In this document: piece by piece, positions 1 through 64,000 of the stretch
Position numbering within the stretch: the stretch's first letter is position 1
How the letters are laid out: every line of letters starts with the position of its first letter
Assembly (NCBI GenBank): GCA_013203315.1
Contig: JABMQJ010000001.1
Span: 1-64,000, forward strand
Origin: Candidatus Omnitrophota bacterium
GTDB lineage: Bacteria > Omnitrophota > Gorgyraeia > JABMRN01 > RBG-13-46-9
Reading direction: 5' to 3'
DNA length: 64,000 nt
Notes under the pieces: model-generated
Told to the model about the DNA's origin: nothing
Databases searched by the model: none
The model's input: only the letters and a program-made list of their open reading frames with translations
Position numbers and translations under genes: made by a program

Positions 1-1221
1 AGAAGCCATTTCCGCTTTTAAAGTGGCCGCGACCTCTTCTTTTTTGGACTGCTCAAGCAAACTTAGTTTGCTTTTAAGACTTGCTATTGTGTCATCTTTG
101 GATTCTCTGAGTGTTTCAATTTGGTCATTTAACTTTACAATTTCATCTTTCTTGGATTTTTCTAAGTTTACAAGTTCGAGCTCAAGAGATTTTACGGTTT
201 CCTTAATTTGTTCACGCTCTTTTATGCGTCTGTCCGATCCCTCAAGCAGGGTTTCATGGAACGCTTTGGATTCCTCAAGCTCTCTAATATTTTGCTCAAG
301 AATGCTCTCCCTACCTTTTAAAGAATTCATTTCCGTTTTTAAAGTGGCTTCGATTTCTGATTTTTTGGACCGTGACATGGCCAGCTCCCTTTTGAGTTCG
401 GCAAGATCATCCTTGTATTTTCTGTAGGCCTTTGATTGTTTAATTTCTTTCTGAAGTGCCGCTTTTTGGGATTCTTTAGCCTCTTCCAGTTCTTCGATTT
501 GCGCCTCCAGCTCCTTCTCTCTATCTTTTGAATAAGCGATCTCGGCATTTAAAGTAGTTTCTATTTTCGATTTTTCAGCCTGTAACGAAGCCACCTTTTC
601 ATCAAGCCTTGCAGCAGCCGCAACATCTCTCTGGAGCCCCTCTGAGCGCTTTAGTTCTTTTTCAAGAGCATCTCCCGCGGTTCTTCTGGCCCTCTCAAGC
701 TCTTTTATTTTTTCTTCCAATCCGCTTCCTTTTGCTTTCAAAGAAGCGATCTCGGCGCTTAAGTCGGACTCCGTCTTTGATTTTTGGGCTTGTAATGAGG
801 TCAATTTTTTCTCGAGTGTGGCAGCAGCTTTCTTGGTATCCCTTATCTCTTTGGAGGGAGGAATGCTTTCACGCTTTGGCTGTCTGGACTTTTTACGCGA
901 TAGGCCAATCTTCACCGAATCTCCGGTCTCAATCTCCGTAATTTTATTTACAATTGAGACCTCCGACATTTCTTCCATTGTTGTCTTTACGGAGCCGGTG
1001 GCTATGGGTTCGGAGCCCCTATAAACCTCTACAATATCTCCTTCTTTGGCCTCTTTTTGTCCTAAATTTATAAAGATAAAATCTTCCGCACTGTTTACAT
1101 AAAGAATGGTGCCTTCTTTTTCCCGCGCTTGGAGTTTTCCGAAAAATTCGCCCGACGCGGCAATAATAGATAGGGATATTGCTAAAATTGTAAAAATACG
1201 GATTATTTTATTTTTTTTCAC
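1..1221 (-). CDS. Secreted/anchored coiled-coil protein with N-terminal small beta-rich domain (partial, runs off left edge)
   Basis: Read by hand: GTG at 1221 gives MKKNKIIRIFTILAISLSIIAASGEFFGKLQAREKEGTILYVNSAEDFIFINLG..., then E/K/L-rich coiled coil; missing from the ORF track, consistent with no stop inside the window. Confidence 0.75.
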   Translation of the reverse strand, partial: MKKNKIIRIFTILAISLSIIAASGEFFGKLQAREKEGTILYVNSAEDFIFINLGQKEAKEGDIVEVYRGSEPIATGSVKTTMEEMSEVSIVNKITEIETGDSVKIGLSRKKSRQPKRESIPPSKEIRDTKKAAATLEKKLTSLQAQKSKTESDLSAEIASLKAKGSGLEEKIKELERARRTAGDALEKELKRSEGLQRDVAAAARLDEKVASLQAEKSKIETTLNAEIAYSKDREKELEAQIEELEEAKESQKAALQKEIKQSKAYRKYKDDLAELKRELAMSRSKKSEIEATLKTEMNSLKGRESILEQNIRELEESKAFHETLLEGSDRRIKEREQIKETVKSLELELVNLEKSKKDEIVKLNDQIETLRESKDDTIASLKSKLSLLEQSKKEEVAATLKAEMAS

Positions 1222-1248
1222 CGTTAAAAACCTGGCCGCCTTCTGCCT

Positions 1249-2064
1249 CTATTTCTTAATTAAAACTTTGTACCCTTTTTTTACCTTGCGAATATTATAG
1301 CCGCTTTCCATTTCATCAACGAATGCAGCTGATACCCTGTAGCGCAAATTGATGATTCTGGCCTCTGCGATTGCTTTATCATCTTTTAGGATTATACAAC
1401 GGTCCTCTTCTCTTACATTATCGTTTAGCCCTAAATTAATAACTATAAGATTAAACCTTCTGTCAACAGATAGGATTTTGCCCTGTTTACCCGCCAGAAA
1501 AGAAAGCTGTTCTTCTGCAACCTTTTCTCGTTCCAGCTTCATATTCGCCTCTATCGTCTTCTTTTCGATTTTCTTTGGTTCCGGTATGACTTCTTCATCT
1601 TTTGTTGCTACAACGATTGGTTCTAATTCAACATTCCTACCGCTTCTTACAAGTACTATGTTATACAAAACTTTTTCCAAAAATTTCCTTACTTTTCTGT
1701 TTCGCTCGGTATTTATGGCGTCTCTTAAATGCTCTATAAGGGGCCTCTCTTCCAGCTGCGCTATCTTCTCTGCTAACACCATGTTTTCTTCTTTTAAGGC
1801 CTCAAATTCTACGGAATATTCATGTTTCAGCTTCTGGTTCTCTTCTTCGAGAAGCGTCAACATTGCTGCTTTTTCCATGATCTCTTCCCGCACATCCGTG
1901 AGATCATCCTTCAGGCCGATATTTTCTCTTACGAGCGTTTCCTCCTTGTTTTTAAAATCAGATTCCACTTCTTTTAGGTGATAATATATAGCACCGGCTA
2001 AGATTATGCTAAAAATAGTTATAGACAGCAACATCGCCACTAAAAGGGTTTTTTTGCTATGCAT
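1249..2064 (-). CDS. Membrane-anchored coiled-coil protein with C-terminal beta-rich domain
   Basis: N-terminal TM helix, heptad E/K/L region, C-terminal GKILSVDRRFNLIVINLG motif. Confidence 0.75.
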   Translation of the reverse strand: MHSKKTLLVAMLLSITIFSIILAGAIYYHLKEVESDFKNKEETLVRENIGLKDDLTDVREEIMEKAAMLTLLEEENQKLKHEYSVEFEALKEENMVLAEKIAQLEERPLIEHLRDAINTERNRKVRKFLEKVLYNIVLVRSGRNVELEPIVVATKDEEVIPEPKKIEKKTIEANMKLEREKVAEEQLSFLAGKQGKILSVDRRFNLIVINLGLNDNVREEDRCIILKDDKAIAEARIINLRYRVSAAFVDEMESGYNIRKVKKGYKVLIKK

Positions 2065-2269
2065 ATAGCGCTATTTCCTTCTCCAATAAAAGTTTAAATT
2101 TTGTGAATTGAGTAAGTAGGGACAGGCAGTCTATGGTCTTAAGATGACTTTGAAAGGTACGTTCCATCATACTGTCCCAAGTTTAACATATGGTCATACA
2201 AAAATCAAGATTATTTACAGTTATATTACTATTATTTTACGCTATGCTATTGCCCCAAGACAGGTTACG

Positions 2270-3007
2270 CTACTTTAGAATTATCTTAGCCAATATCATG
2301 AAAAGAAGCCCTAAAATAAAGGTCCCAAAGGCGATATTAGCCTTTTTGGTGTCTTTTTGCCTGTGAAGTTCCGGTATTAAGTCCGAGGCGGCGATATAAA
2401 TAAAACCACCTGCCGTAAAAGAGATAAGAAATACGGGCACTCCACTTGCGATATTGGAGAGCGCATATCCTATCAAGGCGCCCAGAATTGCGGCAAGCGC
2501 ACATAAGAAATTGCATAAAAGTGCCCGAAATTTACTGAATCCGCCGTAAACAAGGATGCCAAAATCCCCTATTTCCTGAGGAACCTCGTGAAAAATAACG
2601 GCAAGCGTCGTGACTATGCCCAGCCTTACGTCCGTTACAAAACTGGCGGCAATGATAAGGCCGTCCGTAAAGTTGTGTATTCCGTCGCCAATCAGGTTAA
2701 GGTAGGTGAAGATGTGCACGTCACAAACACCGTTGTGGCAATGCCTCCAATGAAGATATCTTTCCATTAAAAAGAATGCACTAAATCCGATAAGGGTGTA
2801 TAAGAAAATGTTGGCGGGTTTGCCGAGTTCAAGCGCCTCGGGTAGGAGGTGCAAAAAAGCGCCGCCCATTAATCCGCCTGCGGCAAATCCTACGATTAAA
2901 ATTAATGCCTTATCGAAAATTTTTGATTTTATTCCGAACGTAAATATACCTACGAGTGAAATGAGGCTGACAAGTACGGTCGCGGATAAAATCCAGATAA
3001 GTGTCAC
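2270..3007 (-). CDS. ZIP family metal transporter
   Basis: GDGIHNFTDG and HEVPQEIGD motifs, His-rich loop HWRHCH. Confidence 0.92.
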   Translation of the reverse strand: MTLIWILSATVLVSLISLVGIFTFGIKSKIFDKALILIVGFAAGGLMGGAFLHLLPEALELGKPANIFLYTLIGFSAFFLMERYLHWRHCHNGVCDVHIFTYLNLIGDGIHNFTDGLIIAASFVTDVRLGIVTTLAVIFHEVPQEIGDFGILVYGGFSKFRALLCNFLCALAAILGALIGYALSNIASGVPVFLISFTAGGFIYIAASDLIPELHRQKDTKKANIAFGTFILGLLFMILAKIILK

Positions 3008-3038
3008 TTTATTTTAACCCTTTATTTTTAAAACGTTC

Positions 3039-4358
3039 CTATACGGTAGCGGCTATTATGGCAGCGCCCTTGCCTGAACCGTCTTTTGTTAACTTAAGTT
3101 TTATTTTTGACGCTTTCTTTTTAAAAATTTCGATAAGGGCTGACTTTATCTTTTTTGAAAAACCGCTGTGTTTTTCATACACCGAGCCGTCTACGGCAAT
3201 GGTATGTTTTCCGGAAAGATGCGGGTCTATTTTCGTAATTACAGCTGCCATCGCCGAGGCGCTTATGCGCGCCGCCCGCCGGGACACTATCGCGCATACG
3301 CGTTGCAGGAGCTTCCTATCTGCGTATGTCGAATTTTTTATGCCTACTTTCTTTAAGAGGGTGTTTGTGCGGGATAGTTTTCCAGACGTGTCGCTTTCAA
3401 TCGCTGAGGCGTATTCCGATTTGAAGTTTTTTGATTTGCAAAAGATGTATTTTTTCTGTCCGTTGAAAAGAATTTCTTGCTCTATCAAGCTATTTGCTAC
3501 AAGCCCGGCAAGCTTGCCCAGGTACATGCCTGAAACCATTTTTTCTAAAATTTGTTCGCCGGGATTTGCGGAGGCGCTGTCCAGTTGTTTATCATAAGCG
3601 GTAAGACAAAGCTTATCAAAGTTTCCCCATTCTATATTGATGACCATTTCACCCGAAGAGGTCCTGCCGCCCTTCCACTTGGTGATGTTTTTGATCTTTT
3701 CACAGTAACAGGCGTTGGTGCCGGTTCCCAATATTACGCCCATATCGCAATTTGGATCTTTATAGCTCCTGGTGACAAATGTGCCGACAGTGTCGTTTAC
3801 GATAGCCACGACTTTTGTATTACTTACGCCTTTTCTCGCGAGAGCACTGTTGAGTAGCCGAACAACGTCTTTTCCTTCGACGCCTTTTGCCTTGAACCCT
3901 TTGGTCCAGCGAATAAGCAGACCTGAGGCAATATTCTTTTTTTTCGTGGGGAACGAAAATGTAAAACCTACGTTATATTTTTCGCCGGCGCCTAACTTTT
4001 GCTCGGCTATGAATGCTTTAATGCATTCTGCGATAAAATCAAAGAGCTTGCTCCCTGATCCTTTAATGAGTTCTTTTTTTAGAATGAATTTTTTCGATAG
4101 AGGCGCCTCGGTTTTTCTTCCGCTTTTTAACCGAAGCGATAGGACGCGGAAATGAGTTCCGCCAAGATCGAGGGCGAGAAATTCGCCCTTTTCTTTACCG
4201 CTAGGCCTTTCTACATATTCAGGAATCATTTTTAAAGAGCTTTTACTACCAGCGAGCCCTTTTTTCATTTCGGAGTGAAAATCTTTTATGATTCTTTGCA
4301 TCTCCGACGAAGAAAGCTCGAAGGCGCTTTCAATGTACTTAAATCCTACTCTCTGCAA
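3039..4358 (-). CDS. Hexokinase (eukaryote-like family)
   Basis: ALDLGGT, GFTFSFP, WTKGF, VNDTVGT, ILGTGTNACY, EKMVSGMYLG, DGSGKGAA motifs. Confidence 0.92.
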   Translation of the reverse strand: MQRVGFKYIESAFELSSSEMQRIIKDFHSEMKKGLAGSKSSLKMIPEYVERPSGKEKGEFLALDLGGTHFRVLSLRLKSGRKTEAPLSKKFILKKELIKGSGSKLFDFIAECIKAFIAEQKLGAGEKYNVGFTFSFPTKKKNIASGLLIRWTKGFKAKGVEGKDVVRLLNSALARKGVSNTKVVAIVNDTVGTFVTRSYKDPNCDMGVILGTGTNACYCEKIKNITKWKGGRTSSGEMVINIEWGNFDKLCLTAYDKQLDSASANPGEQILEKMVSGMYLGKLAGLVANSLIEQEILFNGQKKYIFCKSKNFKSEYASAIESDTSGKLSRTNTLLKKVGIKNSTYADRKLLQRVCAIVSRRAARISASAMAAVITKIDPHLSGKHTIAVDGSVYEKHSGFSKKIKSALIEIFKKKASKIKLKLTKDGSGKGAAIIAATV

Positions 4359-4367
4359 TGGGTTCCC

Positions 4368-5816
4368 CTATTTTACGGTCGTCCCCGAGGCCATCATTTT
4401 GCCGGGACAACTTTTTTTCGGGCATTCGCCGGTCCAGCAATACAAGCAAAGTTTTTCTTTAGGAAGTCCGACGGCTTTAACCATATCATCTACTGTTTGA
4501 TATCTAAGCGTTGTAACCTCCAGATCTTTGGCGATCCATTCAATCATCTTTTTATATTTTTTAGAATTGTGGTCAGTGTATTCGGATACGTCTTCGAGAT
4601 CCTTGCCTTCCAAAGCGCGAATGGCTTTTCGGGCAGCGAGTTCGTCTATGCTTCTTGTGGATAAATTGAATATGCAAGGAAACATAAGCGGCGGGCAGGC
4701 AGGCCTTACGTGAATTTCTTTGGCCTCGGCATCCCATAATTTCTTTACAGTAAAATTCTTAAGCTGCGTACCCCTTACTATGGAATCCTCGCACACGACT
4801 ATTCTGTTTCCCTGTATTATCTCCTTTACAGGCACAAGTTTCATTCTTGCTATTAAATCGCGTGTTTCCTGGGAAGGTGGCGTATAACTCCTGCCGTAAC
4901 CGGGCGTGTATTTTACCAGTGGCCTTCTGTACGGTTTTTTTGATTCCTTGGCGTATCCTATCGCGTGAGCAACTCCTGAATCGGGAACGCCTGATACAAC
5001 GTCTACGTTTATGTCCTTGTCTTTTTTCGCCAGAAAAGCGCCGGATCTTTCCCTTACCATCTCAGTATTTATCCCCTCGTAGTTCGAGGCGGGAAAACCT
5101 GTGTATATCCAAAGGAACGTACAGATCTGGCTTGTATCTCCGCCCGGCTTTTTCTGTGCCATGCCATTTTCGTTAATAAGGGCAATTTCTCCGGGTTCGA
5201 GGTGCTTTACTATCTCAAACTCGTTGTTAGGAAAAGCGCATGTCTCTGAAGTTATCGCCCACGCATCTTCTCTCTTTCCTACTATAAGAGGCGTGTATCC
5301 GAATTTGTCTCGCGCAGCGTAAATTCCGTCCTTATTTAAGATTAAGAGCGAGCATGAACCCTCTATGGCATCGAACATTCGCTCTATTCCGTCTATAAGA
5401 GTTGTGCCCTGGCCGATTAATTTTGCGATAAGTTCGGTTTCGTTAAAAGCACCTCTTGTCATTTCACTGAACGATACGCCTTCATTCAATAACTCTTTCA
5501 TTAACGCTTCGCCGTTTTCTATTAAACCGTTTGTAACTATGCAAAACGGCCCGAATTTCGAATTCAGGTATATCGGCTGTTCCGAAAAAGCGCTTATGAC
5601 ACCGATTCCTTTGTTGCCTTTCATTTTGTGGTAATCTTCGTAGAACTTTGATTTAAACTGGCTCTGGCTTATATCATGTATTTGGCGTACAAAATCTTTC
5701 CCGAGAACAGCCATGCCACCGAACTCCGTGCCCAGATGTGAATGATAGTCTGTCCCGTAAAAAAGTGTCTGCGCGCAATCGCCCTTTTTTGTAACCGCTC
5801 CAAAAATTCCACTCAT
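4368..5816 (-). CDS. purF: Amidophosphoribosyltransferase-like protein (Ntn + PRTase), N-terminal Ser instead of Cys
   Basis: GVPDSG, VCEDSIVRGTQ PRPP loop, Fe-S Cys (CLYC); starts MSGIFG. Confidence 0.85.
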   Translation of the reverse strand: MSGIFGAVTKKGDCAQTLFYGTDYHSHLGTEFGGMAVLGKDFVRQIHDISQSQFKSKFYEDYHKMKGNKGIGVISAFSEQPIYLNSKFGPFCIVTNGLIENGEALMKELLNEGVSFSEMTRGAFNETELIAKLIGQGTTLIDGIERMFDAIEGSCSLLILNKDGIYAARDKFGYTPLIVGKREDAWAITSETCAFPNNEFEIVKHLEPGEIALINENGMAQKKPGGDTSQICTFLWIYTGFPASNYEGINTEMVRERSGAFLAKKDKDINVDVVSGVPDSGVAHAIGYAKESKKPYRRPLVKYTPGYGRSYTPPSQETRDLIARMKLVPVKEIIQGNRIVVCEDSIVRGTQLKNFTVKKLWDAEAKEIHVRPACPPLMFPCIFNLSTRSIDELAARKAIRALEGKDLEDVSEYTDHNSKKYKKMIEWIAKDLEVTTLRYQTVDDMVKAVGLPKEKLCLYCWTGECPKKSCPGKMMASGTTVK

Positions 5817-6550
5817 CTTAACCCCTCATTGTTGCGACGAAAAATTGGCGCACACACCCTTTTGTGTGCCGAATTTTCCATCATTTTCTTTACTTTACTT
5901 AACGTTGCTTTATCTATATCTTTTATCTTTTTTTCTTCGATAGCGGCAATGGCCTTATCGAGCTCTTCGTAAGTAACGCCTATTTCTCCCTCGTCTGTCT
6001 GACCTTCCCATAGTCCGGCTGACGGTGGGCGTTTTATTATTTCCGACGGCACTCTCAGTTCAGCGGCTAGTTTTTTCACTTCGGTTTTGAGTAGTCCGCC
6101 TATCGGTAAAATGTCGGATCCTCCGTCACCGTATTTAGTAAAATATCCGATCAATAACTCACTCTTATTGCCTGTTCCGGCTACCAGATAATCCAGCGTA
6201 TTCGCATAATAATACAATGCCAGCATGCGCAAGCGTGGTTTAAGATTCGCTTTTGCGAGATCTTTTGCTTCGGGGTCAATCTTAACGACTTCCTCGTACA
6301 GGGTATCAAGGGTTACTGCTTTGGTTTTAATATTGAATTGCTTGGCTGTTTTTAAAGCTAGCTCTGCATCCAGGGAATTGCTTTTGCACGGAAGAATGAG
6401 CCCTAAAACATTATCACCCAATGCCAGCTTAGATAGAGCCGCTACGCAAGCAGAGTCGATACCACCGCTTAATCCAAGCACAATACCTTTTTTCCCGGCG
6501 TTTTTAACCTGCTTTTTTATCCAGGCTGCTATTTCATCGGAAAGTTTCAT
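5813..6550 (-). CDS. nadE: NH3-dependent NAD+ synthetase
   Basis: GLSGGIDS, NLKPRLRM, GYFTKYGDG, PSAGLWEGQTDE; no glutaminase domain. Confidence 0.95.
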   Translation of the reverse strand: MKLSDEIAAWIKKQVKNAGKKGIVLGLSGGIDSACVAALSKLALGDNVLGLILPCKSNSLDAELALKTAKQFNIKTKAVTLDTLYEEVVKIDPEAKDLAKANLKPRLRMLALYYYANTLDYLVAGTGNKSELLIGYFTKYGDGGSDILPIGGLLKTEVKKLAAELRVPSEIIKRPPSAGLWEGQTDEGEIGVTYEELDKAIAAIEEKKIKDIDKATLSKVKKMMENSAHKRVCAPIFRRNNEGLR

Positions 6551-6584
6551 TTTGAGTTCCTTAAATTTTTCAATCAGTAAACTG

Positions 6585-7295
6585 TTATAATCCTAAAAAT
6601 TGTATAGCCATTCCCGAAAGGCATATTGTCGCGCCGGCCATAGCGTGACTATAGCGTTCGAGCCGGCCTAACGGAACAAGCTTTACGCCTAAAGAAGTTA
6701 CCGTAACAATGCCGAGCATGGTTATTATTGTCACCGAACCAAACACGCCCGTTACAAGCAAAAGGCCCACGATGCTTCTTTTGGCTGCCGGATACATGAG
6801 AATCGGTATTAGCGGTTCACAGGGGCCAAGGATAAAAATTGTAAATAAAACCCATGGCGTAATGTTTCTTTTGCCTTTAGTGTGAACATGCGCGTGTTCG
6901 CTTGTATGAACGTGTTCATGCGAATGATGGCCTTCGTCTTCGTGAGGATGGGCGTGGCGATGCGGTTTATTCCTTATCGCCCTTCGTAATCCCCAGATAA
7001 AATAAACAAGACCAAACCCGATTAATGCCCATGCCGCAATGTTTCCCCTGAAGGCTTCAAACGCTTCTAACTTCATAACGGCAATACCAAAAAGAATGCC
7101 TATAAATCCGAGGAGGACCGAGCTCAAAATGTGACCTATGCCGCAGAGAAATGTTATGAAATTTGTTTTTGCAAGACTCCAACCCCGAGCCTTACTCATT
7201 ACGACAAACGGCAGGTAATGATCGGGCCCAAAAAGTGTGTGGAGAAAGCCAATCGAGGCGGCAGTAAGGCATAAGACTGTTATTTCTTTACTCAT
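6585..7295 (-). CDS. His-rich membrane protein, Ni/Co transporter-like (UreH/NicO/TauE-related)
   Basis: HTLFGPDHYLP, His-rich loop, GPCEPLIP, several TM helices. Confidence 0.75.
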   Translation of the reverse strand: MSKEITVLCLTAASIGFLHTLFGPDHYLPFVVMSKARGWSLAKTNFITFLCGIGHILSSVLLGFIGILFGIAVMKLEAFEAFRGNIAAWALIGFGLVYFIWGLRRAIRNKPHRHAHPHEDEGHHSHEHVHTSEHAHVHTKGKRNITPWVLFTIFILGPCEPLIPILMYPAAKRSIVGLLLVTGVFGSVTIITMLGIVTVTSLGVKLVPLGRLERYSHAMAGATICLSGMAIQFLGL

Positions 7296-7414
7296 TTAGT
7301 TATTTTTTTTATCTTTTTTATAAAATTCGCAATTACTTTTTTCAAAACCCATCTTTTTATTTTCTTTTGAACCTTAAATCTTCTTCTGCAGATCTTGTTG
7401 GCAATTAATTTCAC
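7292..7414 (-). CDS. Possible 40-aa basic peptide
   Basis: GTG start after AGGA; ATGA overlap with the start of the next gene; MKLIANKICRRRFKVQKKIKRWVLKKVIANFIKKIKKITK. Confidence 0.3.
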   Translation of the reverse strand: MKLIANKICRRRFKVQKKIKRWVLKKVIANFIKKIKKITK

Positions 7415-7420
7415 TGGATC

Positions 7421-7693
7421 CTAACTGAAGTTATAGTGTTTTCTAACAGGCTCTTTTATATCCCAGACGCAGGCCAGGCCCTTGGGAAAGGTAACAAAAT
7501 CGCCCTCGCCAAAGCTTGTGCTCTTTCCGTCTTTGGTCCGAACGGTGACTTTTCCTTTAAGGATATAGCACATCTCTTGGGAATCATAATGCCAGTCAAA
7601 GCGCGAAACTTCTTTTTCCCATATTGGCCATGAATTAATGCCCTTCTCTTTCAGATCCTTTTCTGACATCCTCTCAACTTTTATGCCTGCCAT
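7421..7693 (-). CDS. Cupin domain protein (Cupin_3/DUF861)
   Basis: WPIWEKEVSRFDWHY..E.CYILKG...GDFVTFPKG..C.WDI. Confidence 0.9.
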   Translation of the reverse strand: MAGIKVERMSEKDLKEKGINSWPIWEKEVSRFDWHYDSQEMCYILKGKVTVRTKDGKSTSFGEGDFVTFPKGLACVWDIKEPVRKHYNFS

Positions 7694-7785
7694 AACTTTT
7701 CCTCCCTATTCGGTATTATTATCTCTTATACGTAAGATTATACTCCAAAAGGAGGTAAATCCCAAGTAAAATCTGGCTAGAATGG

Positions 7786-8775
7786 CTAGCAAATGCGGGG
7801 GAGTTGGTCGGATTCGAGGGTTTGGAGAATGCGGCTTGAGCCGATTTTGGTATTTAAATGGACTGATTTTTTGTGCCCGGATACAACCTGTCCTATCACG
7901 CGGGCGCTCCCGCCTAAGGCTCGCCTTACTTTTTGCGCGTCTTTTGCGCTTACGAAAGAGATGAATTTTCCTTCATTGGCGACATAAAGTGGGTCAAATC
8001 CCAGTATGTCACACATCTTTTTTACACTTGGCCTTATCGGGATTTTATCCTCATGGATCTCTATGCCAAGATTCGAAGAATCGGCTATCTCGTTTAATGT
8101 CGTTGCAAGCCCTCCCCTTGTCGGATCGCGCAGGACACTTATATTTCTAGATGCTCTTAGGCATTTTCTTACTTCAAAATTGAGATTACGGCAGTCGCTT
8201 TTTATGTTGGACACGAATCCGAATTTTTCTCTCGCATTTAGAATGGCCATTCCGTGTTCCGCTATCGGGCCGTTTATTATAATCGCATCCCCTGCCTTTG
8301 CCTTTGCGCCGATATGCCTTCCGGAATGATCTATAACGCCAATACCTGAGGTATTTATAAATATTTTATCCGCTGCGCCTTTCTCAACAACTTTTATGTC
8401 GCCTGTAACAACCAGGACTTTTGCTTTTTTGGCGGCTTCTTTTATGGATTGCGTTATTTTATCCAAAACAGATATCGGAAGGCCCTCTTCAATGATAAAG
8501 GCTAAAGATATAAAAAGCGGTGTCGCGCCCTTCATGGAAATATCATTCACGGTACCGCAAACAGCAAGTTTACCGATATCTCCGCCGGGGAAAAACAATG
8601 GTTTTATGACATAAGAGTCCGTGCTAAATGCGAGGCTCTTTTTACTAACCTCAAGTTCTGCGGCATCCGCCATTTCGTCTAAAATTTTGTTGGAAAATTT
8701 AAGGCAGAGCCTTTTTATCAGCTCGTGCATCAATCTTCCGCCGTTACCGTGTGCTAATGTTATTTTATCTTTCAT
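7786..8775 (-). CDS. hypE: Hydrogenase maturation protein HypE
   Basis: LAHGNGG, FFPGGDIGKLAVCGTVND, RDPTRGG, C-terminal PRIC. Confidence 0.97.
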   Translation of the reverse strand: MKDKITLAHGNGGRLMHELIKRLCLKFSNKILDEMADAAELEVSKKSLAFSTDSYVIKPLFFPGGDIGKLAVCGTVNDISMKGATPLFISLAFIIEEGLPISVLDKITQSIKEAAKKAKVLVVTGDIKVVEKGAADKIFINTSGIGVIDHSGRHIGAKAKAGDAIIINGPIAEHGMAILNAREKFGFVSNIKSDCRNLNFEVRKCLRASRNISVLRDPTRGGLATTLNEIADSSNLGIEIHEDKIPIRPSVKKMCDILGFDPLYVANEGKFISFVSAKDAQKVRRALGGSARVIGQVVSGHKKSVHLNTKIGSSRILQTLESDQLPRIC

Positions 8776-9781
8776 ATTTGTAATATGCTGCGCAGCTTCC
8801 TTCTGATGAAACCATGCATGGCCCGATGGGCTTGGAGGGGGTACATGCGGTTCCGAGCATCTTGCAGTCCCGGGGAGCTTTCAGCCCTTGCAGGACTTCG
8901 CCGCAAATGCAGCCGCGTATTTTTTTGTGTTTTGCGATTTTTATCCTGAATTCTTTTTCCGCATCAAAGTGTTGAAATTTATCTTTGAATTTAAGCCCGC
9001 TTTTCGGAATTACCCCTAACCCGCGCCACTCGGTATCCTCTACTTTAAAAACAGTACCTAATATATCTTGCGCGGTTTTATTGCCTTTTCTATTTACGGC
9101 CCTTTTATATTCTATTTCAGCTTTACTTTCATGGGATTTTATTTGTTTAATTAAACTCTTGATGCCTTTTATAATATCCGCTGCCTCAAAGCCCATTATG
9201 ACGCAGGGTTTTTTGTAACGAGTAGCTATCCTTTCATAAGGGGCGCTTCCCGTTATAACGCTTACGTGCCCGGGGCATATAAAACCGTCGATATTAAGCT
9301 TTTTTGATTCTGAAATCGCTCGAAGCGCAGGGAAAACAAGTTTAAAATTTGCGAGCACAAAGAAATTCCGGATTTTTTCTTCTTTCGCCCGGAGCACCGT
9401 GGCAGCTATCGTAGGTGAGGTCGTCTCAAAACCGACGCCCATGAATACTACTTTCTTTTTTGGATTTTTTTTCGCGATAGAGAGCGCGTCAAGAGGTGAA
9501 TAAAGCACCCGGACATCATGGCCCTTTGCTTTCATTTCCGAGAGGCTGCCGCTGGCTCCCGGAACGCGCATCATGTCCCCGAACGTGGTCATGATAACAT
9601 CGTTCATGCGGCATATCTCTATAGCTCTATCGATATCGGTTTCTGAGGTTACGCATACCGGGCAACCCGGGCCCGATATAAGCTCTACATCTTCGGGTAA
9701 AAGCTTTTTTATGCCGAACCGCGCGATCGCCATCGTGTGCGTCCCGCAGACTTCCATTAACTTTATCTTAGAGCGTTTCAT
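8765..9781 (-). CDS. hypD: Hydrogenase maturation protein HypD
   Basis: MEVCGTHT, GPGCPVC, GFETT, PGHV, GPCMVSSEGSC. Confidence 0.97.
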   Translation of the reverse strand: MKRSKIKLMEVCGTHTMAIARFGIKKLLPEDVELISGPGCPVCVTSETDIDRAIEICRMNDVIMTTFGDMMRVPGASGSLSEMKAKGHDVRVLYSPLDALSIAKKNPKKKVVFMGVGFETTSPTIAATVLRAKEEKIRNFFVLANFKLVFPALRAISESKKLNIDGFICPGHVSVITGSAPYERIATRYKKPCVIMGFEAADIIKGIKSLIKQIKSHESKAEIEYKRAVNRKGNKTAQDILGTVFKVEDTEWRGLGVIPKSGLKFKDKFQHFDAEKEFRIKIAKHKKIRGCICGEVLQGLKAPRDCKMLGTACTPSKPIGPCMVSSEGSCAAYYKYER

Positions 9782-10001
9782 CCTTCGAAACCTCTCTTAG
9801 CTCTTTTAGCGCGTTTATTGTATCTTCAGCGTCTCCCTTGCTTATCTTCCCTATCGCAAAGCCGGTGTGAATGAGGACATAATCCCCCACCTTTACGCCG
9901 CTTAAGATCCCCAGTGAAATTCTTTTTTGAACTCCGCCGAAATCAACTAAGGCTTCTTTCTTTTCGATCTTTTTAATTTTTGCAGGGATTGCAAGACACA
10001 T
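9768..10001 (-). CDS. hypC: Hydrogenase chaperone HypC
   Basis: MCLAIPAK...GDYVLIHTGFAI. Confidence 0.97.
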   Translation of the reverse strand: MCLAIPAKIKKIEKKEALVDFGGVQKRISLGILSGVKVGDYVLIHTGFAIGKISKGDAEDTINALKELREVSKDETL

Positions 10002-11058
10002 AATATTGCCCCAATGATATATTTAGGTCAGTAACGGGTAACTTTTCATTAGTAAATACTCTTAATTTTAGGGATTTTAATTTCTCGGTTACTTTTGTCT
10101 TCAGGAATTTATTCTGGAATACGCCGCCTGATAAGGCGATTTTATTTATTCTTTTACTTCTTGATAGGGATTTTACGGTATCCGCGATAACGCTTGCCAT
10201 GGAATTATGAAATTTCGTAGCTATAATAGATTTCTCTACACCTTTTTTAATATCCTTAAGCATGTTTAAAAAAATACTTTCCGTATCGATTACATAGATT
10301 TCTTTCTCTTTTGACGTACGAAATGCGTAGGCTTCGTTTATTCCTCTACGGCACATGGCTTCAAGTTTTATGGGGCCTTCCGCCTCATGCGAAGCATACA
10401 AGCATATCCCGAGAAGCGCGGCCGCTGCGTCAAATAGCCTACCTGCGCTTGAGGTAAGAGGAGAATTTATACCTCTTCTACACATCATAAGGACTGCTTC
10501 TTTTTCTTCTCTTCTAATGCCTTTTAAGAAAGGAATCGCCCTCTCTCCCAGAATACTCAACACCATTCTCCAGGGTTCGCTTACAACTTTCTCGCCGCCC
10601 GGCATCTTATAATACTTTAGATGCGCCAATCTCTTGAAACCTTTTTTATCGACCAGTAAGAATTCTCCGCCCCATATATTTCCGTCGGTCCCGAATCCTG
10701 TACCGTCGAAAGAAACGCCTATCACAGGACCCGCAAGGCCATGCTCTTCAATAACACTTGCTATGTGGGCATGGTGGTGTTGAACCGGCTGTAAGCTATA
10801 AGCTTTAAGTTGTAGGCCGGATTCATTTACGATTTTTCTGGAAAAGTAGCCCGGGTGCAAATCACATGCGATAACATCGGGTTTAAACTTTTTAACGGCT
10901 CCGCGCAGTTCTTTTTTAAATAATTCGTGATTCCCTGCATCGCTCAAATCCCCTATATCAGGACCGAAGCTTAAAGTTTTACCCTTCGCGACAAGAAATT
11001 TATTTTTCATGTCGGCTCCGAGGGCCAGTATTGTTTTTTCTTTTTTATTCGACATCAA
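9973..11058 (-). CDS. hypF: Short HypF carbamoyltransferase (Kae1-like C-terminal domain only)
   Basis: ACDLHPGY, VQHHHAH, FDGTGFGTDGNIWGGE, SSAGRLFDA, LSGGVFQN; 361 aa, no acylphosphatase, Zn-finger or YrdC domain. Confidence 0.88.
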   Translation of the reverse strand: MMSNKKEKTILALGADMKNKFLVAKGKTLSFGPDIGDLSDAGNHELFKKELRGAVKKFKPDVIACDLHPGYFSRKIVNESGLQLKAYSLQPVQHHHAHIASVIEEHGLAGPVIGVSFDGTGFGTDGNIWGGEFLLVDKKGFKRLAHLKYYKMPGGEKVVSEPWRMVLSILGERAIPFLKGIRREEKEAVLMMCRRGINSPLTSSAGRLFDAAAALLGICLYASHEAEGPIKLEAMCRRGINEAYAFRTSKEKEIYVIDTESIFLNMLKDIKKGVEKSIIATKFHNSMASVIADTVKSLSRSKRINKIALSGGVFQNKFLKTKVTEKLKSLKLRVFTNEKLPVTDLNISLGQYYVSCNPCKN

Positions 11059-11287
11059 ATGACACGACCTCTATGCGTGATGCCAAAAAAAACGTAAGTT
11101 CTAACTCCACGCCTTCAAGCATCGTTCCCTTTGCAAGGGTTTTAAATGTTTCTCTAAAGGAAGCTTCTTTTATACCTGTAAATTCCCCGATCTTAAGGCG
11201 AACCTTTGATATGGACTTCGCCCCTTCTTTTTTCGCGTGTTCACATATGCCTTTTATTACCGGCTCTATCATGTGCGTTTCATGCAT
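11045..11287 (-). CDS. hypA: Nickel metallochaperone HypA, lacking Zn-finger
   Basis: MHE Ni motif, LKIGEFTG, LEGVELEL; no CxxC pairs; 80 aa. Confidence 0.85.
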   Translation of the reverse strand: MHETHMIEPVIKGICEHAKKEGAKSISKVRLKIGEFTGIKEASFRETFKTLAKGTMLEGVELELTFFLASRIEVVSFDVE

Positions 11288-11723
11288 TGCCTAACTCCTC
11301 TGTTATTTCGTCCAGGGTTTTTTTAAGCGTATCGCTCATTTCATCGCCGAAAGCCATTCTTTCCGGTTGAACGCCCAGCATGTAAATAGCGGCATGCGTC
11401 TGGCTTCCAACAAACTCCATGAACATTCGCGGTGACATGTCGTGCGTGGTAAACCCGCTTTTTAAAATCTCATCCGGTTTTAAAACTTGATATCGGCCCG
11501 GCGGAAGATCTAGGTGCGCGGCGTCGACAAGCAATATGGTGTCGGGTTCGGCTTTTACGATTTTTCCGGTATAATTTTCAGGCGCGGTTCCGGCGTCAAT
11601 GCAAAGCGCTTTTGTTTTTCCGAGGAGTCTTCCTACGAGAGCCGGCCCAAAACCATCGTCGCCCTTTAACACATTGCCTATACCGACAATGACAACTTTA
11701 CCTTTAAGTATATTTTTTAACAT
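11280..11723 (-). CDS. hycI: Hydrogenase maturation endopeptidase (HycI type)
   Basis: GIGNVLKGDDGFG, DAGTAPEN, VDAA, TTH. Confidence 0.93.
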   Translation of the reverse strand: MLKNILKGKVVIVGIGNVLKGDDGFGPALVGRLLGKTKALCIDAGTAPENYTGKIVKAEPDTILLVDAAHLDLPPGRYQVLKPDEILKSGFTTHDMSPRMFMEFVGSQTHAAIYMLGVQPERMAFGDEMSDTLKKTLDEITEELGNA

Positions 11724-11766
11724 AGTTTTTATCTAGAAACTTTTTAATTTTTTACGCTTTTGCGTG

Positions 11767-11918
11767 CGAAATAGAATTGTGTTGGTTGCCGGAGCGACTG
11801 TCAAAAATTGCGAATACAATCGCGCCATATAGATCATGAGCAATTTTTGTCACAGCGAGCGAGGGGCGCGCATCCCCGAGCGATCGGCAAGCGGAGGCAA
11901 CGACACAATTCTATTTCG
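11767..11918. repeat. Nested inverted-repeat (MITE/REP-like) element
   Basis: Outer arms CGAAATAGAATTGTGTTGGTTGCC / GGCAACGACACAATTCTATTTCG; inner arms CTGTCAAAAATTGC / GCAATTTTTGTCACAG. Confidence 0.75.
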
Positions 11919-12522
11919 TCGTGAGTGTCGTCTCTCTCCTGCAGCGGGCGCACAAGATCTTCGCCCTGTCAGAACGCCCGTCATCCCTTAACGCGGATAT
12001 AATATTTTCATCTATAATACCGAGACTTTTGAGGCGTGACAGGTATAAGGTGGGATTTGAATACGTTAATTCTCCTATTTTTTCGGATATCCACTTTAAA
12101 TGGTCCTTGCAAGCAACCGGCGAGGAGCAAATTTCACAAAGCGCCAGTTCTTTTTCAATAGTTTCTTCCGCTTTAGTTCTGTCAAAAAACGAAAGCTCCC
12201 AGTCATTTGAAAGCTTTATGCCTTCGTGATCCGAAATACAAGCGGCCTCGCATTGACCACAGAAAATACAAGTATCCGTATAGTGAATCATTAATCGCTT
12301 TGGGTTCTTCTTATCATCTGTTATGTCTTTATGCGCAAGGGCGCCTACCGGGCAAACCTCTTCGCAGGCAAGACAACCTACGCATTTTTTATCGTTATAT
12401 TTTGGCTGTCCCCTGAAATTCGGGTGCGGCTTATGCGGGACCTTAGGGAACTTAGATGTATAAGGCCCTACTATGAGCGCCTTTACTGCTTCTATTACTT
12501 CTCTAATTTTAGGTAACTTCAA
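11911..12522 (-). CDS. 2x[4Fe-4S] subunit (NuoI/HycF/MbhN-like) with extra Cys-rich C-terminus
   Basis: FRGQP, CVGCLACEEVCP, CIFCGQCEAAC, CEIC...CARC. Confidence 0.9.
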   Translation of the reverse strand: MKLPKIREVIEAVKALIVGPYTSKFPKVPHKPHPNFRGQPKYNDKKCVGCLACEEVCPVGALAHKDITDDKKNPKRLMIHYTDTCIFCGQCEAACISDHEGIKLSNDWELSFFDRTKAEETIEKELALCEICSSPVACKDHLKWISEKIGELTYSNPTLYLSRLKSLGIIDENIISALRDDGRSDRAKILCARCRRETTLTTK

Positions 12523-12857
12523 ATCTCTCCCTCTTTATCTGCCTTATATTTATCAACAACGCTGCGATCCCAGAGCTTAACCCCCGCCCTATGCGCGCCC
12601 CTGGCTATAGCATGAGCCGCTACGGGTGAAGTCAGCATGAGAAATATTATACAAAGGAACGCTTTCATGCCGGCTGCAGTGCAACCTACTATGAGGAACG
12701 TTCCTAAGAGTATACTACAAGTGCCTAACGTAACGCACTTTGTCGCGGCCTGAAGCCTATTATACACATCGGGAAGCCGTACAAGGCCCAAGCAACCGAG
12801 CACGTCAAAAGCAAGTCCGACACTAATAAAAATAATTCCGATTGTACTACTCATCAA
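12519..12857 (-). CDS. mnhG: Mrp/Mnh antiporter subunit G
   Basis: GLVRLPDVYNRLQAATK, TSPVAAHAIAR. Confidence 0.92.
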   Translation of the reverse strand: MMSSTIGIIFISVGLAFDVLGCLGLVRLPDVYNRLQAATKCVTLGTCSILLGTFLIVGCTAAGMKAFLCIIFLMLTSPVAAHAIARGAHRAGVKLWDRSVVDKYKADKEGEI

Positions 12858-13215
12858 ACCCCTTCCCTTCCAGGTATTTGGAAAGCGCCAAGGTGCTTAT
12901 AAAGCTTTGAAGTGCCCACGCAATCCCTATATCCATGTACCAGGACCGTTCGGTGGAAATAGTTAATAACGCGCACAAACCCACTATCATGATCCCGAGA
13001 ATGTCTATTGCCACAATCCTGTCAGCGCCGGTCGGGCCTTTCCAGATACGGTACAGGCTAAGAACGCATGCCAGGACAATTACGTAAACCATCCTGCCAA
13101 AAAATCCGGCATAGGGTAGCCCGGGATAAAAAAGAGACGGCAGCGGCCGCATCAGAATCAGCGTAATGACGGCTACCATGACGACTGCGCCTATAAACCA
13201 TCTCAAAATCTTCAT
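12847..13215 (-). CDS. mnhF: Mrp/Mnh antiporter subunit F
   Basis: RIWKGPTGADRIVAID. Confidence 0.9.
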   Translation of the reverse strand: MKILRWFIGAVVMVAVITLILMRPLPSLFYPGLPYAGFFGRMVYVIVLACVLSLYRIWKGPTGADRIVAIDILGIMIVGLCALLTISTERSWYMDIGIAWALQSFISTLALSKYLEGKGFDE

Positions 13216-13224
13216 TTTTCTCTC

Positions 13225-13722
13225 CTAGTCAAAAATCTTCTTTAGTATTTTCTCAAAACGTTCCACGATGATCTTCGTCGCAATTTCTGTGTCCTTCGAC
13301 TTTACGTCTATCCAGTGTATGTATAAGACGCTTTTTTCGGGGTCAATATCCACGGTAAGCGTTCCCGGTGTAAGCGTTATGGAATTCGCCAAAAACGTAA
13401 GCGCCGTATCTGATTTCAGGGTTGTCTTGACCTTAACGATGCCCGGATTTATCGGTAAAGCGGGATGTAAGACCCTGTAAGCTACATCCAGATTTGCTTT
13501 TATAACTTGCCACAAAAAAACGGGTAAATAATGCGCGAAGAAATACCAGTAGCGCAACGGATGTTTTAATACATGAGGCCTTTTTATAAATAGGTCCCCT
13601 GTCAGGATGGCCACAAGAAGTGCCGCAAAAATTCCGACAATAATATGTTGTATATCAGGTACCCAGGTTAAAAGGCACCATACAAAAAACGCTATTGCGA
13701 ATAAAATAACTCTTCTTATCAT
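13225..13722 (-). CDS. mnhE: Mrp/Mnh antiporter subunit E
   Basis: KANLDVA, PGIV, LANSITLTPGTLT. Confidence 0.93.
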   Translation of the reverse strand: MIRRVILFAIAFFVWCLLTWVPDIQHIIVGIFAALLVAILTGDLFIKRPHVLKHPLRYWYFFAHYLPVFLWQVIKANLDVAYRVLHPALPINPGIVKVKTTLKSDTALTFLANSITLTPGTLTVDIDPEKSVLYIHWIDVKSKDTEIATKIIVERFEKILKKIFD

Positions 13723-15224
13723 TTTACGCTACCTAAAATTACTTTTGCGTAACCGGTTCCTTCTATAAGTACATTCGATGCGCTACCCAGAAAACCTTCG
13801 TTTACACCCGAGATAAGCAATGCCCCGCCGATTACGCATATGAGGGCTAAAGCCAACATCGACACCTTCATGAAAACCGGCACTTCTTTAACTTTATTCC
13901 ATTTTTCTTTAAGCGTCCCGAAAAACGCGTATTTCATGACCTTTGTAAATGAAGCCAGTGTGAGTAAGCTAGCCAAGACCGCCCAGAACGCAAACCACGG
14001 CTTTCCTGCCTGCACCGCGGCGATTATAATTATAAGTTTGCTCCAAAAACCGTTAAAAGGAGGAATTCCGGCGATCGACATCGATGCCACCAGATTAGTA
14101 CCGCCTGTAACGGGCATTTTACCCATCAGTCCGCCCATTTTCTTTAGATCGCGTGTCCCTGTCGAATATTCGACAGCGCCTGAATTCAAAAACAAAAGCG
14201 ACTTAAACACTGAGTGATTAAAAAGATGAAATAGCCCGCCGAATATTCCAAGAGGCGTGCCCAGGGCAATACCCAAAATAACATAGCCAATCTGGCTTAT
14301 GGAGTGATACGCCAAAAGCCTCTTTAGATCCCACTGGCCTATTGCCAGGAATACCCCTACAACCATGGATAGCGTGCCCAATACTAAAAGCGCCGAGGCT
14401 ACGGGCGCTGTTATTCCTATTACGTTATAAATTATCCTGCAAAGCGCGTATATACCCAAAGATTTAATTAAAACTCCCGAAAGCATCGCGGATATCGGCG
14501 CCGGCGCCGAAGGGTGCGCGTCCGGAAGCCACGCGTGAAAAGGAACAAGCGCTGCCTTAAGCCCGAATCCCATTATGAACAATACGCTTACCATTACAGT
14601 TATGTTGTTGGCCCCTTTTTGCGTTAAAACACGGGCCATATCAGCCATGTTTAACGTAGATGTAAAGCTGTATAAAAATGCTATGCCTAAAAGAACAAAC
14701 AGTGAACCGACAGTGCTCATCGCCGCATACTTGAAAGCGGCTTCCAGTTCATGCTTCTCTGTTCCGAAAGCAACAAGCGCATAGCTGGCAACCGATGCTA
14801 TTTCCAGAAACACAAAGAGGTTGAATAAGTCACCTGTTATAACAACGCCGTTCATGCCGGCCAGCATGAGAAGAAACAGTGTGTAAAACTTCCATTTCGA
14901 GGTAAAGCGTTCCATGTAATTTACCGCATAGATTCCGACAATAAAGGCTATGAGGTTGACTGTAACCAGCACAAATGATGAAAAGCCGTCCAGAACCATG
15001 GCTATTCCTATAGGAAGCTTCCATCCGCCTACGCTATAGACGAGCGCTCCGTAAGCGTTAACTTTAAAAATGCTTAAAATCGAAATCGCAAGAAGCGCAA
15101 GTGTCGTAACGCTACCAATAATATCGGGTAACCACTTTATCTTTTTGGCGAGAAGCGCGGTTAAAAACGCCCCTGCCAGTGGTATGACAACAAAAAAAGG
15201 TATAATATTAACAGCGCCTGTCAT
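13719..15224 (-). CDS. mnhD: MrpD/MbhH-like antiporter membrane subunit
   Basis: DLFNLFVFLEI, KAALVPFHAWLPDAH, KRLLAYHSISQIGY, GIPPFNGFWSK. Confidence 0.9.
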   Translation of the reverse strand: MTGAVNIIPFFVVIPLAGAFLTALLAKKIKWLPDIIGSVTTLALLAISILSIFKVNAYGALVYSVGGWKLPIGIAMVLDGFSSFVLVTVNLIAFIVGIYAVNYMERFTSKWKFYTLFLLMLAGMNGVVITGDLFNLFVFLEIASVASYALVAFGTEKHELEAAFKYAAMSTVGSLFVLLGIAFLYSFTSTLNMADMARVLTQKGANNITVMVSVLFIMGFGLKAALVPFHAWLPDAHPSAPAPISAMLSGVLIKSLGIYALCRIIYNVIGITAPVASALLVLGTLSMVVGVFLAIGQWDLKRLLAYHSISQIGYVILGIALGTPLGIFGGLFHLFNHSVFKSLLFLNSGAVEYSTGTRDLKKMGGLMGKMPVTGGTNLVASMSIAGIPPFNGFWSKLIIIIAAVQAGKPWFAFWAVLASLLTLASFTKVMKYAFFGTLKEKWNKVKEVPVFMKVSMLALALICVIGGALLISGVNEGFLGSASNVLIEGTGYAKVILGSVK

Positions 15225-15559
15225 CCCTTAAGCTCCTTAATCTTTGTAATATCGAACGTGCCGTATTTTTCATAAATGCGCATCGCTATGGCTACAAGTA
15301 ATGCCGTGCTCGCTAAGCTTATAACGATAGCTGTCAGTACAAGCGCGTGCGGCAGCGGATCCACCATGTTTGTGATAGTCGTATCCGGTGAAAGTATGGG
15401 GGCCCTGCCGTTCATGCGGTATGCCACCAGAACAAAAAACAGGTTAACCGCGTATTCTGCGATAATAATGCCGATGATAATCTTAATGATATTGCGCTTC
15501 CTAAGAACGCAATATATCCCTAAGCAAAAAAGCAAAAGGCAAAGTAAATATATTCCCAT
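15221..15559 (-). CDS. mnhC: Mrp/Mnh antiporter subunit C
   Basis: DPLPHALVLTAIVI. Confidence 0.92.
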   Translation of the reverse strand: MGIYLLCLLLFCLGIYCVLRKRNIIKIIIGIIIAEYAVNLFFVLVAYRMNGRAPILSPDTTITNMVDPLPHALVLTAIVISLASTALLVAIAMRIYEKYGTFDITKIKELKG

Positions 15560-15560
15560 G

Positions 15561-16007
15561 TTATTTCTCCGAATCCAGGTTTAACACAACAAGCGCTACG
15601 AATATCGCGAATAGACCCGCGCCCACCTTTAAACTGATTGCTATGTTACAAAGCGGTATAATACCTGCGCTAAAAAGTTTGAATGGCTCGCCCTTACCGA
15701 GAAAATTCAGGAAAAAGTAGCCGCCGGTAAATCCTAAGAGCGCGATCAATAAGAATAGTGTCGCGCCCACGCTTTCGAAAAATGATGCTGCCGATCGTGA
15801 GACCTTGCGCAGCGCAGTTTCTTTACCGTAGGCTAGCATCAAATGCACGAAAGAAAGCGCTATTATTACGCCGCCGGCGAATCCCCCTCCGGGCGAAACG
15901 TGGCCGTGCAAAATAATGTATATACCATAGAGTAGTATAAGCCCTACCGTAAGACGTGTAATCGTTTTTACTATAAGGGACATTCCCTTTTTATGCTCCC
16001 TACTCAT
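15561..16007 (-). CDS. mnhB: MnhB-domain subunit
   Basis: HGHVSPGGGFAGG. Confidence 0.9.
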   Translation of the reverse strand: MSREHKKGMSLIVKTITRLTVGLILLYGIYIILHGHVSPGGGFAGGVIIALSFVHLMLAYGKETALRKVSRSAASFFESVGATLFLLIALLGFTGGYFFLNFLGKGEPFKLFSAGIIPLCNIAISLKVGAGLFAIFVALVVLNLDSEK

Positions 16008-16552
16008 TATTCTTCTTCCTCAAGTTTTTCGGAGTCTTTTTTGCGTCCTACCCGTCGCACGATGGCCAAGACGCCTATTACTGCCGTAAATAGTACCGTC
16101 GCCTCACCCAGGGTATCAAAGGCCCTGTAGTCCAGTATAACGGAACTAACAAAGTTTGTGGCGCCCGTTTGTGAAAGGCCGTTTTTCAGATAGTTACCGG
16201 CGACCCTCATTATTGGGTATCCGAATTCCGGCAAATCTTTAAGGCATTTGTTTGCGATAAACAGAAATACGCCGATAAAACAAACCGTGATAAATGTATT
16301 TAACATCCATCTTCCTGATGTTGAAAACGGAAGGTCTTTTTTTAAGGTTGCCCTGATCAAGATAATAAGTGCCAATATTTCTACTACGAGCTGGGTAATC
16401 GCTACGTCAGGTGCTTTAAGTATTAAAAATACTATCGAAAGCCCGAGGCCCACCGCGCCCACCGCTACCACCGAAGAAAGTAAATCCTTTACTTCAATGG
16501 CGATTATCGCCCCGACAATCATGAATATCAATAAAATATAAAGTTCTACCAT
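16007..16552 (-). CDS. DUF4040 + MbhE-like subunit (MrpA C-terminal equivalent)
   Basis: APDVAITQ, NFVSSVILDYRAFDTLGE. Confidence 0.88.
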   Translation of the reverse strand: MVELYILLIFMIVGAIIAIEVKDLLSSVVAVGAVGLGLSIVFLILKAPDVAITQLVVEILALIILIRATLKKDLPFSTSGRWMLNTFITVCFIGVFLFIANKCLKDLPEFGYPIMRVAGNYLKNGLSQTGATNFVSSVILDYRAFDTLGEATVLFTAVIGVLAIVRRVGRKKDSEKLEEEE

Positions 16553-18210
16553 ATGTGTTTAAATAAAATGTAAAAAAGAATTATCATCCCAAGAAGGCAC
16601 CACGCCAGGTATGTAGGGAGTATCCCGTTATGGACATAACGCAGTATGCCGTTAAAGCCAAACGTTATGCTCTTCCCTACTTCGTATATGTCAAAAAGTT
16701 TCTTTTCGGCCATTTTATAAATAAATTTCAAAATCCCTATATCGCTTACCGTATTATAAAACTCGGTTCCGGATACCCTCATGTCCGGGTTATCTTTAAG
16801 CGTCTCTCCGCCTACAAAAATCTCGGTCTGTCTTGTTTTAGTTGCCGTGCCCAATAAATAAATTATGAAACCTATTATTATGCCGACGATCAATAAAATA
16901 GTAGCCAACCCCGAACCCCAGAACCCGGTAAATACAACATTCATGTTGAGGCTCGGTAATATAAGCATTTTAAGCGGTATTGCGAGGGCAAAAACACCAA
17001 AGATAACGCAAAGCGAAGCCAGTAAAACAGTCGGGATCCACATTGCCGGGCCGACTTCTGTAATTTTACGGTTTTTAGCCGGTTGTCCCAAAAATACGGC
17101 ATGTATTAATTTCATGAAGCTGGCCAGCGTAAGAGCGCTTCCGAACATGGCCGCTACGAGCCATACTATCCAAAGCCGCCCGCCGGCTTTCGCTGTTTCA
17201 ATTATTCCCTGGTAAACCATCCACTTCGACGCGAAGCCGTTAAAAGGCGGCACACCCGATATGGCGAATGAGGCTATTAAAAATGTTATGAACGTAATCG
17301 GCATAAACTTTGCCAGCCCGCCCAGTTTACTCAGATCCGTTGTCCCGGTTTTCTTTTCAACTGCGCCGCCCGACAGGAATAAGCATGATTTGTATATGGC
17401 GTGGTTTAACATGTGAAAAATACCGCCGGCTATTCCTATGGGAACGCCTGTTCCTATTCCTAAAACCATGTAACCTACCTGGCTTACGGCGTGGTAACCC
17501 AAAAGTCTTTTTAGATCGTGCTGCACGAGCGCCATCATGACTGCGGCGATTATTGTTACGCTACCGACAATAAGAAGCACTCGATTCATGGCCGGATCCA
17601 TCTGGAATACGTCTAAAGATATTCTCGCAAGAAAATATATGCCGAGTAATTTATCCAGTGATGCCGGTAAAAATGCCGTGACAGGTGTCGGCGCATCTTC
17701 TGCGGTATCCGGAACCCATGTGTGAAAAGGCATGGCGCCCGCTTTTGCGAAGGCCCCGGCTGCCAGGCACAAATAAGCCAAAACAGCGAGTCTGGTATTA
17801 AACGCGATGCTTAATTTATCGATATTCAAAGAACCGTTGAGATGCCAGATAAAAGCGAGCCCGAGCAGCATGAACGCATCGGTCCCACCTATTATTATGA
17901 ACGCTTTCTTTGCAGTGTAAGAGGTTCTTTCCTTTCCGCCAAAATCTATCAGAAGATATAGTAGCAAACCTAAGAATCCCCAGAATATCATGAGAATAAT
18001 CAGGTTGTTGGCAAAAACCACACCGAGGGATGCAACTATCGTGAGCACTATATATAGGTAATAGTGGCCCAGGCCCTTTCTCTTTTTCATGAACCCAAGA
18101 GAATAGACTATGGTCAAAAGAGAAAAGAAGACAATGAATATTCCTATAAAAACGGACATACCATCGACTTTAAAAAGCGCTTTTCCCAGAAGATCAGGAA
18201 CTAAATTCAT
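16546..18210 (-). CDS. Second antiporter-like subunit (MrpA/NuoL/HyfB-like)
   Basis: KAGAMPFHTWVPD, KRLLGYHAVSQVGY, GVPPFNGFASKW. Confidence 0.88.
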   Translation of the reverse strand: MNLVPDLLGKALFKVDGMSVFIGIFIVFFSLLTIVYSLGFMKKRKGLGHYYLYIVLTIVASLGVVFANNLIILMIFWGFLGLLLYLLIDFGGKERTSYTAKKAFIIIGGTDAFMLLGLAFIWHLNGSLNIDKLSIAFNTRLAVLAYLCLAAGAFAKAGAMPFHTWVPDTAEDAPTPVTAFLPASLDKLLGIYFLARISLDVFQMDPAMNRVLLIVGSVTIIAAVMMALVQHDLKRLLGYHAVSQVGYMVLGIGTGVPIGIAGGIFHMLNHAIYKSCLFLSGGAVEKKTGTTDLSKLGGLAKFMPITFITFLIASFAISGVPPFNGFASKWMVYQGIIETAKAGGRLWIVWLVAAMFGSALTLASFMKLIHAVFLGQPAKNRKITEVGPAMWIPTVLLASLCVIFGVFALAIPLKMLILPSLNMNVVFTGFWGSGLATILLIVGIIIGFIIYLLGTATKTRQTEIFVGGETLKDNPDMRVSGTEFYNTVSDIGILKFIYKMAEKKLFDIYEVGKSITFGFNGILRYVHNGILPTYLAWCLLGMIILFYILFKHIW

Positions 18211-19394
18211 GCCTTTTTACCTAGCTTTCGCCTTATTTTTTCTGTCTTTTCCTGTGATAGACGAACCAAGTCCTCGCCGTTATACAACATTTTCCCCTTG
18301 GTATTTCGTACAGCCATTCTTTCTGTGCAGCAATAGCACGGGTCGATAGCGGCCAGAATGATCGTAGCATCTGATATGGTTTGCCCAACAACAGTTGCTT
18401 TATACGTAGGCAGGTTCATGAATGTTGGGGCTCTCACCTTGTGGCGCACGGGCCTGTTCGTACCGTCTGTTTTTACGTAATGGAAAGTTTCTCCGCGCGG
18501 CGCCTCTATATGGCCTATCCCTTCTCCCGCCGGAATACTCTTTAGATTTAAATCGATGTCACCTCCGGGAAGATTCTGGAGGCAATATTTAACTATTTTT
18601 ATTGATTCAAAAGTCTCAAGTATCCTTACAACTGCTTTATCAAAAACATCACCGTTTTTGGTCACGATCATGTCCCATTGCATTTTATCATAGGCGCCAT
18701 AAGGACAATCTTTCCTGAGGTCCCTTGCAACACCGGAAGCACGGGAAGTTGGCCCTAGAGCCGAATAATTTATAGCATCTTCCTTGCTTAAAATGCCTAC
18801 GCCTTTTGTTCTAGCATGCAAAACCGGGTCATCTATGACGGCTTTTTTTAGCATAATAAGCGTTGGCACAATGGAGTCTATTTTCTTTAAACAAACAGGT
18901 ATGTCTTCTGCTTTTATGTCGCGTCTTACGCCGCCGGGTTTAAACATGGCGTAGTTATTTCTATTACCCGAGAGAATCTCCATGACATCTAAGATTTCTT
19001 CTCTCAACTTCCACGCCCACATGTAAACTGTGTTATATCCTAAAAAGTGTCCAGCAAGTCCGAGCCACAACAGATGTGAATGAATTCTCTCACCCTCAGC
19101 GATTATGGTCCGTATAAATTTAGCTCTCTCGGGAACCTCTACGGATATTACGTCTTCTACGGCCCTGGTATGAGCATAAGGATGGCTCGTTGAGCATATA
19201 CCGCAAATTCTCTCTACGAGAAAAGTAGCCTGGTCAAAGGTTTTCGACTCGGAGAGTTTTTCTATGCCGCGATGGTTATAGCCGACCTTAACGTCTATGT
19301 CTATGACCGTTTCACCTTCAACAGTGAGCGTAAAAAATTCCGGCTCTTCCTGCAGCGGGTGATACGGGCCTATCGGCACTATTGTCTTTGCCAT
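18207..19394 (-). CDS. Group 4 [NiFe]-hydrogenase large subunit
   Basis: L1 ERICGICSTSH and L2 DPCYCCTER with cleavable C-terminal extension; GPYHP, HRGIEK. Confidence 0.95.
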   Translation of the reverse strand: MAKTIVPIGPYHPLQEEPEFFTLTVEGETVIDIDVKVGYNHRGIEKLSESKTFDQATFLVERICGICSTSHPYAHTRAVEDVISVEVPERAKFIRTIIAEGERIHSHLLWLGLAGHFLGYNTVYMWAWKLREEILDVMEILSGNRNNYAMFKPGGVRRDIKAEDIPVCLKKIDSIVPTLIMLKKAVIDDPVLHARTKGVGILSKEDAINYSALGPTSRASGVARDLRKDCPYGAYDKMQWDMIVTKNGDVFDKAVVRILETFESIKIVKYCLQNLPGGDIDLNLKSIPAGEGIGHIEAPRGETFHYVKTDGTNRPVRHKVRAPTFMNLPTYKATVVGQTISDATIILAAIDPCYCCTERMAVRNTKGKMLYNGEDLVRLSQEKTEKIRRKLGKKA

Positions 19395-19870
19395 TAAACT
19401 CCTCTATCCCTGATTGCTTTTTTATCCCACTCTTTATAATCACGCCTTAGGGGATAAACGCCTTCGGGCCACTCGTCCGGTAAAAGTAATTTTCTTAAAT
19501 CCGGATGGCCCTTAAAGTTTATTCCCAGAAGTTCGTGTATTTCTCTTTCGATCCAGTTGGCGGCTTCAAAAGTATTGGCAAGTGAATCGATTTCCAACTT
19601 TTTCGATTTTTCCAGTTTTACACGCAGAGAAATTATTAGATTAATTTCTTCAAAAGTAAAATGATAAAGAATTTCCATGTGGTCTCTCGCATCTAACCCA
19701 GAGGCTATGTTAAATCTGGCGCCGAGATCCTTAAAAATATATTTTGCGACCTTTACTATGGACTCGGGTTTAATTTCCATGTAAACCCTCTTCGAAGATT
19801 TATCAAATACGTCGATGATGTCCGAACTGAATCTCTCGCAAAGGTCTTTTATGATACTTGTTTTTGTCAT
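19394..19870 (-). CDS. NuoC-like hydrogenase subunit
   Basis: WIEREIHELLGINFKGHPDLRKLLL...YPLRRD. Confidence 0.92.
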   Translation of the reverse strand: MTKTSIIKDLCERFSSDIIDVFDKSSKRVYMEIKPESIVKVAKYIFKDLGARFNIASGLDARDHMEILYHFTFEEINLIISLRVKLEKSKKLEIDSLANTFEAANWIEREIHELLGINFKGHPDLRKLLLPDEWPEGVYPLRRDYKEWDKKAIRDRGV

Positions 19871-20301
19871 TTCTTTTTAATGCTTTCCTGAACTTTACCG
19901 ATTAACTTAACTACACCCGCGATAATTGCCTCCGGCTTGGGTGGGCAACCCGGTATGTACGCGTCTACCGGAATAATCTTATCCAAAGGCTCGGGGCAGT
20001 TATAACTATGAATAAACATGCCCCTTGACATGGAGCATTCTCCTATGGCAACTACAAGACACGGTTTTGGAACCTGTTCATATAGCCTTTTTAATCTTTC
20101 GACTGATTTGCGGTTACATGAACCCGTAATCAAAAGAACGTCTGCGTGCTTTATGCTCCCCGCCAGAAGTATGCCGAACCTTTCGATATCAAATCTTGGT
20201 GTAAGACAATCCAGAATTTCTATGTCACAGTTGTTGCAGCTTCCCGTTGAAAGGTGAAACACCCAGGGAGATTTCAGCAATGCTTTAAGTTTTAAGCTCA
20301 T
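19867..20301 (-). CDS. Group 4 hydrogenase small subunit (NuoB-like)
   Basis: GSCNNCDIE, HADVLLITG, AIGEC, IPGCPPKPE. Confidence 0.94.
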   Translation of the reverse strand: MSLKLKALLKSPWVFHLSTGSCNNCDIEILDCLTPRFDIERFGILLAGSIKHADVLLITGSCNRKSVERLKRLYEQVPKPCLVVAIGECSMSRGMFIHSYNCPEPLDKIIPVDAYIPGCPPKPEAIIAGVVKLIGKVQESIKKK

Positions 20302-20302
20302 A

Positions 20303-21226
20303 TTATAAACCCTTGAAAGCTAAAATAACAGCCACAATCGCAATTATAGTCATCGGGCCCCAGAAAAATCTGACGGCCTGGTCAATTCTTACGCGCGGAT
20401 TAGTGTTTCTTATCACCGTGATAAGCGCCACTAAACCAACATATCTTAAGACACTGTATAAAAGTTGGATACCTTTTAATCGGAACCCACCCATGAATAA
20501 AATCATCACGAAGAAAGGAAGCGTAAATAAAAGCATGTTTTTCATGAGCTTGTAAACAGCAAGCCCTGAGCCGGAATATTCGATTAGGGCTCCGCCTGCA
20601 AGCTCTGTTTCCGCTTCCGGAACATCGAAAGGAACAAGCGCTAACTTGGCCTGCACGCACATTATGACAACGATTAAAGCCAAAGCACCGGACCAGCTTC
20701 CTACAATAGCGCCGTTTACGGCCTGAAACGCAATAATATCCCCTAACCTTATGGAAAACCCGGAATGTATAACAGGAACAAATACCGCGAGCACGAACGG
20801 AAGTTCATAACCCAAGACGAGCTTCATTTCTCGAGATGCTCCTATGCTTGCAAGTGGGTTTGCCGACGCAAAGCCACCCATTATGATGCTTATCGAAGGA
20901 ATCGTCAAAAGATACACAGCGACAATTAAGTCTCCTATAAAAGTGTTGCTTGTATTAATATTGTTTAACCATAAAAGCGTTGATACCAGTATTACGCCAC
21001 CTAATCCTACAAGTGGCGCTAGTAAAAAAGCGGTTTTCGATGCCCCTTTCGGAACAAGCGTTTCTTTTCCGAGAAGTTTTACAATATCTATGAGAGGTTG
21101 TAAGATCGGCGGCCCTACACGATACTGCACGCGGGCGGTAACCTTTCTGTCTATCCAGCTTGCCACAAGGCCGACAACAGCTGTTAACAAGAAACCGTAA
21201 ACTATAAGGTAAACAACATAAATCAT
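20303..21226 (-). CDS. NuoH-like membrane subunit
   Basis: DRKVTARVQYRVGPP, PFDVPEAETEL, EYSG. Confidence 0.93.
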   Translation of the reverse strand: MIYVVYLIVYGFLLTAVVGLVASWIDRKVTARVQYRVGPPILQPLIDIVKLLGKETLVPKGASKTAFLLAPLVGLGGVILVSTLLWLNNINTSNTFIGDLIVAVYLLTIPSISIIMGGFASANPLASIGASREMKLVLGYELPFVLAVFVPVIHSGFSIRLGDIIAFQAVNGAIVGSWSGALALIVVIMCVQAKLALVPFDVPEAETELAGGALIEYSGSGLAVYKLMKNMLLFTLPFFVMILFMGGFRLKGIQLLYSVLRYVGLVALITVIRNTNPRVRIDQAVRFFWGPMTIIAIVAVILAFKGL

Positions 21227-21780
21227 GCTTTTTCCCGCTGCCAGTGCGTTGAGTGCACTATAAGATTATCTCCGACTAAAAAATTATTTTCATCCAGTTT
21301 AGTGTCGCTGTCTTTTAAGCTGAGCGCGCCGTAAGAACAGCTTTTTATACAAAGCGGTTCATTTTTCTTGTTTTGCCTATCCAGGCAAAAATCGCAATTG
21401 CGAATGAGTAAAGGAACAAGTTCCGGATAAATAGTGCCGTAAGGACAGGCGTGTGAGCAGGATTTACAGCTAACGCAACGCAGGTTATGCCTTTCCAGCA
21501 ATTTATCCTTTTCCTTCTGTTGCTCGAGCGCTTCAAACGGGCACGCATTTACGCAATGCGGCTCATCGCATCTTCGACAGACAAGCGCGTATGTTGCCAG
21601 TTCCGCTACCGATAAAATTCCGTTATTGTCAGGATGATAGAAGAAGCTGCACTTAATGTCGCATTTTTTGCATTCACCCGCGGCGCAAATATCGAGATCA
21701 ATAAATAATCTCTTATCCTTGCCATTTGTCGGGCTAGCGTTTAATTTTCTGTGATGTATTTGTTCTGCGCTTGTGCTCAT
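21223..21780 (-). CDS. Multi-[4Fe-4S] electron-transfer protein (HycB/DmsB-like)
   Basis: CRRCDEPHCVNACP, CVSCKSCSHACP, CDFC...PLCIKSC. Confidence 0.88.
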   Translation of the reverse strand: MSTSAEQIHHRKLNASPTNGKDKRLFIDLDICAAGECKKCDIKCSFFYHPDNNGILSVAELATYALVCRRCDEPHCVNACPFEALEQQKEKDKLLERHNLRCVSCKSCSHACPYGTIYPELVPLLIRNCDFCLDRQNKKNEPLCIKSCSYGALSLKDSDTKLDENNFLVGDNLIVHSTHWQREKA

Positions 21781-21784
21781 AAAT

Positions 21785-22609
21785 TTATGCCCAAATCTCG
21801 TGGAAATTCTTTATTTTATCGTATGTAAAAACAGGGCCGTCCTTGCACGCGTAATATGTGCCAATCCTGCAATGACCGCATTTACCGATACCGCAGGACA
21901 TGTTCTTCTCCATTGAAAGATAAATATTTTCGTCTTTGAAGCCCAGGCTAAGTAGTTTCTGAGTAGAGAATTTCATTGCGATAGGCGGGCCGCACACAAC
22001 CGCGATGCCTTGCGAAAAGTCCATGTCTATCCCGTCCAGTATTGTCGTAACAACACCGACATTCCCGTCCCAGCCTTCCTCGCCCTTATCAACGGTAAGT
22101 TTTATATTTATATCTTTTTTTGCGATCCAACCGTCTATTTCTTTTTTATATAAAAATTCTGAGGGGGTCTTGCAGCCACCTCTGTAAAATACCTTCTTGA
22201 AGTCGCCTAACCTTGAAAAAACTTCATATACCAAACTTCGTATCGGCGCCAGGCCACATCCGCCTCCGACAATCAATAGTTCCTTGCCCTTAAAGTGATC
22301 CATCGGATAACCGTTGCCGAATGGCCCTCTTACCCCTATCGTGTCGCCGACTTTAAGCTCGTGCACCTTCTCGGTAACCTTGCCTACCTTCATTACCGTT
22401 ACTTCCATGGTATCCTTAACGTCGGGCCTTGAAGACGGCGTAAAAGGCGCTTCTCCCAATCCGGGGATAGTTATTTCCACGAACTGGCCCGTTTCGAAAG
22501 ATATGGGTTCGACCGGCTTAAACTTTATGGTTTTTATGGTAGGGGTTTCAGTCCTAACCTCTAAAACCTTTGCTTCAATGGGCCTGTATGGATTTTCGTT
22601 ATGATGCAT
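21785..22609 (-). CDS. FAD/NAD(P)-binding [2Fe-2S] subunit (HydG/AsrB/PyrK family)
   Basis: GQF, GEAPF, RGPFGNG, GGGCGLAP, CGPP, MSCGIGKCGHC...CKDGPVF. Confidence 0.92.
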   Translation of the reverse strand: MHHNENPYRPIEAKVLEVRTETPTIKTIKFKPVEPISFETGQFVEITIPGLGEAPFTPSSRPDVKDTMEVTVMKVGKVTEKVHELKVGDTIGVRGPFGNGYPMDHFKGKELLIVGGGCGLAPIRSLVYEVFSRLGDFKKVFYRGGCKTPSEFLYKKEIDGWIAKKDINIKLTVDKGEEGWDGNVGVVTTILDGIDMDFSQGIAVVCGPPIAMKFSTQKLLSLGFKDENIYLSMEKNMSCGIGKCGHCRIGTYYACKDGPVFTYDKIKNFHEIWA

Positions 22610-23627
22610 TTCCCACCAGTCTCTTAAGCACTTTTCTTATATCTATTTTTGCAGGACACGCTGATATGCAGCGGCCGCATCCGGTGCAGGCATAGGTTTC
22701 CGCTACATTAGGGAAATAGTCGAACTTTTTCTCGAATCTGTTTCTAAGTCTTTGCTGAAGCTTCGCGCGCGGGTTAGCGCCGCCGGCGACCCTTGCAAAA
22801 TCTTTTATCATGCACGAGTCCCACATGCGCAAACGCTCCATCTTGCCTTTGTCTTTCTGGTCATAAAGCAAAAAGCAGTGGCATGTCGGGCAAATAGTGT
22901 TACACGCCCCGCATTCCACGCAGGCTTTCGCTTCATCTTCCCAGATATCAGATTCAAACTTCTTCTCTACCATACCTTTATATAGGTCCTGATGCGGTAC
23001 GTCATTTTCTTTTACGTTATTTTCTACCTCTTTTACCACCCTATCCCTGCGTTCCGCTACGTCTTCATCGATACCGGATCTGGCTTCCTGGAATAGTGAG
23101 GCGTGTTTCTTCGTAAGCGCGCGGCCCTTCTCGGACCCGGCTTCAGCGACAAACCCACCCCTTGTTTCGGAAAGATTAATATCAAAATTTTCTTGCGGAT
23201 GCGGTTTTATTCCAAGAGCCGTGCAAAAGCACGTCTCTATGGCCAAGGTACAGTCTGAGGTTATTATAAGATTTTGTTCGCGATTTTTAATATAGAAGGG
23301 ATCTTTGTAATCGTGGTTTTTAAATACGTGGTCCTGGATTTTAAAGCCTTTCAGGTCACAAGCCTTTACCCCTACAATCGCGAAGGGTTTACGATCCGCG
23401 CCCGGCACGTCCGGCTTAAAGCCTTTGGCGACTACCTCACGCGCGAAACTGAAGAAAGCCTTCAGCGGCTCAAATGCCCTTACCTCGCCGATTGTGATGT
23501 CATCTGTGGGGCGTTCATATTTTTTATAAAAACGCTGTTTGCCCTTTTTAACCGGCACATAAACGTCGTAGTCGGCCCTCAGGGCATCCAGTAGTTTAAA
23601 AAGATTCGCTTTTGAAATAAATTGCAT
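22599..23627 (-). CDS. Fe-S subunit (HydB/AsrA family)
   Basis: GVKACD, CFC, CVECGACNTICPTCHCF, RMWDSC, CTGCGRCISACP. Confidence 0.92.
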   Translation of the reverse strand: MQFISKANLFKLLDALRADYDVYVPVKKGKQRFYKKYERPTDDITIGEVRAFEPLKAFFSFAREVVAKGFKPDVPGADRKPFAIVGVKACDLKGFKIQDHVFKNHDYKDPFYIKNREQNLIITSDCTLAIETCFCTALGIKPHPQENFDINLSETRGGFVAEAGSEKGRALTKKHASLFQEARSGIDEDVAERRDRVVKEVENNVKENDVPHQDLYKGMVEKKFESDIWEDEAKACVECGACNTICPTCHCFLLYDQKDKGKMERLRMWDSCMIKDFARVAGGANPRAKLQQRLRNRFEKKFDYFPNVAETYACTGCGRCISACPAKIDIRKVLKRLVGNAS

Positions 23628-23629
23628 AA

Positions 23630-24259
23630 TTATCTTTTATTGGCCAAAAAATAAGAGAGCGTTTCAAGCTCTCTTGATAAATCGACGTCTTTTACTTTAA
23701 CTTTTTCCGGCATAGAAAGTGATGTTGGGGCAAAATTTAAAATGCACGAAACGCCGGCTGCTACAAGTTTTTCCGCCGCATCCTGGGCGCTCTCGGACGG
23801 AACAGCCACGACACCTATCGAAATCTTTTTTTCTTTTATAATTTTCGGCATATCCTCGATGGAATCTATCATCACGCCGCTTATTTTCTTCCCTATTTTT
23901 TTGGTGTCCGCATCAAATGCCGCTACAACGCTTAGTTTGTGCTGCTTGAATCCGGGATAAGCCAAAAGTGCCGAACCTAGTTGTCCTGTTCCCACAACCG
24001 CGACGTTCCAGGTTTTATCTTTACCGAGGATTCTCTCAAGCGCAACCTTAAGTTCGCCCGTGTCGTACCCGGAACCGCTTACGCCGAACTGTCCGAACTG
24101 CCCGAGGTCTTTTCTCACCTTTGCGTCGGTCAGGTTTGTCCTCTCGCCTAGCTCAGCGGATGATATCGTGCGGATATTCATGCGAACAAGCGCTGTAATT
24201 TCTCTTAAGTATATAAAGAGCCGGGAGATCGTTCCTTCTGATATCTTCTTTGTACTCAT
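23630..24259 (-). CDS. rex: Redox-sensing repressor Rex
   Basis: RLFIY, ISSAEL, VRKDL..FG.FG..G.GY, VGTGQLG.AL, ILNFAP; start moved to ATG 24259 (MSTKKIS) because the longer start lies inside the promoter. Confidence 0.95.
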   Translation of the reverse strand: MSTKKISEGTISRLFIYLREITALVRMNIRTISSAELGERTNLTDAKVRKDLGQFGQFGVSGSGYDTGELKVALERILGKDKTWNVAVVGTGQLGSALLAYPGFKQHKLSVVAAFDADTKKIGKKISGVMIDSIEDMPKIIKEKKISIGVVAVPSESAQDAAEKLVAAGVSCILNFAPTSLSMPEKVKVKDVDLSRELETLSYFLANKR

Positions 24260-24298
24260 TTTCACAGACTTTGTACCATTTTTCACAGAATAAGTCAA
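24250..24298 (-). promoter_or_regulatory. Sigma70 promoter overlapped by two tandem Rex boxes
   Basis: TTGACT-N17-TACAAA on minus; boxes TTGTACTCATTTTCACAG (24250-24267) and TTGTACCATTTTTCACAG (24271-24288) resemble Rex consensus TTGTGAAnnnnTTCACAA. Confidence 0.8.
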
Positions 24299-24325
24299 GG
24301 GAAATATATGAAAATTATTACAGGT

Positions 24326-24955
24326 TTATTTAAAAATGAATCCCGTGGCGTTAGACCAGAATAAAAGGTCCAGTTCCCCGAGGGGTATCTTTATTTTCTT
24401 AGCGAACTCCCTCATTCTGTTTTCGGTTTCAATGTAGGTTTTTCTGTTAAGTGAAGCCGGTATTTTCTCAATTACACCGAGCCTTTTTAAGTTCCTGAGA
24501 ATGTGGACGTCCAGTATCGCTATGTCCCTACCAAGACCAATGTTCCTAAGGAAGTGACTTGATTCTTTATAGCCCAGTCCTTTAATATTTTTAACGAGCC
24601 ACTCTCTTGTTTTAAGTACGTCGTTCCGGTCGAGTTTTTTATTAACCTCGAACTTTTTATTGTTTTTAAAAATTCTTCTTGCAGCGATGAGATAGTCGGC
24701 TTTTTTATTGTGAAATCTCGCGAGCCCCTTCAGCTTACACCTTATCCGCCGGGCAGTGCCCCCGGAAAGTAAATCTTCTTTTTTTAATTCTTTTACGGCC
24801 TTGTCGCAGGAAACCGCTTTAGATTGCGGGGTCAGTATGCAAAAGCAAAGTTCCGTAAAAAGGTCCTCATCTTTTTTATAAGGGCTTTCAAATTCTTTTA
24901 GTCTTTTTTTTATATTTGATCTTTTTTTGCGGTAGGCTGAAATAAGGCTCTTCAT
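24326..24955 (-). CDS. ogg: 8-oxoguanine DNA glycosylase/AP lyase (Ogg2 type)
   Basis: ELCFCILT, RFHNKKA, LVKNIKGLGYKESSHFLRNIG, AILDVHILR. Confidence 0.92.
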   Translation of the reverse strand: MKSLISAYRKKRSNIKKRLKEFESPYKKDEDLFTELCFCILTPQSKAVSCDKAVKELKKEDLLSGGTARRIRCKLKGLARFHNKKADYLIAARRIFKNNKKFEVNKKLDRNDVLKTREWLVKNIKGLGYKESSHFLRNIGLGRDIAILDVHILRNLKRLGVIEKIPASLNRKTYIETENRMREFAKKIKIPLGELDLLFWSNATGFIFK

Positions 24956-24961
24956 TTATTA

Positions 24962-25150
24962 CTAGGAAACCATTTCTATCAGTCTTTTTGCTACTTTTAT
25001 GTGGGCAATTTCGTCGTTTCGAATGGAAATCAATTTTTCTTTTATTTTTTCGTCACTGATTTGCTCTATATAATGGTCGTAAAAATGTTTTGCCCTTTCT
25101 TCGAGGGTCAATATGTTTTGAAACTCTTTTTTAAGCATCTTAGTATTCAT
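24962..25150 (-). CDS. Half-size ferritin-like protein
   Basis: LEERAKHFY...DEIAH motif; start at 25150 overlaps the upstream gene's stop. Confidence 0.75.
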   Translation of the reverse strand: MNTKMLKKEFQNILTLEERAKHFYDHYIEQISDEKIKEKLISIRNDEIAHIKVAKRLIEMVS

Positions 25151-25382
25151 TTTTTGTACCCTTCGAAACCTCTTCAATCATGTTGTCCACCATCTCTTTA
25201 TGCTTTGAGGAGTCGCGATAAAGATAGGAAAGCATTTTTGTCATCTCTTCTTTTCTGTCCTTTTCTATCTCGCCCGCATGCTTTAAAATCGCTTTAGAAA
25301 AGTTGGCAAACAGGGTTACCATGCCCTCTTCGACATCAATGAGTTCGTTAAGCGCCGCGAGTAGTTTTTCCTTTGTAATCAT
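25140..25382 (-). CDS. Half-size ferritin-like protein (degenerate ligands)
   Basis: LIDVEE...DSSKH helix pair; tightly coupled in operon. Confidence 0.65.
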   Translation of the reverse strand: MITKEKLLAALNELIDVEEGMVTLFANFSKAILKHAGEIEKDRKEEMTKMLSYLYRDSSKHKEMVDNMIEEVSKGTKNEY

Positions 25383-25384
25383 GT

Positions 25385-26287
25385 TTATTTTTTGCGCGAC
25401 AGAAAACTAAAGGCGTTTAAAAGCGCCTTGGACCCTTCTCCCGCCGCTATAATTATTTGTTTTGCCGGTATGTCGGTAACGTCTCCGGCAGCAAAGATGC
25501 CGGTAACGTTTGTCTCGTTAGAAGAATTTATCTTGATCTCGCCTTTTTCATTCTTATCCAGCTCTTTGGCAAAGTCGGAATTCGGCATGAGCCCGATTTC
25601 TACAAAAATACCCTGCAGGGTAAGCGTTTTTTCTTTCGCTTTCTCTTTTATCTTTATGCCGGTAACCATTTTATCACCAATGACTTCGGTCACACGGGTA
25701 TCGTTTAAGATAGTCACGTTTTCGGCTCCTTCAACCTTGTCCTGCATGATTTTATCCCCGGTAAGCTCCGGGGTAATGTTTATAAGGTGAACGTGCTTCG
25801 CTATTTTCATAAGTTGAAGGGTTGCGTCTAGGCCGGCATTCCCGCCGCCTATGACCGCTACGTCCTTTCCCGCAAAAATGGGCCCGTCGCATGTGGCACA
25901 ATACGTAACCCCTTTGTTCTTGAACTCTTTTTCTCCGGGAACACCAAGTTCTTTTGAATGCTTACCTGAGGCTACTATCGCGGTTTTAGTTTCATACACG
26001 TCTTTATTGGTTTTAATTGAAATCAGAGCGCCCTTCTTTTTTAGCTCCAAAACACCTTCTTCTTTTAAGGGGACCTTGTATTTTTTCATGTGCTCTTCAA
26101 ATTTCGATACCAGATTAGCACCCGTAATGAATTGATAGCCTGTAAAATTTTCTATGTCACCGCTCCAGGCGGTCTGTCCCCCGATATCCTTGGAAATAAC
26201 CAAAAAATTAATTCTCTTGCGGGCCGCGTATACGCTTGCAGTTATGCCTGCGGGTCCTGCTCCTATTATTATGAGATCATACACCAT
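25385..26287 (-). CDS. trxB: Thioredoxin reductase / AhpF-like flavoprotein
   Basis: GAGPAG, GGQ, CATCDG, GGGN, FAAGDVT. Confidence 0.9.
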   Translation of the reverse strand: MVYDLIIIGAGPAGITASVYAARKRINFLVISKDIGGQTAWSGDIENFTGYQFITGANLVSKFEEHMKKYKVPLKEEGVLELKKKGALISIKTNKDVYETKTAIVASGKHSKELGVPGEKEFKNKGVTYCATCDGPIFAGKDVAVIGGGNAGLDATLQLMKIAKHVHLINITPELTGDKIMQDKVEGAENVTILNDTRVTEVIGDKMVTGIKIKEKAKEKTLTLQGIFVEIGLMPNSDFAKELDKNEKGEIKINSSNETNVTGIFAAGDVTDIPAKQIIIAAGEGSKALLNAFSFLSRKK

Positions 26288-26296
26288 GTTGCCTCT

Positions 26297-27466
26297 CTAA
26301 AATATCTTATTAGCTATAAATCCAAGCACAATTACCTGCGGCACGGTTATAACAGGGAGCCAGATGGCTACGCGCCTTCCCACGTTGTGCCATAAAAGGC
26401 CTATTTCGGTATAATCCGTAACTACGCCCCCCATTAGAAAAACAAAGCTATTGCCGAGAGCGCCGGTTTGCCTGAATATCTCGAATGCCATGGGCGCTGA
26501 GCCTTCGGAGCATACCTCTATAATAGTGGCTATTCCAAGCGTTATAAAAAGCCCGAGCACTGTCGGGCCCATATAATCATGGAAAAAGTTTGGCGGAATG
26601 TACGCCCCGGCTAAACTTGCCAGGCCCATACCTATAAGTACCCACCATAGCACCATGTTTGCCAGGGTAATTGTCCCGGCATATATACCCTTCGCGTCAG
26701 CTTTAAGTGAGTCAGCAGAAAATTTATATTCCTTGAACCTTTTACGGATATCGGCCAGTACGGAAAAATCGTCTTCTGTTTCGATTATATTTTTGTTCTT
26801 TTCGATAAGGTTTTTCTTTTCAAGAACCTGGAAAATAAGCCCTGTCACTATCGCAATTAAAAATGCGGAAAATATTATATACAGGGCTTTTAAACCGAAA
26901 AAACCTAGAAGCATTATTGTAAGCGTGAGATTGGACCATGGGCTTGCCAGCAAAAATGCCACAACCCCGGGATTGGATGCGCCCTTTTTGTGTAGCTCGA
27001 TGGAAAGCGCTAAAATTCCGTGCGAGCACGCACTCATAAAAAACCCAAGGATAACCGAATAAAAAATAGTGCGCTTTCTTGGTTTTGCCAGTATGTGGGA
27101 AATATACTCCCGCGGAACGTAATAATCTAATAATCCGCCTAAAAATAAGCCGAGTATGATCGCCCACCAGATGGTTTTAAGATAGCTAAAAAGAGACAGC
27201 CTGAAAGCCGTAAGAAAAGGTATAACATAAGATAGAAGGGCAAGCCCTGTTAAAACCGCGGCAACGATAATTGTTTTATTCTTATAAAAAGGGACGGTTG
27301 GCGCGGCAAGGCAGGCTGCCTGAATTACGTTTTTGGGGGTTTTGTTCTGTCCGGCGAATTTCTCAAGGCAAGTCTTGCTGCAGAAAAAATAAGTTTTTCT
27401 GTTTTGCGTCAGTTTAAGGCCGGTCTTTTCGTTAACCGACATCCCGCATATCGGATCCTTCGTCAT
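26297..27466 (-). CDS. YHS-domain-fused permease (DUF318/ArsP-like)
   Basis: DPICGM...YFFCS..C YHS domain; ACSHG and VCSEG motifs; many TM helices. Confidence 0.85.
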   Translation of the reverse strand: MTKDPICGMSVNEKTGLKLTQNRKTYFFCSKTCLEKFAGQNKTPKNVIQAACLAAPTVPFYKNKTIIVAAVLTGLALLSYVIPFLTAFRLSLFSYLKTIWWAIILGLFLGGLLDYYVPREYISHILAKPRKRTIFYSVILGFFMSACSHGILALSIELHKKGASNPGVVAFLLASPWSNLTLTIMLLGFFGLKALYIIFSAFLIAIVTGLIFQVLEKKNLIEKNKNIIETEDDFSVLADIRKRFKEYKFSADSLKADAKGIYAGTITLANMVLWWVLIGMGLASLAGAYIPPNFFHDYMGPTVLGLFITLGIATIIEVCSEGSAPMAFEIFRQTGALGNSFVFLMGGVVTDYTEIGLLWHNVGRRVAIWLPVITVPQVIVLGFIANKIF

Positions 27467-27468
27467 GA

Positions 27469-27714
27469 TTATATACCCAGGCTCTCCTTGATGGCGTCTT
27501 TGTCAAAGCCGGTAATGATTTTACCGTCGATTTCCAGAACGGGCACGCCCATCTGGCCCGATTTATCAACCATCTCCTGCGCCTTCTCGGGATTTGTCGC
27601 AACATCGATATTCTCAAACTCTATATTGTTATCTTTCAAAAACTGCTTTGCTTTTATGCAATACGGACATGTAGGCGTGGAATAAACTTTAACATTTTTT
27701 GCCATAAGTGTCAC
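27469..27714 (-). CDS. Glutaredoxin-like (NrdH/YruB) protein
   Basis: YSTPTCPYC, SGQMGVPV, GFD. Confidence 0.93.
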   Translation of the reverse strand: MTLMAKNVKVYSTPTCPYCIKAKQFLKDNNIEFENIDVATNPEKAQEMVDKSGQMGVPVLEIDGKIITGFDKDAIKESLGI

Positions 27715-27722
27715 CCCTTTAA

Positions 27723-28202
27723 TTAATCTAAAACCGCTTTAAGCTCGACTAATTGCCTCAAATGATCCTTTTCCTCATTAATAACCACATCAATCATCTT
27801 ATTGTCTTCCCCGGGCACGAGTTTCTTCATGCCTTCATAAAAGAGAATGGAGAATTTTTCGGCATTAATACCCAAATCAAGCGCTTCTTTCTCATTTTTT
27901 ACATTTTTCGCGGTTTCTTTTCCCTTGTTTTTTTGAGCAAACACCTTGCCCTCGGCCAACGCGCGTATGTACGCGAAATATTCTTCCGGATAGGCCCCTT
28001 CCGGCGCATCCGTCTTCACCGAATCCAGCATCTTCTGAAAGGTCTCGCGATGTTTTTCCTCTTCATCCGTTAGATGCCTAAAAATATCTTTCGCTTTTTC
28101 GTTTTTAGACTGCTTCGCCAAAATGTCATAAAAATCTTTTCCGTTTATTTCTATCTGGACCGCCAGTTCCAACACTTCGCTTATGGCAAATGTATCAGCC
28201 AT
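27723..28202 (-). CDS. Rubrerythrin/ferritin-like diiron protein
   Basis: E..G..FY, EEEKH, E...FY, EEKDH. Confidence 0.88.
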   Translation of the reverse strand: MADTFAISEVLELAVQIEINGKDFYDILAKQSKNEKAKDIFRHLTDEEEKHRETFQKMLDSVKTDAPEGAYPEEYFAYIRALAEGKVFAQKNKGKETAKNVKNEKEALDLGINAEKFSILFYEGMKKLVPGEDNKMIDVVINEEKDHLRQLVELKAVLD

Positions 28203-28642
28203 TATAGTTCAACCTCCTTAATCCACGCCCCGTGCACAGTACAAAATTCTATAGCGGCTAATTTTCCGCTGTTTGCTTTAAGGTGCAAAGCTGCTGCGGG
28301 ATTAAGTTTTTCAGGGGTTAAATGAACCCTTGCGATAAATTCCTTATCAAGATAAAAATCGATATGATTAATGTAGTGTTGCGGCTGCATGGGATGGAGG
28401 ATCTGCCCCATCTTTACATGCGCGTCTACGCAACCTTCCGGTATCAAGCCGCATTTCCTTAAAACAGTAATAACCGGCACGTGCTTTTTATCGCCTTCTG
28501 TTAAATTCTTTGGATCAGCCGGTGTATTTATAGCGTCTTTTTCCTGAAATGATGCTTTCGGCGCCCCGCATACAGGACAGTTATCAGGCGCACTTCCGTT
28601 TATCGCAATATAACCACAAACCTTGCATACATAACCTTTCAT
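28202..28642 (-). CDS. Superoxide reductase with N-terminal rubredoxin-like domain
   Basis: CKVCGY...CPVCGA; KHVP, HPMQPQHYI, CTVHG. Confidence 0.9.
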   Translation of the reverse strand: MKGYVCKVCGYIAINGSAPDNCPVCGAPKASFQEKDAINTPADPKNLTEGDKKHVPVITVLRKCGLIPEGCVDAHVKMGQILHPMQPQHYINHIDFYLDKEFIARVHLTPEKLNPAAALHLKANSGKLAAIEFCTVHGAWIKEVEL

Positions 28643-28654
28643 AAATCACCCCGC

Positions 28655-29245
28655 TTAGTAGTTCTCACACACAACTTCGTAATAGCTCTGAGGATGCTCG
28701 CACGCGGGACATACGTCCGGCGCGGCTTTTCCCTCATGCAAGTATCCGCAGTTACGGCATTTCCATTTAACAACAGCGTCCTTTTTGAACACCTTACCGT
28801 CTTTTATGTTCTTCAAAAGTTTTCTGTATCTTTTTTCGTGTTGCTCTTCAACTTCAGCGATCTCTTTGAACTGATCGGCTACGTCTTCGAAGCCTTCTTT
28901 TCGTGCTGTTTCTGCGGCTTCTTTGTAGAGCTTTGTCCATTCCATGTTTTCTCCGGCTGCGGAAGCTTCCAGGTTCTTGGCTGTATCGTTAATTATGCCT
29001 GCCGGGTAGGAGGCTTGAATCTCCACGTCCCCGCCTTCAAGGAGTTTAAAGAACCTTTTTGCGTGTTCTTTTTCATTGTCGGCCGTTTCCAGAAAGATCG
29101 CGGCTATCTGCTCATATCCGGCCTTCTTTGCTACGCTTGCAAAATACGTGTAGCGGTTTCTTGCCTGTGACTCCCCTGCAAAAGAAGCCAGTAGATTGTG
29201 TTCGGTTTTAGTGCCCTTGATAGACTTTGTCCTCGTTTTCTGCAT
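28655..29245 (-). CDS. rbr: Rubrerythrin
   Basis: FAGESQARNRY, EKEHA, EEQHE, WKCRNCGY...CPAC. Confidence 0.96.
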   Translation of the reverse strand: MQKTRTKSIKGTKTEHNLLASFAGESQARNRYTYFASVAKKAGYEQIAAIFLETADNEKEHAKRFFKLLEGGDVEIQASYPAGIINDTAKNLEASAAGENMEWTKLYKEAAETARKEGFEDVADQFKEIAEVEEQHEKRYRKLLKNIKDGKVFKKDAVVKWKCRNCGYLHEGKAAPDVCPACEHPQSYYEVVCENY

Positions 29246-29257
29246 ATTTCACCCCTT

Positions 29258-29671
29258 TTATTTCAAAAAATCCATGTAAATCGCCAGCAGCAACGCTGCT
29301 GCGGATAAAACAAATATAAAAAAGTAATTTATTCTTTCTTTCCTGGACCCCACGCCGCAAAGAATAGCGCCTATTGTCTCGTAGTCTTTCTTTTCGAGAT
29401 TTTTTTGATTGTTAATTTTGCTGATAAGGCCCTGCTTTGCTATTAGCCTTGCCCTGTTTTGATTTATTCTGTATTTATAAATAAAAAATGCCAGGAATCC
29501 GCCTATTCCTACATACCATGCTATCTTAGCATAAAGCGGGTTTAGGTGCATTAAAACAGTTACAAGCCTGACAGCTACTGTTGCTATAAGCCCTATTACA
29601 ACGAAACCCCACGAAGCCAGGGAATCTTTACAATTTTTGTATTCACTGCACTTTATACATGTTTTTTTCAT
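29258..29671 (-). CDS. Hypothetical membrane protein with N-terminal CxxC..C
   Basis: 3 TM helices, operon-coupled. Confidence 0.7.
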   Translation of the reverse strand: MKKTCIKCSEYKNCKDSLASWGFVVIGLIATVAVRLVTVLMHLNPLYAKIAWYVGIGGFLAFFIYKYRINQNRARLIAKQGLISKINNQKNLEKKDYETIGAILCGVGSRKERINYFFIFVLSAAALLLAIYMDFLK

Positions 29672-30381
29672 TAGTATCCCGCGAAATTCTCAATCCTGAT
29701 TTTATCGTTCCCAAGTGCAAGCTTATCTTTAAGGACACTCACCATGGCCCCTACCATGTTTGGAGGGCCGCATATATAAAATATTCTTTCTTTGTAATCC
29801 GGAATTTCCTCTTTTATCATGGCATCGGTTATATAACCGGTTCTGCCCTTCCATATTTTTTTATCTATGTCAGGCGAGGTGAGCGTGTGCACAACACGCA
29901 AGTTGCCGCGCCCGGCCATGTCTTCGAAATCTTTCTCGAATATAATATTATCTTCCGTGCGGTTACTGTATAGTAATACTATATCCGTTTTTAGCTTTTT
30001 GTCTATGACAAATTTACACATGCTCCTTATCGGAGTAATCCCTATGCCGCCTGAAAGAAACGCTATTTTTTCACATTCCCCTTCAAATGTGAATTTGCCG
30101 AGGGGCATCTTTATTTTTGCGATGTCGCCGGTTTTTAGCTTGTCCAGGGCCTTTGAAAATTCGCTTTCTGTTATTCTTTTTGTAAATTCGATGTAACCTG
30201 TTTCCGTAGGTGAGTTCGAAAACGAAAAATGCTTTGCCTTATCCTCGTTACCTACCTTGATCGTAAGCGTAAAAAACTGGCCCGGCTTGAAGCCTTCCCC
30301 CGGTTTTTCTCCGAACCTGAAGCTTTTCACGGTATTTGTCCGCTCTATTACATCTATAACGCGCGTTTCGAATTCAACCAT
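29671..30381 (-). CDS. FNR-family FAD/NAD(P)H oxidoreductase
   Basis: FKPGQF, FSFSNSP, GGIGITP, YICGPPNM, ENF. Confidence 0.9.
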   Translation of the reverse strand: MVEFETRVIDVIERTNTVKSFRFGEKPGEGFKPGQFFTLTIKVGNEDKAKHFSFSNSPTETGYIEFTKRITESEFSKALDKLKTGDIAKIKMPLGKFTFEGECEKIAFLSGGIGITPIRSMCKFVIDKKLKTDIVLLYSNRTEDNIIFEKDFEDMAGRGNLRVVHTLTSPDIDKKIWKGRTGYITDAMIKEEIPDYKERIFYICGPPNMVGAMVSVLKDKLALGNDKIRIENFAGY

Positions 30382-30382
30382 T

Positions 30383-30790
30383 CTATTTACCTTTTTTAAT
30401 CAAGGATCCTATGCTAATTGATTTTAAATCGGATACTATGTGTTTCTGTATCATGTCCAATTTTCCTTTTAAGGCGCAGGTCCTGATGTGAGGGCACAGG
30501 CTTTTTTTGAAAATATGTTCGTTGCATTTTAAAGGCCCCTGGAATATTTTCATTACATCGGCAACGAATATCGCGCCGGCGGCGCGTGATAATTCAAAAC
30601 CCCCGCCTTTTCCTTTATAGGATTTCAGGAGCCCCGACTTATTCATGCGCTGTAATATCTTCCGCAGGAAGGGGCGCGGAATTTTCAAATCGCGCACCAG
30701 TTTCTTTACCGAAACTATGCTCTTTTTGCGCTTTGCGATATAGCAAAGCGCCCTTATCGCGTAATCAGTGTCTCGTGTAACTAATTTCAT
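30383..30790 (-). CDS. Rrf2 family transcriptional regulator
   Basis: DYAIRAL, FLRKILQ, SYKGKGGGF, Cys/His-rich C-terminal segment. Confidence 0.93.
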   Translation of the reverse strand: MKLVTRDTDYAIRALCYIAKRKKSIVSVKKLVRDLKIPRPFLRKILQRMNKSGLLKSYKGKGGGFELSRAAGAIFVADVMKIFQGPLKCNEHIFKKSLCPHIRTCALKGKLDMIQKHIVSDLKSISIGSLIKKGK

Positions 30791-31341
30791 ATGCTATGCG
30801 CCACCACTTCCGATAAAACAACAATATCTTCGGTTCCAAAAATATCCGTAATGCTTTTGTCAAAAAGAAGATTGGCTTCCGGCCCAAATTCTTCATCCCC
30901 GCGCCAGAGCGTTATAAGGAAAGGCGTGCTCTCCTCGATTGTATCCAAGACTACGCTTACGTCCGCAAGCTCGGCTTTTTTAGCTCTGAAGCGCTCAACT
31001 AGCGTTAAAAGGGCTTCGGGATTTTTACCGTACTTTCGCGTAATCGTATTAATTACACGCTTCTTAAAATTTGGATAATACCCTTCGCCGCCTACTAATT
31101 CCTTAAAAGAGATCCACTCGCCCTTTATTGAAGGCAGTCCTTTGATTTTGCGTATCAGGTAATGCAAAATCAAAATGGACGTATAAACTTTTGCTGGAAC
31201 GTTGCATGAAACGGAAAAAACGGTTTTCTTGTCTACGTTAACCTCGTAATCATCGCCCAAAAACCGCAAAGAATGAGTCCTCTCCTCCATAACTTGCGCA
31301 AGACGCTCCCACGCATTGTTTAAAGCGACTTCGTATTCCAT
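30787..31341 (-). CDS. DUF3786 family protein
   Basis: ILILHYL, WISFKEL.GG..Y, WRGDEEFGPEANLLFD; start at 31341 coupled (TAATG) to the rubredoxin stop. Confidence 0.85.
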   Translation of the reverse strand: MEYEVALNNAWERLAQVMEERTHSLRFLGDDYEVNVDKKTVFSVSCNVPAKVYTSILILHYLIRKIKGLPSIKGEWISFKELVGGEGYYPNFKKRVINTITRKYGKNPEALLTLVERFRAKKAELADVSVVLDTIEESTPFLITLWRGDEEFGPEANLLFDKSITDIFGTEDIVVLSEVVAHSI

Positions 31342-31499
31342 TAAACCGGCTCGAACTTGTCTTTCCCAACCCCGCATTCCGGGCAAACCCAGTTCTCCGG
31401 TAAGCTTTCAAAAGATGTTCCGGGCTTTGCGCCGCTTTCCGGGTCGCCTTTTTCAGGATCATACACATACTGGCATATGGTGCATACGTATTGTTGCAT
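31341..31499 (-). CDS. Rubredoxin (52 aa, not in ORF track)
   Basis: [52 protein letters not shown]; AGGAAGG RBS. Confidence 0.95.
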
Positions 31500-31509
31500 G
31501 CCTTCCTCC

Positions 31510-31731
31510 TTATACTGATATAACTTCTTTTACTTCAGGCACTTCTTGTTTTACAATTCTTTCAACGCCGGCTTTTAAGGTCATCTGGCTCATTGGGCAA
31601 CATCCGCATGCGCCGGTGAGTTTCACCTTGACGACGCCATCAGGTGTAACGTCTACAAGCACAACGTCTCCGCCGTCAGCCTGAAGTGATGGTCTTATTT
31701 TGTTTAGTGCAGCTTCTACTCTTTCTTTCAT
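31510..31731 (-). CDS. Stand-alone Nfu (NifU C-terminal) domain protein
   Basis: [29 protein letters not shown]. Confidence 0.93.
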
Positions 31732-31751
31732 TTTGACCTCCGATTTTTTTA

Positions 31752-32240
31752 CTATTTTCTTTTTACAAGCTCTCCGTCTACCTCAGAAATACCTTTTTCG
31801 TCTTTTCCTGCTTTACTGATTTTCTCGAGAATCCCGGCCGGTGTGGCCTCTTCCTCTTTCTGCTCTTTCACGTACCACTGCAAAAAGTCCTCTGTGGTTT
31901 TATCGTTTTCCTCCTGGGCCAGTTTAACGAGGTTATTGATTAACCCCGTAACTTTCTTTTCGTGCGCGAGGGTCTTTTCGAAAAGGTCCGGGCCTGAAGT
32001 GAAATCCTGCGGCGGATTATCAATAGCCTTTAGCGTGACCCTTTGGCCCTCTGCGTGCACGTAATCAAACATCTTTTTCGCGTGAAAAATCTCTTCGTTC
32101 CACTGCTTATAAAACCAGTTGGCAAAACCGGCTAGCCCTTTTGACGCCGCATATGCGGACATCCCGAGATAAAAGTAAGCAGAGTATATTTCCTTATTAA
32201 TCTGCTCATCTAAAGCGTCTGTCATCTTTTTACTTAACAT
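31752..32240 (-). CDS. ftnA: Non-heme ferritin
   Basis: QINKEIYSAYFY, EE..HA, HEKKVT, FLQWYVKEQKEEE. Confidence 0.93.
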   Translation of the reverse strand: MLSKKMTDALDEQINKEIYSAYFYLGMSAYAASKGLAGFANWFYKQWNEEIFHAKKMFDYVHAEGQRVTLKAIDNPPQDFTSGPDLFEKTLAHEKKVTGLINNLVKLAQEENDKTTEDFLQWYVKEQKEEEATPAGILEKISKAGKDEKGISEVDGELVKRK

Positions 32241-32493
32241 TTTTCCCTCCCTCTTTCGTTTTCTTATTGTTTAGATATTTCTTATAAAGTTTTTCTCCTA
32301 CGCACTCTTTGCCATATTTACACCAATCAAGGCATGTTGCGCCCCCGTTTCGTAATACGGTTTTTTTGCACTTCGGGCACCTCGCCTTCACCTCATCTGT
32401 CCATATCTCCATCTCTTCGCTGCAAAAAGGGCATTTTATACTCTCTGGATGCGGCTGACTAAAACTTTGTGACCCCGGACACTTAAAATTCAT
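32230..32493 (-). CDS. Small Cys-rich (zinc-ribbon/Fe-S) protein
   Basis: CPG, CPFC..E.EIWTDE...CPKC, CLDWC.Y..EC. Confidence 0.8.
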   Translation of the reverse strand: MNFKCPGSQSFSQPHPESIKCPFCSEEMEIWTDEVKARCPKCKKTVLRNGGATCLDWCKYGKECVGEKLYKKYLNNKKTKEGGKNVK

Positions 32494-33323
32494 TTCCTAT
32501 CCCCTTTAATGCCGATATTAACGTCAGTAAACGGTATATTTTTACCTGAGGCCGCAAGCGCTTCCTGAACAATATTCAAAAGCCCGAAACAGCAAGGGAC
32601 CTCCATATGCGCGCAGGTTACTGACTTTATGTTATTGGTTTTAAAGATTTCGGTGAACTTGTTCTTGTAGTATTCCGCGTCGTCTAACTTGGGACAGCCT
32701 ACCAGCAGGATCTTCCCCTTCAATAAATCATCCTGGAAGCCTGCGTATGCGAATGAAGTGCAATCCGCCGCTATGAGTAAATCCGAGTTGTCAAGATACG
32801 GAGCAAATGCCGGGACAAGCTTGATCTGGACCGGCCAGTTCTCGAGTTGCGACACGCCGCTTGGAGTGACTCCGCCCTTTTTGGTTTCTTTTCCGCGTAA
32901 ATCCACTATTTTCGTTCCGGGACATCCAGAAGGTCCGCCGGCGTGCTTGTGCGCGTACGCTTTTTCAGTTAACGGGTTTTTTATGCCCTTTTCCTTCAGG
33001 ACCTCTAATGCCTGATTTAGAAATTTTGTCTCTCCGTGTTCTTTCAGGTGTTCAAGGTGCGCTATTATTACGTTCTTCCCCTGTTTTACAATATTTTGCA
33101 TTACTTTCTTTTCATCGTACTTTTCGGCTTCTCTTTCCTCTATATTTATCGCCCCTTCCGGACAATGCCCTATGCAGGCGCCCAGGCCGTCACAGAATAG
33201 ATCACTTATAAGACGCGCCTTTCCGTCTATAATTTGAAGCGCCCCTTCCGGACAGTTTGGAATACACAGACTGCAACCGTTGCATTTCTTCTCATCGATT
33301 TTTATTATTTTTCTCTTTGCCAT
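32490..33323 (-). CDS. [4Fe-4S] ferredoxin-domain oxidoreductase
   Basis: Two CxxCxxCxxxCP-type motifs; WPVQIKLV, IAADC, GCPKLD, MEVPCC; start at 33323 after GGAGG. Confidence 0.85.
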   Translation of the reverse strand: MAKRKIIKIDEKKCNGCSLCIPNCPEGALQIIDGKARLISDLFCDGLGACIGHCPEGAINIEEREAEKYDEKKVMQNIVKQGKNVIIAHLEHLKEHGETKFLNQALEVLKEKGIKNPLTEKAYAHKHAGGPSGCPGTKIVDLRGKETKKGGVTPSGVSQLENWPVQIKLVPAFAPYLDNSDLLIAADCTSFAYAGFQDDLLKGKILLVGCPKLDDAEYYKNKFTEIFKTNNIKSVTCAHMEVPCCFGLLNIVQEALAASGKNIPFTDVNIGIKGDRK

Positions 33324-33348
33324 AATGCTCTCCCTCCCTTGTTGCCTA

Positions 33349-33378
33349 AATGATACCACTTTAGTATCATTATGTCAA
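33349..33378 (-). promoter_or_regulatory. Sigma70 promoter with palindromic operator AATGATAC-N7-GTATCATT
   Basis: TTGACA-N17-TATCAT on minus; palindrome at 33349-33371. Confidence 0.85.
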
Positions 33379-33387
33379 GGGATTTAT

Positions 33388-34353
33388 TTACTTTTTTAAA
33401 GCCCCTTCGCAGCTTGAGCCCGCGCCTGCCGTACAGCAGTAACAGTGATTTTCGAAAATTATTTCCCTCTCCTGCAATTCATCAGGGCTTATGTCACTTA
33501 CCTTTATCGTTTTATCACTCTTATCCTTAAGGGACAAGTTGAGCGCCTGGTTAAAGTCGCAATCGTACAAAGTACCGTCCCAACCGACGCTTAACAGTTT
33601 GCGGCACATTATATTACCGGCTACGTTCTCATTAAAATTATCCATTAAGAGTTTCATGTACTTGTCAAAATTGCCGTTTGCCTTAAGATACTGTTCAAAT
33701 CTTTTTATCGGGGCATTCGTGATCGTCAAAAGATAGCTGAATGTCACCTGATACTTTTCTTTTAGAACTTTTTTGTAGTCTCTTTCGAGTCCGGACTGTT
33801 CTCCCGGTAAAACAGCGCCTCCCGGGTTATAGACAAGGTCAAGCACGAGATTTTCTTCTTTCCCGTATCCTAATTCATTGAGAATCCTGAGCGCTTTAAT
33901 GCTCTTGTCAAAAACACCTTCGCCTCTTTGCTTGTCCACGTTCTCCCGGGTATAACAGGGCATCGAGCAAACAAGGTGGACACCTTGATCCTTGTAAAAT
34001 TGCGCCATGCCCTCCATGCCCGGCTCAAGTAATACTGTAAGGTTACTTCTTACCTTTATTTCTTTTGCGTGTGGTTTGGCTTTTTCTATAAAATACTTAA
34101 AGTTAGGGTTAAGTTCGGGACACCCGCCTGTTACATCCAGGATAAGGTCCTTCTTTTTGGATAAAAATATTACGATATCGCCCATCACTTCTTTGGACAT
34201 TATTTTAGCGCCACTCGGGCTTGCGTCAACATGGCAGTGCGCGCACTGCTGGTTACATCTATTGCCTAGATTCACTTGTAGCGTCTCCGGGTTAACGCGC
34301 CTTGAATAGGTTCTATCAATTGTGTAGACCTTTTCCTTAAAATCGCTTTTCAT
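33388..34353 (-). CDS. arsS: Radical SAM protein, ArsS/TIGR04167 family
   Basis: TLQVNLG..CNQQCAHCHV, MCR..LSVGWDG.LYDCDFNQ, HCYCCTAGAGSSC. Confidence 0.88.
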   Translation of the reverse strand: MKSDFKEKVYTIDRTYSRRVNPETLQVNLGNRCNQQCAHCHVDASPSGAKIMSKEVMGDIVIFLSKKKDLILDVTGGCPELNPNFKYFIEKAKPHAKEIKVRSNLTVLLEPGMEGMAQFYKDQGVHLVCSMPCYTRENVDKQRGEGVFDKSIKALRILNELGYGKEENLVLDLVYNPGGAVLPGEQSGLERDYKKVLKEKYQVTFSYLLTITNAPIKRFEQYLKANGNFDKYMKLLMDNFNENVAGNIMCRKLLSVGWDGTLYDCDFNQALNLSLKDKSDKTIKVSDISPDELQEREIIFENHCYCCTAGAGSSCEGALKK

Positions 34354-34355
34354 TT

Positions 34356-35786
34356 TTACCTTAATATTTTGATGAAGAATTTCATCATGGCTTTAAACCA
34401 ACCCGAAGACATGACCGACATATAACGCTGGTCAGCGGAACTTTTAACAACTTGAGACAATGTCGGATATATGTGTATAGATGAGCTTAATTTATCAATG
34501 CTTAGCTTTGCCGACTTGGCAAGCACATATTCATGTATGAGCTCTCCTGCATTTGCCCCTACTATGTGCGCGCCAAGGATCTTGCCTTTCTTATCGCAAA
34601 TAACCTTAGCCATCCCCTCCTTTTGGAGATCCGTAACAGCCCTATCGTTTGCGCTATATTGGGATCTGTATACATTTACATTCTTATATTGCGAGCGCGC
34701 CTCAACTTCGGTAAGCCCGAGGTGCGCAAGTTCGGGTTCTGTAAATGTGCACCAGGGCACAGCGCCATAGTCGACCGCTCGCTTGAAAGGAAGAAGCGCG
34801 TTACCCAGGGCAATAATTGCCTGGTATTCTGCGATGTGGCTAAATTGATACGGCCCTACAATATCTCCGGCTGCGTATATATTTGGAGCGTCTGTTTTTA
34901 ACGTCTTATCTGCCTCTATACCTTTATTACTATACTTAACTCCGGCTTTTTCCAAGTCAAGGCCCCGAACGTTAGCAGATCTGCCAACCGCGACAAGAAC
35001 CCTTTCAGAGGTAACCGTGGAAAGTTTTTTATCTTTGTCTTCGATGGTTACGGTAACGCTTTGTCTGTTTTTACTGAACTTAACCGCTTTTTTACCTGCA
35101 TAAATTTTCACGCCGTCTTTTACGAGGTTTTCGCGTAGTACCCGGGCAAGTTCCTCGTCTTCCCTGAAAAGTATCCTGTCAAACATCTCTACGATCGAAA
35201 CCTTAACGCCGAGCCTCGCAAGCGCCTGGGATAGCTCTATGCCGATGGGGCCTCCGCCAAGAACCGTTATCGATTCCGGGAGCGCTTCCAGATCGAAGAT
35301 GTTTTCATTGGTAAGATAGTCGATGTCTTTGAGGCCCTCTATGGGTGGGACCATTGGATGCGAACCCGTGCATATGATAAATCTCTTTGCGGACATGCGC
35401 TTACCGTCTAATAATATGGTTTTATTATCAACGAATTTGGGAGCCCCGAAAAGTACCTTTATGCCTTTTTTTTCAAAAACACCGGCGGGATGGTGAGAGC
35501 TTATTTCCTTTATAATACTTCTTACGTGCGGCATTACGTTGTCGGTGTCAAATTTTGCGCCTTGTGCGGAGGATATTCCGTATTTGTCCGAGTGCTTAAG
35601 CAGCGAAAAAACCTGAGATGACTTTAAGAGCGCTTTAGAGGGAATACATCCGTACCACGTACAGTCGCCACCCAGTTTATTCTTCTCAATAAGGGCCGTC
35701 TTAGCACCCATCATGGCTCCACCCGTAGCTGCCACTAGGCCCGCCGCTCCGCCGCCTATAACGATTAGATCGTAATCAGGTTTCAT
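34356..35786 (-). CDS. Class-I pyridine nucleotide-disulfide oxidoreductase (LpdA/MerA-like)
   Basis: GGGAAG, GGDCTWYGCIPSK, GGGPIG.E, HIYPT; no MerA C-terminal Cys pair. Confidence 0.88.
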   Translation of the reverse strand: MKPDYDLIVIGGGAAGLVAATGGAMMGAKTALIEKNKLGGDCTWYGCIPSKALLKSSQVFSLLKHSDKYGISSAQGAKFDTDNVMPHVRSIIKEISSHHPAGVFEKKGIKVLFGAPKFVDNKTILLDGKRMSAKRFIICTGSHPMVPPIEGLKDIDYLTNENIFDLEALPESITVLGGGPIGIELSQALARLGVKVSIVEMFDRILFREDEELARVLRENLVKDGVKIYAGKKAVKFSKNRQSVTVTIEDKDKKLSTVTSERVLVAVGRSANVRGLDLEKAGVKYSNKGIEADKTLKTDAPNIYAAGDIVGPYQFSHIAEYQAIIALGNALLPFKRAVDYGAVPWCTFTEPELAHLGLTEVEARSQYKNVNVYRSQYSANDRAVTDLQKEGMAKVICDKKGKILGAHIVGANAGELIHEYVLAKSAKLSIDKLSSSIHIYPTLSQVVKSSADQRYMSVMSSGWFKAMMKFFIKILR

Positions 35787-35800
35787 CTATTTTTCTTTCC

Positions 35801-35980
35801 TCATTGCGGCTTCATCTGAGTTTTTAAATAATTATAGCACTTTTTGCATATTCCATCTTCCTCTTTCCAATCAGGGTGTTTCTTTTTTATTTCGTTAATG
35901 ATGTGCTCTTCGGTGTGCGGTATAATAACGAGTAATTCTCTGGGAAGTGATTTCCCGCATGTAGGGCAAGTAAATTCCAT
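35801..35980 (-). CDS. 59-aa CxxC/HxxxH/CxxC metal-binding protein (not in ORF track)
   Basis: MEFTCPTCGKSLPRELLVIIPHTEEHIINEIKKKHPDWKEEDGICKKCYNYLKTQMKPQ; GGAGGA RBS; fills the operon gap. Confidence 0.85.
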   Translation of the reverse strand: MEFTCPTCGKSLPRELLVIIPHTEEHIINEIKKKHPDWKEEDGICKKCYNYLKTQMKPQ

Positions 35981-35992
35981 AATGTCCTCCTC

Positions 35993-36676
35993 TTATTTTT
36001 TGTTTCGTTTTTTAACACGCGTGTAAATTAAAGGTATTGCTATAATAAGAATAAGTAAACCAAGCGCAACCAAAAACTCCGTAGAAAGTAAATCTTTAAG
36101 GTTTTTTACTTCGCCGAGCGTTCCCCCGAAAAACGCGGATATTACAACCCCCGGGATAATGCCTAAAAACGTCGCCAAAAAATAATCTTTTAATTTTATC
36201 TTTGAAAGCCCACAGGCGTAGTTTAATACTTCGTAGGGCACTATCGGGATAAGTCTGAAGAGAAGAACTGTTACGAACCCCTTTCTTTCCAGGAGCTCGT
36301 TCAGTTTTTTACCCTTGCCCTTAAGTATCCTGTCAACCAGGCTCCTTCCGAAGAATCGCGATATGAAAAAGGTGGAAGTTGTTCCGAGCATAGCACCTGT
36401 CATTAAATACACGGCACCCCAGACTTTACCGAAGGCAAGGCCTGCCGTAAGTGAAAGTAGGGCTATCGGCGGGATGATCGAAATCGTATTCAAGGCATAT
36501 GCTATTATGTATATGACAGCGGCAAGGGTTCCGAAACCCTGTATGTAATCCCTTATGCTTGAGGGCGTGAGAGACTCCAGGTTGAGGCACTGGCATTTTA
36601 CTATCCACCAGATACCTGCTACAAGTAAAACCCCTATGAGTACTTTAACTAAATTTTTAAGAATCTTCGTGTCCAT
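35993..36676 (-). CDS. TVP38/TMEM64 (DedA/VTT) family membrane protein
   Basis: AGLAFG, FFISRFFGR, RLIPIVPY..LNY..GLS. Confidence 0.92.
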   Translation of the reverse strand: MDTKILKNLVKVLIGVLLVAGIWWIVKCQCLNLESLTPSSIRDYIQGFGTLAAVIYIIAYALNTISIIPPIALLSLTAGLAFGKVWGAVYLMTGAMLGTTSTFFISRFFGRSLVDRILKGKGKKLNELLERKGFVTVLLFRLIPIVPYEVLNYACGLSKIKLKDYFLATFLGIIPGVVISAFFGGTLGEVKNLKDLLSTEFLVALGLLILIIAIPLIYTRVKKRNKK

Positions 36677-37296
36677 TTCGCCGATTTTTTATTTTTCTTT
36701 AGATCCCTAACAAGACGAAACAATTCAAGCGGTGTGTCAACATCATACCACTTATCCAAAAGAGCTACTTTTTTCTTAAGGCGCTTTGCCTTTTTAAGAG
36801 TGTCGCCCAACACCTCTTGAGAGCTCCATTTTATATTACTAAAGAGGGCACCACAAGGCTTTTTAAGTCCTATCAGGTAATACCCACCGTCACGGCTCGG
36901 CCCCAATACGAGGTCGTTTTTCTCGAGCTTGCGGAATGCTTTTTTAACGAGATCGGAAGGCAGGTTAGGGGCATCCGAACCGATAATAAGCGTTTTCGAA
37001 TCCTCGTCTTTCGAGGCGTTCCTGAAAGCATTGTGCATTCTCCGGCCGAGATCTTTCCCCTTTTGCCTGTAGAATTTAAAGCGCGGCGCTATTTTTTTAA
37101 GGCTTCCGGGATTTTTTGATCTTGAATCATAAGCCATTATCCTCCGGTCGCATTTCACGCTTTTTGCAAGGTTCACGGTGTCTTTTAAAAAAGCCTTATA
37201 TAAATCCACGCGATCCGTATCAGAGAGAAAGCTCGATAGTCTTGTTTTTATATCGTGTTTTTTCGGTTCTTTCGCGAAAATGACTAAATTCTTCAT
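36649..37296 (-). CDS. DUF2064/TIGR04282 family transferase
   Basis: IFAKEP...KTRL, QKG.DLG.RM, IIGSDAP, LGPSRDGGYYLIG, WS, DVDT. Confidence 0.9.
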   Translation of the reverse strand: MKNLVIFAKEPKKHDIKTRLSSFLSDTDRVDLYKAFLKDTVNLAKSVKCDRRIMAYDSRSKNPGSLKKIAPRFKFYRQKGKDLGRRMHNAFRNASKDEDSKTLIIGSDAPNLPSDLVKKAFRKLEKNDLVLGPSRDGGYYLIGLKKPCGALFSNIKWSSQEVLGDTLKKAKRLKKKVALLDKWYDVDTPLELFRLVRDLKKNKKSAKWTRRFLKI

Positions 37297-37967
37297 CTCA
37301 AATCTTCATACAGATCTTTTATTTTATCAAGCGGGAATTTCAGGCAGTGTAATAACGTTACGTAATTATGTAGTAATATGGTGCTAAGCACTCCCTTTTT
37401 CTCCCATCTTCTCGGAGAAACGCTAACCTTGTTGCATAACACAACGGTTCTGCCTGACCTTCGCAACTTTCTAGTGAAAAGCACGTCCTCCATGATCGGG
37501 ACTTCGGGGAAACCTTTAAGTTTTAAGAATTTATCTTTTTTTGTAAATATTGCCTGATCACCGTAAAAGACTTTAGTAGCCCTGGCTCTTAAGTTACCCT
37601 GCATTTCAAGTATCCTATATATCAGTCCTTTTCTATCTATCCTTTGCGTAAGGCAACCGCCTACACAACTGCTATTTTTTAATCGTTTTTCAACGGCCGC
37701 GACTGTTCTGGGAGAAATTACATTATCGGCGTGTAAGAATAGGAGGATATTGCTTTCGGCGTGCCCTGCCCCACAATTCATCTGGAGGGCACGGCCCTTG
37801 CCGGTGCGCACTACTTTGCCATAAACCTTAGCGACTTCTACACTTCTGTCAGAGCTACCGCCGTCTACAAAGATGAGCTCCGCTTTTTCGGCAAGCCTGC
37901 GAAACCCGGGCAGGTTCTTTGACAGGATCTTTTCTTCGTTATATATGGGAATAATTATGCTAACCAT
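37293..37967 (-). CDS. GT2 glycosyltransferase, TIGR04283 family
   Basis: SIIIPIYNE, VDGGSSD, GRALQMN, FLHAD, YGDQ, PIMEDV, SPRRW; likely start ATG 37967. Confidence 0.9.
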   Translation of the reverse strand: MVSIIIPIYNEEKILSKNLPGFRRLAEKAELIFVDGGSSDRSVEVAKVYGKVVRTGKGRALQMNCGAGHAESNILLFLHADNVISPRTVAAVEKRLKNSSCVGGCLTQRIDRKGLIYRILEMQGNLRARATKVFYGDQAIFTKKDKFLKLKGFPEVPIMEDVLFTRKLRRSGRTVVLCNKVSVSPRRWEKKGVLSTILLHNYVTLLHCLKFPLDKIKDLYEDLR

Positions 37968-37983
37968 GTCCCCTAACACTTCG

Positions 37984-38037
37984 TGGGGACAGATCTCTCA
38001 TCAAGCATGCTTAACAAGATGAGGAGATCCGTCCCCA
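37984..38037. repeat. GGGACAG-type REP-like hairpin
   Basis: TGGGGACAGATCTC...GAGATCCGTCCCCA; similar GGGACAG/CTGTCCC pairs at 2119-2178 and 58378-58401. Confidence 0.7.
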
Positions 38038-38053
38038 TATTTTTTCGGGCAGT

Positions 38054-38137
38054 TTAGAGTCTTACCCGGGACGATCTACTGCAGCCTTCGTCACAATGTG
38101 CTACAGGGCGTAACATGTACCTAATTGTAATTTGCAT
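38054..38137 (-). CDS. 27-aa Cys-containing peptide heading the arsS cluster (not in ORF track)
   Basis: AAGGAGG 7 nt before ATG; MQITIRYMLRPVAHCDEGCSRSSRVRL; directly downstream of a consensus-like promoter. Confidence 0.7.
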   Translation of the reverse strand: MQITIRYMLRPVAHCDEGCSRSSRVRL

Positions 38138-38165
38138 CTTAATCCCTCCTTTTTAGTTCTGTATT

Positions 38166-38195
38166 AATGATACCTAATAGGTATCATTCTGTCAA
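38166..38195 (-). promoter_or_regulatory. Sigma70 promoter with palindromic operator AATGATAC-N7-GTATCATT
   Basis: TTGACA-N17-TATCAT on minus; palindrome at 38166-38188; same architecture as 33349-33378. Confidence 0.85.
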
Positions 38196-41100
38196 GAGCT
38201 TTTTTTAAGCTCTTTCTCTTTCAGCCAGGCGTATAAGACCGGGACCAGTATTAGGTTGGCTAGGGTTGCGGTGACGAGTCCTCCTACAAGGGGCGATGCC
38301 ATCGGCTTCATGACCTCAGAACCTGTCCCCGTCGATAGCATTACAGGCATTAGCGCTATGACTGTAGTCGTCGCGGTCATCATTGCCGGTCTTAAACGTA
38401 ATAGACAACCTTCGATTACTGTCTTACGTATGTCTTCTACTGTTTTCGGTAGTTTTTTCTTAAAGAGATTATCCAGTGTTGAAAGCAGTACGACCGCGTT
38501 GTCCGTGGCAACACCAAACAGGGCTATGAACCCTACCCATACGACAGTGGAAAATTTGAATCCCAGTAAGAATAAAAGTATTACCCCTCCCGTAAGCGCT
38601 ACGGGAATTCCCGTAGAGAGAATAAGAAGCGACTTAACGTTCCTAAACGCTATGTAGAGCAGGATCATGATTACGCCCAGGCATATTAAAAGTGACGGGA
38701 TAAGCCTTTTTCTTGATTCCATCTCTGACTCAAACTGGCCTGACCAGGAAACATAATATCCCGACGGAAGCTTTATTTCTCCTTTTTTAATCTTTTCATC
38801 CACGGCCCTTTGCGCATTTTTTACGAAGTCTATAAGACCTACCTTGTCCTGATCAACGTTCACAAAAATTCTCGCGTATGAAAGCGTATTTTCCGAGTTG
38901 ATAACGGCGGGGCCGGGAACGCGTTTCAGTTCGGCTATCTGCGCCAGCGGAATATGCTCCCCGCCGGATGTAGGAATAAAAATTCTCTTAAGCGCTTCCG
39001 GATTGTCGCGTAACTCACGCATGTATCTTACGCGAACCGGATAACGCTCTCTTCCTTCAACGGTTGTAGTAATATTCATGCCGCCTATCGCGGTCATGAT
39101 GACATGTTGAATGTCCCGGACGTTTATGCCGTATCTTGCAGCGGCCTCTCTATCTATTTCAATTTCGAAATAGGGCCTGTTCGATATGCGTTCGGCATAG
39201 GGGCTCACCGCGCCTTTTACCTTGGATACGACAGCCTCTATCTCGGTTGCGATCTCGACTATTTTATTAAGGTCCGGCCCGAAAACCTTGATACCTACGG
39301 GTGTTTGTATACCCGTAGCTAACATGTCTATCCTATTCCTTATGGGCTGAGTCATTATCGGGCTTACACCGGGCATACGCGTTTTTTCCTGTATTTCCAG
39401 TATGAGTTTCTCGCGCGTCATGCCCCTTCGCCAGAATTTTTTGTCTTTAAGATTAATAATTGTCTCTATCATTGCTACAGGCGCCGGGTCTGTCGCGGTT
39501 TCCGCGCGGCCAAGCTTACCCACGACCTGCTTTACCTCATTTGGGAATTCCTTTTTAATGATGATATCCTGCGTTCTCATTACATCCATTACCTGCGTGA
39601 GAGACGCCCCCGGCAGAAGAACGGGCATGAAAAGAAGGTCCCCTTCATTTAAAGGCGGCATGAATTCCTGTTTTATCATGGAAGCGAATATTCCGCCCAA
39701 TAGCAAAAGCGCGACTGTTATTATTATAATTTTTTGCTTATTTTTTAACGCCCAGCTGATCGTGGGTAAATAGTGCTTACGAAGATTACGCGAAGTAGCA
39801 TTTTTATCAGGGTCCTGCAATTTTCCCCTTAAAAAATAATAACAAAGCGTCGGAAGAAGCGTAAGCGCGATTACCGCGGCGCCCACCATGACAAATGTCT
39901 TCGTAAAGGCAAGCGGCCTGAAAAGCTTGCCTGCCTGTCCTGTCAGAACAAAAACCGGCAGAAACCCTACAATAGTCGTAAGAAGAGCGAAAAGAACGGG
40001 CTTCCCTACTTCCTTGGCGCCGTCTATGCAGACGTCGAGTCTTTCTTCGGGCGCGAGACTATTTGCGCCCTTTTCTTTTCTTCTATCTACAATTCTTCTA
40101 TAAATGTTTTCAACCAGCACACAACCCGAATCAACCATTATGCCTATGGCGATGGCGATACCGCCAAGCGACATTATGTTGGCATCCACGCCAAAGAGGC
40201 GCATGAGAATAAATGCGATCAATATGCCTACGGGCAGGACGATCGCTATGGCAGCGCTTGCCAGGAAGTGCGCGAGAAATACCAGGATAACAAATACTGT
40301 TATTATAATTTCCTGTATAAGAGCGGTCTTAAGCGTATCAATAGAGCGCATGATAAGCCCTGTTCTGTCATAAAACGGTACTATTTTAACACCGGGAGGC
40401 AGGCCCACGGATAGCTCTTCGATTTTTTCCTTTATGTCCTTTATTACTTTAAGCGGATTCTCACCGTAACGCATGAGAATCACACCGCCTGTTACCTCTT
40501 TTCCTTCCTTGTCAAGGGCGCCCCTCCTGAATTCAGGGCCGATTGTCACCGTGGCTATGTTTTTTACATAAATAGGGGTGCCATTTTTCTCATCAATTAC
40601 TATGTTTTCTATGTCGTCTGTGTTTTTTATGAAACCGAGGCCCCTTACTACAAATTCGGTCCCGCCTTCTTCAAAGACCTTGGCCCCTACGTCAATATTG
40701 GAGGCTTCTACCGCTTTTATTACCTCGTGAATCCTGACGTCATGCGCGAGCAGCTTATTTGGGTCTACGTCTATTTGATATTGCTTTACATGACCGCCTA
40801 CTGAAGCGACTTCTGATACGCCCTTTACGGCATTAAGCTGATACCTTATATACCAGTCCTGGATCGAACGCAACTCATCCAGGCTGTGACCCTCGCCTTC
40901 AACCGTATACCAGAAAATCTGGCCGAGCGCCGTTGCGTCAGGCCCTAAAGTGACAGAGACATCACTCGGGATACCCCTTTTCGCAAAATCAAGCCTTTCT
41001 AAAACGCGTGTCCTGGCCCAGTAAAAATCTGTTCCGTCCTCAAAGATCATGTTTACCAGGCCAAAGCCAAAAGCTGACGTGGAACGTACAACTTTTATAT

Positions 41101-41332
41101 TGGGCGTTCCCATGAGCCCTGTCGTCAAAGGATATATAACCTGGTCTTCCACATCTTTAGGGCTTCTGCCTGGCCAATCCGCATAAACTATTATCTGAAG
41201 CTCGCCTATATCCGGTATAGCGTCCACAGGGGTTTCGCGCATGGAGTGAAACCCCCAGATCATGAGTAGTATGAAAACTGCTATAACAAGAAACCGGTTC
41301 CTAAGACAGGCTTCGATAATTTTATTTATCAT
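38192..41332 (-). CDS. cusA: CusA/CzcA heavy-metal efflux RND transporter
   Basis: PVDAIPD, GPDATALG, NIMSLGGIAIAIG, EFMPPLNEG, RIDMLATG, RLRP.MMT. Confidence 0.95.
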   Translation of the reverse strand: MINKIIEACLRNRFLVIAVFILLMIWGFHSMRETPVDAIPDIGELQIIVYADWPGRSPKDVEDQVIYPLTTGLMGTPNIKVVRSTSAFGFGLVNMIFEDGTDFYWARTRVLERLDFAKRGIPSDVSVTLGPDATALGQIFWYTVEGEGHSLDELRSIQDWYIRYQLNAVKGVSEVASVGGHVKQYQIDVDPNKLLAHDVRIHEVIKAVEASNIDVGAKVFEEGGTEFVVRGLGFIKNTDDIENIVIDEKNGTPIYVKNIATVTIGPEFRRGALDKEGKEVTGGVILMRYGENPLKVIKDIKEKIEELSVGLPPGVKIVPFYDRTGLIMRSIDTLKTALIQEIIITVFVILVFLAHFLASAAIAIVLPVGILIAFILMRLFGVDANIMSLGGIAIAIGIMVDSGCVLVENIYRRIVDRRKEKGANSLAPEERLDVCIDGAKEVGKPVLFALLTTIVGFLPVFVLTGQAGKLFRPLAFTKTFVMVGAAVIALTLLPTLCYYFLRGKLQDPDKNATSRNLRKHYLPTISWALKNKQKIIIITVALLLLGGIFASMIKQEFMPPLNEGDLLFMPVLLPGASLTQVMDVMRTQDIIIKKEFPNEVKQVVGKLGRAETATDPAPVAMIETIINLKDKKFWRRGMTREKLILEIQEKTRMPGVSPIMTQPIRNRIDMLATGIQTPVGIKVFGPDLNKIVEIATEIEAVVSKVKGAVSPYAERISNRPYFEIEIDREAAARYGINVRDIQHVIMTAIGGMNITTTVEGRERYPVRVRYMRELRDNPEALKRIFIPTSGGEHIPLAQIAELKRVPGPAVINSENTLSYARIFVNVDQDKVGLIDFVKNAQRAVDEKIKKGEIKLPSGYYVSWSGQFESEMESRKRLIPSLLICLGVIMILLYIAFRNVKSLLILSTGIPVALTGGVILLFLLGFKFSTVVWVGFIALFGVATDNAVVLLSTLDNLFKKKLPKTVEDIRKTVIEGCLLRLRPAMMTATTTVIALMPVMLSTGTGSEVMKPMASPLVGGLVTATLANLILVPVLYAWLKEKELKKSS

Positions 41333-41347
41333 GATACAACTCCTCGC

Positions 41348-42580
41348 CTAGTGCTGATGCACCGGCGGTTTCTTCTCTTCGGCGCCTATTGACCCGCCAT
41401 AAGCTGAGGCAGCGACACCGCTAATTTGGCTCTGTGAATCAATAAGGAAATTGGCCTTGGTCACGACAAGCTCGCCTTCGACGAGGCCCTTTAACACAGG
41501 ATAGAACTTTCTTTCTCTGCCGTCCACCAGAGCTCTTGCTTCCGGGCCGATAACAACGAGTCGGCCTTCATATTTTCCGTCTCCTACTTCAAGCCACACG
41601 ATCTTTCGCGTGCCGGTATCAAGCACAGCGCTCTTAGGAATAGCAAGAACCTCATGCTCTCCTTCGGCGCCCATGTACATTCCCATGATAACCAAATCAA
41701 CGTACATCCCCGGTTTTAGTTTAAGATCTGCGTTTTCGACTTCGGCTCTGAATTTGATCGAACGCGTCTTGGAATTTAACACAGGATCTATTGAAGATAT
41801 AACGCCCTGAAATTCTTCGCCCGGGATACCGGCGGCTATAACCTTTACTTTTTCTCCGACTTTTATCCAGGCCAATTCGTACTCGTATATATCCCCGTAA
41901 ATCCACATCTTCTTTTCCGGTAAAATAAGATTCGTATGAACCTTTTTCGTCTTTTCCAATTCCTTTATCTGTTCGGCGCTTAGGCCAAGCAACTTTAGTT
42001 TTCTCCTTGAGGATTCCACTAAATTCGCGGTTCTTTCTTTAATCTCTGGTATATTGCCTTCAGATATTTTCTCAAGGGAGCGAACCGCGGAAATAAATTC
42101 CTCTTCTGCGATGGCAAGTTGCGGGTCATAGGCTACCTTGCCTACGGTGCGTAGCTCTTTGTAAAGATGAAGCTTCCCTATTGGCTCTGCTTTGACACCG
42201 GCCAGACGAAGCTGGTCTCCTTTTATTTTGACGCTGCTCACAACACCTTTTAAGCTATCCGCTTCCGCTTTCGATATTTTTTTAAGATCCATGCCGCATA
42301 TAGGGCAGGTCATGCCTTCTGCGTCCTTCATGAGAAAAACGTGTTCTGCCCCTTCCATGCCGCATCCGTAATAATTGAGGCTCTCTTCGGCTTCCTCTTT
42401 GTATACAGGAATAAGTTTCATGTTGCAAATAGGGCAATTCACGCTGCCTTTGTCATACTCCTCCGGAGACACCCTCACACTCGGATGCATGCCGCAGGTA
42501 TAGTATTCAATATCGTCGGCCCCGGCGTAGGTAACAATGGATGCTAACAACATAATTACAATAATAATTCGATACTTCAT
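41348..42580 (-). CDS. cusB: CusB-like periplasmic adaptor with heavy-metal-binding domains
   Basis: YTCGMHP...CPICNMKL, CPICGMDL, LKPGMY, FLIDS. Confidence 0.92.
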   Translation of the reverse strand: MKYRIIIVIMLLASIVTYAGADDIEYYTCGMHPSVRVSPEEYDKGSVNCPICNMKLIPVYKEEAEESLNYYGCGMEGAEHVFLMKDAEGMTCPICGMDLKKISKAEADSLKGVVSSVKIKGDQLRLAGVKAEPIGKLHLYKELRTVGKVAYDPQLAIAEEEFISAVRSLEKISEGNIPEIKERTANLVESSRRKLKLLGLSAEQIKELEKTKKVHTNLILPEKKMWIYGDIYEYELAWIKVGEKVKVIAAGIPGEEFQGVISSIDPVLNSKTRSIKFRAEVENADLKLKPGMYVDLVIMGMYMGAEGEHEVLAIPKSAVLDTGTRKIVWLEVGDGKYEGRLVVIGPEARALVDGRERKFYPVLKGLVEGELVVTKANFLIDSQSQISGVAASAYGGSIGAEEKKPPVHQH

Positions 42581-42599
42581 TTTATTTTCCTCCCGGTCG

Positions 42600-43862
42600 T
42601 TATAAATCTCGGCCTACTACCCTTTCCAGATACGCGATTGATTTCTCGTAATCTACTATAGCCTTATAATAAGCGAGCTTTGTCTTAAGAAGCACTCTCT
42701 CGGAATCAAGCCAGTTTAAAAAGTCTACCTTGCCCGCTTCATAGGCTGTCTTAGCGGCATTGAATGCCTGCTCTGTCTGCGGGACAAGCGCTGTTTTATA
42801 CAAACTTACGATCTCTTTGTAAGTGTTTATCTTATAATAAACATCCTCCACTTCATATATAACGTTATTTTTCACGTCCTCGAAGTTTTCCCTGCTCGCG
42901 CGCAAGGATGCGGATTTTTCTTTTAGCTCGGCCACCTGCTTATCAAGCCAGATTGGTATGTGAACGGCAAATGTTGTCATCCAGGCGTCCTGGCCGTCGT
43001 CCGGAAGGGTCGTAGTATCATCGCCTACCTGGATGTAATCAAAACCAAATGTGAAGTCCGGAAGAAAATTAAGCCCCGCTAAAGACTTCTCGTATTTGGC
43101 TCTTTCTATGTTAATATTCGCTGCGAGCAATTCCTGCCTGCTCGTGCCGGCCAGATTATGCAAACTGTCTAAGGTATAATTGAACTTATCTAACTCTATG
43201 TCTTTTACCTTCCCCATCATAACCACGTTAGGCCTGCTAAGCAACGCGTTCAACTTGGCGGCGAGGCTTTTTCTGTGCTGTCTTAATTTAAACAGCTTAT
43301 CTATTAATTTTGAAATCTCAACCTGGGCCTTGATAACATCCTGCTGCGGCGCATGAGCTACCTCGAACTTTTTTCCCGCTACCTTTTCAAGGTTACTTAA
43401 GACACCTTTCTCCTCCTCGGTTATGTCAATCGCCCTGTCCACCCAGAAAATATCATAATAGACAAACTTTACGTCTTTTATAATTTCGCGCTTTGTGGCT
43501 TCGTACTTCTCCCTCAGCACATCAGCCTTTTTAAACTCTGCCCTACCCTTAAGATGGAGCTTCCCGGGAAAAGGAACGCTTTGCGATACGCCGTACTTAT
43601 GCTTCTGCGGGCCCACCTTTGTTTCAACGCTTTCACCGAAATACGTATACCGCGCCGTAGGGTCCGGAAGCACCGAAACCTGCTTTATCCTATATGTTGC
43701 AGCCTTCCAATTCTCATACGCCGCCTGAACACGAGGATTATTGTCTATAGCCTCGTTTATAAGAGCATCGAGGTCGCCGCCAGGAACTCCTTCTGCATGG
43801 ATGTGACCTGTGGCGCTTGCAACAAAAGCGACGATTATAAACACAGTAAAAAATAAACGCAT
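42600..43862 (-). CDS. TolC-family outer-membrane efflux protein
   Basis: Signal peptide, LPDP, PFPGKL, AYEAGKVDFL. Confidence 0.9.
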   Translation of the reverse strand: MRLFFTVFIIVAFVASATGHIHAEGVPGGDLDALINEAIDNNPRVQAAYENWKAATYRIKQVSVLPDPTARYTYFGESVETKVGPQKHKYGVSQSVPFPGKLHLKGRAEFKKADVLREKYEATKREIIKDVKFVYYDIFWVDRAIDITEEEKGVLSNLEKVAGKKFEVAHAPQQDVIKAQVEISKLIDKLFKLRQHRKSLAAKLNALLSRPNVVMMGKVKDIELDKFNYTLDSLHNLAGTSRQELLAANINIERAKYEKSLAGLNFLPDFTFGFDYIQVGDDTTTLPDDGQDAWMTTFAVHIPIWLDKQVAELKEKSASLRASRENFEDVKNNVIYEVEDVYYKINTYKEIVSLYKTALVPQTEQAFNAAKTAYEAGKVDFLNWLDSERVLLKTKLAYYKAIVDYEKSIAYLERVVGRDL

Positions 43863-43871
43863 GGTACCACC

Positions 43872-44153
43872 TCATATATTCTTCGTAAACCTCTTTAATA
43901 AATTTGTTATCTCGCCTATCTTCGTATACGTATCCCCTGTGCTTTTGCTCTTAAGCGCCCCGGCCACACAGCCTGCAAGGTGCTTACTAAAGACTTTCTC
44001 CCTTACCCTCATGAGAGCTCCGATGGTCGATTGGATCTGGGTCAGGATATCAACGCAATACCGACCATCATCGATCATCTTCTGCAGGCCACGAACCTGC
44101 CCCTCGATCTTCTTCAGGTAAATTATCTGCTCTTTATGGCTCATCTTTGCCAT
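43872..44153 (-). CDS. csoR: CsoR family metal-sensing repressor
   Basis: LKKIEGQVRG, RYCVDIL.Q, HLAGCV. Confidence 0.93.
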   Translation of the reverse strand: MAKMSHKEQIIYLKKIEGQVRGLQKMIDDGRYCVDILTQIQSTIGALMRVREKVFSKHLAGCVAGALKSKSTGDTYTKIGEITNLLKRFTKNI

Positions 44154-44180
44154 GGTAAAAGCCTCTCTTTCCGTGATACA

Positions 44181-44210
44181 AGTATACCATACCCCCCTAC
44201 CCTATGTCAA
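44181..44210 (-). promoter_or_regulatory. csoR-cus promoter with CsoR-type G-tract operator
   Basis: TTGACA-N18-TATACT; spacer contains ATAGGGTAGGGGGGTAT. Confidence 0.8.
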
Positions 44211-44224
44211 GGGCTGGCGCTCAC

Positions 44225-44352
44225 TATTTTTGCGGGTTTTACCCTACGGAATCAGCTGGTATTGGCCTGCGGCTTGGCACTTTCGCCGGAGCTCTTTCCG
44301 TTAGCCCTCCCCCTTCTATTGGTGCAACCTAGGCATAAAGCCCGCTAAAATA
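44225..44352. repeat. MITE-like element, copy 1 (degenerate)
   Basis: Ends TATTTTTGCGGG / CCCGCTAAAATA; shares CCCTACGGAAT, GGTATTGGC, TGCGGCTTGGCA, CGGAGC with 51628-51743. Confidence 0.7.
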
Positions 44353-44411
44353 ATTCGCTTGAAAAGTCCACTTATGTGTGTTATTAATATGTATTACGAA
44401 AGGAACGAATA

Positions 44412-45599
44412 ATGGCACGACACATATACATGGATAATAACGCAACGACCCCTCTCCACCCTGAGGTGAAGAAGGCTATCAAGGGTGCGCTCGATATGTT
44501 CGGCAATCCTTCGAGTCTGCATGAGTTCGGACGAGAAGCGAGGGCAGCTGTCGAGAGAGCCAGGGAACGCGTTGCTTCGTTTATTGGGGCAAGTCCTGAT
44601 GAGATTATATTTACGGGAAGCGGCTCTGAGGCTAATAATACGGTGCTTTCGCTTGCGGCGTGCCCTGCTACATCCTGCTTAAATCTTCTCGACAAGAAGA
44701 AAACCGGTATTATCACCACTACCATTGAGCACCCCTGCGTGTTAGAGACTTCAAAATGTCTCACGGATAGAGGTGTCGATGTCACGTATCTTAAAGCCGA
44801 TTGCCTGGGCAAGGTAAGCGTTGAAGAATTAGAGAACGTCCTCACCGAGAAGACCGGCATCGTTTCTATAATGATGGCAAATAACGAAATCGGTACGACA
44901 CAGGATATTAAGTTGCTTGCGAAGATGGCGCATAAACACGGTGCCCTGTTCCACACGGATGCGGTTCAGGCAGTGGGTAAGATCCCTGTAGATGTAAAAG
45001 ATTTAGATATTGATTTTCTGACGCTTTCGGCGCACAAGATATATGGGCCCAAGGGAATCGGCGCGCTTTATATTAAAAAAGATATTCCGTTTTGTCCATT
45101 GATTCGCGGCGGTCACCAGGAAAGAGGCCGGCGTGCAGGGACAGAAAATACTTTAGGCATAGTAGGCCTCGAAAAAGCAGTCGAAATGCGCGCAAAAGAG
45201 ATGAATGCCGAAGAAACACGCCTACTTCAGTTTAAAAATAAACTTAAAAAAGGTATCGAAGACAATATTAAGGATGCGCGTTTCAACGGACATCCGCACG
45301 ATTGCCTTACCGGCACGACGAATGTTTCGTTTGATGGCGCAGAGGGTGAGGCGATTCTCCTATATCTTGACCAGAAGGGCGTCGCTGTCTCTACGGGTTC
45401 AGCCTGCGCGTCCGGTTCACTCGACCCTTCGCATGTGCTTCTTGCAACAGGCACACCGGCTGAAAGAGCGCATGGCTCGATACGCATAAGCATGGGCCGG
45501 GAAAATACTGAAAAAGAAGTAGACTACGTTCTAACAACGCTGATTGACGTGATAAAGAAAGTGCGTAGCATGTCAACAGCCTACGGAGATAAAAAATAA
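44412..45599 (+). CDS. nifS: Cysteine desulfurase
   Basis: YMDNNATT, GNPSSLH, HTDAVQ, SAHKIYGPKG, STGSACASG. Confidence 0.95.
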   Translation: MARHIYMDNNATTPLHPEVKKAIKGALDMFGNPSSLHEFGREARAAVERARERVASFIGASPDEIIFTGSGSEANNTVLSLAACPATSCLNLLDKKKTGIITTTIEHPCVLETSKCLTDRGVDVTYLKADCLGKVSVEELENVLTEKTGIVSIMMANNEIGTTQDIKLLAKMAHKHGALFHTDAVQAVGKIPVDVKDLDIDFLTLSAHKIYGPKGIGALYIKKDIPFCPLIRGGHQERGRRAGTENTLGIVGLEKAVEMRAKEMNAEETRLLQFKNKLKKGIEDNIKDARFNGHPHDCLTGTTNVSFDGAEGEAILLYLDQKGVAVSTGSACASGSLDPSHVLLATGTPAERAHGSIRISMGRENTEKEVDYVLTTLIDVIKKVRSMSTAYGDKK

Positions 45600-46213
45600 T
45601 GGCTAAAGAAGAATTTAGCTGGGTATATACAGGAATCGCCAAAGACCACTTCACTAATCCCAGGAATATTCTGGGAGATGAGGCCTCATTCAAGGATAAC
45701 GGAAAAGGTACCGTTGGCAACATGAAGTGCGGCGACCAGATGCTGGTAGCGATTAAGGTAGATAAGAGTAAAGGTACGATTACAGACTGTAAATGGAAAA
45801 CCTACGGTTGCGCAAGCGCTATCGCGAGCACTTCCATCATGTCGGAGATGGTAATAGGTATGACAATCGAGAAGGCTTATCACCTCTCCCCGAAAGACGT
45901 TGCCGCAGCACTTGGCGGTCTACCCGAACACAAAATACACTGCTCTGTACTAGGAGATAAAGCGTTACGCGCGGCAATAGACGACTACTACAAGCGTAAC
46001 GGAATGGAAGATAAGATCGTTAAAGAAAAAGCGCGCCTTGTATGTCAATGTATGAACGTAACCGACCACGAAATCGAGCACGCTGTCTTAGAAGGCGCAC
46101 GAACGCTCTACGAACTCCAGGAAAGAACCAAACTCGGCACCGTCTGCGGTCAGTGCAAACCCGAAGCAACTCGCCTCCTGCAACTCTACATCAAAAAACA
46201 TTTCAGTAAGTAA
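45599..46213 (+). CDS. nifU: Fe-S scaffold: IscU domain + BFD-like [2Fe-2S] domain
   Basis: HF.NPRN, CGD, GCASAIAS, KIHCS; CQC...GTVCGQC; no Nfu domain. Confidence 0.92.
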   Translation: MAKEEFSWVYTGIAKDHFTNPRNILGDEASFKDNGKGTVGNMKCGDQMLVAIKVDKSKGTITDCKWKTYGCASAIASTSIMSEMVIGMTIEKAYHLSPKDVAAALGGLPEHKIHCSVLGDKALRAAIDDYYKRNGMEDKIVKEKARLVCQCMNVTDHEIEHAVLEGARTLYELQERTKLGTVCGQCKPEATRLLQLYIKKHFSK

Positions 46214-46367
46214 AATATTATTCTATTTTTGATTTTTATTATAAAGAAGCTTATAACGCGGTAGGGTTTTGGATAGGCACTCTTAAGTGTGCCCTGCTTA
46301 CTTGAAAAATACAAAATAAGATGGCTCTACTTGAATTATTTAAACAAATAGAGCCATCCCGAATGCT

Positions 46368-46685
46368 TTATTTCTTATTTCCTAAAAGAAATTCCGGATT
46401 CTTAATTATTGGGCCATATTCAGGGAACGGAAAAGTAACTGTTTCAAACACTCCGCAAAGAACTCTTCCGCCAAATTTGAAAATCCCACCTAATGGTCCC
46501 CACGTTATGGCACCAAGAATTCCATCCTTCTCATACCCATCTTGGATTCCATTAAGTATTTCAAGCGGGCTTGTAACGATGTTTGTCACACCTCTGTAAA
46601 GTTTTTTGGCGGCTAGATCAGCATAAGCTGCGGTAGCGCTAAATAACATTACACCGATAAGAAGCAGGATAATTAGCTTTTTCAT
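46368..46685 (-). CDS. Exosortase-system-associated (TIGR04073-like) protein
   Basis: Signal peptide, KLYRGVTNI, R...GVFETVTFPFP...PEF. Confidence 0.75.
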   Translation of the reverse strand: MKKLIILLLIGVMLFSATAAYADLAAKKLYRGVTNIVTSPLEILNGIQDGYEKDGILGAITWGPLGGIFKFGGRVLCGVFETVTFPFPEYGPIIKNPEFLLGNKK

Positions 46686-46772
46686 TTTTTTACCTCCTTA
46701 TTTTAAATATAGTATACCCAATGAAAATCAATACTGCAAATATACTTCAGTTATCCACAGGGTAGGGCACTC

Positions 46773-46976
46773 TTAAGTGTGCCCTGCTTGCTTTCTGTCG
46801 CAAATTAACTGGCCGCCGACTCCAACGTTTTCCGGTGCATTTTCCTTGATTACCGCTACAATAACCGCGGGAGGTAACTTATATGCCTTTACTGCTGCTT
46901 CAGTCACTTCTTTGATTAAAGCTCGTTTCACCTCTAAATCTTTTATCTTTGGTCCTTCCACTGTAATATTAGGCAT
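46773..46976 (-). CDS. 4-oxalocrotonate tautomerase family protein
   Basis: N-terminal Pro, IKENAPENVGVGG. Confidence 0.9.
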   Translation of the reverse strand: MPNITVEGPKIKDLEVKRALIKEVTEAAVKAYKLPPAVIVAVIKENAPENVGVGGQLICDRKQAGHT

Positions 46977-47128
46977 TCTTCCCCCTTTTTTGGATTTTTA
47001 CTCTTGTGCCATTTCAGAATCTGAACTCCTGTCTGCCGGCAGGTAGACAGGCTATTTTTGAAAATGGTTCACTGTCCTCAATTTTAACGGTGTTTAAGTG
47101 GGTATACAGGGTGAGGATATGCTATGGC

Positions 47129-47554
47129 TCAGTCTACCTGATGCGCAGTCAAGAACATAGACTTCTCGAGAACAGTGAAAAAATCCTGATAAGACTCCGG
47201 ATTATCGACAGCCCTAAGCCCAAATTGAGCATTTGCCCTAACCAATAGTTGCGTTTCTCCTCTGGGCCTTACCGTAACAGTCATCTTTAATAAAGTATGC
47301 CTTGTAAATTTTGATGCTGTTACAGAGCCCAAGCTTAAATCTGCTCTATCAATAACAAATTCTAAATCTTGAAGAGTGCTTATTACTGTCCTAAGCATTT
47401 TTTTTCTATCGGTAGTATCAAAAGCCCTTGTTTGTATGCTACGCAATTGAACTTGGCTCTGTTCGGCATCAATTGTTCGCTGGGCAGTTGTTGTACAACC
47501 CGCTAAAGATAAAACGAAAAATAAAAGAAGAAGACCTCTTAACATTATTTTCAT
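47129..47554 (-). CDS. Lipoprotein (paralogue of 47551-48123)
   Basis: LAGC lipobox; QLRSIQTRAFDT, LG.V.ASK, PE.YQ.FF. Confidence 0.82.
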   Translation of the reverse strand: MKIMLRGLLLLFFVLSLAGCTTTAQRTIDAEQSQVQLRSIQTRAFDTTDRKKMLRTVISTLQDLEFVIDRADLSLGSVTASKFTRHTLLKMTVTVRPRGETQLLVRANAQFGLRAVDNPESYQDFFTVLEKSMFLTAHQVD

Positions 47555-48123
47555 ATTTCCTGCCCTTCAAGGAATATTGCTTTTGATACTTTGTCGAAGA
47601 AACCTTGGTATAATTCTGGTCCTTTCAAAGTCTCCAGTCTAGAAACGTTTCCCAGTCTGTTCCAGACAATTCTCTGAAAGGTAGTGCGGACGATTAATTT
47701 ATTTCCTTCGGCGTTTAGCTTACTAACAACGGATACTCTAATTTTCTGCTCTTTATCAATATAGTCAAAAGCGTTTGTATTTGTGCCTGAGAGTGCGGCG
47801 AGGGCAACTGCTGCGGTTGCTGCCGCAACCTGAACTGCATCTGTTGCATCTCTACTTTTTGAAGCTACAACAAGCCCTAATTCTGTTTCGCTATCGTCAA
47901 GCGTAAAGCCCATATCTTGAAGAGCACCGGCGCAGGCTGAGAGTACTTCTGCTTCGTTTATCGTTTCAAATTGCCGCATTTGTAACTGGCGTACTTGCAG
48001 ACTGTCCTCTGATAGGGTAAATAATTTTTTAGGGGTGGTAGCAATACAACCTGTTATAGAAATGCACAAAACAAGGAGTGACGGTAAGATAAAGTCTTTT
48101 TTTAATTTTGTAACTTTAAGCAT
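47551..48123 (-). CDS. Lipoprotein
   Basis: ITGC lipobox; RQLQMRQFET, LGLVVASK, PELYQGFF. Confidence 0.82.
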   Translation of the reverse strand: MLKVTKLKKDFILPSLLVLCISITGCIATTPKKLFTLSEDSLQVRQLQMRQFETINEAEVLSACAGALQDMGFTLDDSETELGLVVASKSRDATDAVQVAAATAAVALAALSGTNTNAFDYIDKEQKIRVSVVSKLNAEGNKLIVRTTFQRIVWNRLGNVSRLETLKGPELYQGFFDKVSKAIFLEGQEI

Positions 48124-48125
48124 AT

Positions 48126-48524
48126 TTAAAATTTAGAAGCGTGATATGCAAAATCTCTTACTTTGCCCTCATTGTCAAACTTGATAACAATGGTCAAGGT
48201 TCTCTGCGTAGTCGATTTTGCTCCGGCGGTCCCAGGTGTTAGAAATTTTAGACCGGCATTGCTATCCGAATATACTATATCAGTAGCTATTTTATCGTAG
48301 ACCCATACTTCCCGTCGCTGCTCATCAGTGGTTACAACATTGGGAGAACCTAATGTCTCTACAACCTTCGATGAGGGCATTCCGATCAAAATTTCACGCT
48401 GGACTTTGCCCACAGTTATCCTATCCCCGGTATCATCCTGCACTTCTCTTCTATGATAACTAGCTGACGCACATCCCATTAAGAATATTAAAGAAACAAC
48501 TACTATAATAAGTTTTTTATCCAT
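48126..48524 (-). CDS. SmpA/BamE-like lipoprotein
   Basis: LMGC lipobox; IGM...VVETLGSP...EVWVY...L.I.FD..G.V. Confidence 0.8.
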   Translation of the reverse strand: MDKKLIIVVVSLIFLMGCASASYHRREVQDDTGDRITVGKVQREILIGMPSSKVVETLGSPNVVTTDEQRREVWVYDKIATDIVYSDSNAGLKFLTPGTAGAKSTTQRTLTIVIKFDNEGKVRDFAYHASKF

Positions 48525-48681
48525 GATTCCCCCCTATTTTCATTAGTATTGTTTTATATTTTAGTCTTGCCGGTATTGAATGTCAAGCCTATTTAGCGAT
48601 TCTCTATCTGAACTACCCTTCGACCGTTTCAGAATCTAAATTCCTACCTAACGGTAGGCAGGCCGGCAGGTTATTTTTGAA

Positions 48682-49104
48682 TTAGAAGTCCTCGCTTTTT
48701 AAACCATGCCTTGAACGTAGTTTTTTCTTTTCCGCCCTCTTCTTTTTATTCCTAAGCATCTTTTCTTTTGCTCTGCGGGATCGCCGGCGTTTTTGCCTTC
48801 TTATCTTTTCTATCCTTTTTCTTTCTTCCGAATGCCTTCCCAGTATGTGCGCTTCGATTTTGCCCGTGAGGCGCCTGCGCGCTATAAATCTATTTAAAGC
48901 CTGCGAGCGCTCTTCCTGGCATTTTACCTCTATGCCGGTCGGCCCATGCCTAAGATGCACGCAGGTAGATACCTTATTAACATTTTGACCGCCCTTTCCG
49001 CCTGAACGGACAAACCACTCCTCCATGTCCTGTTCGCGGATACCAAGCTTCCGCATCTTCGCCTTCAGGGCTTCTTCTTTACTGCTGCTCACACCGAATT
49101 GCAT
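48682..49104 (-). CDS. arfB: Alternative ribosome rescue peptidyl-tRNA hydrolase (ArfB-like)
   Basis: [22 protein letters not shown], basic C-terminal tail. Confidence 0.88.
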
Positions 49105-49177
49105 AATTGAAATCCACTTTTCGACCGTTTAAGAATCTGAACTCCTGCCTGCCGGCTTTAAAGTAACAAATCGATCA

Positions 49178-49543
49178 CTAGGCGGAATAGACTAAGAGAG
49201 CTCCGAAAGCTAAGGCCAAAAGACTGATCAGGCGCATGGATAAAATAGGTTTTCCCTGCCACCAGTCAAGATAGGTATATATCGATTTTGGTTTTATCAC
49301 AAGTAAAAGCACACCCTTTATGATCGACCAGATACCAAGTACCTTAATCAGTAATACTATCCTGCACTGCGGGGCAGCAATTAAAAAGACGATACCGAAA
49401 AGAAGTGCCAAAATACCGCCGACCTTTAGCCTTTTTTCATTTCTCCAGAACGCAATATATCCTTTTAAAGTATTTTTCCTTACTAAAAAAAGGATTCCAA
49501 TAACCATAATAATTACACCAAAAAGCCTGACAACCATAACCAT
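49178..49543 (-). CDS. Small 4-TM membrane protein
   Basis: Hydrophobic internal repeat, GGGAGG RBS. Confidence 0.78.
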   Translation of the reverse strand: MVMVVRLFGVIIMVIGILFLVRKNTLKGYIAFWRNEKRLKVGGILALLFGIVFLIAAPQCRIVLLIKVLGIWSIIKGVLLLVIKPKSIYTYLDWWQGKPILSMRLISLLALAFGALLVYSA

Positions 49544-49620
49544 AAGTACCTCCCTTTTTTACTCTTCGACCATTTCAGAATCTGAACTACTGTCTGCTAG
49601 CAGGTAGGCTCTACTTTGTC

Positions 49621-50115
49621 TTAAAACCCAAGAAACATTAGCCACCTGGCACGCCTTCCCAGTAAATCAGCTCGTTCAACCCTGTTAATATCTCGCAGTA
49701 ATTTATCACGCGTTTCCGTTATGCCACGTTCAGTAATTTTTAGCTTCTCATATTCTATTCCGCCGGCTTTAATAAACTCAACGGCTTTCTGCAATTCTCC
49801 TTCATCGAAAAACGTCCCATGTTTTTTACACTTATCGACAACAATTCCCGAGTGATGCATGTAGTTTTTGCGCCACATCAATCTACTACAACGGGGGCAT
49901 TTGCAATACTTTACTTTTTCCGTACGCCCCAAAGGTTTATATACCTTGTGTAAATCACGTAGCTCACTCACGGTAAAGACTTCCGGAATTATCTTCAATA
50001 CCTGTTTTTCTTCGAACTTATCTACCCATACACCTTTACATTTTGGACAAATGTCGGTTTCGATACCGTTTTCCTTGAACACCTTCATTTCAATATCACA
50101 TTTGGGACATTTCAT
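49621..50115 (-). CDS. Double zf-TFIIB zinc-ribbon protein
   Basis: CPKC...DICPKCKGVW.D; CPRC...VDKC..HG.FFDEGEL. Confidence 0.88.
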   Translation of the reverse strand: MKCPKCDIEMKVFKENGIETDICPKCKGVWVDKFEEKQVLKIIPEVFTVSELRDLHKVYKPLGRTEKVKYCKCPRCSRLMWRKNYMHHSGIVVDKCKKHGTFFDEGELQKAVEFIKAGGIEYEKLKITERGITETRDKLLRDINRVERADLLGRRARWLMFLGF

Positions 50116-50188
50116 TTTCCTCTCCTATATAAACTTCTCCCTGCCTATTTAAAATCGCGGACGTTATAAAGCTACCGCCGGGACAGGC

Positions 50189-50854
50189 CTAAGATCGTGC
50201 TTTGCCCCGCCCCATACCTTCCCGGAGGCCAACCACCAGAAATAACATTCCGACTATCTGGATAAGATGAAAAATACCGTTGTTATCAAATTTCCAAATA
50301 AGCCGGGCAGCAATATCCTTGTTAGCTTGAAAAATTGCGGCGATGATTGTGAAGAGAACCCCGATCGCTATTAATCCGGCGCCGCCGAGTCGCTTTCGCA
50401 AGGCCAACCAGCTGTAAGCGATCAAAACAAAGGTCATGGTAATTGCCTCGTAAATAATAAAAACCAGAAAAGTTCTCGGAAAAAGCAGGTTCACCGCGTA
50501 AAAGGCTACCCCAATCGCAAGCATGACCGGAAGCATCCGACGGACAGCAGCGCGGCCCAGCATGTCGTAGATGGCCCCAAGGATAAATAAAACAACCACG
50601 AAACCCAATGCCAAAAAGAGTGGTTGCCACAGAATATTCTCTAATGCCTCGGACATTTTAAGGCCATGCAGTAATGCCCCCGATGCGGACGAAAAGGTGA
50701 CCAGCCCAAAGAACCATGACCAGATATTTGTTCTCTGCATATCACGCTGCTTGGTTCGGCGCAGGTAAAAGAGGCAAGCCGCGGCAACTAAGGCTAAAAC
50801 CGCATCTGTCACGGCTGTCGTTTGCTCTATTGGTATATTAGTGATTTCCAGCAT
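50189..50854 (-). CDS. 7-TM membrane protein (DUF6962-like)
   Basis: EQTTAVTD, GALLHG, FIIYE, FDNNGIFHLIQ. Confidence 0.75.
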   Translation of the reverse strand: MLEITNIPIEQTTAVTDAVLALVAAACLFYLRRTKQRDMQRTNIWSWFFGLVTFSSASGALLHGLKMSEALENILWQPLFLALGFVVVLFILGAIYDMLGRAAVRRMLPVMLAIGVAFYAVNLLFPRTFLVFIIYEAITMTFVLIAYSWLALRKRLGGAGLIAIGVLFTIIAAIFQANKDIAARLIWKFDNNGIFHLIQIVGMLFLVVGLREGMGRGKARS

Positions 50855-50890
50855 TAAATTCGTAACCTTAGACCGTTTTCGATAAAATGA

Positions 50891-51529
50891 TTATCTATCT
50901 ATCAGTTTACTGACCGTCTCCATGCAATGATTCACAATCTCTTTAATAATATTTAACATATCAAGATATCGGACCTTTGCCCATTCATCACAAATTCCCT
51001 TTGCTGACCTATCTATATGGTTAAGGCGACTTTTTTCTATTAATGCGTAGAGGGATGATTTATTTTTTAAAATATTTTTGCCTAACTTCCTATCATTAGT
51101 CTTCACCGCCACAATTGTAACTGACAAAATCTCTTCTATATTGTTACATAGCTCCTTATATTCTTGCAATGCTTTGTCACTAAATAACAATTTTTCACTA
51201 ACTTTATACTCAATTCGTTCTACTAAATCTACACATAGATCTCCCATCCTCTTAATTGCGCCGATAATGCTTACCAAATCAATGACTATTTTTTTAGCTT
51301 TGCCTGATGATTTCTTTTTGGAAATTTCGATTGCTAAGGTAGTTAAATTAGTATAAGCTTCATTAATTTTTGTTTCATTCTTAAGCACCTGATCTAAGAG
51401 CTTGATATCGTTCTTCATCAAACCATTAAAGTTAGTACGAAACATTATTTGAACCCGTTCTAACATTTCTATGGTCTCTTGTCTTAATGAAGCTATTTTT
51501 CTTAATTCAGCTTTATTTAATTTGGCCAT
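50891..51529 (-). CDS. Stand-alone PhoU-like domain protein (resembles Na/Pi-cotransporter C-terminus)
   Basis: KRMGD, LFSDKA..E, R..HIDR...G.C; helical repeats. Confidence 0.75.
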   Translation of the reverse strand: MAKLNKAELRKIASLRQETIEMLERVQIMFRTNFNGLMKNDIKLLDQVLKNETKINEAYTNLTTLAIEISKKKSSGKAKKIVIDLVSIIGAIKRMGDLCVDLVERIEYKVSEKLLFSDKALQEYKELCNNIEEILSVTIVAVKTNDRKLGKNILKNKSSLYALIEKSRLNHIDRSAKGICDEWAKVRYLDMLNIIKEIVNHCMETVSKLIDR

Positions 51530-51627
51530 AGTTTTACTCCCTCTTTTACCGTCTCAGAATCTAAAACCTGCCTACTACTAATATTGTAGGCTTGGCGTTG
51601 TTCAAAGTCAAGGGGCAAAAAAGTGAC

Positions 51628-51743
51628 ATTTTTGCGGGTACTGCCCTACGGAATGAGAGGGTATTGGCGTGCGGCTTGGCATTTAACGACGGAGCCCTGC
51701 CAATACCCTCTCATTCCGTTGATTGGCAGGGACTCGCAAAAAT
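51628..51743. repeat. MITE-like element, copy 2 (intact hairpin)
   Basis: Ends ATTTTTGCGGGT / ACTCGCAAAAAT; perfect 21-bp internal stem 51648-51668 / 51699-51719. Confidence 0.8.
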
Positions 51744-51819
51744 ATGCTTTTATATTGAGGGGTTTTTTGTTATAATTTTAGTCATTCAAACCGATAAACT
51801 ATCAAGAAGGAGGAAATCA

Positions 51820-52476
51820 ATGAAGATATTAATTTTAATAGTAGCGATGTGCATGATGGCAGCGAATGTGTTTGCCGAGGGGGATATGGCAACGCAGGCA
51901 AGTCCTTCGGTGACGATAAAACTTCCGACGCCCGAGACGAGCGGAGGCAAACCGTTGATGCAGGCGCTGAAAGATAGAAAATCGAGTAGAAACTTTAGTG
52001 ACAAGGAGTTACCACAGCAGGTATTATCCGACCTTTTGTGGGCAGCGTTCGGCATAAACAGGCCGGATTCAGGAATGCGCACGGCACCCACAGCGCATAA
52101 TATGCAGGAAATCTATATTTTTGTGGCAATGTCCAAAGGCCTTTATCTTTATGAACCAAAGCAGCATATATTGAAGCTGATGCTAGCCGAAGATATACGC
52201 GCTGTAACCGGTATGCAGGAGTTTGTGGCAACAGCACCGGTGAACCTTATCTATGTGGCGGAATATTCCAAGATGGCCAATATAGGCAGTGAGAAAGACT
52301 TTTACTCAGCTACAGACACCGGATTTATTTCTCAGAATGTATATTTATATTGCGCATCGAAGGGCCTGGCAACAGTCGTACGCGGCTGGGTAGACAGGAA
52401 AGCTCTGGGAAAAGCAATGAACCTACGCCCCGACCAGAAGATAATCCTTGCCCAGACGGTCGGGTACGAAAAATAA
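51820..52476 (+). CDS. Exported nitroreductase (SagB/ThcOx-like)
   Basis: AGGAGG RBS, ATG 51820, signal peptide; LMQAL..RKS.R, LLWAAFG, RTAP, SQNVYL. Confidence 0.88.
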   Translation: MKILILIVAMCMMAANVFAEGDMATQASPSVTIKLPTPETSGGKPLMQALKDRKSSRNFSDKELPQQVLSDLLWAAFGINRPDSGMRTAPTAHNMQEIYIFVAMSKGLYLYEPKQHILKLMLAEDIRAVTGMQEFVATAPVNLIYVAEYSKMANIGSEKDFYSATDTGFISQNVYLYCASKGLATVVRGWVDRKALGKAMNLRPDQKIILAQTVGYEK

Positions 52477-52523
52477 CGAAGAGTTATTCACAGGGCAGGG
52501 CGCTCTTGGGGGTGCCCTGCTTG

Positions 52524-53024
52524 CTATAGCACGCCTTTACCCTCTAGATATTCCTCGTAATAATCAGTTACTTTTCTGTTTTTCGTTGCGCTAAACGACT
52601 TATCCGCATGCATGGCCGGTTTATTGGCATGTTTTTTGGTTTTTTGCAAGAATGTTGGGTATTCAACCCGCGCACCGTGCACGCGAGAGCCATTTCGTAC
52701 CCGGTTATCATGCGATATGACAGTTATGCTAGATGGCTCCTTCGAATTCTTCACCATGCTTATTATGCGATCATCCGCTGCTTCTTTGGCGCGCGTAAAA
52801 ACGCAGTCAATGCCGCCTATCTTTGTGCGGGAATAATCCATAAAGTCGACATCCCTCCCGTCAAATACTATAATAATTTCCGCATTAACACGGCTACGCT
52901 TCCATCCCGCCACATGCATTGCCAGGGCGCTCCTGGCTTCGGCAAGGCTTTCCTTAAGCTTCGCCGTGAGCTCCGAAATCCGGTAAATAACGTTATATCC
53001 GTCTAGTATAAATATCTTTTTCAT
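52524..53024 (-). CDS. NYN domain (YacP/Rae1-like) RNase
   Basis: ILDGYNV, IVFDG, ADDRI, VISHD. Confidence 0.88.
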   Translation of the reverse strand: MKKIFILDGYNVIYRISELTAKLKESLAEARSALAMHVAGWKRSRVNAEIIIVFDGRDVDFMDYSRTKIGGIDCVFTRAKEAADDRIISMVKNSKEPSSITVISHDNRVRNGSRVHGARVEYPTFLQKTKKHANKPAMHADKSFSATKNRKVTDYYEEYLEGKGVL

Positions 53025-53101
53025 ATCCGTGAGTTATCTTTCGACCGTTTCAGAATTTGGGCTCAACGCAGAACAGTGTATTTAAATTATACCCCTAAAA
53101 T

Positions 53102-53131
53102 AGAAACGCCTCAAGGAAAACCTTGAGGCGT
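53102..53131 (-). terminator. Intrinsic terminator
   Basis: ACGCCTCAAGG-N4-CCTTGAGGCGT stem just downstream of the 53157 gene. Confidence 0.75.
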
Positions 53132-53156
53132 CACGGTACACTGTTTCGTTCAAATT

Positions 53157-53984
53157 TTATTCTATATCCTCGTCTTTCCCGTTAATGAATTGCAACATGG
53201 ATGCTCTGTTTTTTTGAATACGGTTTGCAATAAGTTTCAGGGACCCTTCGTCTAACTCCGGTTTTTCTGTCTCGGTTTCGGATTGCGCGGGTGTTTCTGT
53301 AATCTTGGTGGTTACTGCAATTGTGCAACCCGTGTTACGAGACGCCTCGAGATCGCTTGAAAAAAAGTTAACCATATACGGCTTAGGGTCGTGGTACACA
53401 ATCGTCTGAACAAGCCAAGCGTCTTCATACCACATTTCACCCTTATCAAGAGGTTCTCCCGGCTGTGGCAGATGTGGCTGATTATATACAATTAACTGGA
53501 CAAGCCGGCCATCCTTATAGTTATACTCGGGATAACCGTCTATTTCGCTGGGATCTATCGGAAGGTACTCCCTTATATCCATATTGGGAAACTTCAGGTC
53601 CACCGGGTATTTTTCGTATTCTTTTTTTGGTATCAACGGTTCTCTGGGCAACTCTATTATCCTGGCAATCGGGTTTTCTAAGCCTGGCTTCGGAGCCAAA
53701 CCGCGTACGGGATCGGACCCTATGTCTTTATTAGGGTATTTAATTATCTCGAAACCCTTTTCGGGCAGCTCGATATTATCCCCTATTTCTTTTTTCACGA
53801 TCAACTCTTTTTTCGTTTCTAGCACTTCCTTAAACTGTTTCACGGATCTGCTCGGAATTTCTTTGAGTTCTTTATCTTTATATGCATTCGCTTTGCCTTT
53901 TTCGGCAAGGCAAGGACTCTGAGAAACCACAATACCCAAACAGATTACGAGCACGATAACCTTAATTGTCATTCTGCCATTCAT
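53157..53984 (-). CDS. Hypothetical secreted protein
   Basis: Signal peptide, Pro/Glu-rich; no family recognised. Confidence 0.75.
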   Translation of the reverse strand: MNGRMTIKVIVLVICLGIVVSQSPCLAEKGKANAYKDKELKEIPSRSVKQFKEVLETKKELIVKKEIGDNIELPEKGFEIIKYPNKDIGSDPVRGLAPKPGLENPIARIIELPREPLIPKKEYEKYPVDLKFPNMDIREYLPIDPSEIDGYPEYNYKDGRLVQLIVYNQPHLPQPGEPLDKGEMWYEDAWLVQTIVYHDPKPYMVNFFSSDLEASRNTGCTIAVTTKITETPAQSETETEKPELDEGSLKLIANRIQKNRASMLQFINGKDEDIE

Positions 53985-54114
53985 TTCATTTACCCCCTTC
54001 TTGCTTACGGTTTTTAAAACTCTTTACTTTCGTGTCAAAAAAATAACTCGAATCTCATACTCTATAACAAAATCACAGCTTGTTTACTCCTGTTATTTTC
54101 TGACTATTTTATTC

Positions 54115-55548
54115 TTAATTTTGCTTACTTCTTATCATTTGAGCTTCAGGGCTTCTCGGGTATTTTCGTAATACAAGCGCATAATAGTGCTCTGCTTCCT
54201 TTGTATTATTCAGTCTTTCTTCATATATAATTCCCGTAGCATACAGTGCCATGCTTGCAAACGTAGACTCGGGATATTTACGAGAGACCTTTTGGAAAGT
54301 CTCTATCGCTTTCTCGGACATGCCAAGATAGTTGTAATAGGCACCTATAAAAAGGAAGATCTGTGGCTTATGGCCCAAACTCGGATGCATGGCCATTATC
54401 GCTTCCAGCGTCCTAATTCCCTGCAAGTGTTTACTTCTGTCCTTTGTCTTTATCGCATTGTCTATTAACTCAATCGCCTTCCTAAGGTCAAGAGCGGCTT
54501 CTTTCGGCTCGAGGTCAGATATATATAATGGGGCGGGCCTTAAGAGCTCTCTTGTCCTGTATTTTCCATTACTGATTAAAAGCGCAACCTGGACTTTCTC
54601 TCCGATTTCATAGAACTCCGTCATTTCCTGCCATTCTTTTTCCAATAGCTGGCGCGGGGCCATGGGTGCCTCCCCCTTAAATACTTCTGTTGCCTCCCCG
54701 CCACCTAGTATTACCTGCTGCTGTTTAAGCGCTCCTTCTGGTATGAATGTTGACACAACCTTTACCCTGCCGTTTAATACACCAAGCCGCGTCATCATTG
54801 AGGGCTGTGCGGAAACATCTACTAAAAAATCAGTTCCCAGCGCCGTGGCTGTGGCTTCGGGAGTTGCCATGACAAAACGTGACCCCTTGAATTTTTTGCT
54901 TAAACGCACCAGCGTTTTACCTTTTTTGAGGTTGTATACTGTCTTGCCGGGCACATATTTTGGCAATAACTTCGCTATTTTTATTTCAGAATTCTGCTTA
55001 ATCCTGACCCTGTATTTATTTGTATGCGCTATGTCAACAAAAGATCCACTGTCAACGGTTAGCGTATCGTTCTTGCCGAGTAGTAGCCCTTTGGTTCCTT
55101 TGGCCCACTTACGCCCCCTATGACTGTAAATCATTACTTTGCCCTTTACCGTCACAATCTGTACGGGCTGGACCACTAAATATGTAAGAACCCCGTATGC
55201 CGACACAAACAAAAGGAGCGTTACGACAACCCTTGCAAGCATGGGCGCAGGCAGGACAAAGACTTCCCGGGTTCTTTGAAGAACGCGAGTTACAATGAAA
55301 CCTATCCTGTTTTCTTCCCTGCTTTTTAAAGTGTTACGCAGTTTTTGATTGAAGGCCCGGTCGAAAGAGGTAGACAGCTTTTCTCTATCCGCATGCCTAA
55401 TGACCAGATTCGAATTCTTTAATAAAAGGGCTGTTTTCCTGCAGGATTCGCACTCGCTAAGATGGCTCTCTACCCTTTCCCTTTCAGGGAGAGAGCACCT
55501 CTGATCTATATATCTCGATAATAATTCGAAAGGCATTTTGTGCTTCAT
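54115..55548 (-). CDS. Anti-sigma factor: zf-HC2 + TM + FecR + TPR
   Basis: HLSECESC ZAS motif, TM helix, TPEATATALGTDF (FecR), C-terminal TPR. Confidence 0.88.
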   Translation of the reverse strand: MKHKMPFELLSRYIDQRCSLPERERVESHLSECESCRKTALLLKNSNLVIRHADREKLSTSFDRAFNQKLRNTLKSREENRIGFIVTRVLQRTREVFVLPAPMLARVVVTLLLFVSAYGVLTYLVVQPVQIVTVKGKVMIYSHRGRKWAKGTKGLLLGKNDTLTVDSGSFVDIAHTNKYRVRIKQNSEIKIAKLLPKYVPGKTVYNLKKGKTLVRLSKKFKGSRFVMATPEATATALGTDFLVDVSAQPSMMTRLGVLNGRVKVVSTFIPEGALKQQQVILGGGEATEVFKGEAPMAPRQLLEKEWQEMTEFYEIGEKVQVALLISNGKYRTRELLRPAPLYISDLEPKEAALDLRKAIELIDNAIKTKDRSKHLQGIRTLEAIMAMHPSLGHKPQIFLFIGAYYNYLGMSEKAIETFQKVSRKYPESTFASMALYATGIIYEERLNNTKEAEHYYALVLRKYPRSPEAQMIRSKQN

Positions 55549-56132
55549 TTTACGCCACTTTTTTGCGGAATTTTAATTTTCTTTATAAACTGTTTCCGTG
55601 CCCTTGCAAGCCGCGAAGAAATTGTCTTCATATTTGTTTTCAGCACTTTGGCTGCCTCTTCGTAAGAAAGGCCTTCTATTACGCAGAGCGCAATGACATC
55701 CCTGTAAAGCGGATGAAGGCTTTTCAGGGCATTTTCTATCGCTTCCTTGAGTTCCTTATTTTTCACGAAGGAATCTGCCGAAAACCCGTCTTTCGTCAAT
55801 ACGCCTTCGAGGTTGATATCCATGTCCCCTTTTCCCGCTCGACCGGACAAAGATACCTGCCGCATCGAACTCCTTTTCTTTAATTCGTTTTTTGCCAGAT
55901 TCGAAGCTATTGTATAAATCCAGGCCTTAAAAAGCCCCCTGGGCTCGTATCTATTGATGTTAAGGTATATGTTTATAAAAACTTCCTGCGTAAGCTCTTC
56001 GGCAACCGCCCTATCGCCTATCTTTCTGTTGATGAAATTAAATATTCTTTCCTTGTACGCATTATACAATTCATCAAAGCAGGCCCGGTCGCCTTCCCTG
56101 AATTTCCTTACCAGGGCATCGTCTTTATTCAT
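55545..56132 (-). CDS. ECF sigma factor
   Basis: AEELTQEVF, FKAWIYTIASN, LSYEE.A, T..SRL.RAR; likely start ATG 56132. Confidence 0.93.
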   Translation of the reverse strand: MNKDDALVRKFREGDRACFDELYNAYKERIFNFINRKIGDRAVAEELTQEVFINIYLNINRYEPRGLFKAWIYTIASNLAKNELKKRSSMRQVSLSGRAGKGDMDINLEGVLTKDGFSADSFVKNKELKEAIENALKSLHPLYRDVIALCVIEGLSYEEAAKVLKTNMKTISSRLARARKQFIKKIKIPQKSGVK

Positions 56133-56220
56133 TACCCTCTCTATATATATTAAACAATATTTTGTGCCGAAAACTCCACGTTCTATAGACATTCTGTATC
56201 AGCTTGCTTTTTTTGTCAAT

Positions 56221-56261
56221 AAAAAAAACGGGACTGGTTTTTACCAAATCCCGTTTTTTTT
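56221..56261. terminator. Bidirectional intrinsic terminator
   Basis: AAAAAAAACGGGA...TCCCGTTTTTTTT. Confidence 0.85.
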
Positions 56262-56290
56262 GTTATCTGCGATTTAACGCTGATTGTTAC

Positions 56291-57844
56291 TTATTCATCT
56301 TCCTCTTCGCTTCCTGTCTCATCTTCGGCATCGTATGAGCTGAAGGCCTCCAGGAGAATTATGGCGCCTTTACCGCCTGAATAAACAGCACCCGGCGTTT
56401 CCCGGAGAATACCTTTAAATGCTTCCTGCAACTTATTTTTGTGCTGCATCCATTCGTTTTCCAACAACGAAATCTTGTTAACCCGGCCTGTGTTGAAGTT
56501 TTTTGCGAAATCCATTTTTGCGGCAGGTACTTTTCCGCGTGTCCCAAACTTTTCGGCTTTTTCAAAAAGATTATTTGGCTTTGATGCGGATCCCCCCTCC
56601 TGTATCGGGCTTTGGTTTTTGCCGGTCTTATAGGCGTAAATCGGTTGCGCTTCATATGCTGCTTTTTGATCTTCGATAACCTGTGGCTTATACAATTTAA
56701 TATCTACGCTTTCGGTTCGCTCATCGTTTAATTTTCCGGCAATCTTTTGCTTGGTAACATTGAGGCCAACGAAAATTTCCTTTATTTCTGTTATTCTTCC
56801 GGGCTCTACGCCGGGTGGCCGCGTATATGTTACTGCTATTGTCCAATCATCATTGGTAATGGTAAGGGTGTATCCTCCGCCGTAAGCTGATTCTGACAAG
56901 CTCAAAACAGTATCTCCAAACTGTTGCGGCATGGGTTGTCCCCAATAGTTTCTGGCAAACCACACCAGTATGACTCCTAAAAGCTCGCGCATTTCACCGT
57001 CCATGCGGGATACGCCAAAACCGCTACTTTCCGGGCCTTCATACCGCGAATACCAGCCCCCGTGAGGCAGCCTATAAAAGTTTCTGTATTCTTCTATATC
57101 ATCCAAATCATTGAACTCGCCATCCCCGTTTGTATCAAGGAGATTCTTTGCGAGTTCGTCCAAAAAGTCTCGTAAATCCTCGTCGATTTGACGCTGAAAA
57201 AGTTCGGCGAAGGATTCTTCAACGGGATCCCTTGCATCAACGGGATCCCTTGCATCAATAATAATAAGCTTGCTGTTTTCGTCGTCCCACTTAATCGTAA
57301 AACCATCACCGATCGGTATCTTCATAGAGACACCTTCGTCTTTCTCTTTATCCCCGTCCGGATCTCCGTTATTACCTTTAAGCGCTTCGAGCGCGCTTTC
57401 AAGATCTCTTAATCTAATATCTAATTTTTCACGAATATCTTTTTCCGAATCGTCATCCTGATATATACTGATTATATCTTCCAGAATATCCGAGAGCCCC
57501 TTGCTTGGCAGTCCCTTGTTTAGCAGATTTTCGATCTCTTTATTCAGCAAGCCTTTGTATGTTTCAAGGATTTTTGGCAAAGGCGGATCATTCTTCGGCT
57601 TTATCGTTATGGACAAGTTATCTCTGGATTTCTCAGAGAGACTATTTTTCAATTCCAGGTACTGACTCACCAGGGCTTCCCGTTGGGGGTTATATACAGC
57701 GACAATCTTGCCGGAAACCTTTGCCTTGGGCTTCTCCGAAATGCTTTTTGCGTGCGCAAAATCACAGGGAAGCGTCGAAGAGACAAAAGCCACCACCACT
57801 GACATCGCTAAAATCCTATTAAATATTCTTTTCCTGTTTAACAC
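56291..57844 (-). CDS. Hypothetical secreted protein with EF-hand-like loop
   Basis: Signal peptide ending AHA; DTNGDGEFND; acidic tail. Confidence 0.78.
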   Translation of the reverse strand: MLNRKRIFNRILAMSVVVAFVSSTLPCDFAHAKSISEKPKAKVSGKIVAVYNPQREALVSQYLELKNSLSEKSRDNLSITIKPKNDPPLPKILETYKGLLNKEIENLLNKGLPSKGLSDILEDIISIYQDDDSEKDIREKLDIRLRDLESALEALKGNNGDPDGDKEKDEGVSMKIPIGDGFTIKWDDENSKLIIIDARDPVDARDPVEESFAELFQRQIDEDLRDFLDELAKNLLDTNGDGEFNDLDDIEEYRNFYRLPHGGWYSRYEGPESSGFGVSRMDGEMRELLGVILVWFARNYWGQPMPQQFGDTVLSLSESAYGGGYTLTITNDDWTIAVTYTRPPGVEPGRITEIKEIFVGLNVTKQKIAGKLNDERTESVDIKLYKPQVIEDQKAAYEAQPIYAYKTGKNQSPIQEGGSASKPNNLFEKAEKFGTRGKVPAAKMDFAKNFNTGRVNKISLLENEWMQHKNKLQEAFKGILRETPGAVYSGGKGAIILLEAFSSYDAEDETGSEEEDE

Positions 57845-58097
57845 TTTTTTAACTCCGTTCTAAAGTGGGTAAAAAAAATACCCCTCACACACGGTGTGCC
57901 TTGTATATACAAGTGTACCATAAATTAAAGGGTCTTGTGGGGGGAAATATCTTACTTTTTTATAGCCTAACAAGGTTAAGTGGCATTAGGAATTATTCTA
58001 GGGACGGTTCTCGCTAAGTCTTTTATTTACAGTTGGTTGCGGATTGCTTCATCTACTCTTGTACCGTTTCGGGCGCTCTTGGGGGTGTCCTGCTTGT

Positions 58098-58331
58098 TCA
58101 CTTCCCCTTTGACCCTCTAATTGCCCAGAGGATAAGACGGATAAGTAAATAGACGGGGTATCCGAGAAGCATAAACATGAACGCGAATGTGACTATTTGC
58201 TGACCGGCTTGTTCACCAACTATTGCAAACTCGGTCATACGCAGGGCAAATATGACAATTGCGGATATGACCACGATGCCGAGCAATATGAGCCCTTCCT
58301 TCTTTATGATTTTTTTTATACCATCTTTCAT
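58098..58331 (-). CDS. Small 2-TM membrane protein
   Basis: AGGAGA RBS, two hydrophobic helices. Confidence 0.7.
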   Translation of the reverse strand: MKDGIKKIIKKEGLILLGIVVISAIVIFALRMTEFAIVGEQAGQQIVTFAFMFMLLGYPVYLLIRLILWAIRGSKGK

Positions 58332-58433
58332 CCAGACATCTCCTTGCCTGCCGGCAGGCAGACTTTAATTAGGCCCCAGGGACAGTTCTTAATCTGTCCC
58401 TTGCCTGAACCGTTCCTATTTTCAATTTTTGAC

Positions 58434-58661
58434 TTACAGCTCGAACTTGCTTTTATCTACTCTCGCGGTTTTAGAAAATTTTTCTTTAACACCATCCAGA
58501 GTATCCTGGAGAGCCTTAAATATTTTCTCCACCTCTTCCGGCGTGGATTCGTAACCGGCACCCGATAAATTACCCAACAGTTCTATCTTCTTTATCGCAT
58601 TCGTTACCCTCTGCGTCGCGAGTCTTTTAAACTTATCATGTTTGCTTTCAGATTCTGCCAT
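58434..58661 (-). CDS. Small helical hypothetical protein
   Basis: AGGAGG RBS; KFKRLA..R...I.LLGNLS...YE...EEV.KIF.A pattern. Confidence 0.8.
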   Translation of the reverse strand: MAESESKHDKFKRLATQRVTNAIKKIELLGNLSGAGYESTPEEVEKIFKALQDTLDGVKEKFSKTARVDKSKFEL

Positions 58662-58754
58662 ATTTTCCTCCTTTTTTTAAAATCGTTATTGTTTAGCTTT
58701 CGACCGTTTCAGAATCCGGAAATTCTTATCAGCTCGTGCATATCTTCCTCCTAT

Positions 58755-59267
58755 CTAATTTTCGGTTACATGCTCGATTACGCTGCTTTTTGCGATGTCA
58801 CCCGGGGATGTAGTGTCTGCTGTCGGGACTTCTGGGACTATGTCGAGCCCGCCGGAGTTGAAAGCCTCGTAGCAGAGCTCCGAACAGAAATAATCTTTAT
58901 CCTTTTGCCACGTATTGGCGATATCTTCAAAGGGGAGTTTAAGCTTTGAGAGAAGTTTTAAAAAACCCAGAAAAAATACGCCAAGGTAGTCATATTTATT
59001 GTTTAACGCGTCTACTAAATACGATATTGTGTTGTTTATATCAAAGCTATGCCCTTCTTTTATTCTATAAACATCATAGCCCTGTTTTATTTTCCTTATA
59101 TCACGGGCCCTTACGCCGCCTTTTGTTATCGCTTCTATCACAAGATTCATTTCCGGGGATACACAAACAGCGACGTGTGAATATTTACTACCAGTTCCCC
59201 ACTGTATGATCTTAGATATCCCGTCTTCTCCTTCAAATAAAAGTATATCGCCGGTTTTCATCTGCAT
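58755..59267 (-). CDS. Permuted papain-like NlpC/P60 enzyme (YiiX/YebB-like)
   Basis: GDILLF, YSHVA, YDY, YFCSEL, SPGD. Confidence 0.88.
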   Translation of the reverse strand: MQMKTGDILLFEGEDGISKIIQWGTGSKYSHVAVCVSPEMNLVIEAITKGGVRARDIRKIKQGYDVYRIKEGHSFDINNTISYLVDALNNKYDYLGVFFLGFLKLLSKLKLPFEDIANTWQKDKDYFCSELCYEAFNSGGLDIVPEVPTADTTSPGDIAKSSVIEHVTEN

Positions 59268-59269
59268 AA

Positions 59270-59935
59270 TTAAAACAATAGTTTTATTTTTGTGCCCAGC
59301 ACGTTATAGCTTATCCAATGCTTGGACTTCTTGCTGAATTGCCAGAGATAAAATACGTCCAGGCTTAAGTTTTTTATGATTTTAAAGTTGGCGCCTGCGT
59401 AGAGCCTGTTTCTGTTTAGTTCGCCCGCATCGAAATCAACAAATACCTCATCAGCTACATACGGCGTAAATTTAAACTGGTCTAGTTCCAGCGGATACCC
59501 CACCGTAAATTTATTTCTATAGCGCCACTTGGTGTTGGAATTTTCGGGCATTCTCCACTCCAACCTACCACGATTACTCAACGAAAAACCATCTGTCTTA
59601 TGTTTAAGCGTGGCATTAAAGTGCGGCCTGTTTTCATATTCCCAACCGTTACTTCCCTCTTCAAAAGCCAAGCGATAGTTAACCCCTACATCGAGCCATT
59701 CGGCGAGACCCGCATACGTTACCCCTACATCAGAATGCTGATAATAAAAATCGCTTACGCCGTCTCCGAACCGAAATTCTTCTTCTACTTTTATTTTCCA
59801 GTCCTCATTTATTTTATATGATATATTTTCCGTGTTCCAATACTGAAAATCACCGTCATCAAAAGCAAAACATGCGCCTGATAAAAACAATATTACAGTT
59901 AAAGCAACAAAGAAAATCTTTCCCCGATTCGACAT
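59270..59935 (-). CDS. Outer-membrane beta-barrel protein (DUF2490-like)
   Basis: Signal peptide, E.RP, R.RLE.R, RYRN, E.F, RNRLY.G, terminal F. Confidence 0.82.
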   Translation of the reverse strand: MSNRGKIFFVALTVILFLSGACFAFDDGDFQYWNTENISYKINEDWKIKVEEEFRFGDGVSDFYYQHSDVGVTYAGLAEWLDVGVNYRLAFEEGSNGWEYENRPHFNATLKHKTDGFSLSNRGRLEWRMPENSNTKWRYRNKFTVGYPLELDQFKFTPYVADEVFVDFDAGELNRNRLYAGANFKIIKNLSLDVFYLWQFSKKSKHWISYNVLGTKIKLLF

Positions 59936-59952
59936 TTTCTCCAGTTTCCTCC

Positions 59953-61170
59953 TTATTTTAGTTCGTATAAAAATACCTTATCGTTACGACGGGCCTTGAA
60001 GGGTAGCTTTATACCCACCCGGTCGCCTTTTTTCGCGGAATCCACGGGGATTTCGTCTTTGTGCATTTCATCTATTTTCGCAACTCTGGCGGGGGTGGTT
60101 TTTCCGCAAATTAATACGTTCTGGCCTTTCTTGATGCCATTATCTATTACAGATACTCCCGCAACATTCACTTTGTTGTAGAAATTAATAACCTTTCCCA
60201 CAAAAAGCTTATTGTAGGCGCTCTGCCCCTTTTTGCTGCCGGTATCATTGGGTTGCGAGAAGAAGAAGCCGTCTGTAAAACCCCTGTTATACGTAAGCGA
60301 GAGCCTAATTTTAAGCGCTTTTTTACTTTTCGGGTCAAGCTTGCCGGCGAAAAAAGAATCTATCGCTTCCCTGTAAACGGCAGTAACCTCCCCCACGTAT
60401 TCGGCCGAACGCATACGGCCTTCTATCTTAAAAGCGCTTATACCGGACTCTATTAGTTTATCAATAAACTCAATAGTGCACAAATCCTTTGTGCTCAACA
60501 CGTAATCGGTACCTAAAACGTAATCGTTTTCTTTATCTCTGGTATCTTTGATTAAAAATGCGCGCCTGCACGGCTGGAGGCACATGCCGCGGTTTGCTGA
60601 TTTTGAAAATGAAGCGTGCGAAAGAAAACATCTGCCGGATATGCTGACGCATAAGGCCCCGTGGATAAAAGTTTCTATTTCACAATCCAATTTTTCTTTC
60701 TTTACATTTTTAATTATTTCTTTTATATCCGAAAGATTGCACTCCCTGGCAAGAACGATTCTTTTTACGCCTTGGGAATGGTAAAATTTGAGCGCGGTGA
60801 AATTGGCGACACTTGCCTGTGTTGAGAGGTGGGTTTTTAGTTTCAGGTCTTTTGCGTATTGTAGTGCCGCCATGTCCCAGAGCATGACAGCGTCAACATT
60901 GGCTTTCTTGGCATTTTCTAAAATTTTCTTTATCTTTTTCATGTCGCTATTATACATGATGGTATTAAGCGCAAGATAACCCTTCTTCCCGTTATCGTGA
61001 AGACGCGACATTACCTTTTTTATTTCGAGCATATCAAAATTAGCGGCCCAGTGCCGCATGTTTAAATTCTTTATGCCGAAATATACGCTATCTGCGCCGG
61101 CTTCTATCGCCGTATTTAAAGCGCACCAATCCCCTGCCGGGGATATTAGTTCCGGTTTTTTGTGCTTCAT
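59953..61170 (-). CDS. U32 family protein (RNA hydroxylation, TrhP/RlhA-like)
   Basis: ELISPAG, GADSVY, HLSTQ, FIHGALC.SISGRC, NRG.C.QPCR, KIEGRM. Confidence 0.92.
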   Translation of the reverse strand: MKHKKPELISPAGDWCALNTAIEAGADSVYFGIKNLNMRHWAANFDMLEIKKVMSRLHDNGKKGYLALNTIMYNSDMKKIKKILENAKKANVDAVMLWDMAALQYAKDLKLKTHLSTQASVANFTALKFYHSQGVKRIVLARECNLSDIKEIIKNVKKEKLDCEIETFIHGALCVSISGRCFLSHASFSKSANRGMCLQPCRRAFLIKDTRDKENDYVLGTDYVLSTKDLCTIEFIDKLIESGISAFKIEGRMRSAEYVGEVTAVYREAIDSFFAGKLDPKSKKALKIRLSLTYNRGFTDGFFFSQPNDTGSKKGQSAYNKLFVGKVINFYNKVNVAGVSVIDNGIKKGQNVLICGKTTPARVAKIDEMHKDEIPVDSAKKGDRVGIKLPFKARRNDKVFLYELK

Positions 61171-61895
61171 TACATGGCTCGGGCGAGGTTATTTAGCTTT
61201 TCGCGTATGAGCTCTCTTAGGCGTGCATAGTCTTCGATTTTGTAAGGCGTTGTATCGATCGGCGGCAGAACGGTGAGTTTGCCGGATACTTTTGTTTTAA
61301 AAACCCAGCTACCCTTGGGGATCGCTTCCCTTGTGCCGCCCATAAAAACAGGAAGAATGGGTTTGCCTTCCCTTATGGCTAGCTTGAAGGCCCCATTCTG
61401 GAATTCGTTCATGTCGTCTGTATCACTGCGTGTGCCTTCCGGGAAAAAGAGTACCGACTTACCTTCCCTTAACTTCTGGGCCGCGGCCCTATACACTTTT
61501 TTAATGCTCGCAAAGTCTCCCCTGTTTAGCAAAATATGGTTATTGACCCTGAGAAGGCCTCCGATAAACGGAACCTTAAGGAGGTTTTTTTTGGCCACCC
61601 ATTTGAATTGCGTGCGTATTTTGTATATTAGGACAATATCGGCAAGACTCTGGTGATTGGCAACTATGACATATGTTTTTTTGTGGTCAATATTCTCTAA
61701 TCCGCTTACCTCCAGATTCCAATAAGGATTTAAGGATACCAAGGCATCCGACCACCAGAAGCACTGCGCGTGGACTATTTTTTCTCGCTTGTCAGGCGGA
61801 AAAGGCATCTTCGACAGGACCCGGCTCACAAAAATCACAGTCGCGGTAAGGATAGTGCCCACGACCCATATCACGATTGATATTATAAATCTCAT
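61170..61895 (-). CDS. plsC: 1-acyl-sn-glycerol-3-phosphate acyltransferase
   Basis: NHQSLAD, FFPEGTRS. Confidence 0.93.
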   Translation of the reverse strand: MRFIISIVIWVVGTILTATVIFVSRVLSKMPFPPDKREKIVHAQCFWWSDALVSLNPYWNLEVSGLENIDHKKTYVIVANHQSLADIVLIYKIRTQFKWVAKKNLLKVPFIGGLLRVNNHILLNRGDFASIKKVYRAAAQKLREGKSVLFFPEGTRSDTDDMNEFQNGAFKLAIREGKPILPVFMGGTREAIPKGSWVFKTKVSGKLTVLPPIDTTPYKIEDYARLRELIREKLNNLARAM

Positions 61896-61898
61896 AGG

Positions 61899-62363
61899 TT
61901 ATCTTGATATCTTCAATATCTTATATTTCAGGGTCCCAGCGGGAACCTGAATTTCAACGATTTCCTTTACCTTGTGGCCCAATAGGCCCTTACCTACCGG
62001 GGAAGTTACGGAAATCTTGTTTTGCGCGAAATCTGCCTCTAATTCGGCTACCAGCATATATTCAAGTTCTTCCCCCGAATCCATATCTTTTAGTTTAACT
62101 GTTGCGCCGATAAGCGCCTCGTCTTTGGCAATTTTTGTATCATCGAGTATTTGCGAGCTGGCTAATTTCCCTTCTAATTCGGCGATTCTTTTCTCATTCA
62201 TCCCCTGCGCGTCTTTGGCCGCGTCATATTCGGCGTTTTCGCTTATATCTCCGTGCGCGCGCGCCTCCCCTATCGCCTTGGACAACTTTCGGCGCTTGGT
62301 TGTTTTCAGGGTCTCGAGTTTCTTTCTAAGCTTCTCATATCCTTCGGGCGTTAAATAAGACAT
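61899..62363 (-). CDS. greA: Transcription elongation factor GreA
   Basis: ARAHGDISENAEYDAAK, IS..SPVG..LLG. Confidence 0.97.
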   Translation of the reverse strand: MSYLTPEGYEKLRKKLETLKTTKRRKLSKAIGEARAHGDISENAEYDAAKDAQGMNEKRIAELEGKLASSQILDDTKIAKDEALIGATVKLKDMDSGEELEYMLVAELEADFAQNKISVTSPVGKGLLGHKVKEIVEIQVPAGTLKYKILKISR

Positions 62364-62376
62364 TTTTTCTCCCTTT

Positions 62377-62724
62377 TTATTTTTTTATAAACGCAATTTT
62401 TACGGTAGTATGGGTGTCATCCTGCCAGGGCCAAAACATCGCTATTATAGTACCGTCTTCAAACTCTTTCTTAAAAAGTGTCTGATTATCAAAAACACCG
62501 CCACACTCTTGTGTAATGCGCACGTCTTCTTTTGTGGGTTTTACCTTTGCGGGTTTTGTCGCAGGCCCCAAAATACCGGTAAGCATCTTTTCCCATTTAT
62601 TTATTTCATCGGTAGCTACGACATATTCGCAATATTCGTCGTTTACTGTGCGTTTTTCGAAAATATCAAGCGTCTTAGATTTTTCAATGATTTCTTTTAG
62701 CATGTTATCCGCTTTTTCTGCCAT
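62377..62724 (-). CDS. Hypothetical protein
   Basis: GAGGAG RBS; GGV..NQTL, MFWPW motif. Confidence 0.75.
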   Translation of the reverse strand: MAEKADNMLKEIIEKSKTLDIFEKRTVNDEYCEYVVATDEINKWEKMLTGILGPATKPAKVKPTKEDVRITQECGGVFDNQTLFKKEFEDGTIIAMFWPWQDDTHTTVKIAFIKK

Positions 62725-62742
62725 ATAAAGCGCTCCTCTTGT

Positions 62743-63162
62743 TTACTCGCCGATCAGCTTAACGAGGATGCGTTTCCGGCGGCGTCCGTCAAATTCACCG
62801 TAGAAGATCTGCTCCCACGGCCCGAAATCAAATTTACCTTTAGTAACAGCGACGACTACCTCGCGCCCCATTATGGTTCTTTTAAGATGCGCGTCGGCGT
62901 TGTCTTCGCCGGTAAGATTATGCTTATATTGCGAGATAGGCGCGTGTGGGGCAAGTTTTTCGAGCCACTTTTCAAAATCTGCGTGAAGGCCTTTTTCGTC
63001 ATCGTTTATAAAAACGCTCGCTGTTATGTGCATTGTGTTTACAAGGCACAGGCCTTCTTTTATGCCACTTTTTCGTAGGATCTCTTCAGCCTCGGGGGTT
63101 ATGTTTATAAACTCTCTCTCGTTTTTCGTATTAACCCAAAGGTATTCGGTATGTGTCTTCAT
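62743..63162 (-). CDS. yjbQ: YjbQ/UPF0047 family protein
   Basis: [29 protein letters not shown]. Confidence 0.93.
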
Positions 63163-63195
63163 GTATACTAATTATACCCCTAAAAATAAATAGCC

Positions 63196-64000
63196 TCAAG
63201 ATTTATCTAAGGTTTCGTCGAACCAATCGAGTATTAACTTTCTTAGCTTATCGGGATAGAATTGAACAAGCCTTTCCGCATGAAGGCCGTTTTCTATTAT
63301 TTCTATTTTTTTGTAAGTCGGCGCCGCATTGTAAAGCGTTTCGGAATGATAGTCTTTAATAATCCAGTCTTTGTCCCCGTGTATGAAAAACATCGGCGTA
63401 CGCTTTACTAAGGTTATCGTATCAATGGGTTTTTTCTTCGGAAGAAAAATGTGATCAACCCTTGCGCCCTTTCCTTCCCATTTACAATCGATATTGTCTT
63501 TTAAATCTGATAGCATCCCGGGTTCCCAGAAGTGAAAGTTCACACCCTTAAAACTCGAGGGACAACTTATCAGTATCATGCTATCCACGTCATCTCTTTC
63601 GGAGACAGCGTTTATTGAGGAAGCGGCGCCCAATGAAAAGGCTAATATGCCTATTTTTTTGTATCCTTCAAGTTTTGCGTAATCCAATATAGCGTTAATA
63701 TCCAAATGTTCCCGGGCCCCCCACGAGTATTTTCCCGTGCTCTTTCCGTGCCCCCTTAAATCAAATATTATGACATCGTGTTCGGACAAGAGTAAATCGA
63801 CGGTCTTCCGCATCCATCGATTTTCCATGCTGTTATAGAACCCCGGGCATACTACAATTACAGAGTCGAATTCATTTTTGTACTGCTCGTAAGCAATTGT
63901 AATATTATCTTCCGTATAAAGCGTGCCGCTTGTGCAGTTCGGGTTACTCTCCGCATACGCACTTAAAGATAACGTTACTATTGCAAGTATAATTATTATC
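63196..64000 (-). CDS. Exported alpha/beta hydrolase (5' end beyond window)
   Basis: Frame stays open upstream of 63828 (IIIILAIVTLSLSAYAES...CPGFYNS); FDLRGHGKS, AFSLG, IHGDKD, GLH. Confidence 0.88.
   Translation of the reverse strand, partial: IIIILAIVTLSLSAYAESNPNCTSGTLYTEDNITIAYEQYKNEFDSVIVVCPGFYNSMENRWMRKTVDLLLSEHDVIIFDLRGHGKSTGKYSWGAREHLDINAILDYAKLEGYKKIGILAFSLGAASSINAVSERDDVDSMILISCPSSFKGVNFHFWEPGMLSDLKDNIDCKWEGKGARVDHIFLPKKKPIDTITLVKRTPMFFIHGDKDWIIKDYHSETLYNAAPTYKKIEIIENGLHAERLVQFYPDKLRKLILDWFDETLDKS

Follow-up and report, generated by a model that had tools for sequence, protein, structure and literature searches.

Several kinds of bacterial leader tie the expression of the genes behind them to translation or to RNA structure. 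Arrest peptides such as TnaC (of the tna operon), SecM, SpeFL and ErmCL are encoded by short translated leaders in which amino acids and not codons are conserved, as a block of ~10-17 residues that ends at the stall site, and the downstream genes depend on what a ribosome does at that place. In pyrBI-type and amino-acid attenuators, the 3' end of the leader ORF and its stop codon lie inside an RNA structure that an arriving ribosome prevents from folding. The mgtA leader combines a translated micro-ORF (mgtL) with a Mg2+-sensing structured RNA, and the mgtL peptide acts via its proline codons. The preQ1-I and SAM-II riboswitches and the frameshift pseudoknots are small, compact knots, in which invariant unpaired bases are typical of the riboswitches. 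RiPP precursors beside radical SAM maturases are arranged as a short first ORF with cysteines, a hairpin and then the enzymes.

The module described here was found in a window of 64,000 nucleotides (the whole stretch of Candidatus Omnitrophota DNA that was analysed) and consists of a small ORF (sORF) whose 3' end lies within a predicted H-type pseudoknot. Like the arrest leaders it is a short leader with every sign of being translated, in which amino acids and not codons are conserved, and its conserved block would span the exit tunnel near the end of the ORF, where downstream genes would depend on the ribosome; unlike them, it has a covarying knot that contains the stop codon, precedes redox-stress cargo and shows no sequence similarity to any of them. 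It resembles the attenuators in that the end of the ORF and the stop codon are part of an RNA structure, with a U-run behind it in 29 of 94 loci, and differs in having no run of regulatory codons, in forming a pseudoknot with conserved loops, in the absence of a U-run from 55 of the 94 loci and in its invariant peptide. As in mgtA, a micro-ORF and a structured RNA share one leader, whereas in mgtA no fixed register joins the two and mgtL does not act through a conserved 13-residue block. The knot itself matches those of preQ1-I, SAM-II and frameshift elements in its size (~29 nt), its 1-nt loop 1, its A-rich loop 3 across stem 1 and its conserved loop bases, yet it has no match in Rfam, its stem 2 holds no Shine-Dalgarno sequence and no slippery heptamer lies upstream. 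The RiPP-like order of short cysteine ORF, hairpin and enzymes is also seen in the window, but the module does not co-occur with such enzymes elsewhere (0/93 loci) and the enzyme concerned is an ArsS equivalog. What sets the module apart from arrest leaders, attenuators and uORF-riboswitch leaders is an invariant peptide fused to a pseudoknot in fixed register.

The sequence-only reading of the window had proposed a near-consensus promoter and a strong ribosome-binding site ahead of a 27-aa ORF, a small hairpin at the 3' end of this ORF, a long hairpin behind it, and a run of genes from a TIGR04283 glycosyltransferase through TIGR04282, DedA, a 59-aa protein and a flavin disulfide reductase to ArsS. 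All of these elements are present and the gene list is right (Table 1); the small hairpin (CGGGTA/TGCCCG) carries compensatory changes and turned out to be stem 2 of the pseudoknot. That reading had also proposed looking for codon-level conservation and RNA covariation, both of which were found, and for an sORF conserved in frame upstream of related clusters; the sORF is indeed conserved with its frame respected, in other surroundings.

Table 1. Features of the leader, the operon behind it and the neighbouring operon with the same operator (positions in the window).
Feature	Position	Strand	Details
Promoter P1	38167..38195	-	TTGACA (38190-38195), 17-nt spacer, TATCAT (38167-38172); 11/12 positions match
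Operator palindrome AATGATACC-N5-GGTATCATT	38166..38188	.	Perfect palindrome; covers P1 spacer and -10 box
Shine-Dalgarno AAGGAGG	38145..38151	-	7 nt upstream of ATG
sORF, 27 codons + TAA: MQITIRYMLRPVAHCDEGCSRSSRVRL	38054..38137	-	ATG 38137, TAA 38054; translation and homologues
Protein-conserved core, codons 7-19 (YMLRPVAHCDEGC)	38081..38119	-	Codon-position entropy; most relatives have K in place of D
Possible alternative outer helix P0	38049..38082	-	38078-38082 with 38049-38053; excludes stem 2; 90% of cells paired
H-type pseudoknot, 29 nt	38046..38074	-	Stem 1: 38070-38074 with 38057-38061; stem 2: 38063-38068 with 38046-38051; stop codon UAA (38054-38056) in loop 3
Long hairpin between pseudoknot and transferase gene	37985..38036	-	52 nt, -32.5 kcal/mol; no U tail
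Cargo: TIGR04283 GT2, TIGR04282/DUF2064, DedA/VTT, 59-aa CxxC protein, FAD disulfide reductase, ArsS radical SAM	33388..37967	-	Profile matches
Second perfect operator, inside promoter P2 (TTGACA-17-TATCAT)	33349..33371	.	Precedes ferredoxin-domain gene (ATG 33323); no sORF
P2 operon: Fer4-domain, 87-aa CxxC, ferritin, NifU-like, DUF3786, Rrf2 (30383-30790), FNR-like reductase	29671..33323	-	

All data came from metagenome-assembled genomes. When 40 relatives were searched at the DNA level, six genomes proved to have the ORF itself conserved, and translation gives the same peptide in each. A profile built from seven peptides was then searched in six frames against 401 genomes of the same Omnitrophota class, and matched 176 of them at E<=0.01 (129 of the 270 high-quality genomes), with two copies in 10 genomes. 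In a sample of 151 genomes across the phylum, 35 matches fell in the same class, the source genome among them, and a single weak match (E=0.003) came from the ~80 genomes belonging to other families. A scan of species representatives returned 309 pattern matches, of which 282 were confirmed; the best 80 of these matches were labelled Omnitrophota/Omnitrophica (62), 'uncultured Planctomycet*' (17) or 'bacterium' (1). After duplicates were dropped, 94 loci formed the working set.

In these loci the sORF starts with ATG without exception (94/94), and 93 have a Shine-Dalgarno sequence (a 5-6-mer in 80, a 4-mer in 13, none in one). Codons 7-19, YMLRPVAHCKEGC in the family, follow the pattern [YW]-[ML]-[LI]-R-[PA]-V-A-[HR]-C-K-E-G-C with free wobble positions: entropy by codon position was 0.20/0.00/1.19 bits, with the second positions invariant and the third free to vary, and all six Leu, six Arg, four Pro, four Val and four Ala codons occur at invariant residues. 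Since variation is distributed in this way over the codon positions, codons 7-19 are, on comparative grounds, under selection as protein. The stop codon lies always within the knot or beyond, as TAG at codon 22 (five loci), TGA at codon 26 (21), TAA at codon 28 (62) or later (six), giving peptides of 21, 25, 27 or more residues; because its position varies from codon 22 onward, only the first ~20 residues matter as peptide. Subfamilies of the form MARN[YH]IRWLIRPVA[HR]CKEGC and M..P[RK]YFLRA[VI]AHCKEGC were also seen (loci L132, L133, L135, L137 and L144-L150; proteins P0006, P0016 and P0022), and His14 is replaced by Arg in several members, including some of these. The sequence-only reading had suggested allowing TGA at the cysteine positions. 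No TGA was found there, codons 15 and 19 being TGT or TGC in 94/94 loci, and a selenoprotein/SECIS reading was rejected on this count. AlphaFold2, run on a natural 33-aa member with 83 sequences, gave no confident fold (pLDDT 51, pTM 0.13), which is weak evidence at such a chain length.

From codon 20 onward the pattern of conservation changes. Codons 20-28 have no 3-base periodicity (entropy 0.79/0.71/0.44 bits by codon position from codon 20), the invariant bases are contiguous in runs that extend past the stop codon, and conservation acts on RNA and not on protein across the last codons, the stop and the 8 bases that follow it. These bases match an H-type pseudoknot in which stem 1 pairs alignment columns 64-68 with 77-81, stem 2 pairs 70-75 with 87-92, loop 1 is a single C, and the UAA stop codon sits in loop 3 (UAAAC). 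Over the 94 sequences 84.3% of cells were paired, compared to 30-47% when the partners were slid, and the covariation score was equalled in 0/500 shuffles. In stem 1, pair 66-79 is GC in 82 loci, CG in 11 and GU in one, with none unpaired, and pair 65-80 occurs as five pair types. The CG swaps at 66-79 within the 94 loci all come from one family; seven added loci from two other families have C66-G79 together with G65-C80 (stem 1 GCUC/GAGC, 7/7), and three of the seven have the full stem GGCUC/GAGCC. In stem 2, every cell is paired at 71-91 and 73-89, and UA/AU swaps at 71-91, 72-90 and 73-89 occur in one or two sequences each, with a double change at each, so that support here is thinner than for stem 1. 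The compensatory changes argue that the 3' end of the sORF forms an H-type pseudoknot, of which stem 2 rests on few events. The pseudoknot pattern was found in 121 of the 401 class genomes, at one or two per genome, against 0 for a reversed control pattern. It starts 6 nt past the Cys-19 codon; the alignment of the 94 rows from ATG to knot is gapless, and although the N-terminal length varies between subfamilies, the spacing from core to knot is constant in those read. Helix P0 is a possible alternative fold, with its pairing in 90% of cells accompanied by almost no covariation.

A U-run within 6 nt after the structure was found in 29/94 loci (compared to 9/94 in a control stretch), and a reading of the knot as a terminator was rejected, as a U-run follows it in only this part of the set. 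A -1 frameshift site was likewise rejected, since the consensus TGT AAA GAG GGC TGC AGT holds no in-frame slippery heptamer of the form X XXY YYZ. Behind the pseudoknot, 15/94 loci have a hairpin of -15 kcal/mol or stronger, and in 13 of these the next gene is not Rrf2. By eye, the GUCCCC that forms the 3' arm of the long hairpin is also complementary to the GGGGAC just 5' of the transferase ATG (37965-37990 in the window), and the hairpin, if opened, could mask the transferase start. Four loci (L029, L090, L093 and L108) carry a palindromic element of 60-70 nt inserted in loop 3 of the knot, with terminal inverted repeats (CCCCGTTACAAA.../...TTTGTAACGGGG) and a duplicated TAAAC on its flanks, behind which the UAAAC-UGCCC strand is restored; its sequence suggests a MITE with TAAAC as the duplicated target. 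Two pseudoknots were found without any sORF, in unrelated contexts: one between a 75-aa ORF and a pseudopilin gene (G399:C7:35022-35045; L130/L138), the other after spoVG and a small ORF, followed by a U-run and then a convergent gene (G127:C16:70773-70796; L131/L139).

Taken by itself, the match of P1 to a promoter is weak evidence, because two promoter-like sites were found in the 1.2-kb region where 1.7 are expected. Across the family, a P1-type promoter lies upstream of the sORF in 60/94 unique loci, and most sORF loci have a promoter with the operator AATGATAC-N7-GTATCATT, the palindrome promoter being at most 140 nt upstream in 60/94. The operator in P1 is kept in related loci, and the 1.5-Mb source genome contains exactly two perfect copies, at P1 and P2. 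We presume it to be the binding site of the Rrf2 regulator. In the window the genes of a CusB/CusA efflux pair precede the sORF, and the TGA stop codon of CusA falls inside the -35 hexamer of P1, so that this efflux operon abuts the leader promoter with zero spacer.

The genes behind the sORF point to a redox-stress regulon. In 63 of 92 loci an Rrf2 regulator follows as the first downstream ORF; elsewhere the first gene encodes GH5 (eight), a ferredoxin-domain protein (four), ferritin (three) and, among the singles, Hcp, flavodiiron protein, rubredoxin and an FNR-like reductase. A GT2 gene comes first only in the source window. As second gene, a ferredoxin-domain protein of ~275 aa occurs in 32/85 loci (by Pfam) and Hcp/prismane in 18/85, with desulfoferrodoxin (SOR), flavodiiron protein and ferritin also present. 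In ~7 of the 63 loci with Rrf2 next, the Rrf2 gene starts 7-14 nt past the knot without a Shine-Dalgarno sequence of its own, an arrangement that implies translational coupling; the next gene in most loci of the Rrf2 type is served by a Shine-Dalgarno sequence of its own, 20-60 nt after the knot, and the knot does not visibly sequester it. Four of the two-copy genomes carry their eight copies ahead of different next genes (Rrf2, FNR-like reductase, rubredoxin with flavodiiron protein, ribonucleotide reductase, two LTXXQ, cupredoxin and one unknown). The module is not always first in its operon: in one genome (G008) a NifU-like gene stands between operator and sORF, making the module internal, and in the GH5 group it follows an operon of FDP, rubrerythrin, FMN reductase, glutaredoxin and Ogg and precedes a U-run, a position that suits the last gene of an operon.

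In the source window, P2 lies directly before the ferredoxin-domain gene, and the operon behind it therefore has its own regulated promoter without an sORF. The same operator was found elsewhere in relatives at the promoters of SOR-like, NifU-like and Rrf2 genes. In the Rrf2 proteins two Cys are invariant, a third position is Cys or His, and Asp9 is kept, a ligand set that we take to be like that of the cluster-binding NsrR/IscR-type regulators. We infer that the module belongs to a predicted regulon governed, in one Omnitrophota class, by an NsrR/IscR-like Rrf2 repressor that binds a cluster. The idea of a 'split Rrf2', in which the peptide supplies missing cluster ligands, was rejected, as these proteins retain their own Cys/His ligands and Asp9. 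In one locus (L011; G016:C14) the operator/promoter almost abuts the Rrf2 start, leaving little or no mRNA leader and no sORF, which indicates that the regulon is present without the module in some genomes. Two small proteins of the window have no Pfam family above cut-off: the 59-aa CxxC protein (CPTC...CKKC, 35801-35980) and the 87-aa CxxC protein (CPFC...CPKC with further Cys, 32230-32493).

The sequence-only reading had tied the sORF to arsS/TIGR04283 clusters, a link that did not survive wider sampling. By tblastn of flanks of 1.5-3 kb, ArsS, the TIGR04283 and TIGR04282 transferases and the flavin reductase occurred in 0/93 other sORF loci, compared to 66/93 for Rrf2 and 35/93 for the 87-aa CxxC protein. 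As ArsS genes are absent from the other 93 loci and the operator and leader are common to redox-stress loci, gene neighbourhoods indicate that the module is not an ArsS accessory and that, in this genome, the arsenosugar-type ArsS cluster has been brought behind the promoter and leader of the regulon.

Neither the peptide nor the RNA matched a family in the libraries searched. The peptide matched 0 families in Pfam-A and NCBIfam at E<=10, a tRNA scan gave no match, and Rfam 15 returned nothing at gathering score in the window, with only four far-sub-threshold matches at E<=10 in positions 36000-40000. Among 1.84 billion proteins, a profile search matched 66 at E<=0.001, nearly all of 19-100 aa and often with miscalled N-terminal extensions; three longer matches were weak, multi-stretch and repeat-like, and no longer homologue or domain was found in this set. 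The VAHCKEGC motif did not occur in the literature searched, where the nearest systems to the module were those in abstracts on the TnaC and PepNL leader peptides (PMC8450073, PMC11890864), and where the one paper naming both Omnitrophota and Rrf2 concerns Magnetospirillum NsrR. The family is new to Pfam, NCBIfam, Rfam and the literature searched.

We favour, with slightly better than even confidence, a translated cis-regulatory leader of the Rrf2 redox-stress regulon, in which a micro-ORF and a pseudoknot are held in fixed register and which has been recruited here to the ArsS cluster. One part of this leader would be the micro-ORF, with codons 7-19 selected as amino acids, and the other the 29-nt knot holding its last codons and stop; the whole would usually lie directly behind an Rrf2-type operator/promoter and directly ahead of Rrf2 and redox-stress genes. 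Wherever the stop codon lies, any ribosome completing the ORF would have to melt the pseudoknot. The mRNA entry of the ribosome is ~12-13 nt past the first P-site base. With the invariant 13-residue block ending 6 nt before the knot, ribosome geometry would place any stall where the first pair of the knot meets the ribosome with Gly18 or Cys19 in the P site, and at that moment the invariant peptide would occupy the tunnel between the peptidyl-transferase centre and the constriction, as known arrest peptides do. By passing or pausing, the ribosome would then decide what becomes of the downstream mRNA: the next gene could be reached by reinitiation, the hairpin or U-run could be read through, or the stability of the mRNA could change. 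As to the signal, one would guess first at redox, NO or thiol status. Such a leader is consistent with the universal ATG, the Shine-Dalgarno sequence in 93/94 loci and the coding selection on codons 7-19, with a covarying knot in fixed register to the core, with an operator/promoter just upstream in 60/94 loci behind which the module usually comes first, and with the lack of any longer homologue of the peptide. The copies ahead of different operons in four two-copy genomes and the ~7 Rrf2 genes without their own Shine-Dalgarno sequence close behind the knot also favour it. The part of the earlier reading that proposed a sensing leader peptide was therefore sound in direction (Shine-Dalgarno sequence, regulated promoter, conserved RNA overlap), and its link to cysteine or metalloids lost the arsenic side to the Rrf2 redox-stress regulon. 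A more specific form, in which the two thiols or the shape of the peptide in the tunnel would report oxidant, NO or thiol status and, with the knot as a roadblock one ribosome-front length downstream, would gate the stress genes, we regard as rather unlikely; a redox-sensing arrest peptide joined to an mRNA pseudoknot has no described precedent in the literature searched.

Some observations sit less easily with a cis-acting leader. Unlike in the TnaC-type systems, pausing and an effect on downstream expression are predictions from sequence here; most downstream genes have their own Shine-Dalgarno sequence, which the knot does not visibly sequester; in G008 and the GH5 group other genes of the operon come before the module; and two knots have no sORF. 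Near-total amino-acid conservation would be expected equally of a small protein with a conserved partner, and it is possible, if on balance doubtful, that the product of the sORF is a Cys micropeptide acting in trans within the oxidative/nitrosative stress regulon, and that the pseudoknot is a separate 3' element, there for stabilisation, for pausing or as part of a terminator, whose overlap with a dispensable tail is fortuitous. Two chains could, for example, share a metal or Fe-S centre via Cys15 and Cys19, or the peptide could be a partner of Rrf2. The sORF is always found among redox-stress genes, whatever its operon position, the tail past residue 21 is dispensable (5/94 loci stop at codon 22), stand-alone knots exist, and a strong hairpin (15/94) or a U-run often follows, as behind a highly expressed first gene. 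A micropeptide, however, leaves the strict register of core and knot without explanation, as it does the two copies before different operons in one genome, and it has neither a longer relative nor a domain. The exchange of His14 for Arg weakens a fixed His/Cys metal site, HCxxxC being no constant ligand set, and the AlphaFold2 scores lean the same way, weakly for so short a chain.

The stand-alone knots would also suit an aptamer that binds a ligand or protein in riboswitch style, with the sORF as its expression platform and the bound knot blocking or slowing the ribosome. Its compact H-type fold, in which the C of loop 1 and the UAAAC of loop 3 are unpaired and invariant, and its occurrence once or twice per genome, against none for the reversed control, would fit; we consider this unlikely, as it does not account for the invariance of 13 peptide residues, the cargo is too varied for a ligand to be inferred, and no Rfam family matches even at E<=10. 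The same invariance bears on a classical codon-based attenuator sensing charged tRNA-Cys through its two Cys codons, as the other eleven core residues are equally conserved and codon sensing needs none of this. The two Cys codons never vary and are found 7-21 nt ahead of structured RNA, 29/94 loci have the U-run, and some of the cargo uses cysteine (cysteine desulfurase, NifU-like proteins); but there are just two such codons, which are not adjacent, the cargo includes no cysteine-biosynthesis genes, and the alternative helix P0 shows no covariation, all of which makes an attenuator very improbable. The earlier proposal of RiPP architecture, with the peptide serving ArsS and the two transferases as precursor, substrate or carrier, drew on the position of the sORF in the source genome as first cistron before the cluster with a strong hairpin behind it. 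We now find it close to untenable: none of the 93 other loci has ArsS, either transferase or the flavin reductase, 63/92 loci run straight on to Rrf2, and residues past position 19 are shaped by RNA and not by protein. The radical SAM enzyme, moreover, scores as a TIGR04167 ArsS equivalog (420 bits, cut-off 300) and lies far below all peptide-maturase cut-offs (20-35 bits compared to 300-850).

The Omnitrophota are uncultured, and what is known of their regulation comes from genomes. The module is among the most conserved short elements of this group, and it marks a whole redox-stress regulon that includes Rrf2, Hcp, flavodiiron protein, SOR, ferritin and ribonucleotide reductase, into which the ArsS cluster of the source genome is wired. 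A micro-ORF and a pseudoknot in fixed register constitute a compact form of dual coding that standard gene and RNA finders overlook. If peptide and knot act jointly on the ribosome, the module would represent a new class of translational sensor.

Follow-up and report, generated by a model that had tools for sequence, protein, structure and literature searches.

The short repeat that separates the genes of the locus described here is probably the outer terminal arm of a REP/REPIN-type non-autonomous element, which would belong to a family-specific RAYT system. The locus lies in a window of 64,000 nt (positions 1 to 64,000 of contig JABMQJ010000001.1, Candidatus Omnitrophota bacterium). A sequence-only reading of this window had proposed that the repeats may serve an undescribed gene-capture system as recombination sites. 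This proposal was not supported because the motif is homologous to the arms that flank a RAYT-type Y1/HUH gene in inverted orientation. Full-length members of the element were present on at least six other contigs and in both orientations. The junction motif does not represent a new recombination site, and the locus is an unusually clustered case of the known REP/REPIN type, not a new gene-capture system. A REP family had been named as an alternative by the same reading, and this alternative holds.

Nine copies of the junction motif in one locus

The nine copies of the motif of about 27 nt that the sequence-only reading had listed were all recovered, seven of them as clear and two as degenerate copies. 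Read on the minus strand, the motif is ATTCTGAAACGGTCGAArrnTA, with about 25–30 nt kept. ORF positions and the strand of the matches confirmed that all nine copies lie between ORFs and in a single orientation, and no further clear copy was detected in the window, as had been claimed. The gaps between the motif and the next start codon on the minus strand were 22, 89, 10, 16, 8, 9, 10, 209, and 32 nt. Seven of the nine copies are thus close to a start codon, at 8–32 nt by our measurement and at 9–33 nt in the earlier description.

Searches with the 19-nt core gave six matches in the window when up to three mismatches were allowed, compared to none in 100 shuffles. With up to four mismatches, ten matches were obtained in the whole 1.5-Mb genome. 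Seven of these fall into C1:47004-58699, on one strand throughout, and the remaining three, on contigs C2, C3, and C6, are poor (four mismatches). A truncated extra copy was seen at the extreme start of contig C6. The profile scan of the genome also bore out that the copies cluster in one locus: seven of the eight clear copies of this sub-family are located within 11.7 kb.

The copies separate a run of co-directional, functionally unrelated genes on the minus strand (46368..59267). The first part of the run comprises genes for a 105-aa protein, a tautomerase, three unnamed ORFs, ArfB, a 121-aa protein, a Zn-ribbon protein of 164 aa, and a DUF6962 protein. It is followed by genes for a PhoU-like protein, an NYN protein, a 275-aa protein, an anti-sigma factor, an ECF sigma factor, proteins of 517 aa, 77 aa, and 75 aa, and a C92 peptidase. 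The run is interrupted by a nitroreductase gene on the plus strand (51592-52476). Pfam matches agreed with the earlier names for the tautomerase, ArfB (RF-1 domain), PhoU, NYN/YacP, and the ECF sigma factor with its FecR/zf-HC2 anti-sigma factor, whereas the supposed lipoprotein trio gave a single sub-threshold match to BamE only.

All copies are on the minus strand, and the clear ones, putative REP terminal arms, were scored with the profile R1. For the copy at 46999..47025 (E 5.7e-7), a GGCACA variant, the start of the tautomerase gene follows after 22 nt. The next copy, 48614..48640 (E 1.4e-8), lies 89 nt upstream of a 132-aa ORF, with a sigma-70-like promoter (48586-48558, 11/12) downstream of the copy. 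The copies at 49115..49141 (E 7.5e-9) and 49560..49586 (E 6e-8) precede the starts of ArfB and of the 121-aa ORF by 10 and 16 nt, respectively; at the latter junction, another genus holds the 5' part of the REP. GC-rich hairpins adjoin these four of the nine copies: one at 47028-47051 precedes the 46999 copy on the minus strand, and the others are found at 48643-48662, at 49144-49155 (half a hairpin), and at 49590-49609.

The copy at 51539..51565 (E 6.3e-5), a GGTAAA variant, is placed between a sigma-70-like promoter (51611-51583) and the PhoU-like gene, which begins 9 nt further on, and is therefore inside a predicted 5' UTR. The copy at 53035..53061 (E 1.6e-7) is preceded by a hairpin that resembles a terminator (53132-53105) and by a promoter-like site (53114-53086); the NYN/YacP gene begins 10 nt downstream of this copy. 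The copy at 58694..58720 (E 4.8e-6) is separated by 32 nt from the start of the 75-aa ORF downstream. The first degenerate copy (50863..50889) takes up the 36 nt that separate the PhoU-like gene from the DUF6962 gene. It was matched neither by R1 nor by the nhmmer profile described below, and contains GAAAACGGTCTAAGG, a variant found in another genus too. The second one (58054..58098), 209 nt upstream of the 517-aa ORF, consists of a GGGCAC..GCGCCC-type hairpin and GAAACGGTACAAGAGTA, the family consensus.

Homology of the motif to repeats flanking a RAYT-type gene

The search for a co-occurring HUH transposase, one of the checks suggested earlier, was positive. The genome carries a single RAYT-type Y1/HUH gene (n=1), an ORF of 164 aa at C18:80273-80767. 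It matched PF01797 (Y1_Tnp) at C18:80318-80653 with 68.3 bits, which is over the cut-off. The best NCBIfam model was NF047646 (REP_Tyr_transpos) with 75.5 bits, which is just below its curated cut-off of 80 and far better than the 29.6 bits for IS200. HVH and YIEENP motifs are visible in the translation, and a comparison to PDB sequences gave no match. Homologues were present in 12 of the 14 genomes of the family, with one match in the genome studied here.

On either side of the gene on C18 lies a full-length copy of about 70 nt, and the two copies are inverted (C18:80150-80222 on the minus strand and C18:80742-80819 on the plus strand). RAYT-type ORFs with inverted flanks of about 70 nt were also found in G004 and G009, which represent two other genera, and in all three genomes the flanks end in ..AAATCGCAAACGGTACA/..CGTTACA. 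At the RAYT locus of G004, a second tandem copy has exactly the sub-type of the window (TTCTGAAACGGTCGAAAGAG). Two further genomes (G003 and G011) contain RayT remnants, truncated or internally deleted, that are fused to the motif. When R1 was applied to 11 RayT loci, the G004 copy alone was scored, because R1 had been built on one sub-type; the flanks were read directly and by a second profile.

We built an nhmmer profile for the full-length element from 23 full copies. In the genome studied here, it gave 12 strong matches (E up to 1e-7) on C2, C3, C9, C10, C18, C19, and C24, on both strands. The copies of the window aligned to profile positions 47-79 only. Since they match only the last ~30 positions of the element, they represent solo ends. 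Four full inverted doublets were among these matches (C3/C9, C10, C19, and C24). As ssDNA, those on C10, C19, and C24 fold into almost perfect hairpins that are some 135 nt long, with -50 to -56 kcal/mol and z -14 to -16, and the outer ends of the doublet hairpins are the junction motif (TGTACCGTTT...AAACGGTACA). None of the nine window copies is a doublet; all are single and co-oriented. They mostly have GGTCGA, in contrast to GGTACA in the doublets. The solo arms (GGTCGA) differ from the flanks of the resident RAYT gene (GGTACA/GTTACA), which counts against the REP reading, and are at most candidate substrates of that enzyme. An alignment of 19 single units showed no consensus fold. When three window copies were folded with the adjoining hairpin, z values were -2.5, 0.1, and -1.4, and only one exceeded the shuffled sequences, modestly. 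The solo copies are therefore not "palindromic units" in the classical sense.

IS200/IS605 elements, in which Y1 TnpA uses left and right subterminal hairpins, involve the same enzyme superfamily as the C18 transposase, but the latter is flanked by inverted and not by direct copies. A separate IS200-type gene of the genome (on C25) had no motif copy.

Taken as REP arms, the nine window copies would be the solo ends of a diverged sub-family, four of them fused to a GC-rich palindrome. They would occupy the usual sites of REPs, here the narrow gaps within a compact run of genes with a common direction, which makes them look like cassette junctions. Their uniform orientation may result from strand-specific single-strand insertion on one replichore; GC skew was negative over the entire window, which places it on one replichore. 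The solo ends may be decaying or locally copied remnants, and may occasionally serve as break or recombination points, through nicking or through homology between copies. Clustering in one locus is extreme and counts against the REP reading, and nine copies of the same half in the same orientation are not expected from random decay of doublets.

Distribution of the element in other genomes

R1 matches were obtained in 11 of the 14 family genomes, with 0–9 copies in each. In a class-wide sample of 151 genomes, four of the six members of the host's own family had matches, as compared to one of the 145 others. By these matches, the repeat is a putative REP/REPIN element of low copy number that is specific to the host's bacterial family. 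Among 15 copies in other lineages, three had the start of a same-strand ORF within 40 nt, and five faced a convergent ORF whose 3' end was no more than 50 nt away. A fixed relation of the element to gene starts is absent from other genomes.

A motif scan of metagenomes returned six loci, of which four were chance matches in coding DNA and two were on short contigs that added little. Scanning the locus and three related loci against Rfam (E up to 1) gave one chance match to a snoRNA only.

Gene order around the copies in related strains

The close-strain comparison was based on one contig, G001:C45, which is about 90% identical (83–95% DNA identity). This contig carries the PhoU-like gene, the NYN gene, and the ECF block in a changed order and with the orientation kept. 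At the 53035 copy, homology to the close strain stops 5 nt or less from the 3' end of the motif, and the two genomes continue with different genes. A second synteny break is located within about 15 nt of a motif 3' end. These two breaks are not predicted for a passive remnant. Two more relatives showed changes at such sites: a tandem duplication in G012 joins 4 nt past the arm, and G011 has an additional gene at a junction where the genome studied here has a motif copy.

These observations would fit a system in which the solo ends are live sites for a Y1/HUH transposase encoded in trans, and promoterless single genes are excised and re-inserted. Cleavage would then fall a few nucleotides past each end. 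The ends of IS200/IS605 elements are recognized as ssDNA, and breaks are expected a few nucleotides past the end. If this were true, the uniform polarity of the nine ends, all from the same half of the element, together with breaks at the 3' side would be the signature of a cassette array that depends on an HUH enzyme in place of an integron integrase. We nevertheless consider such active shuffling unlikely. On the one close contig, two breakpoints lie at or near a motif 3' end but at least four lie at ORF borders without a motif. Of the NYN gene, nothing but the ORF moved: on the 3' side, the break directly follows the stop codon, and on the 5' side, it adjoins a truncated gene fragment of 15 codons and not a motif. 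The PhoU-like gene and the 75-aa gene break at their stop codons, and the motif moves with neither. Breakpoints and repeats are both limited to short spacers, so some coincidence is to be expected. Furthermore, the lack of a link to gene starts in other lineages does not favor this reading, and the strain evidence comes from one close relative and from assembled contigs. The earlier expectation that cargo order changes exactly at the repeat applied to some breaks, at the motif 3' end, and not to others, at ORF borders.

Gene order is also poorly conserved genome-wide, which again speaks against a role specific to the motif: the 11 matched ORFs of one 20-kb stretch of a relative with about 70% identity map to seven contigs of the genome studied here. 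Recent horizontal transfer of the locus, first suggested by the high identity to G001:C45, was rejected because G001 has two contig sets, which are about 90% and about 70% identical to this genome.

Position of the motif relative to promoters and start codons

The proximity of seven of the nine copies to start codons could also mean that the motif acts in a local regulon, as its promoter or operator or as a signal within 5' UTRs, for example under the ECF sigma/anti-sigma pair. An ECF sigma factor and a FecR-type anti-sigma factor are indeed encoded within the locus, two copies are in predicted 5' UTRs, and, by our own reading of the alignment, the purine-rich 3' end could aid ribosome binding. 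A regulatory function appears quite improbable, however. With respect to good promoter-like sites, the motif is upstream of one and downstream of two, and several start codons are too near for a -35/-10 pair. Orthologues in other genera lack the motif (ArfB at five loci and the 75-aa, NYN, and 77-aa genes). Homology to transposase-flanking repeats, the lack of an Rfam match, and a mini-palindrome without compensating changes add to this. The transcription-factor operator that had been offered as an alternative is disfavored for two of these reasons, the varying position relative to promoters and the absence of the motif upstream of the orthologues in other genera.

ECF-type, sigma-54-type, and phage-type promoters were dropped on reading the alignment because the spacing to the start codon is too short and a second conserved box is missing. 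An RNA hairpin formed by TTCAGA-T-TCTGAA was likewise discarded: its left half is unconserved in two of the seven copies, and compensating changes are lacking.

Comparison to integrons, dif modules, and known REP systems

The layout, in which short and unrelated genes run in one direction, often lack a promoter of their own, and have a similar repeat between them, is shared with integron cassette arrays and CALINs, and a CALIN needs no adjacent integrase. An array of integron type (CALIN) or of dif modules, with very divergent sites and a tyrosine recombinase, is nevertheless extremely improbable, as it is already contradicted by the tests for box pairs, recombinases, and orientation. In agreement with the earlier claim, RYYYAAC/GTTRRRY pairs, the attC boxes, were absent from both strands of 46260-58760 (four pairs in the whole window). 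With the profiles PF00589 and PF01797, no match was obtained on contig C1, which agrees with the earlier remark on a missing recombinase as far as tyrosine recombinases and Y1 transposases are concerned; the three tyrosine recombinase genes of the genome (PF00589 matches on C2, C17, and C25) are on other contigs, two being Xer-sized and one being located beside a tRNA gene. Xer-type sites alternate in orientation around each dif/pdif module, whereas the window copies are all direct. The repeat here belongs to an HUH-transposase family, and in the single strain comparison it did not move with the gene.

The named relatives of the putative REP system, in the excerpts of the literature covered here, are the REPINs of Pseudomonas fluorescens SBW25 and the REP/BIME of E. 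coli with TnpA-REP (PMC3337134, PMC5581495, PMC3733652). REP singlets exist and, in the excerpt of PMC3337134, are regarded as decaying remnants with a non-random distribution. As far as these excerpts describe REP/REPIN-RAYT systems, the likeness includes a transposase gene of about 500 bp with HUH and Tyr motifs, a single RAYT-type copy, the position of this gene between inverted repeats, dispersed inverted doublets that give long ssDNA hairpins, extragenic copies, and singlets. Unlike the classical REPs of the same excerpts, the element has about 20 copies per genome and not tens to hundreds, and its single unit is not a palindrome. The window copies also differ in being one-sided solo ends with one orientation in one 12-kb locus, and a separate hairpin module rich in GC is fused to some of these copies. 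The host, in addition, belongs to an uncultivated family. Excerpts of the literature on Omnitrophota and REPIN/RAYT contained no report of such a system, and nothing usable was found on REPs and rearrangement breakpoints.

With our analysis, an uncultivated lineage gains a REPIN/RAYT-type system. Where a genome is compact, REP-type repeats can give the impression of an array of gene cassettes, which is a useful warning for automated searches for integron-like arrays. Nine same-sided solo ends on the same strand in 12 kb of a rearranging locus offer a starting point, small but concrete, for asking whether gene order is shaped by domesticated HUH transposases.

Outside the REP family, the locus harbors a copy of an unrelated dispersed MITE (51628..51743, no strand assigned), which is internally deleted and consists of terminal inverted repeats only. 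This copy is located at a rearranged junction.

Copies of the Junction Repeat in the Window and in the Genome

The sequence-only reading had described nine copies of a repeat, starting at 46999, 48614, 49115, 49560, 50863, 51539, 53035, 58054 and 58694, that separate unrelated genes. The repeat itself, of about 27 nt, was confirmed: its 19-nt core gave six matches with ≤3 mismatches in the window and none in any of 100 dinucleotide-preserving shuffles, and all nine copies lie between ORFs. The copies at 58054 and 50863 are degenerate, but have kept the terminal box of the family, as GAAACGGTACAAGAGTA and GAAAACGGTCTAAGG, respectively. On the gene strand (minus), the conserved block has the sequence ATTCTGAAACGGTCGAArrnTA, and the following start codon on this strand is, in copy order, 22, 89, 10, 16, 8, 9, 10, 209 and 32 nt away. 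Pfam supported most of the gene names proposed earlier (tautomerase, RF-1 domain/ArfB, PhoU, NYN_YacP, ECF sigma and FecR/zf-HC2 anti-sigma).

In the whole genome containing the window (G000; 1,505,222 bases on 32 contigs; the window is C1:1-64000), 10 core matches were found at ≤4 mismatches. Seven are on a single strand at C1:47004-58699, and the other three are poor, with 4 mismatches each. One further, truncated motif copy is carried by the first bases of contig C6. The GC skew was negative throughout the window.

The Repeat as a Probable REPIN Outer Arm

In other genera of this family, the motif block belongs to an element of about 70 nt, of which it makes up the 3' part. This element begins, in the family genomes G003 and G004, within or right behind the last codons of an ORF that ends in ...YKWSSY..LDE(V/I)RVQ(V/L)* and encodes a Y1/HUH transposase. 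G000 has a single such gene (C18:80273-80767, 164 aa), whose translation shows an HVH and a YIEENP motif. It reached 68.3 bits against PF01797, exceeding the cut-off; the best NCBIfam model was REP_Tyr_transpos with 75.5 bits, narrowly missing the curated cut-off of 80, and IS200 gave 29.6 bits. Inverted element copies are present on both sides of this RAYT-type gene (RayT) in G000, G004 and G009, and in G004 a second copy follows in tandem that has exactly the sub-type of the window. RayT remnants, internally deleted or truncated, are fused to the motif in G003 and G011.

An nhmmer profile built from 23 full-length copies gave 12 strong matches in G000, among them the two RayT flanks on C18, one singlet on C2 and four inverted doublets on C3/C9, C10, C19 and C24. 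Alignment of the window copies was limited to profile positions 47-79 (E 0.003 to 0.8). When folded as single-stranded DNA, the doublets on C10, C19 and C24 formed almost perfectly paired hairpins of about 135 nt (-50 to -56 kcal/mol; z -14 to -16; 0 of 200 shuffles equally good), with TGTACCGTTT...AAACGGTACA at their outermost ends.

PMC3337134 describes a REPIN as two inverted REPs making a hairpin, a RAYT as a short transposase gene that carries HUH and Y motifs and has repeats on its flanks, and REP singlets as decaying remnants; according to PMC5581495, RAYTs are usually single-copy. Inverted doublets that form hairpins and an HUH/Y transposase gene between repeats are likewise found here. 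Since the element and RayT fit these published features, the junction repeat is the outer arm of a REPIN, the window copies are solo ends, and the repeat is a new family-specific representative of the REP/REPIN-RAYT type. Within a compact run of genes, the repeat mimics a cassette array.

R1, a sequence-only model of the arm, had matches in 11 of 14 family genomes at E ≤0.1, with 0-9 copies per genome, and RayT homologs were present in 12 of the 14. When 151 genomes sampled evenly across the class were scanned at E ≤0.001, R1 matched 4 of 6 genomes of the own family and 1 of 145 others. The motif and RayT are a family-specific, low-copy system. The position of the element relative to genes is not fixed in other lineages: among 15 copies, a same-strand ORF start lies within 40 nt in three and the 3' end of a facing convergent ORF within 50 nt in five. 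Orthologs of ArfB (5 loci), of NYN and of the 75-aa and 77-aa genes in other genomes lack a copy. Both results speak against the cassette reading.

Solo Ends and Breakpoints between Strains

We compared the locus with contig C45 of G001, a genome of the same genus (83-95% identity in shared parts). The gene order differs. The minus-strand order in G001:C45 is MITE, motif, PhoU-like, NYN, hairpin plus motif, 75 aa, 94 aa, 582 aa, ECF sigma, anti-sigma, 348 aa, motif, 491 aa; in G000 it is C92 peptidase, motif, 75 aa, 77 aa, 517 aa, ECF sigma, anti-sigma, 275 aa, motif, NYN, (nitroreductase), motif, PhoU-like. Homology at the 53035 copy stops ≤5 nt from the 3' end of the motif, and the two genomes differ in the gene that follows.

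These findings would fit solo ends that act as active HUH-dependent recombination points. The breakpoints of NYN, PhoU-like and the 75-aa gene, however, are not at a motif: NYN homology ends at the stop codon on one side and about 10 nt before the start on the other, where in G001:C45 NYN is next to a 77-aa gene fragment of 15 codons, and the PhoU-like and 75-aa genes break immediately behind their stop codons. Since breakpoints, like the repeats, occur in short spacers only, some coincidence is expected; one REP is situated 37 nt away from the border of a further indel (G001:C46 versus G000:C28, 83-91% identity). Rearrangement is moreover general in this lineage, since 11 matched ORFs from one 20-kb stretch of a genome of about 70% identity were scattered over seven G000 contigs. 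Some oddities are left: seven of the eight clear sub-family copies are packed into 11.7 kb, all nine window ends share polarity and element half, and most window copies have GGTCGA where the G000 doublets and RayT flanks have GGTACA or GTTACA. On account of these, we keep active recombination points as an improbable alternative. Strand-specific single-strand insertion is known for the Y1/HUH transposase superfamily and could account for the uniform polarity, but not for the clustering.

A promoter or operator element would be expected to keep its geometry. Sigma-70-like sites on the gene strand do accompany three copies, but the motif is downstream of the site at 51539 and 53035 and upstream of it at 48614 (TTGACA-17-TAAAAT), so that the geometry is not constant. 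The mini-palindrome is not kept in 2 of 7 copies, and an Rfam search with the locus and three related loci (E ≤1) returned nothing but one chance snoRNA match.

The available tests lend no support to the undescribed gene-capture system of the sequence-only reading, which, with a single strain comparison, keeps a low probability. RYYYAAC...GTTRRRY pairs were absent across the array region, and the three tyrosine recombinase genes of G000 lie on contigs other than that of the window.

Other Observations on Related Loci

G001 looks like a mixed bin: C1, C45 and C46 are 83-95% identical to G000, whereas C17, C26 and C48 cover the same genes at 65-76%, and window 26001-31741 matched it twice (C1 87-89%, C26 65-76%). 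We therefore rejected G001:C45 as evidence of transfer; it is simply a closer strain.

On G001 C17, a NifS-NifU pair is directly followed on the same strand by a homolog of window 61170-61895, and in G005 this homolog lies within 3.8 kb behind the pair. The window gene is 15 kb from NifS-NifU (44412-46213) on the opposite strand, which suggests that the whole 46.2-61.9 kb block was inverted or inserted in G000. In the ECF module (window 53157-57844 versus locus L019 5652-10746 of a close strain), protein identity was 94% for anti-sigma and 88% for sigma, but only 35% for the 517-aa and 70% for the 275-aa protein, with differing lengths; the unnamed partners evolve far more rapidly than sigma and anti-sigma.

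In another genus (L058, G011:C89 4544-5895), the 121-aa gene and ArfB are near each other with a 150-aa ORF between them, by eye a putative GNAT-like acetyltransferase, and the 5' part of a REP without terminal arm is directly upstream of the 121-aa gene. Beside a tRNA gene (L023, G012:C1 ~434,450-434,760), a REP copy lies between the two parts of a tandem duplication of about 110 nt, the second of which begins 4 nt past the REP arm.

Other Repeats and Hairpins

A MITE separate from the REP family, about 165-190 bp long and bounded by terminal inverted repeats of about 30 nt (ACGGAATGAGAGGGTATTG...), is dispersed in >20 copies. It is at most G000 contig ends (e.g., C1 end, C10, C11, C13, C14, C16, C22, C23, C30-C32) and bounds G001:C45 at both ends; its position at contig ends indicates that it broke the assembly. 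Internal copies are found, e.g., at C6:39145-39302 and C2:36675-36839, and the window has one internally deleted (51628-51743) and one partial copy (44226-44298).

GC hairpins of the CCTGCC(n)GGCAGG type recur throughout the genome immediately in front of a GGGAGG/GGAGG ribosome-binding site with its start codon (G000 C12:21637, C14:1668, C17:47530, C19:2773, C25:57594; window 58344-58361; G001:C46 ~8520). The same module adjoins four window motif copies, and in G011 (L033) such a hairpin is inserted within a REP. The module may represent a 5' stem-loop or an independent small palindromic element. Members of a second hairpin family (GGGCAC..loop..GTGCCC, flanks conserved) are located immediately behind stop codons (window 46259-46302, 46749-46792, 52482-52525 and 58055-58098; G000 C28:25865), and at 58054 one of them is fused to the REP terminal box.
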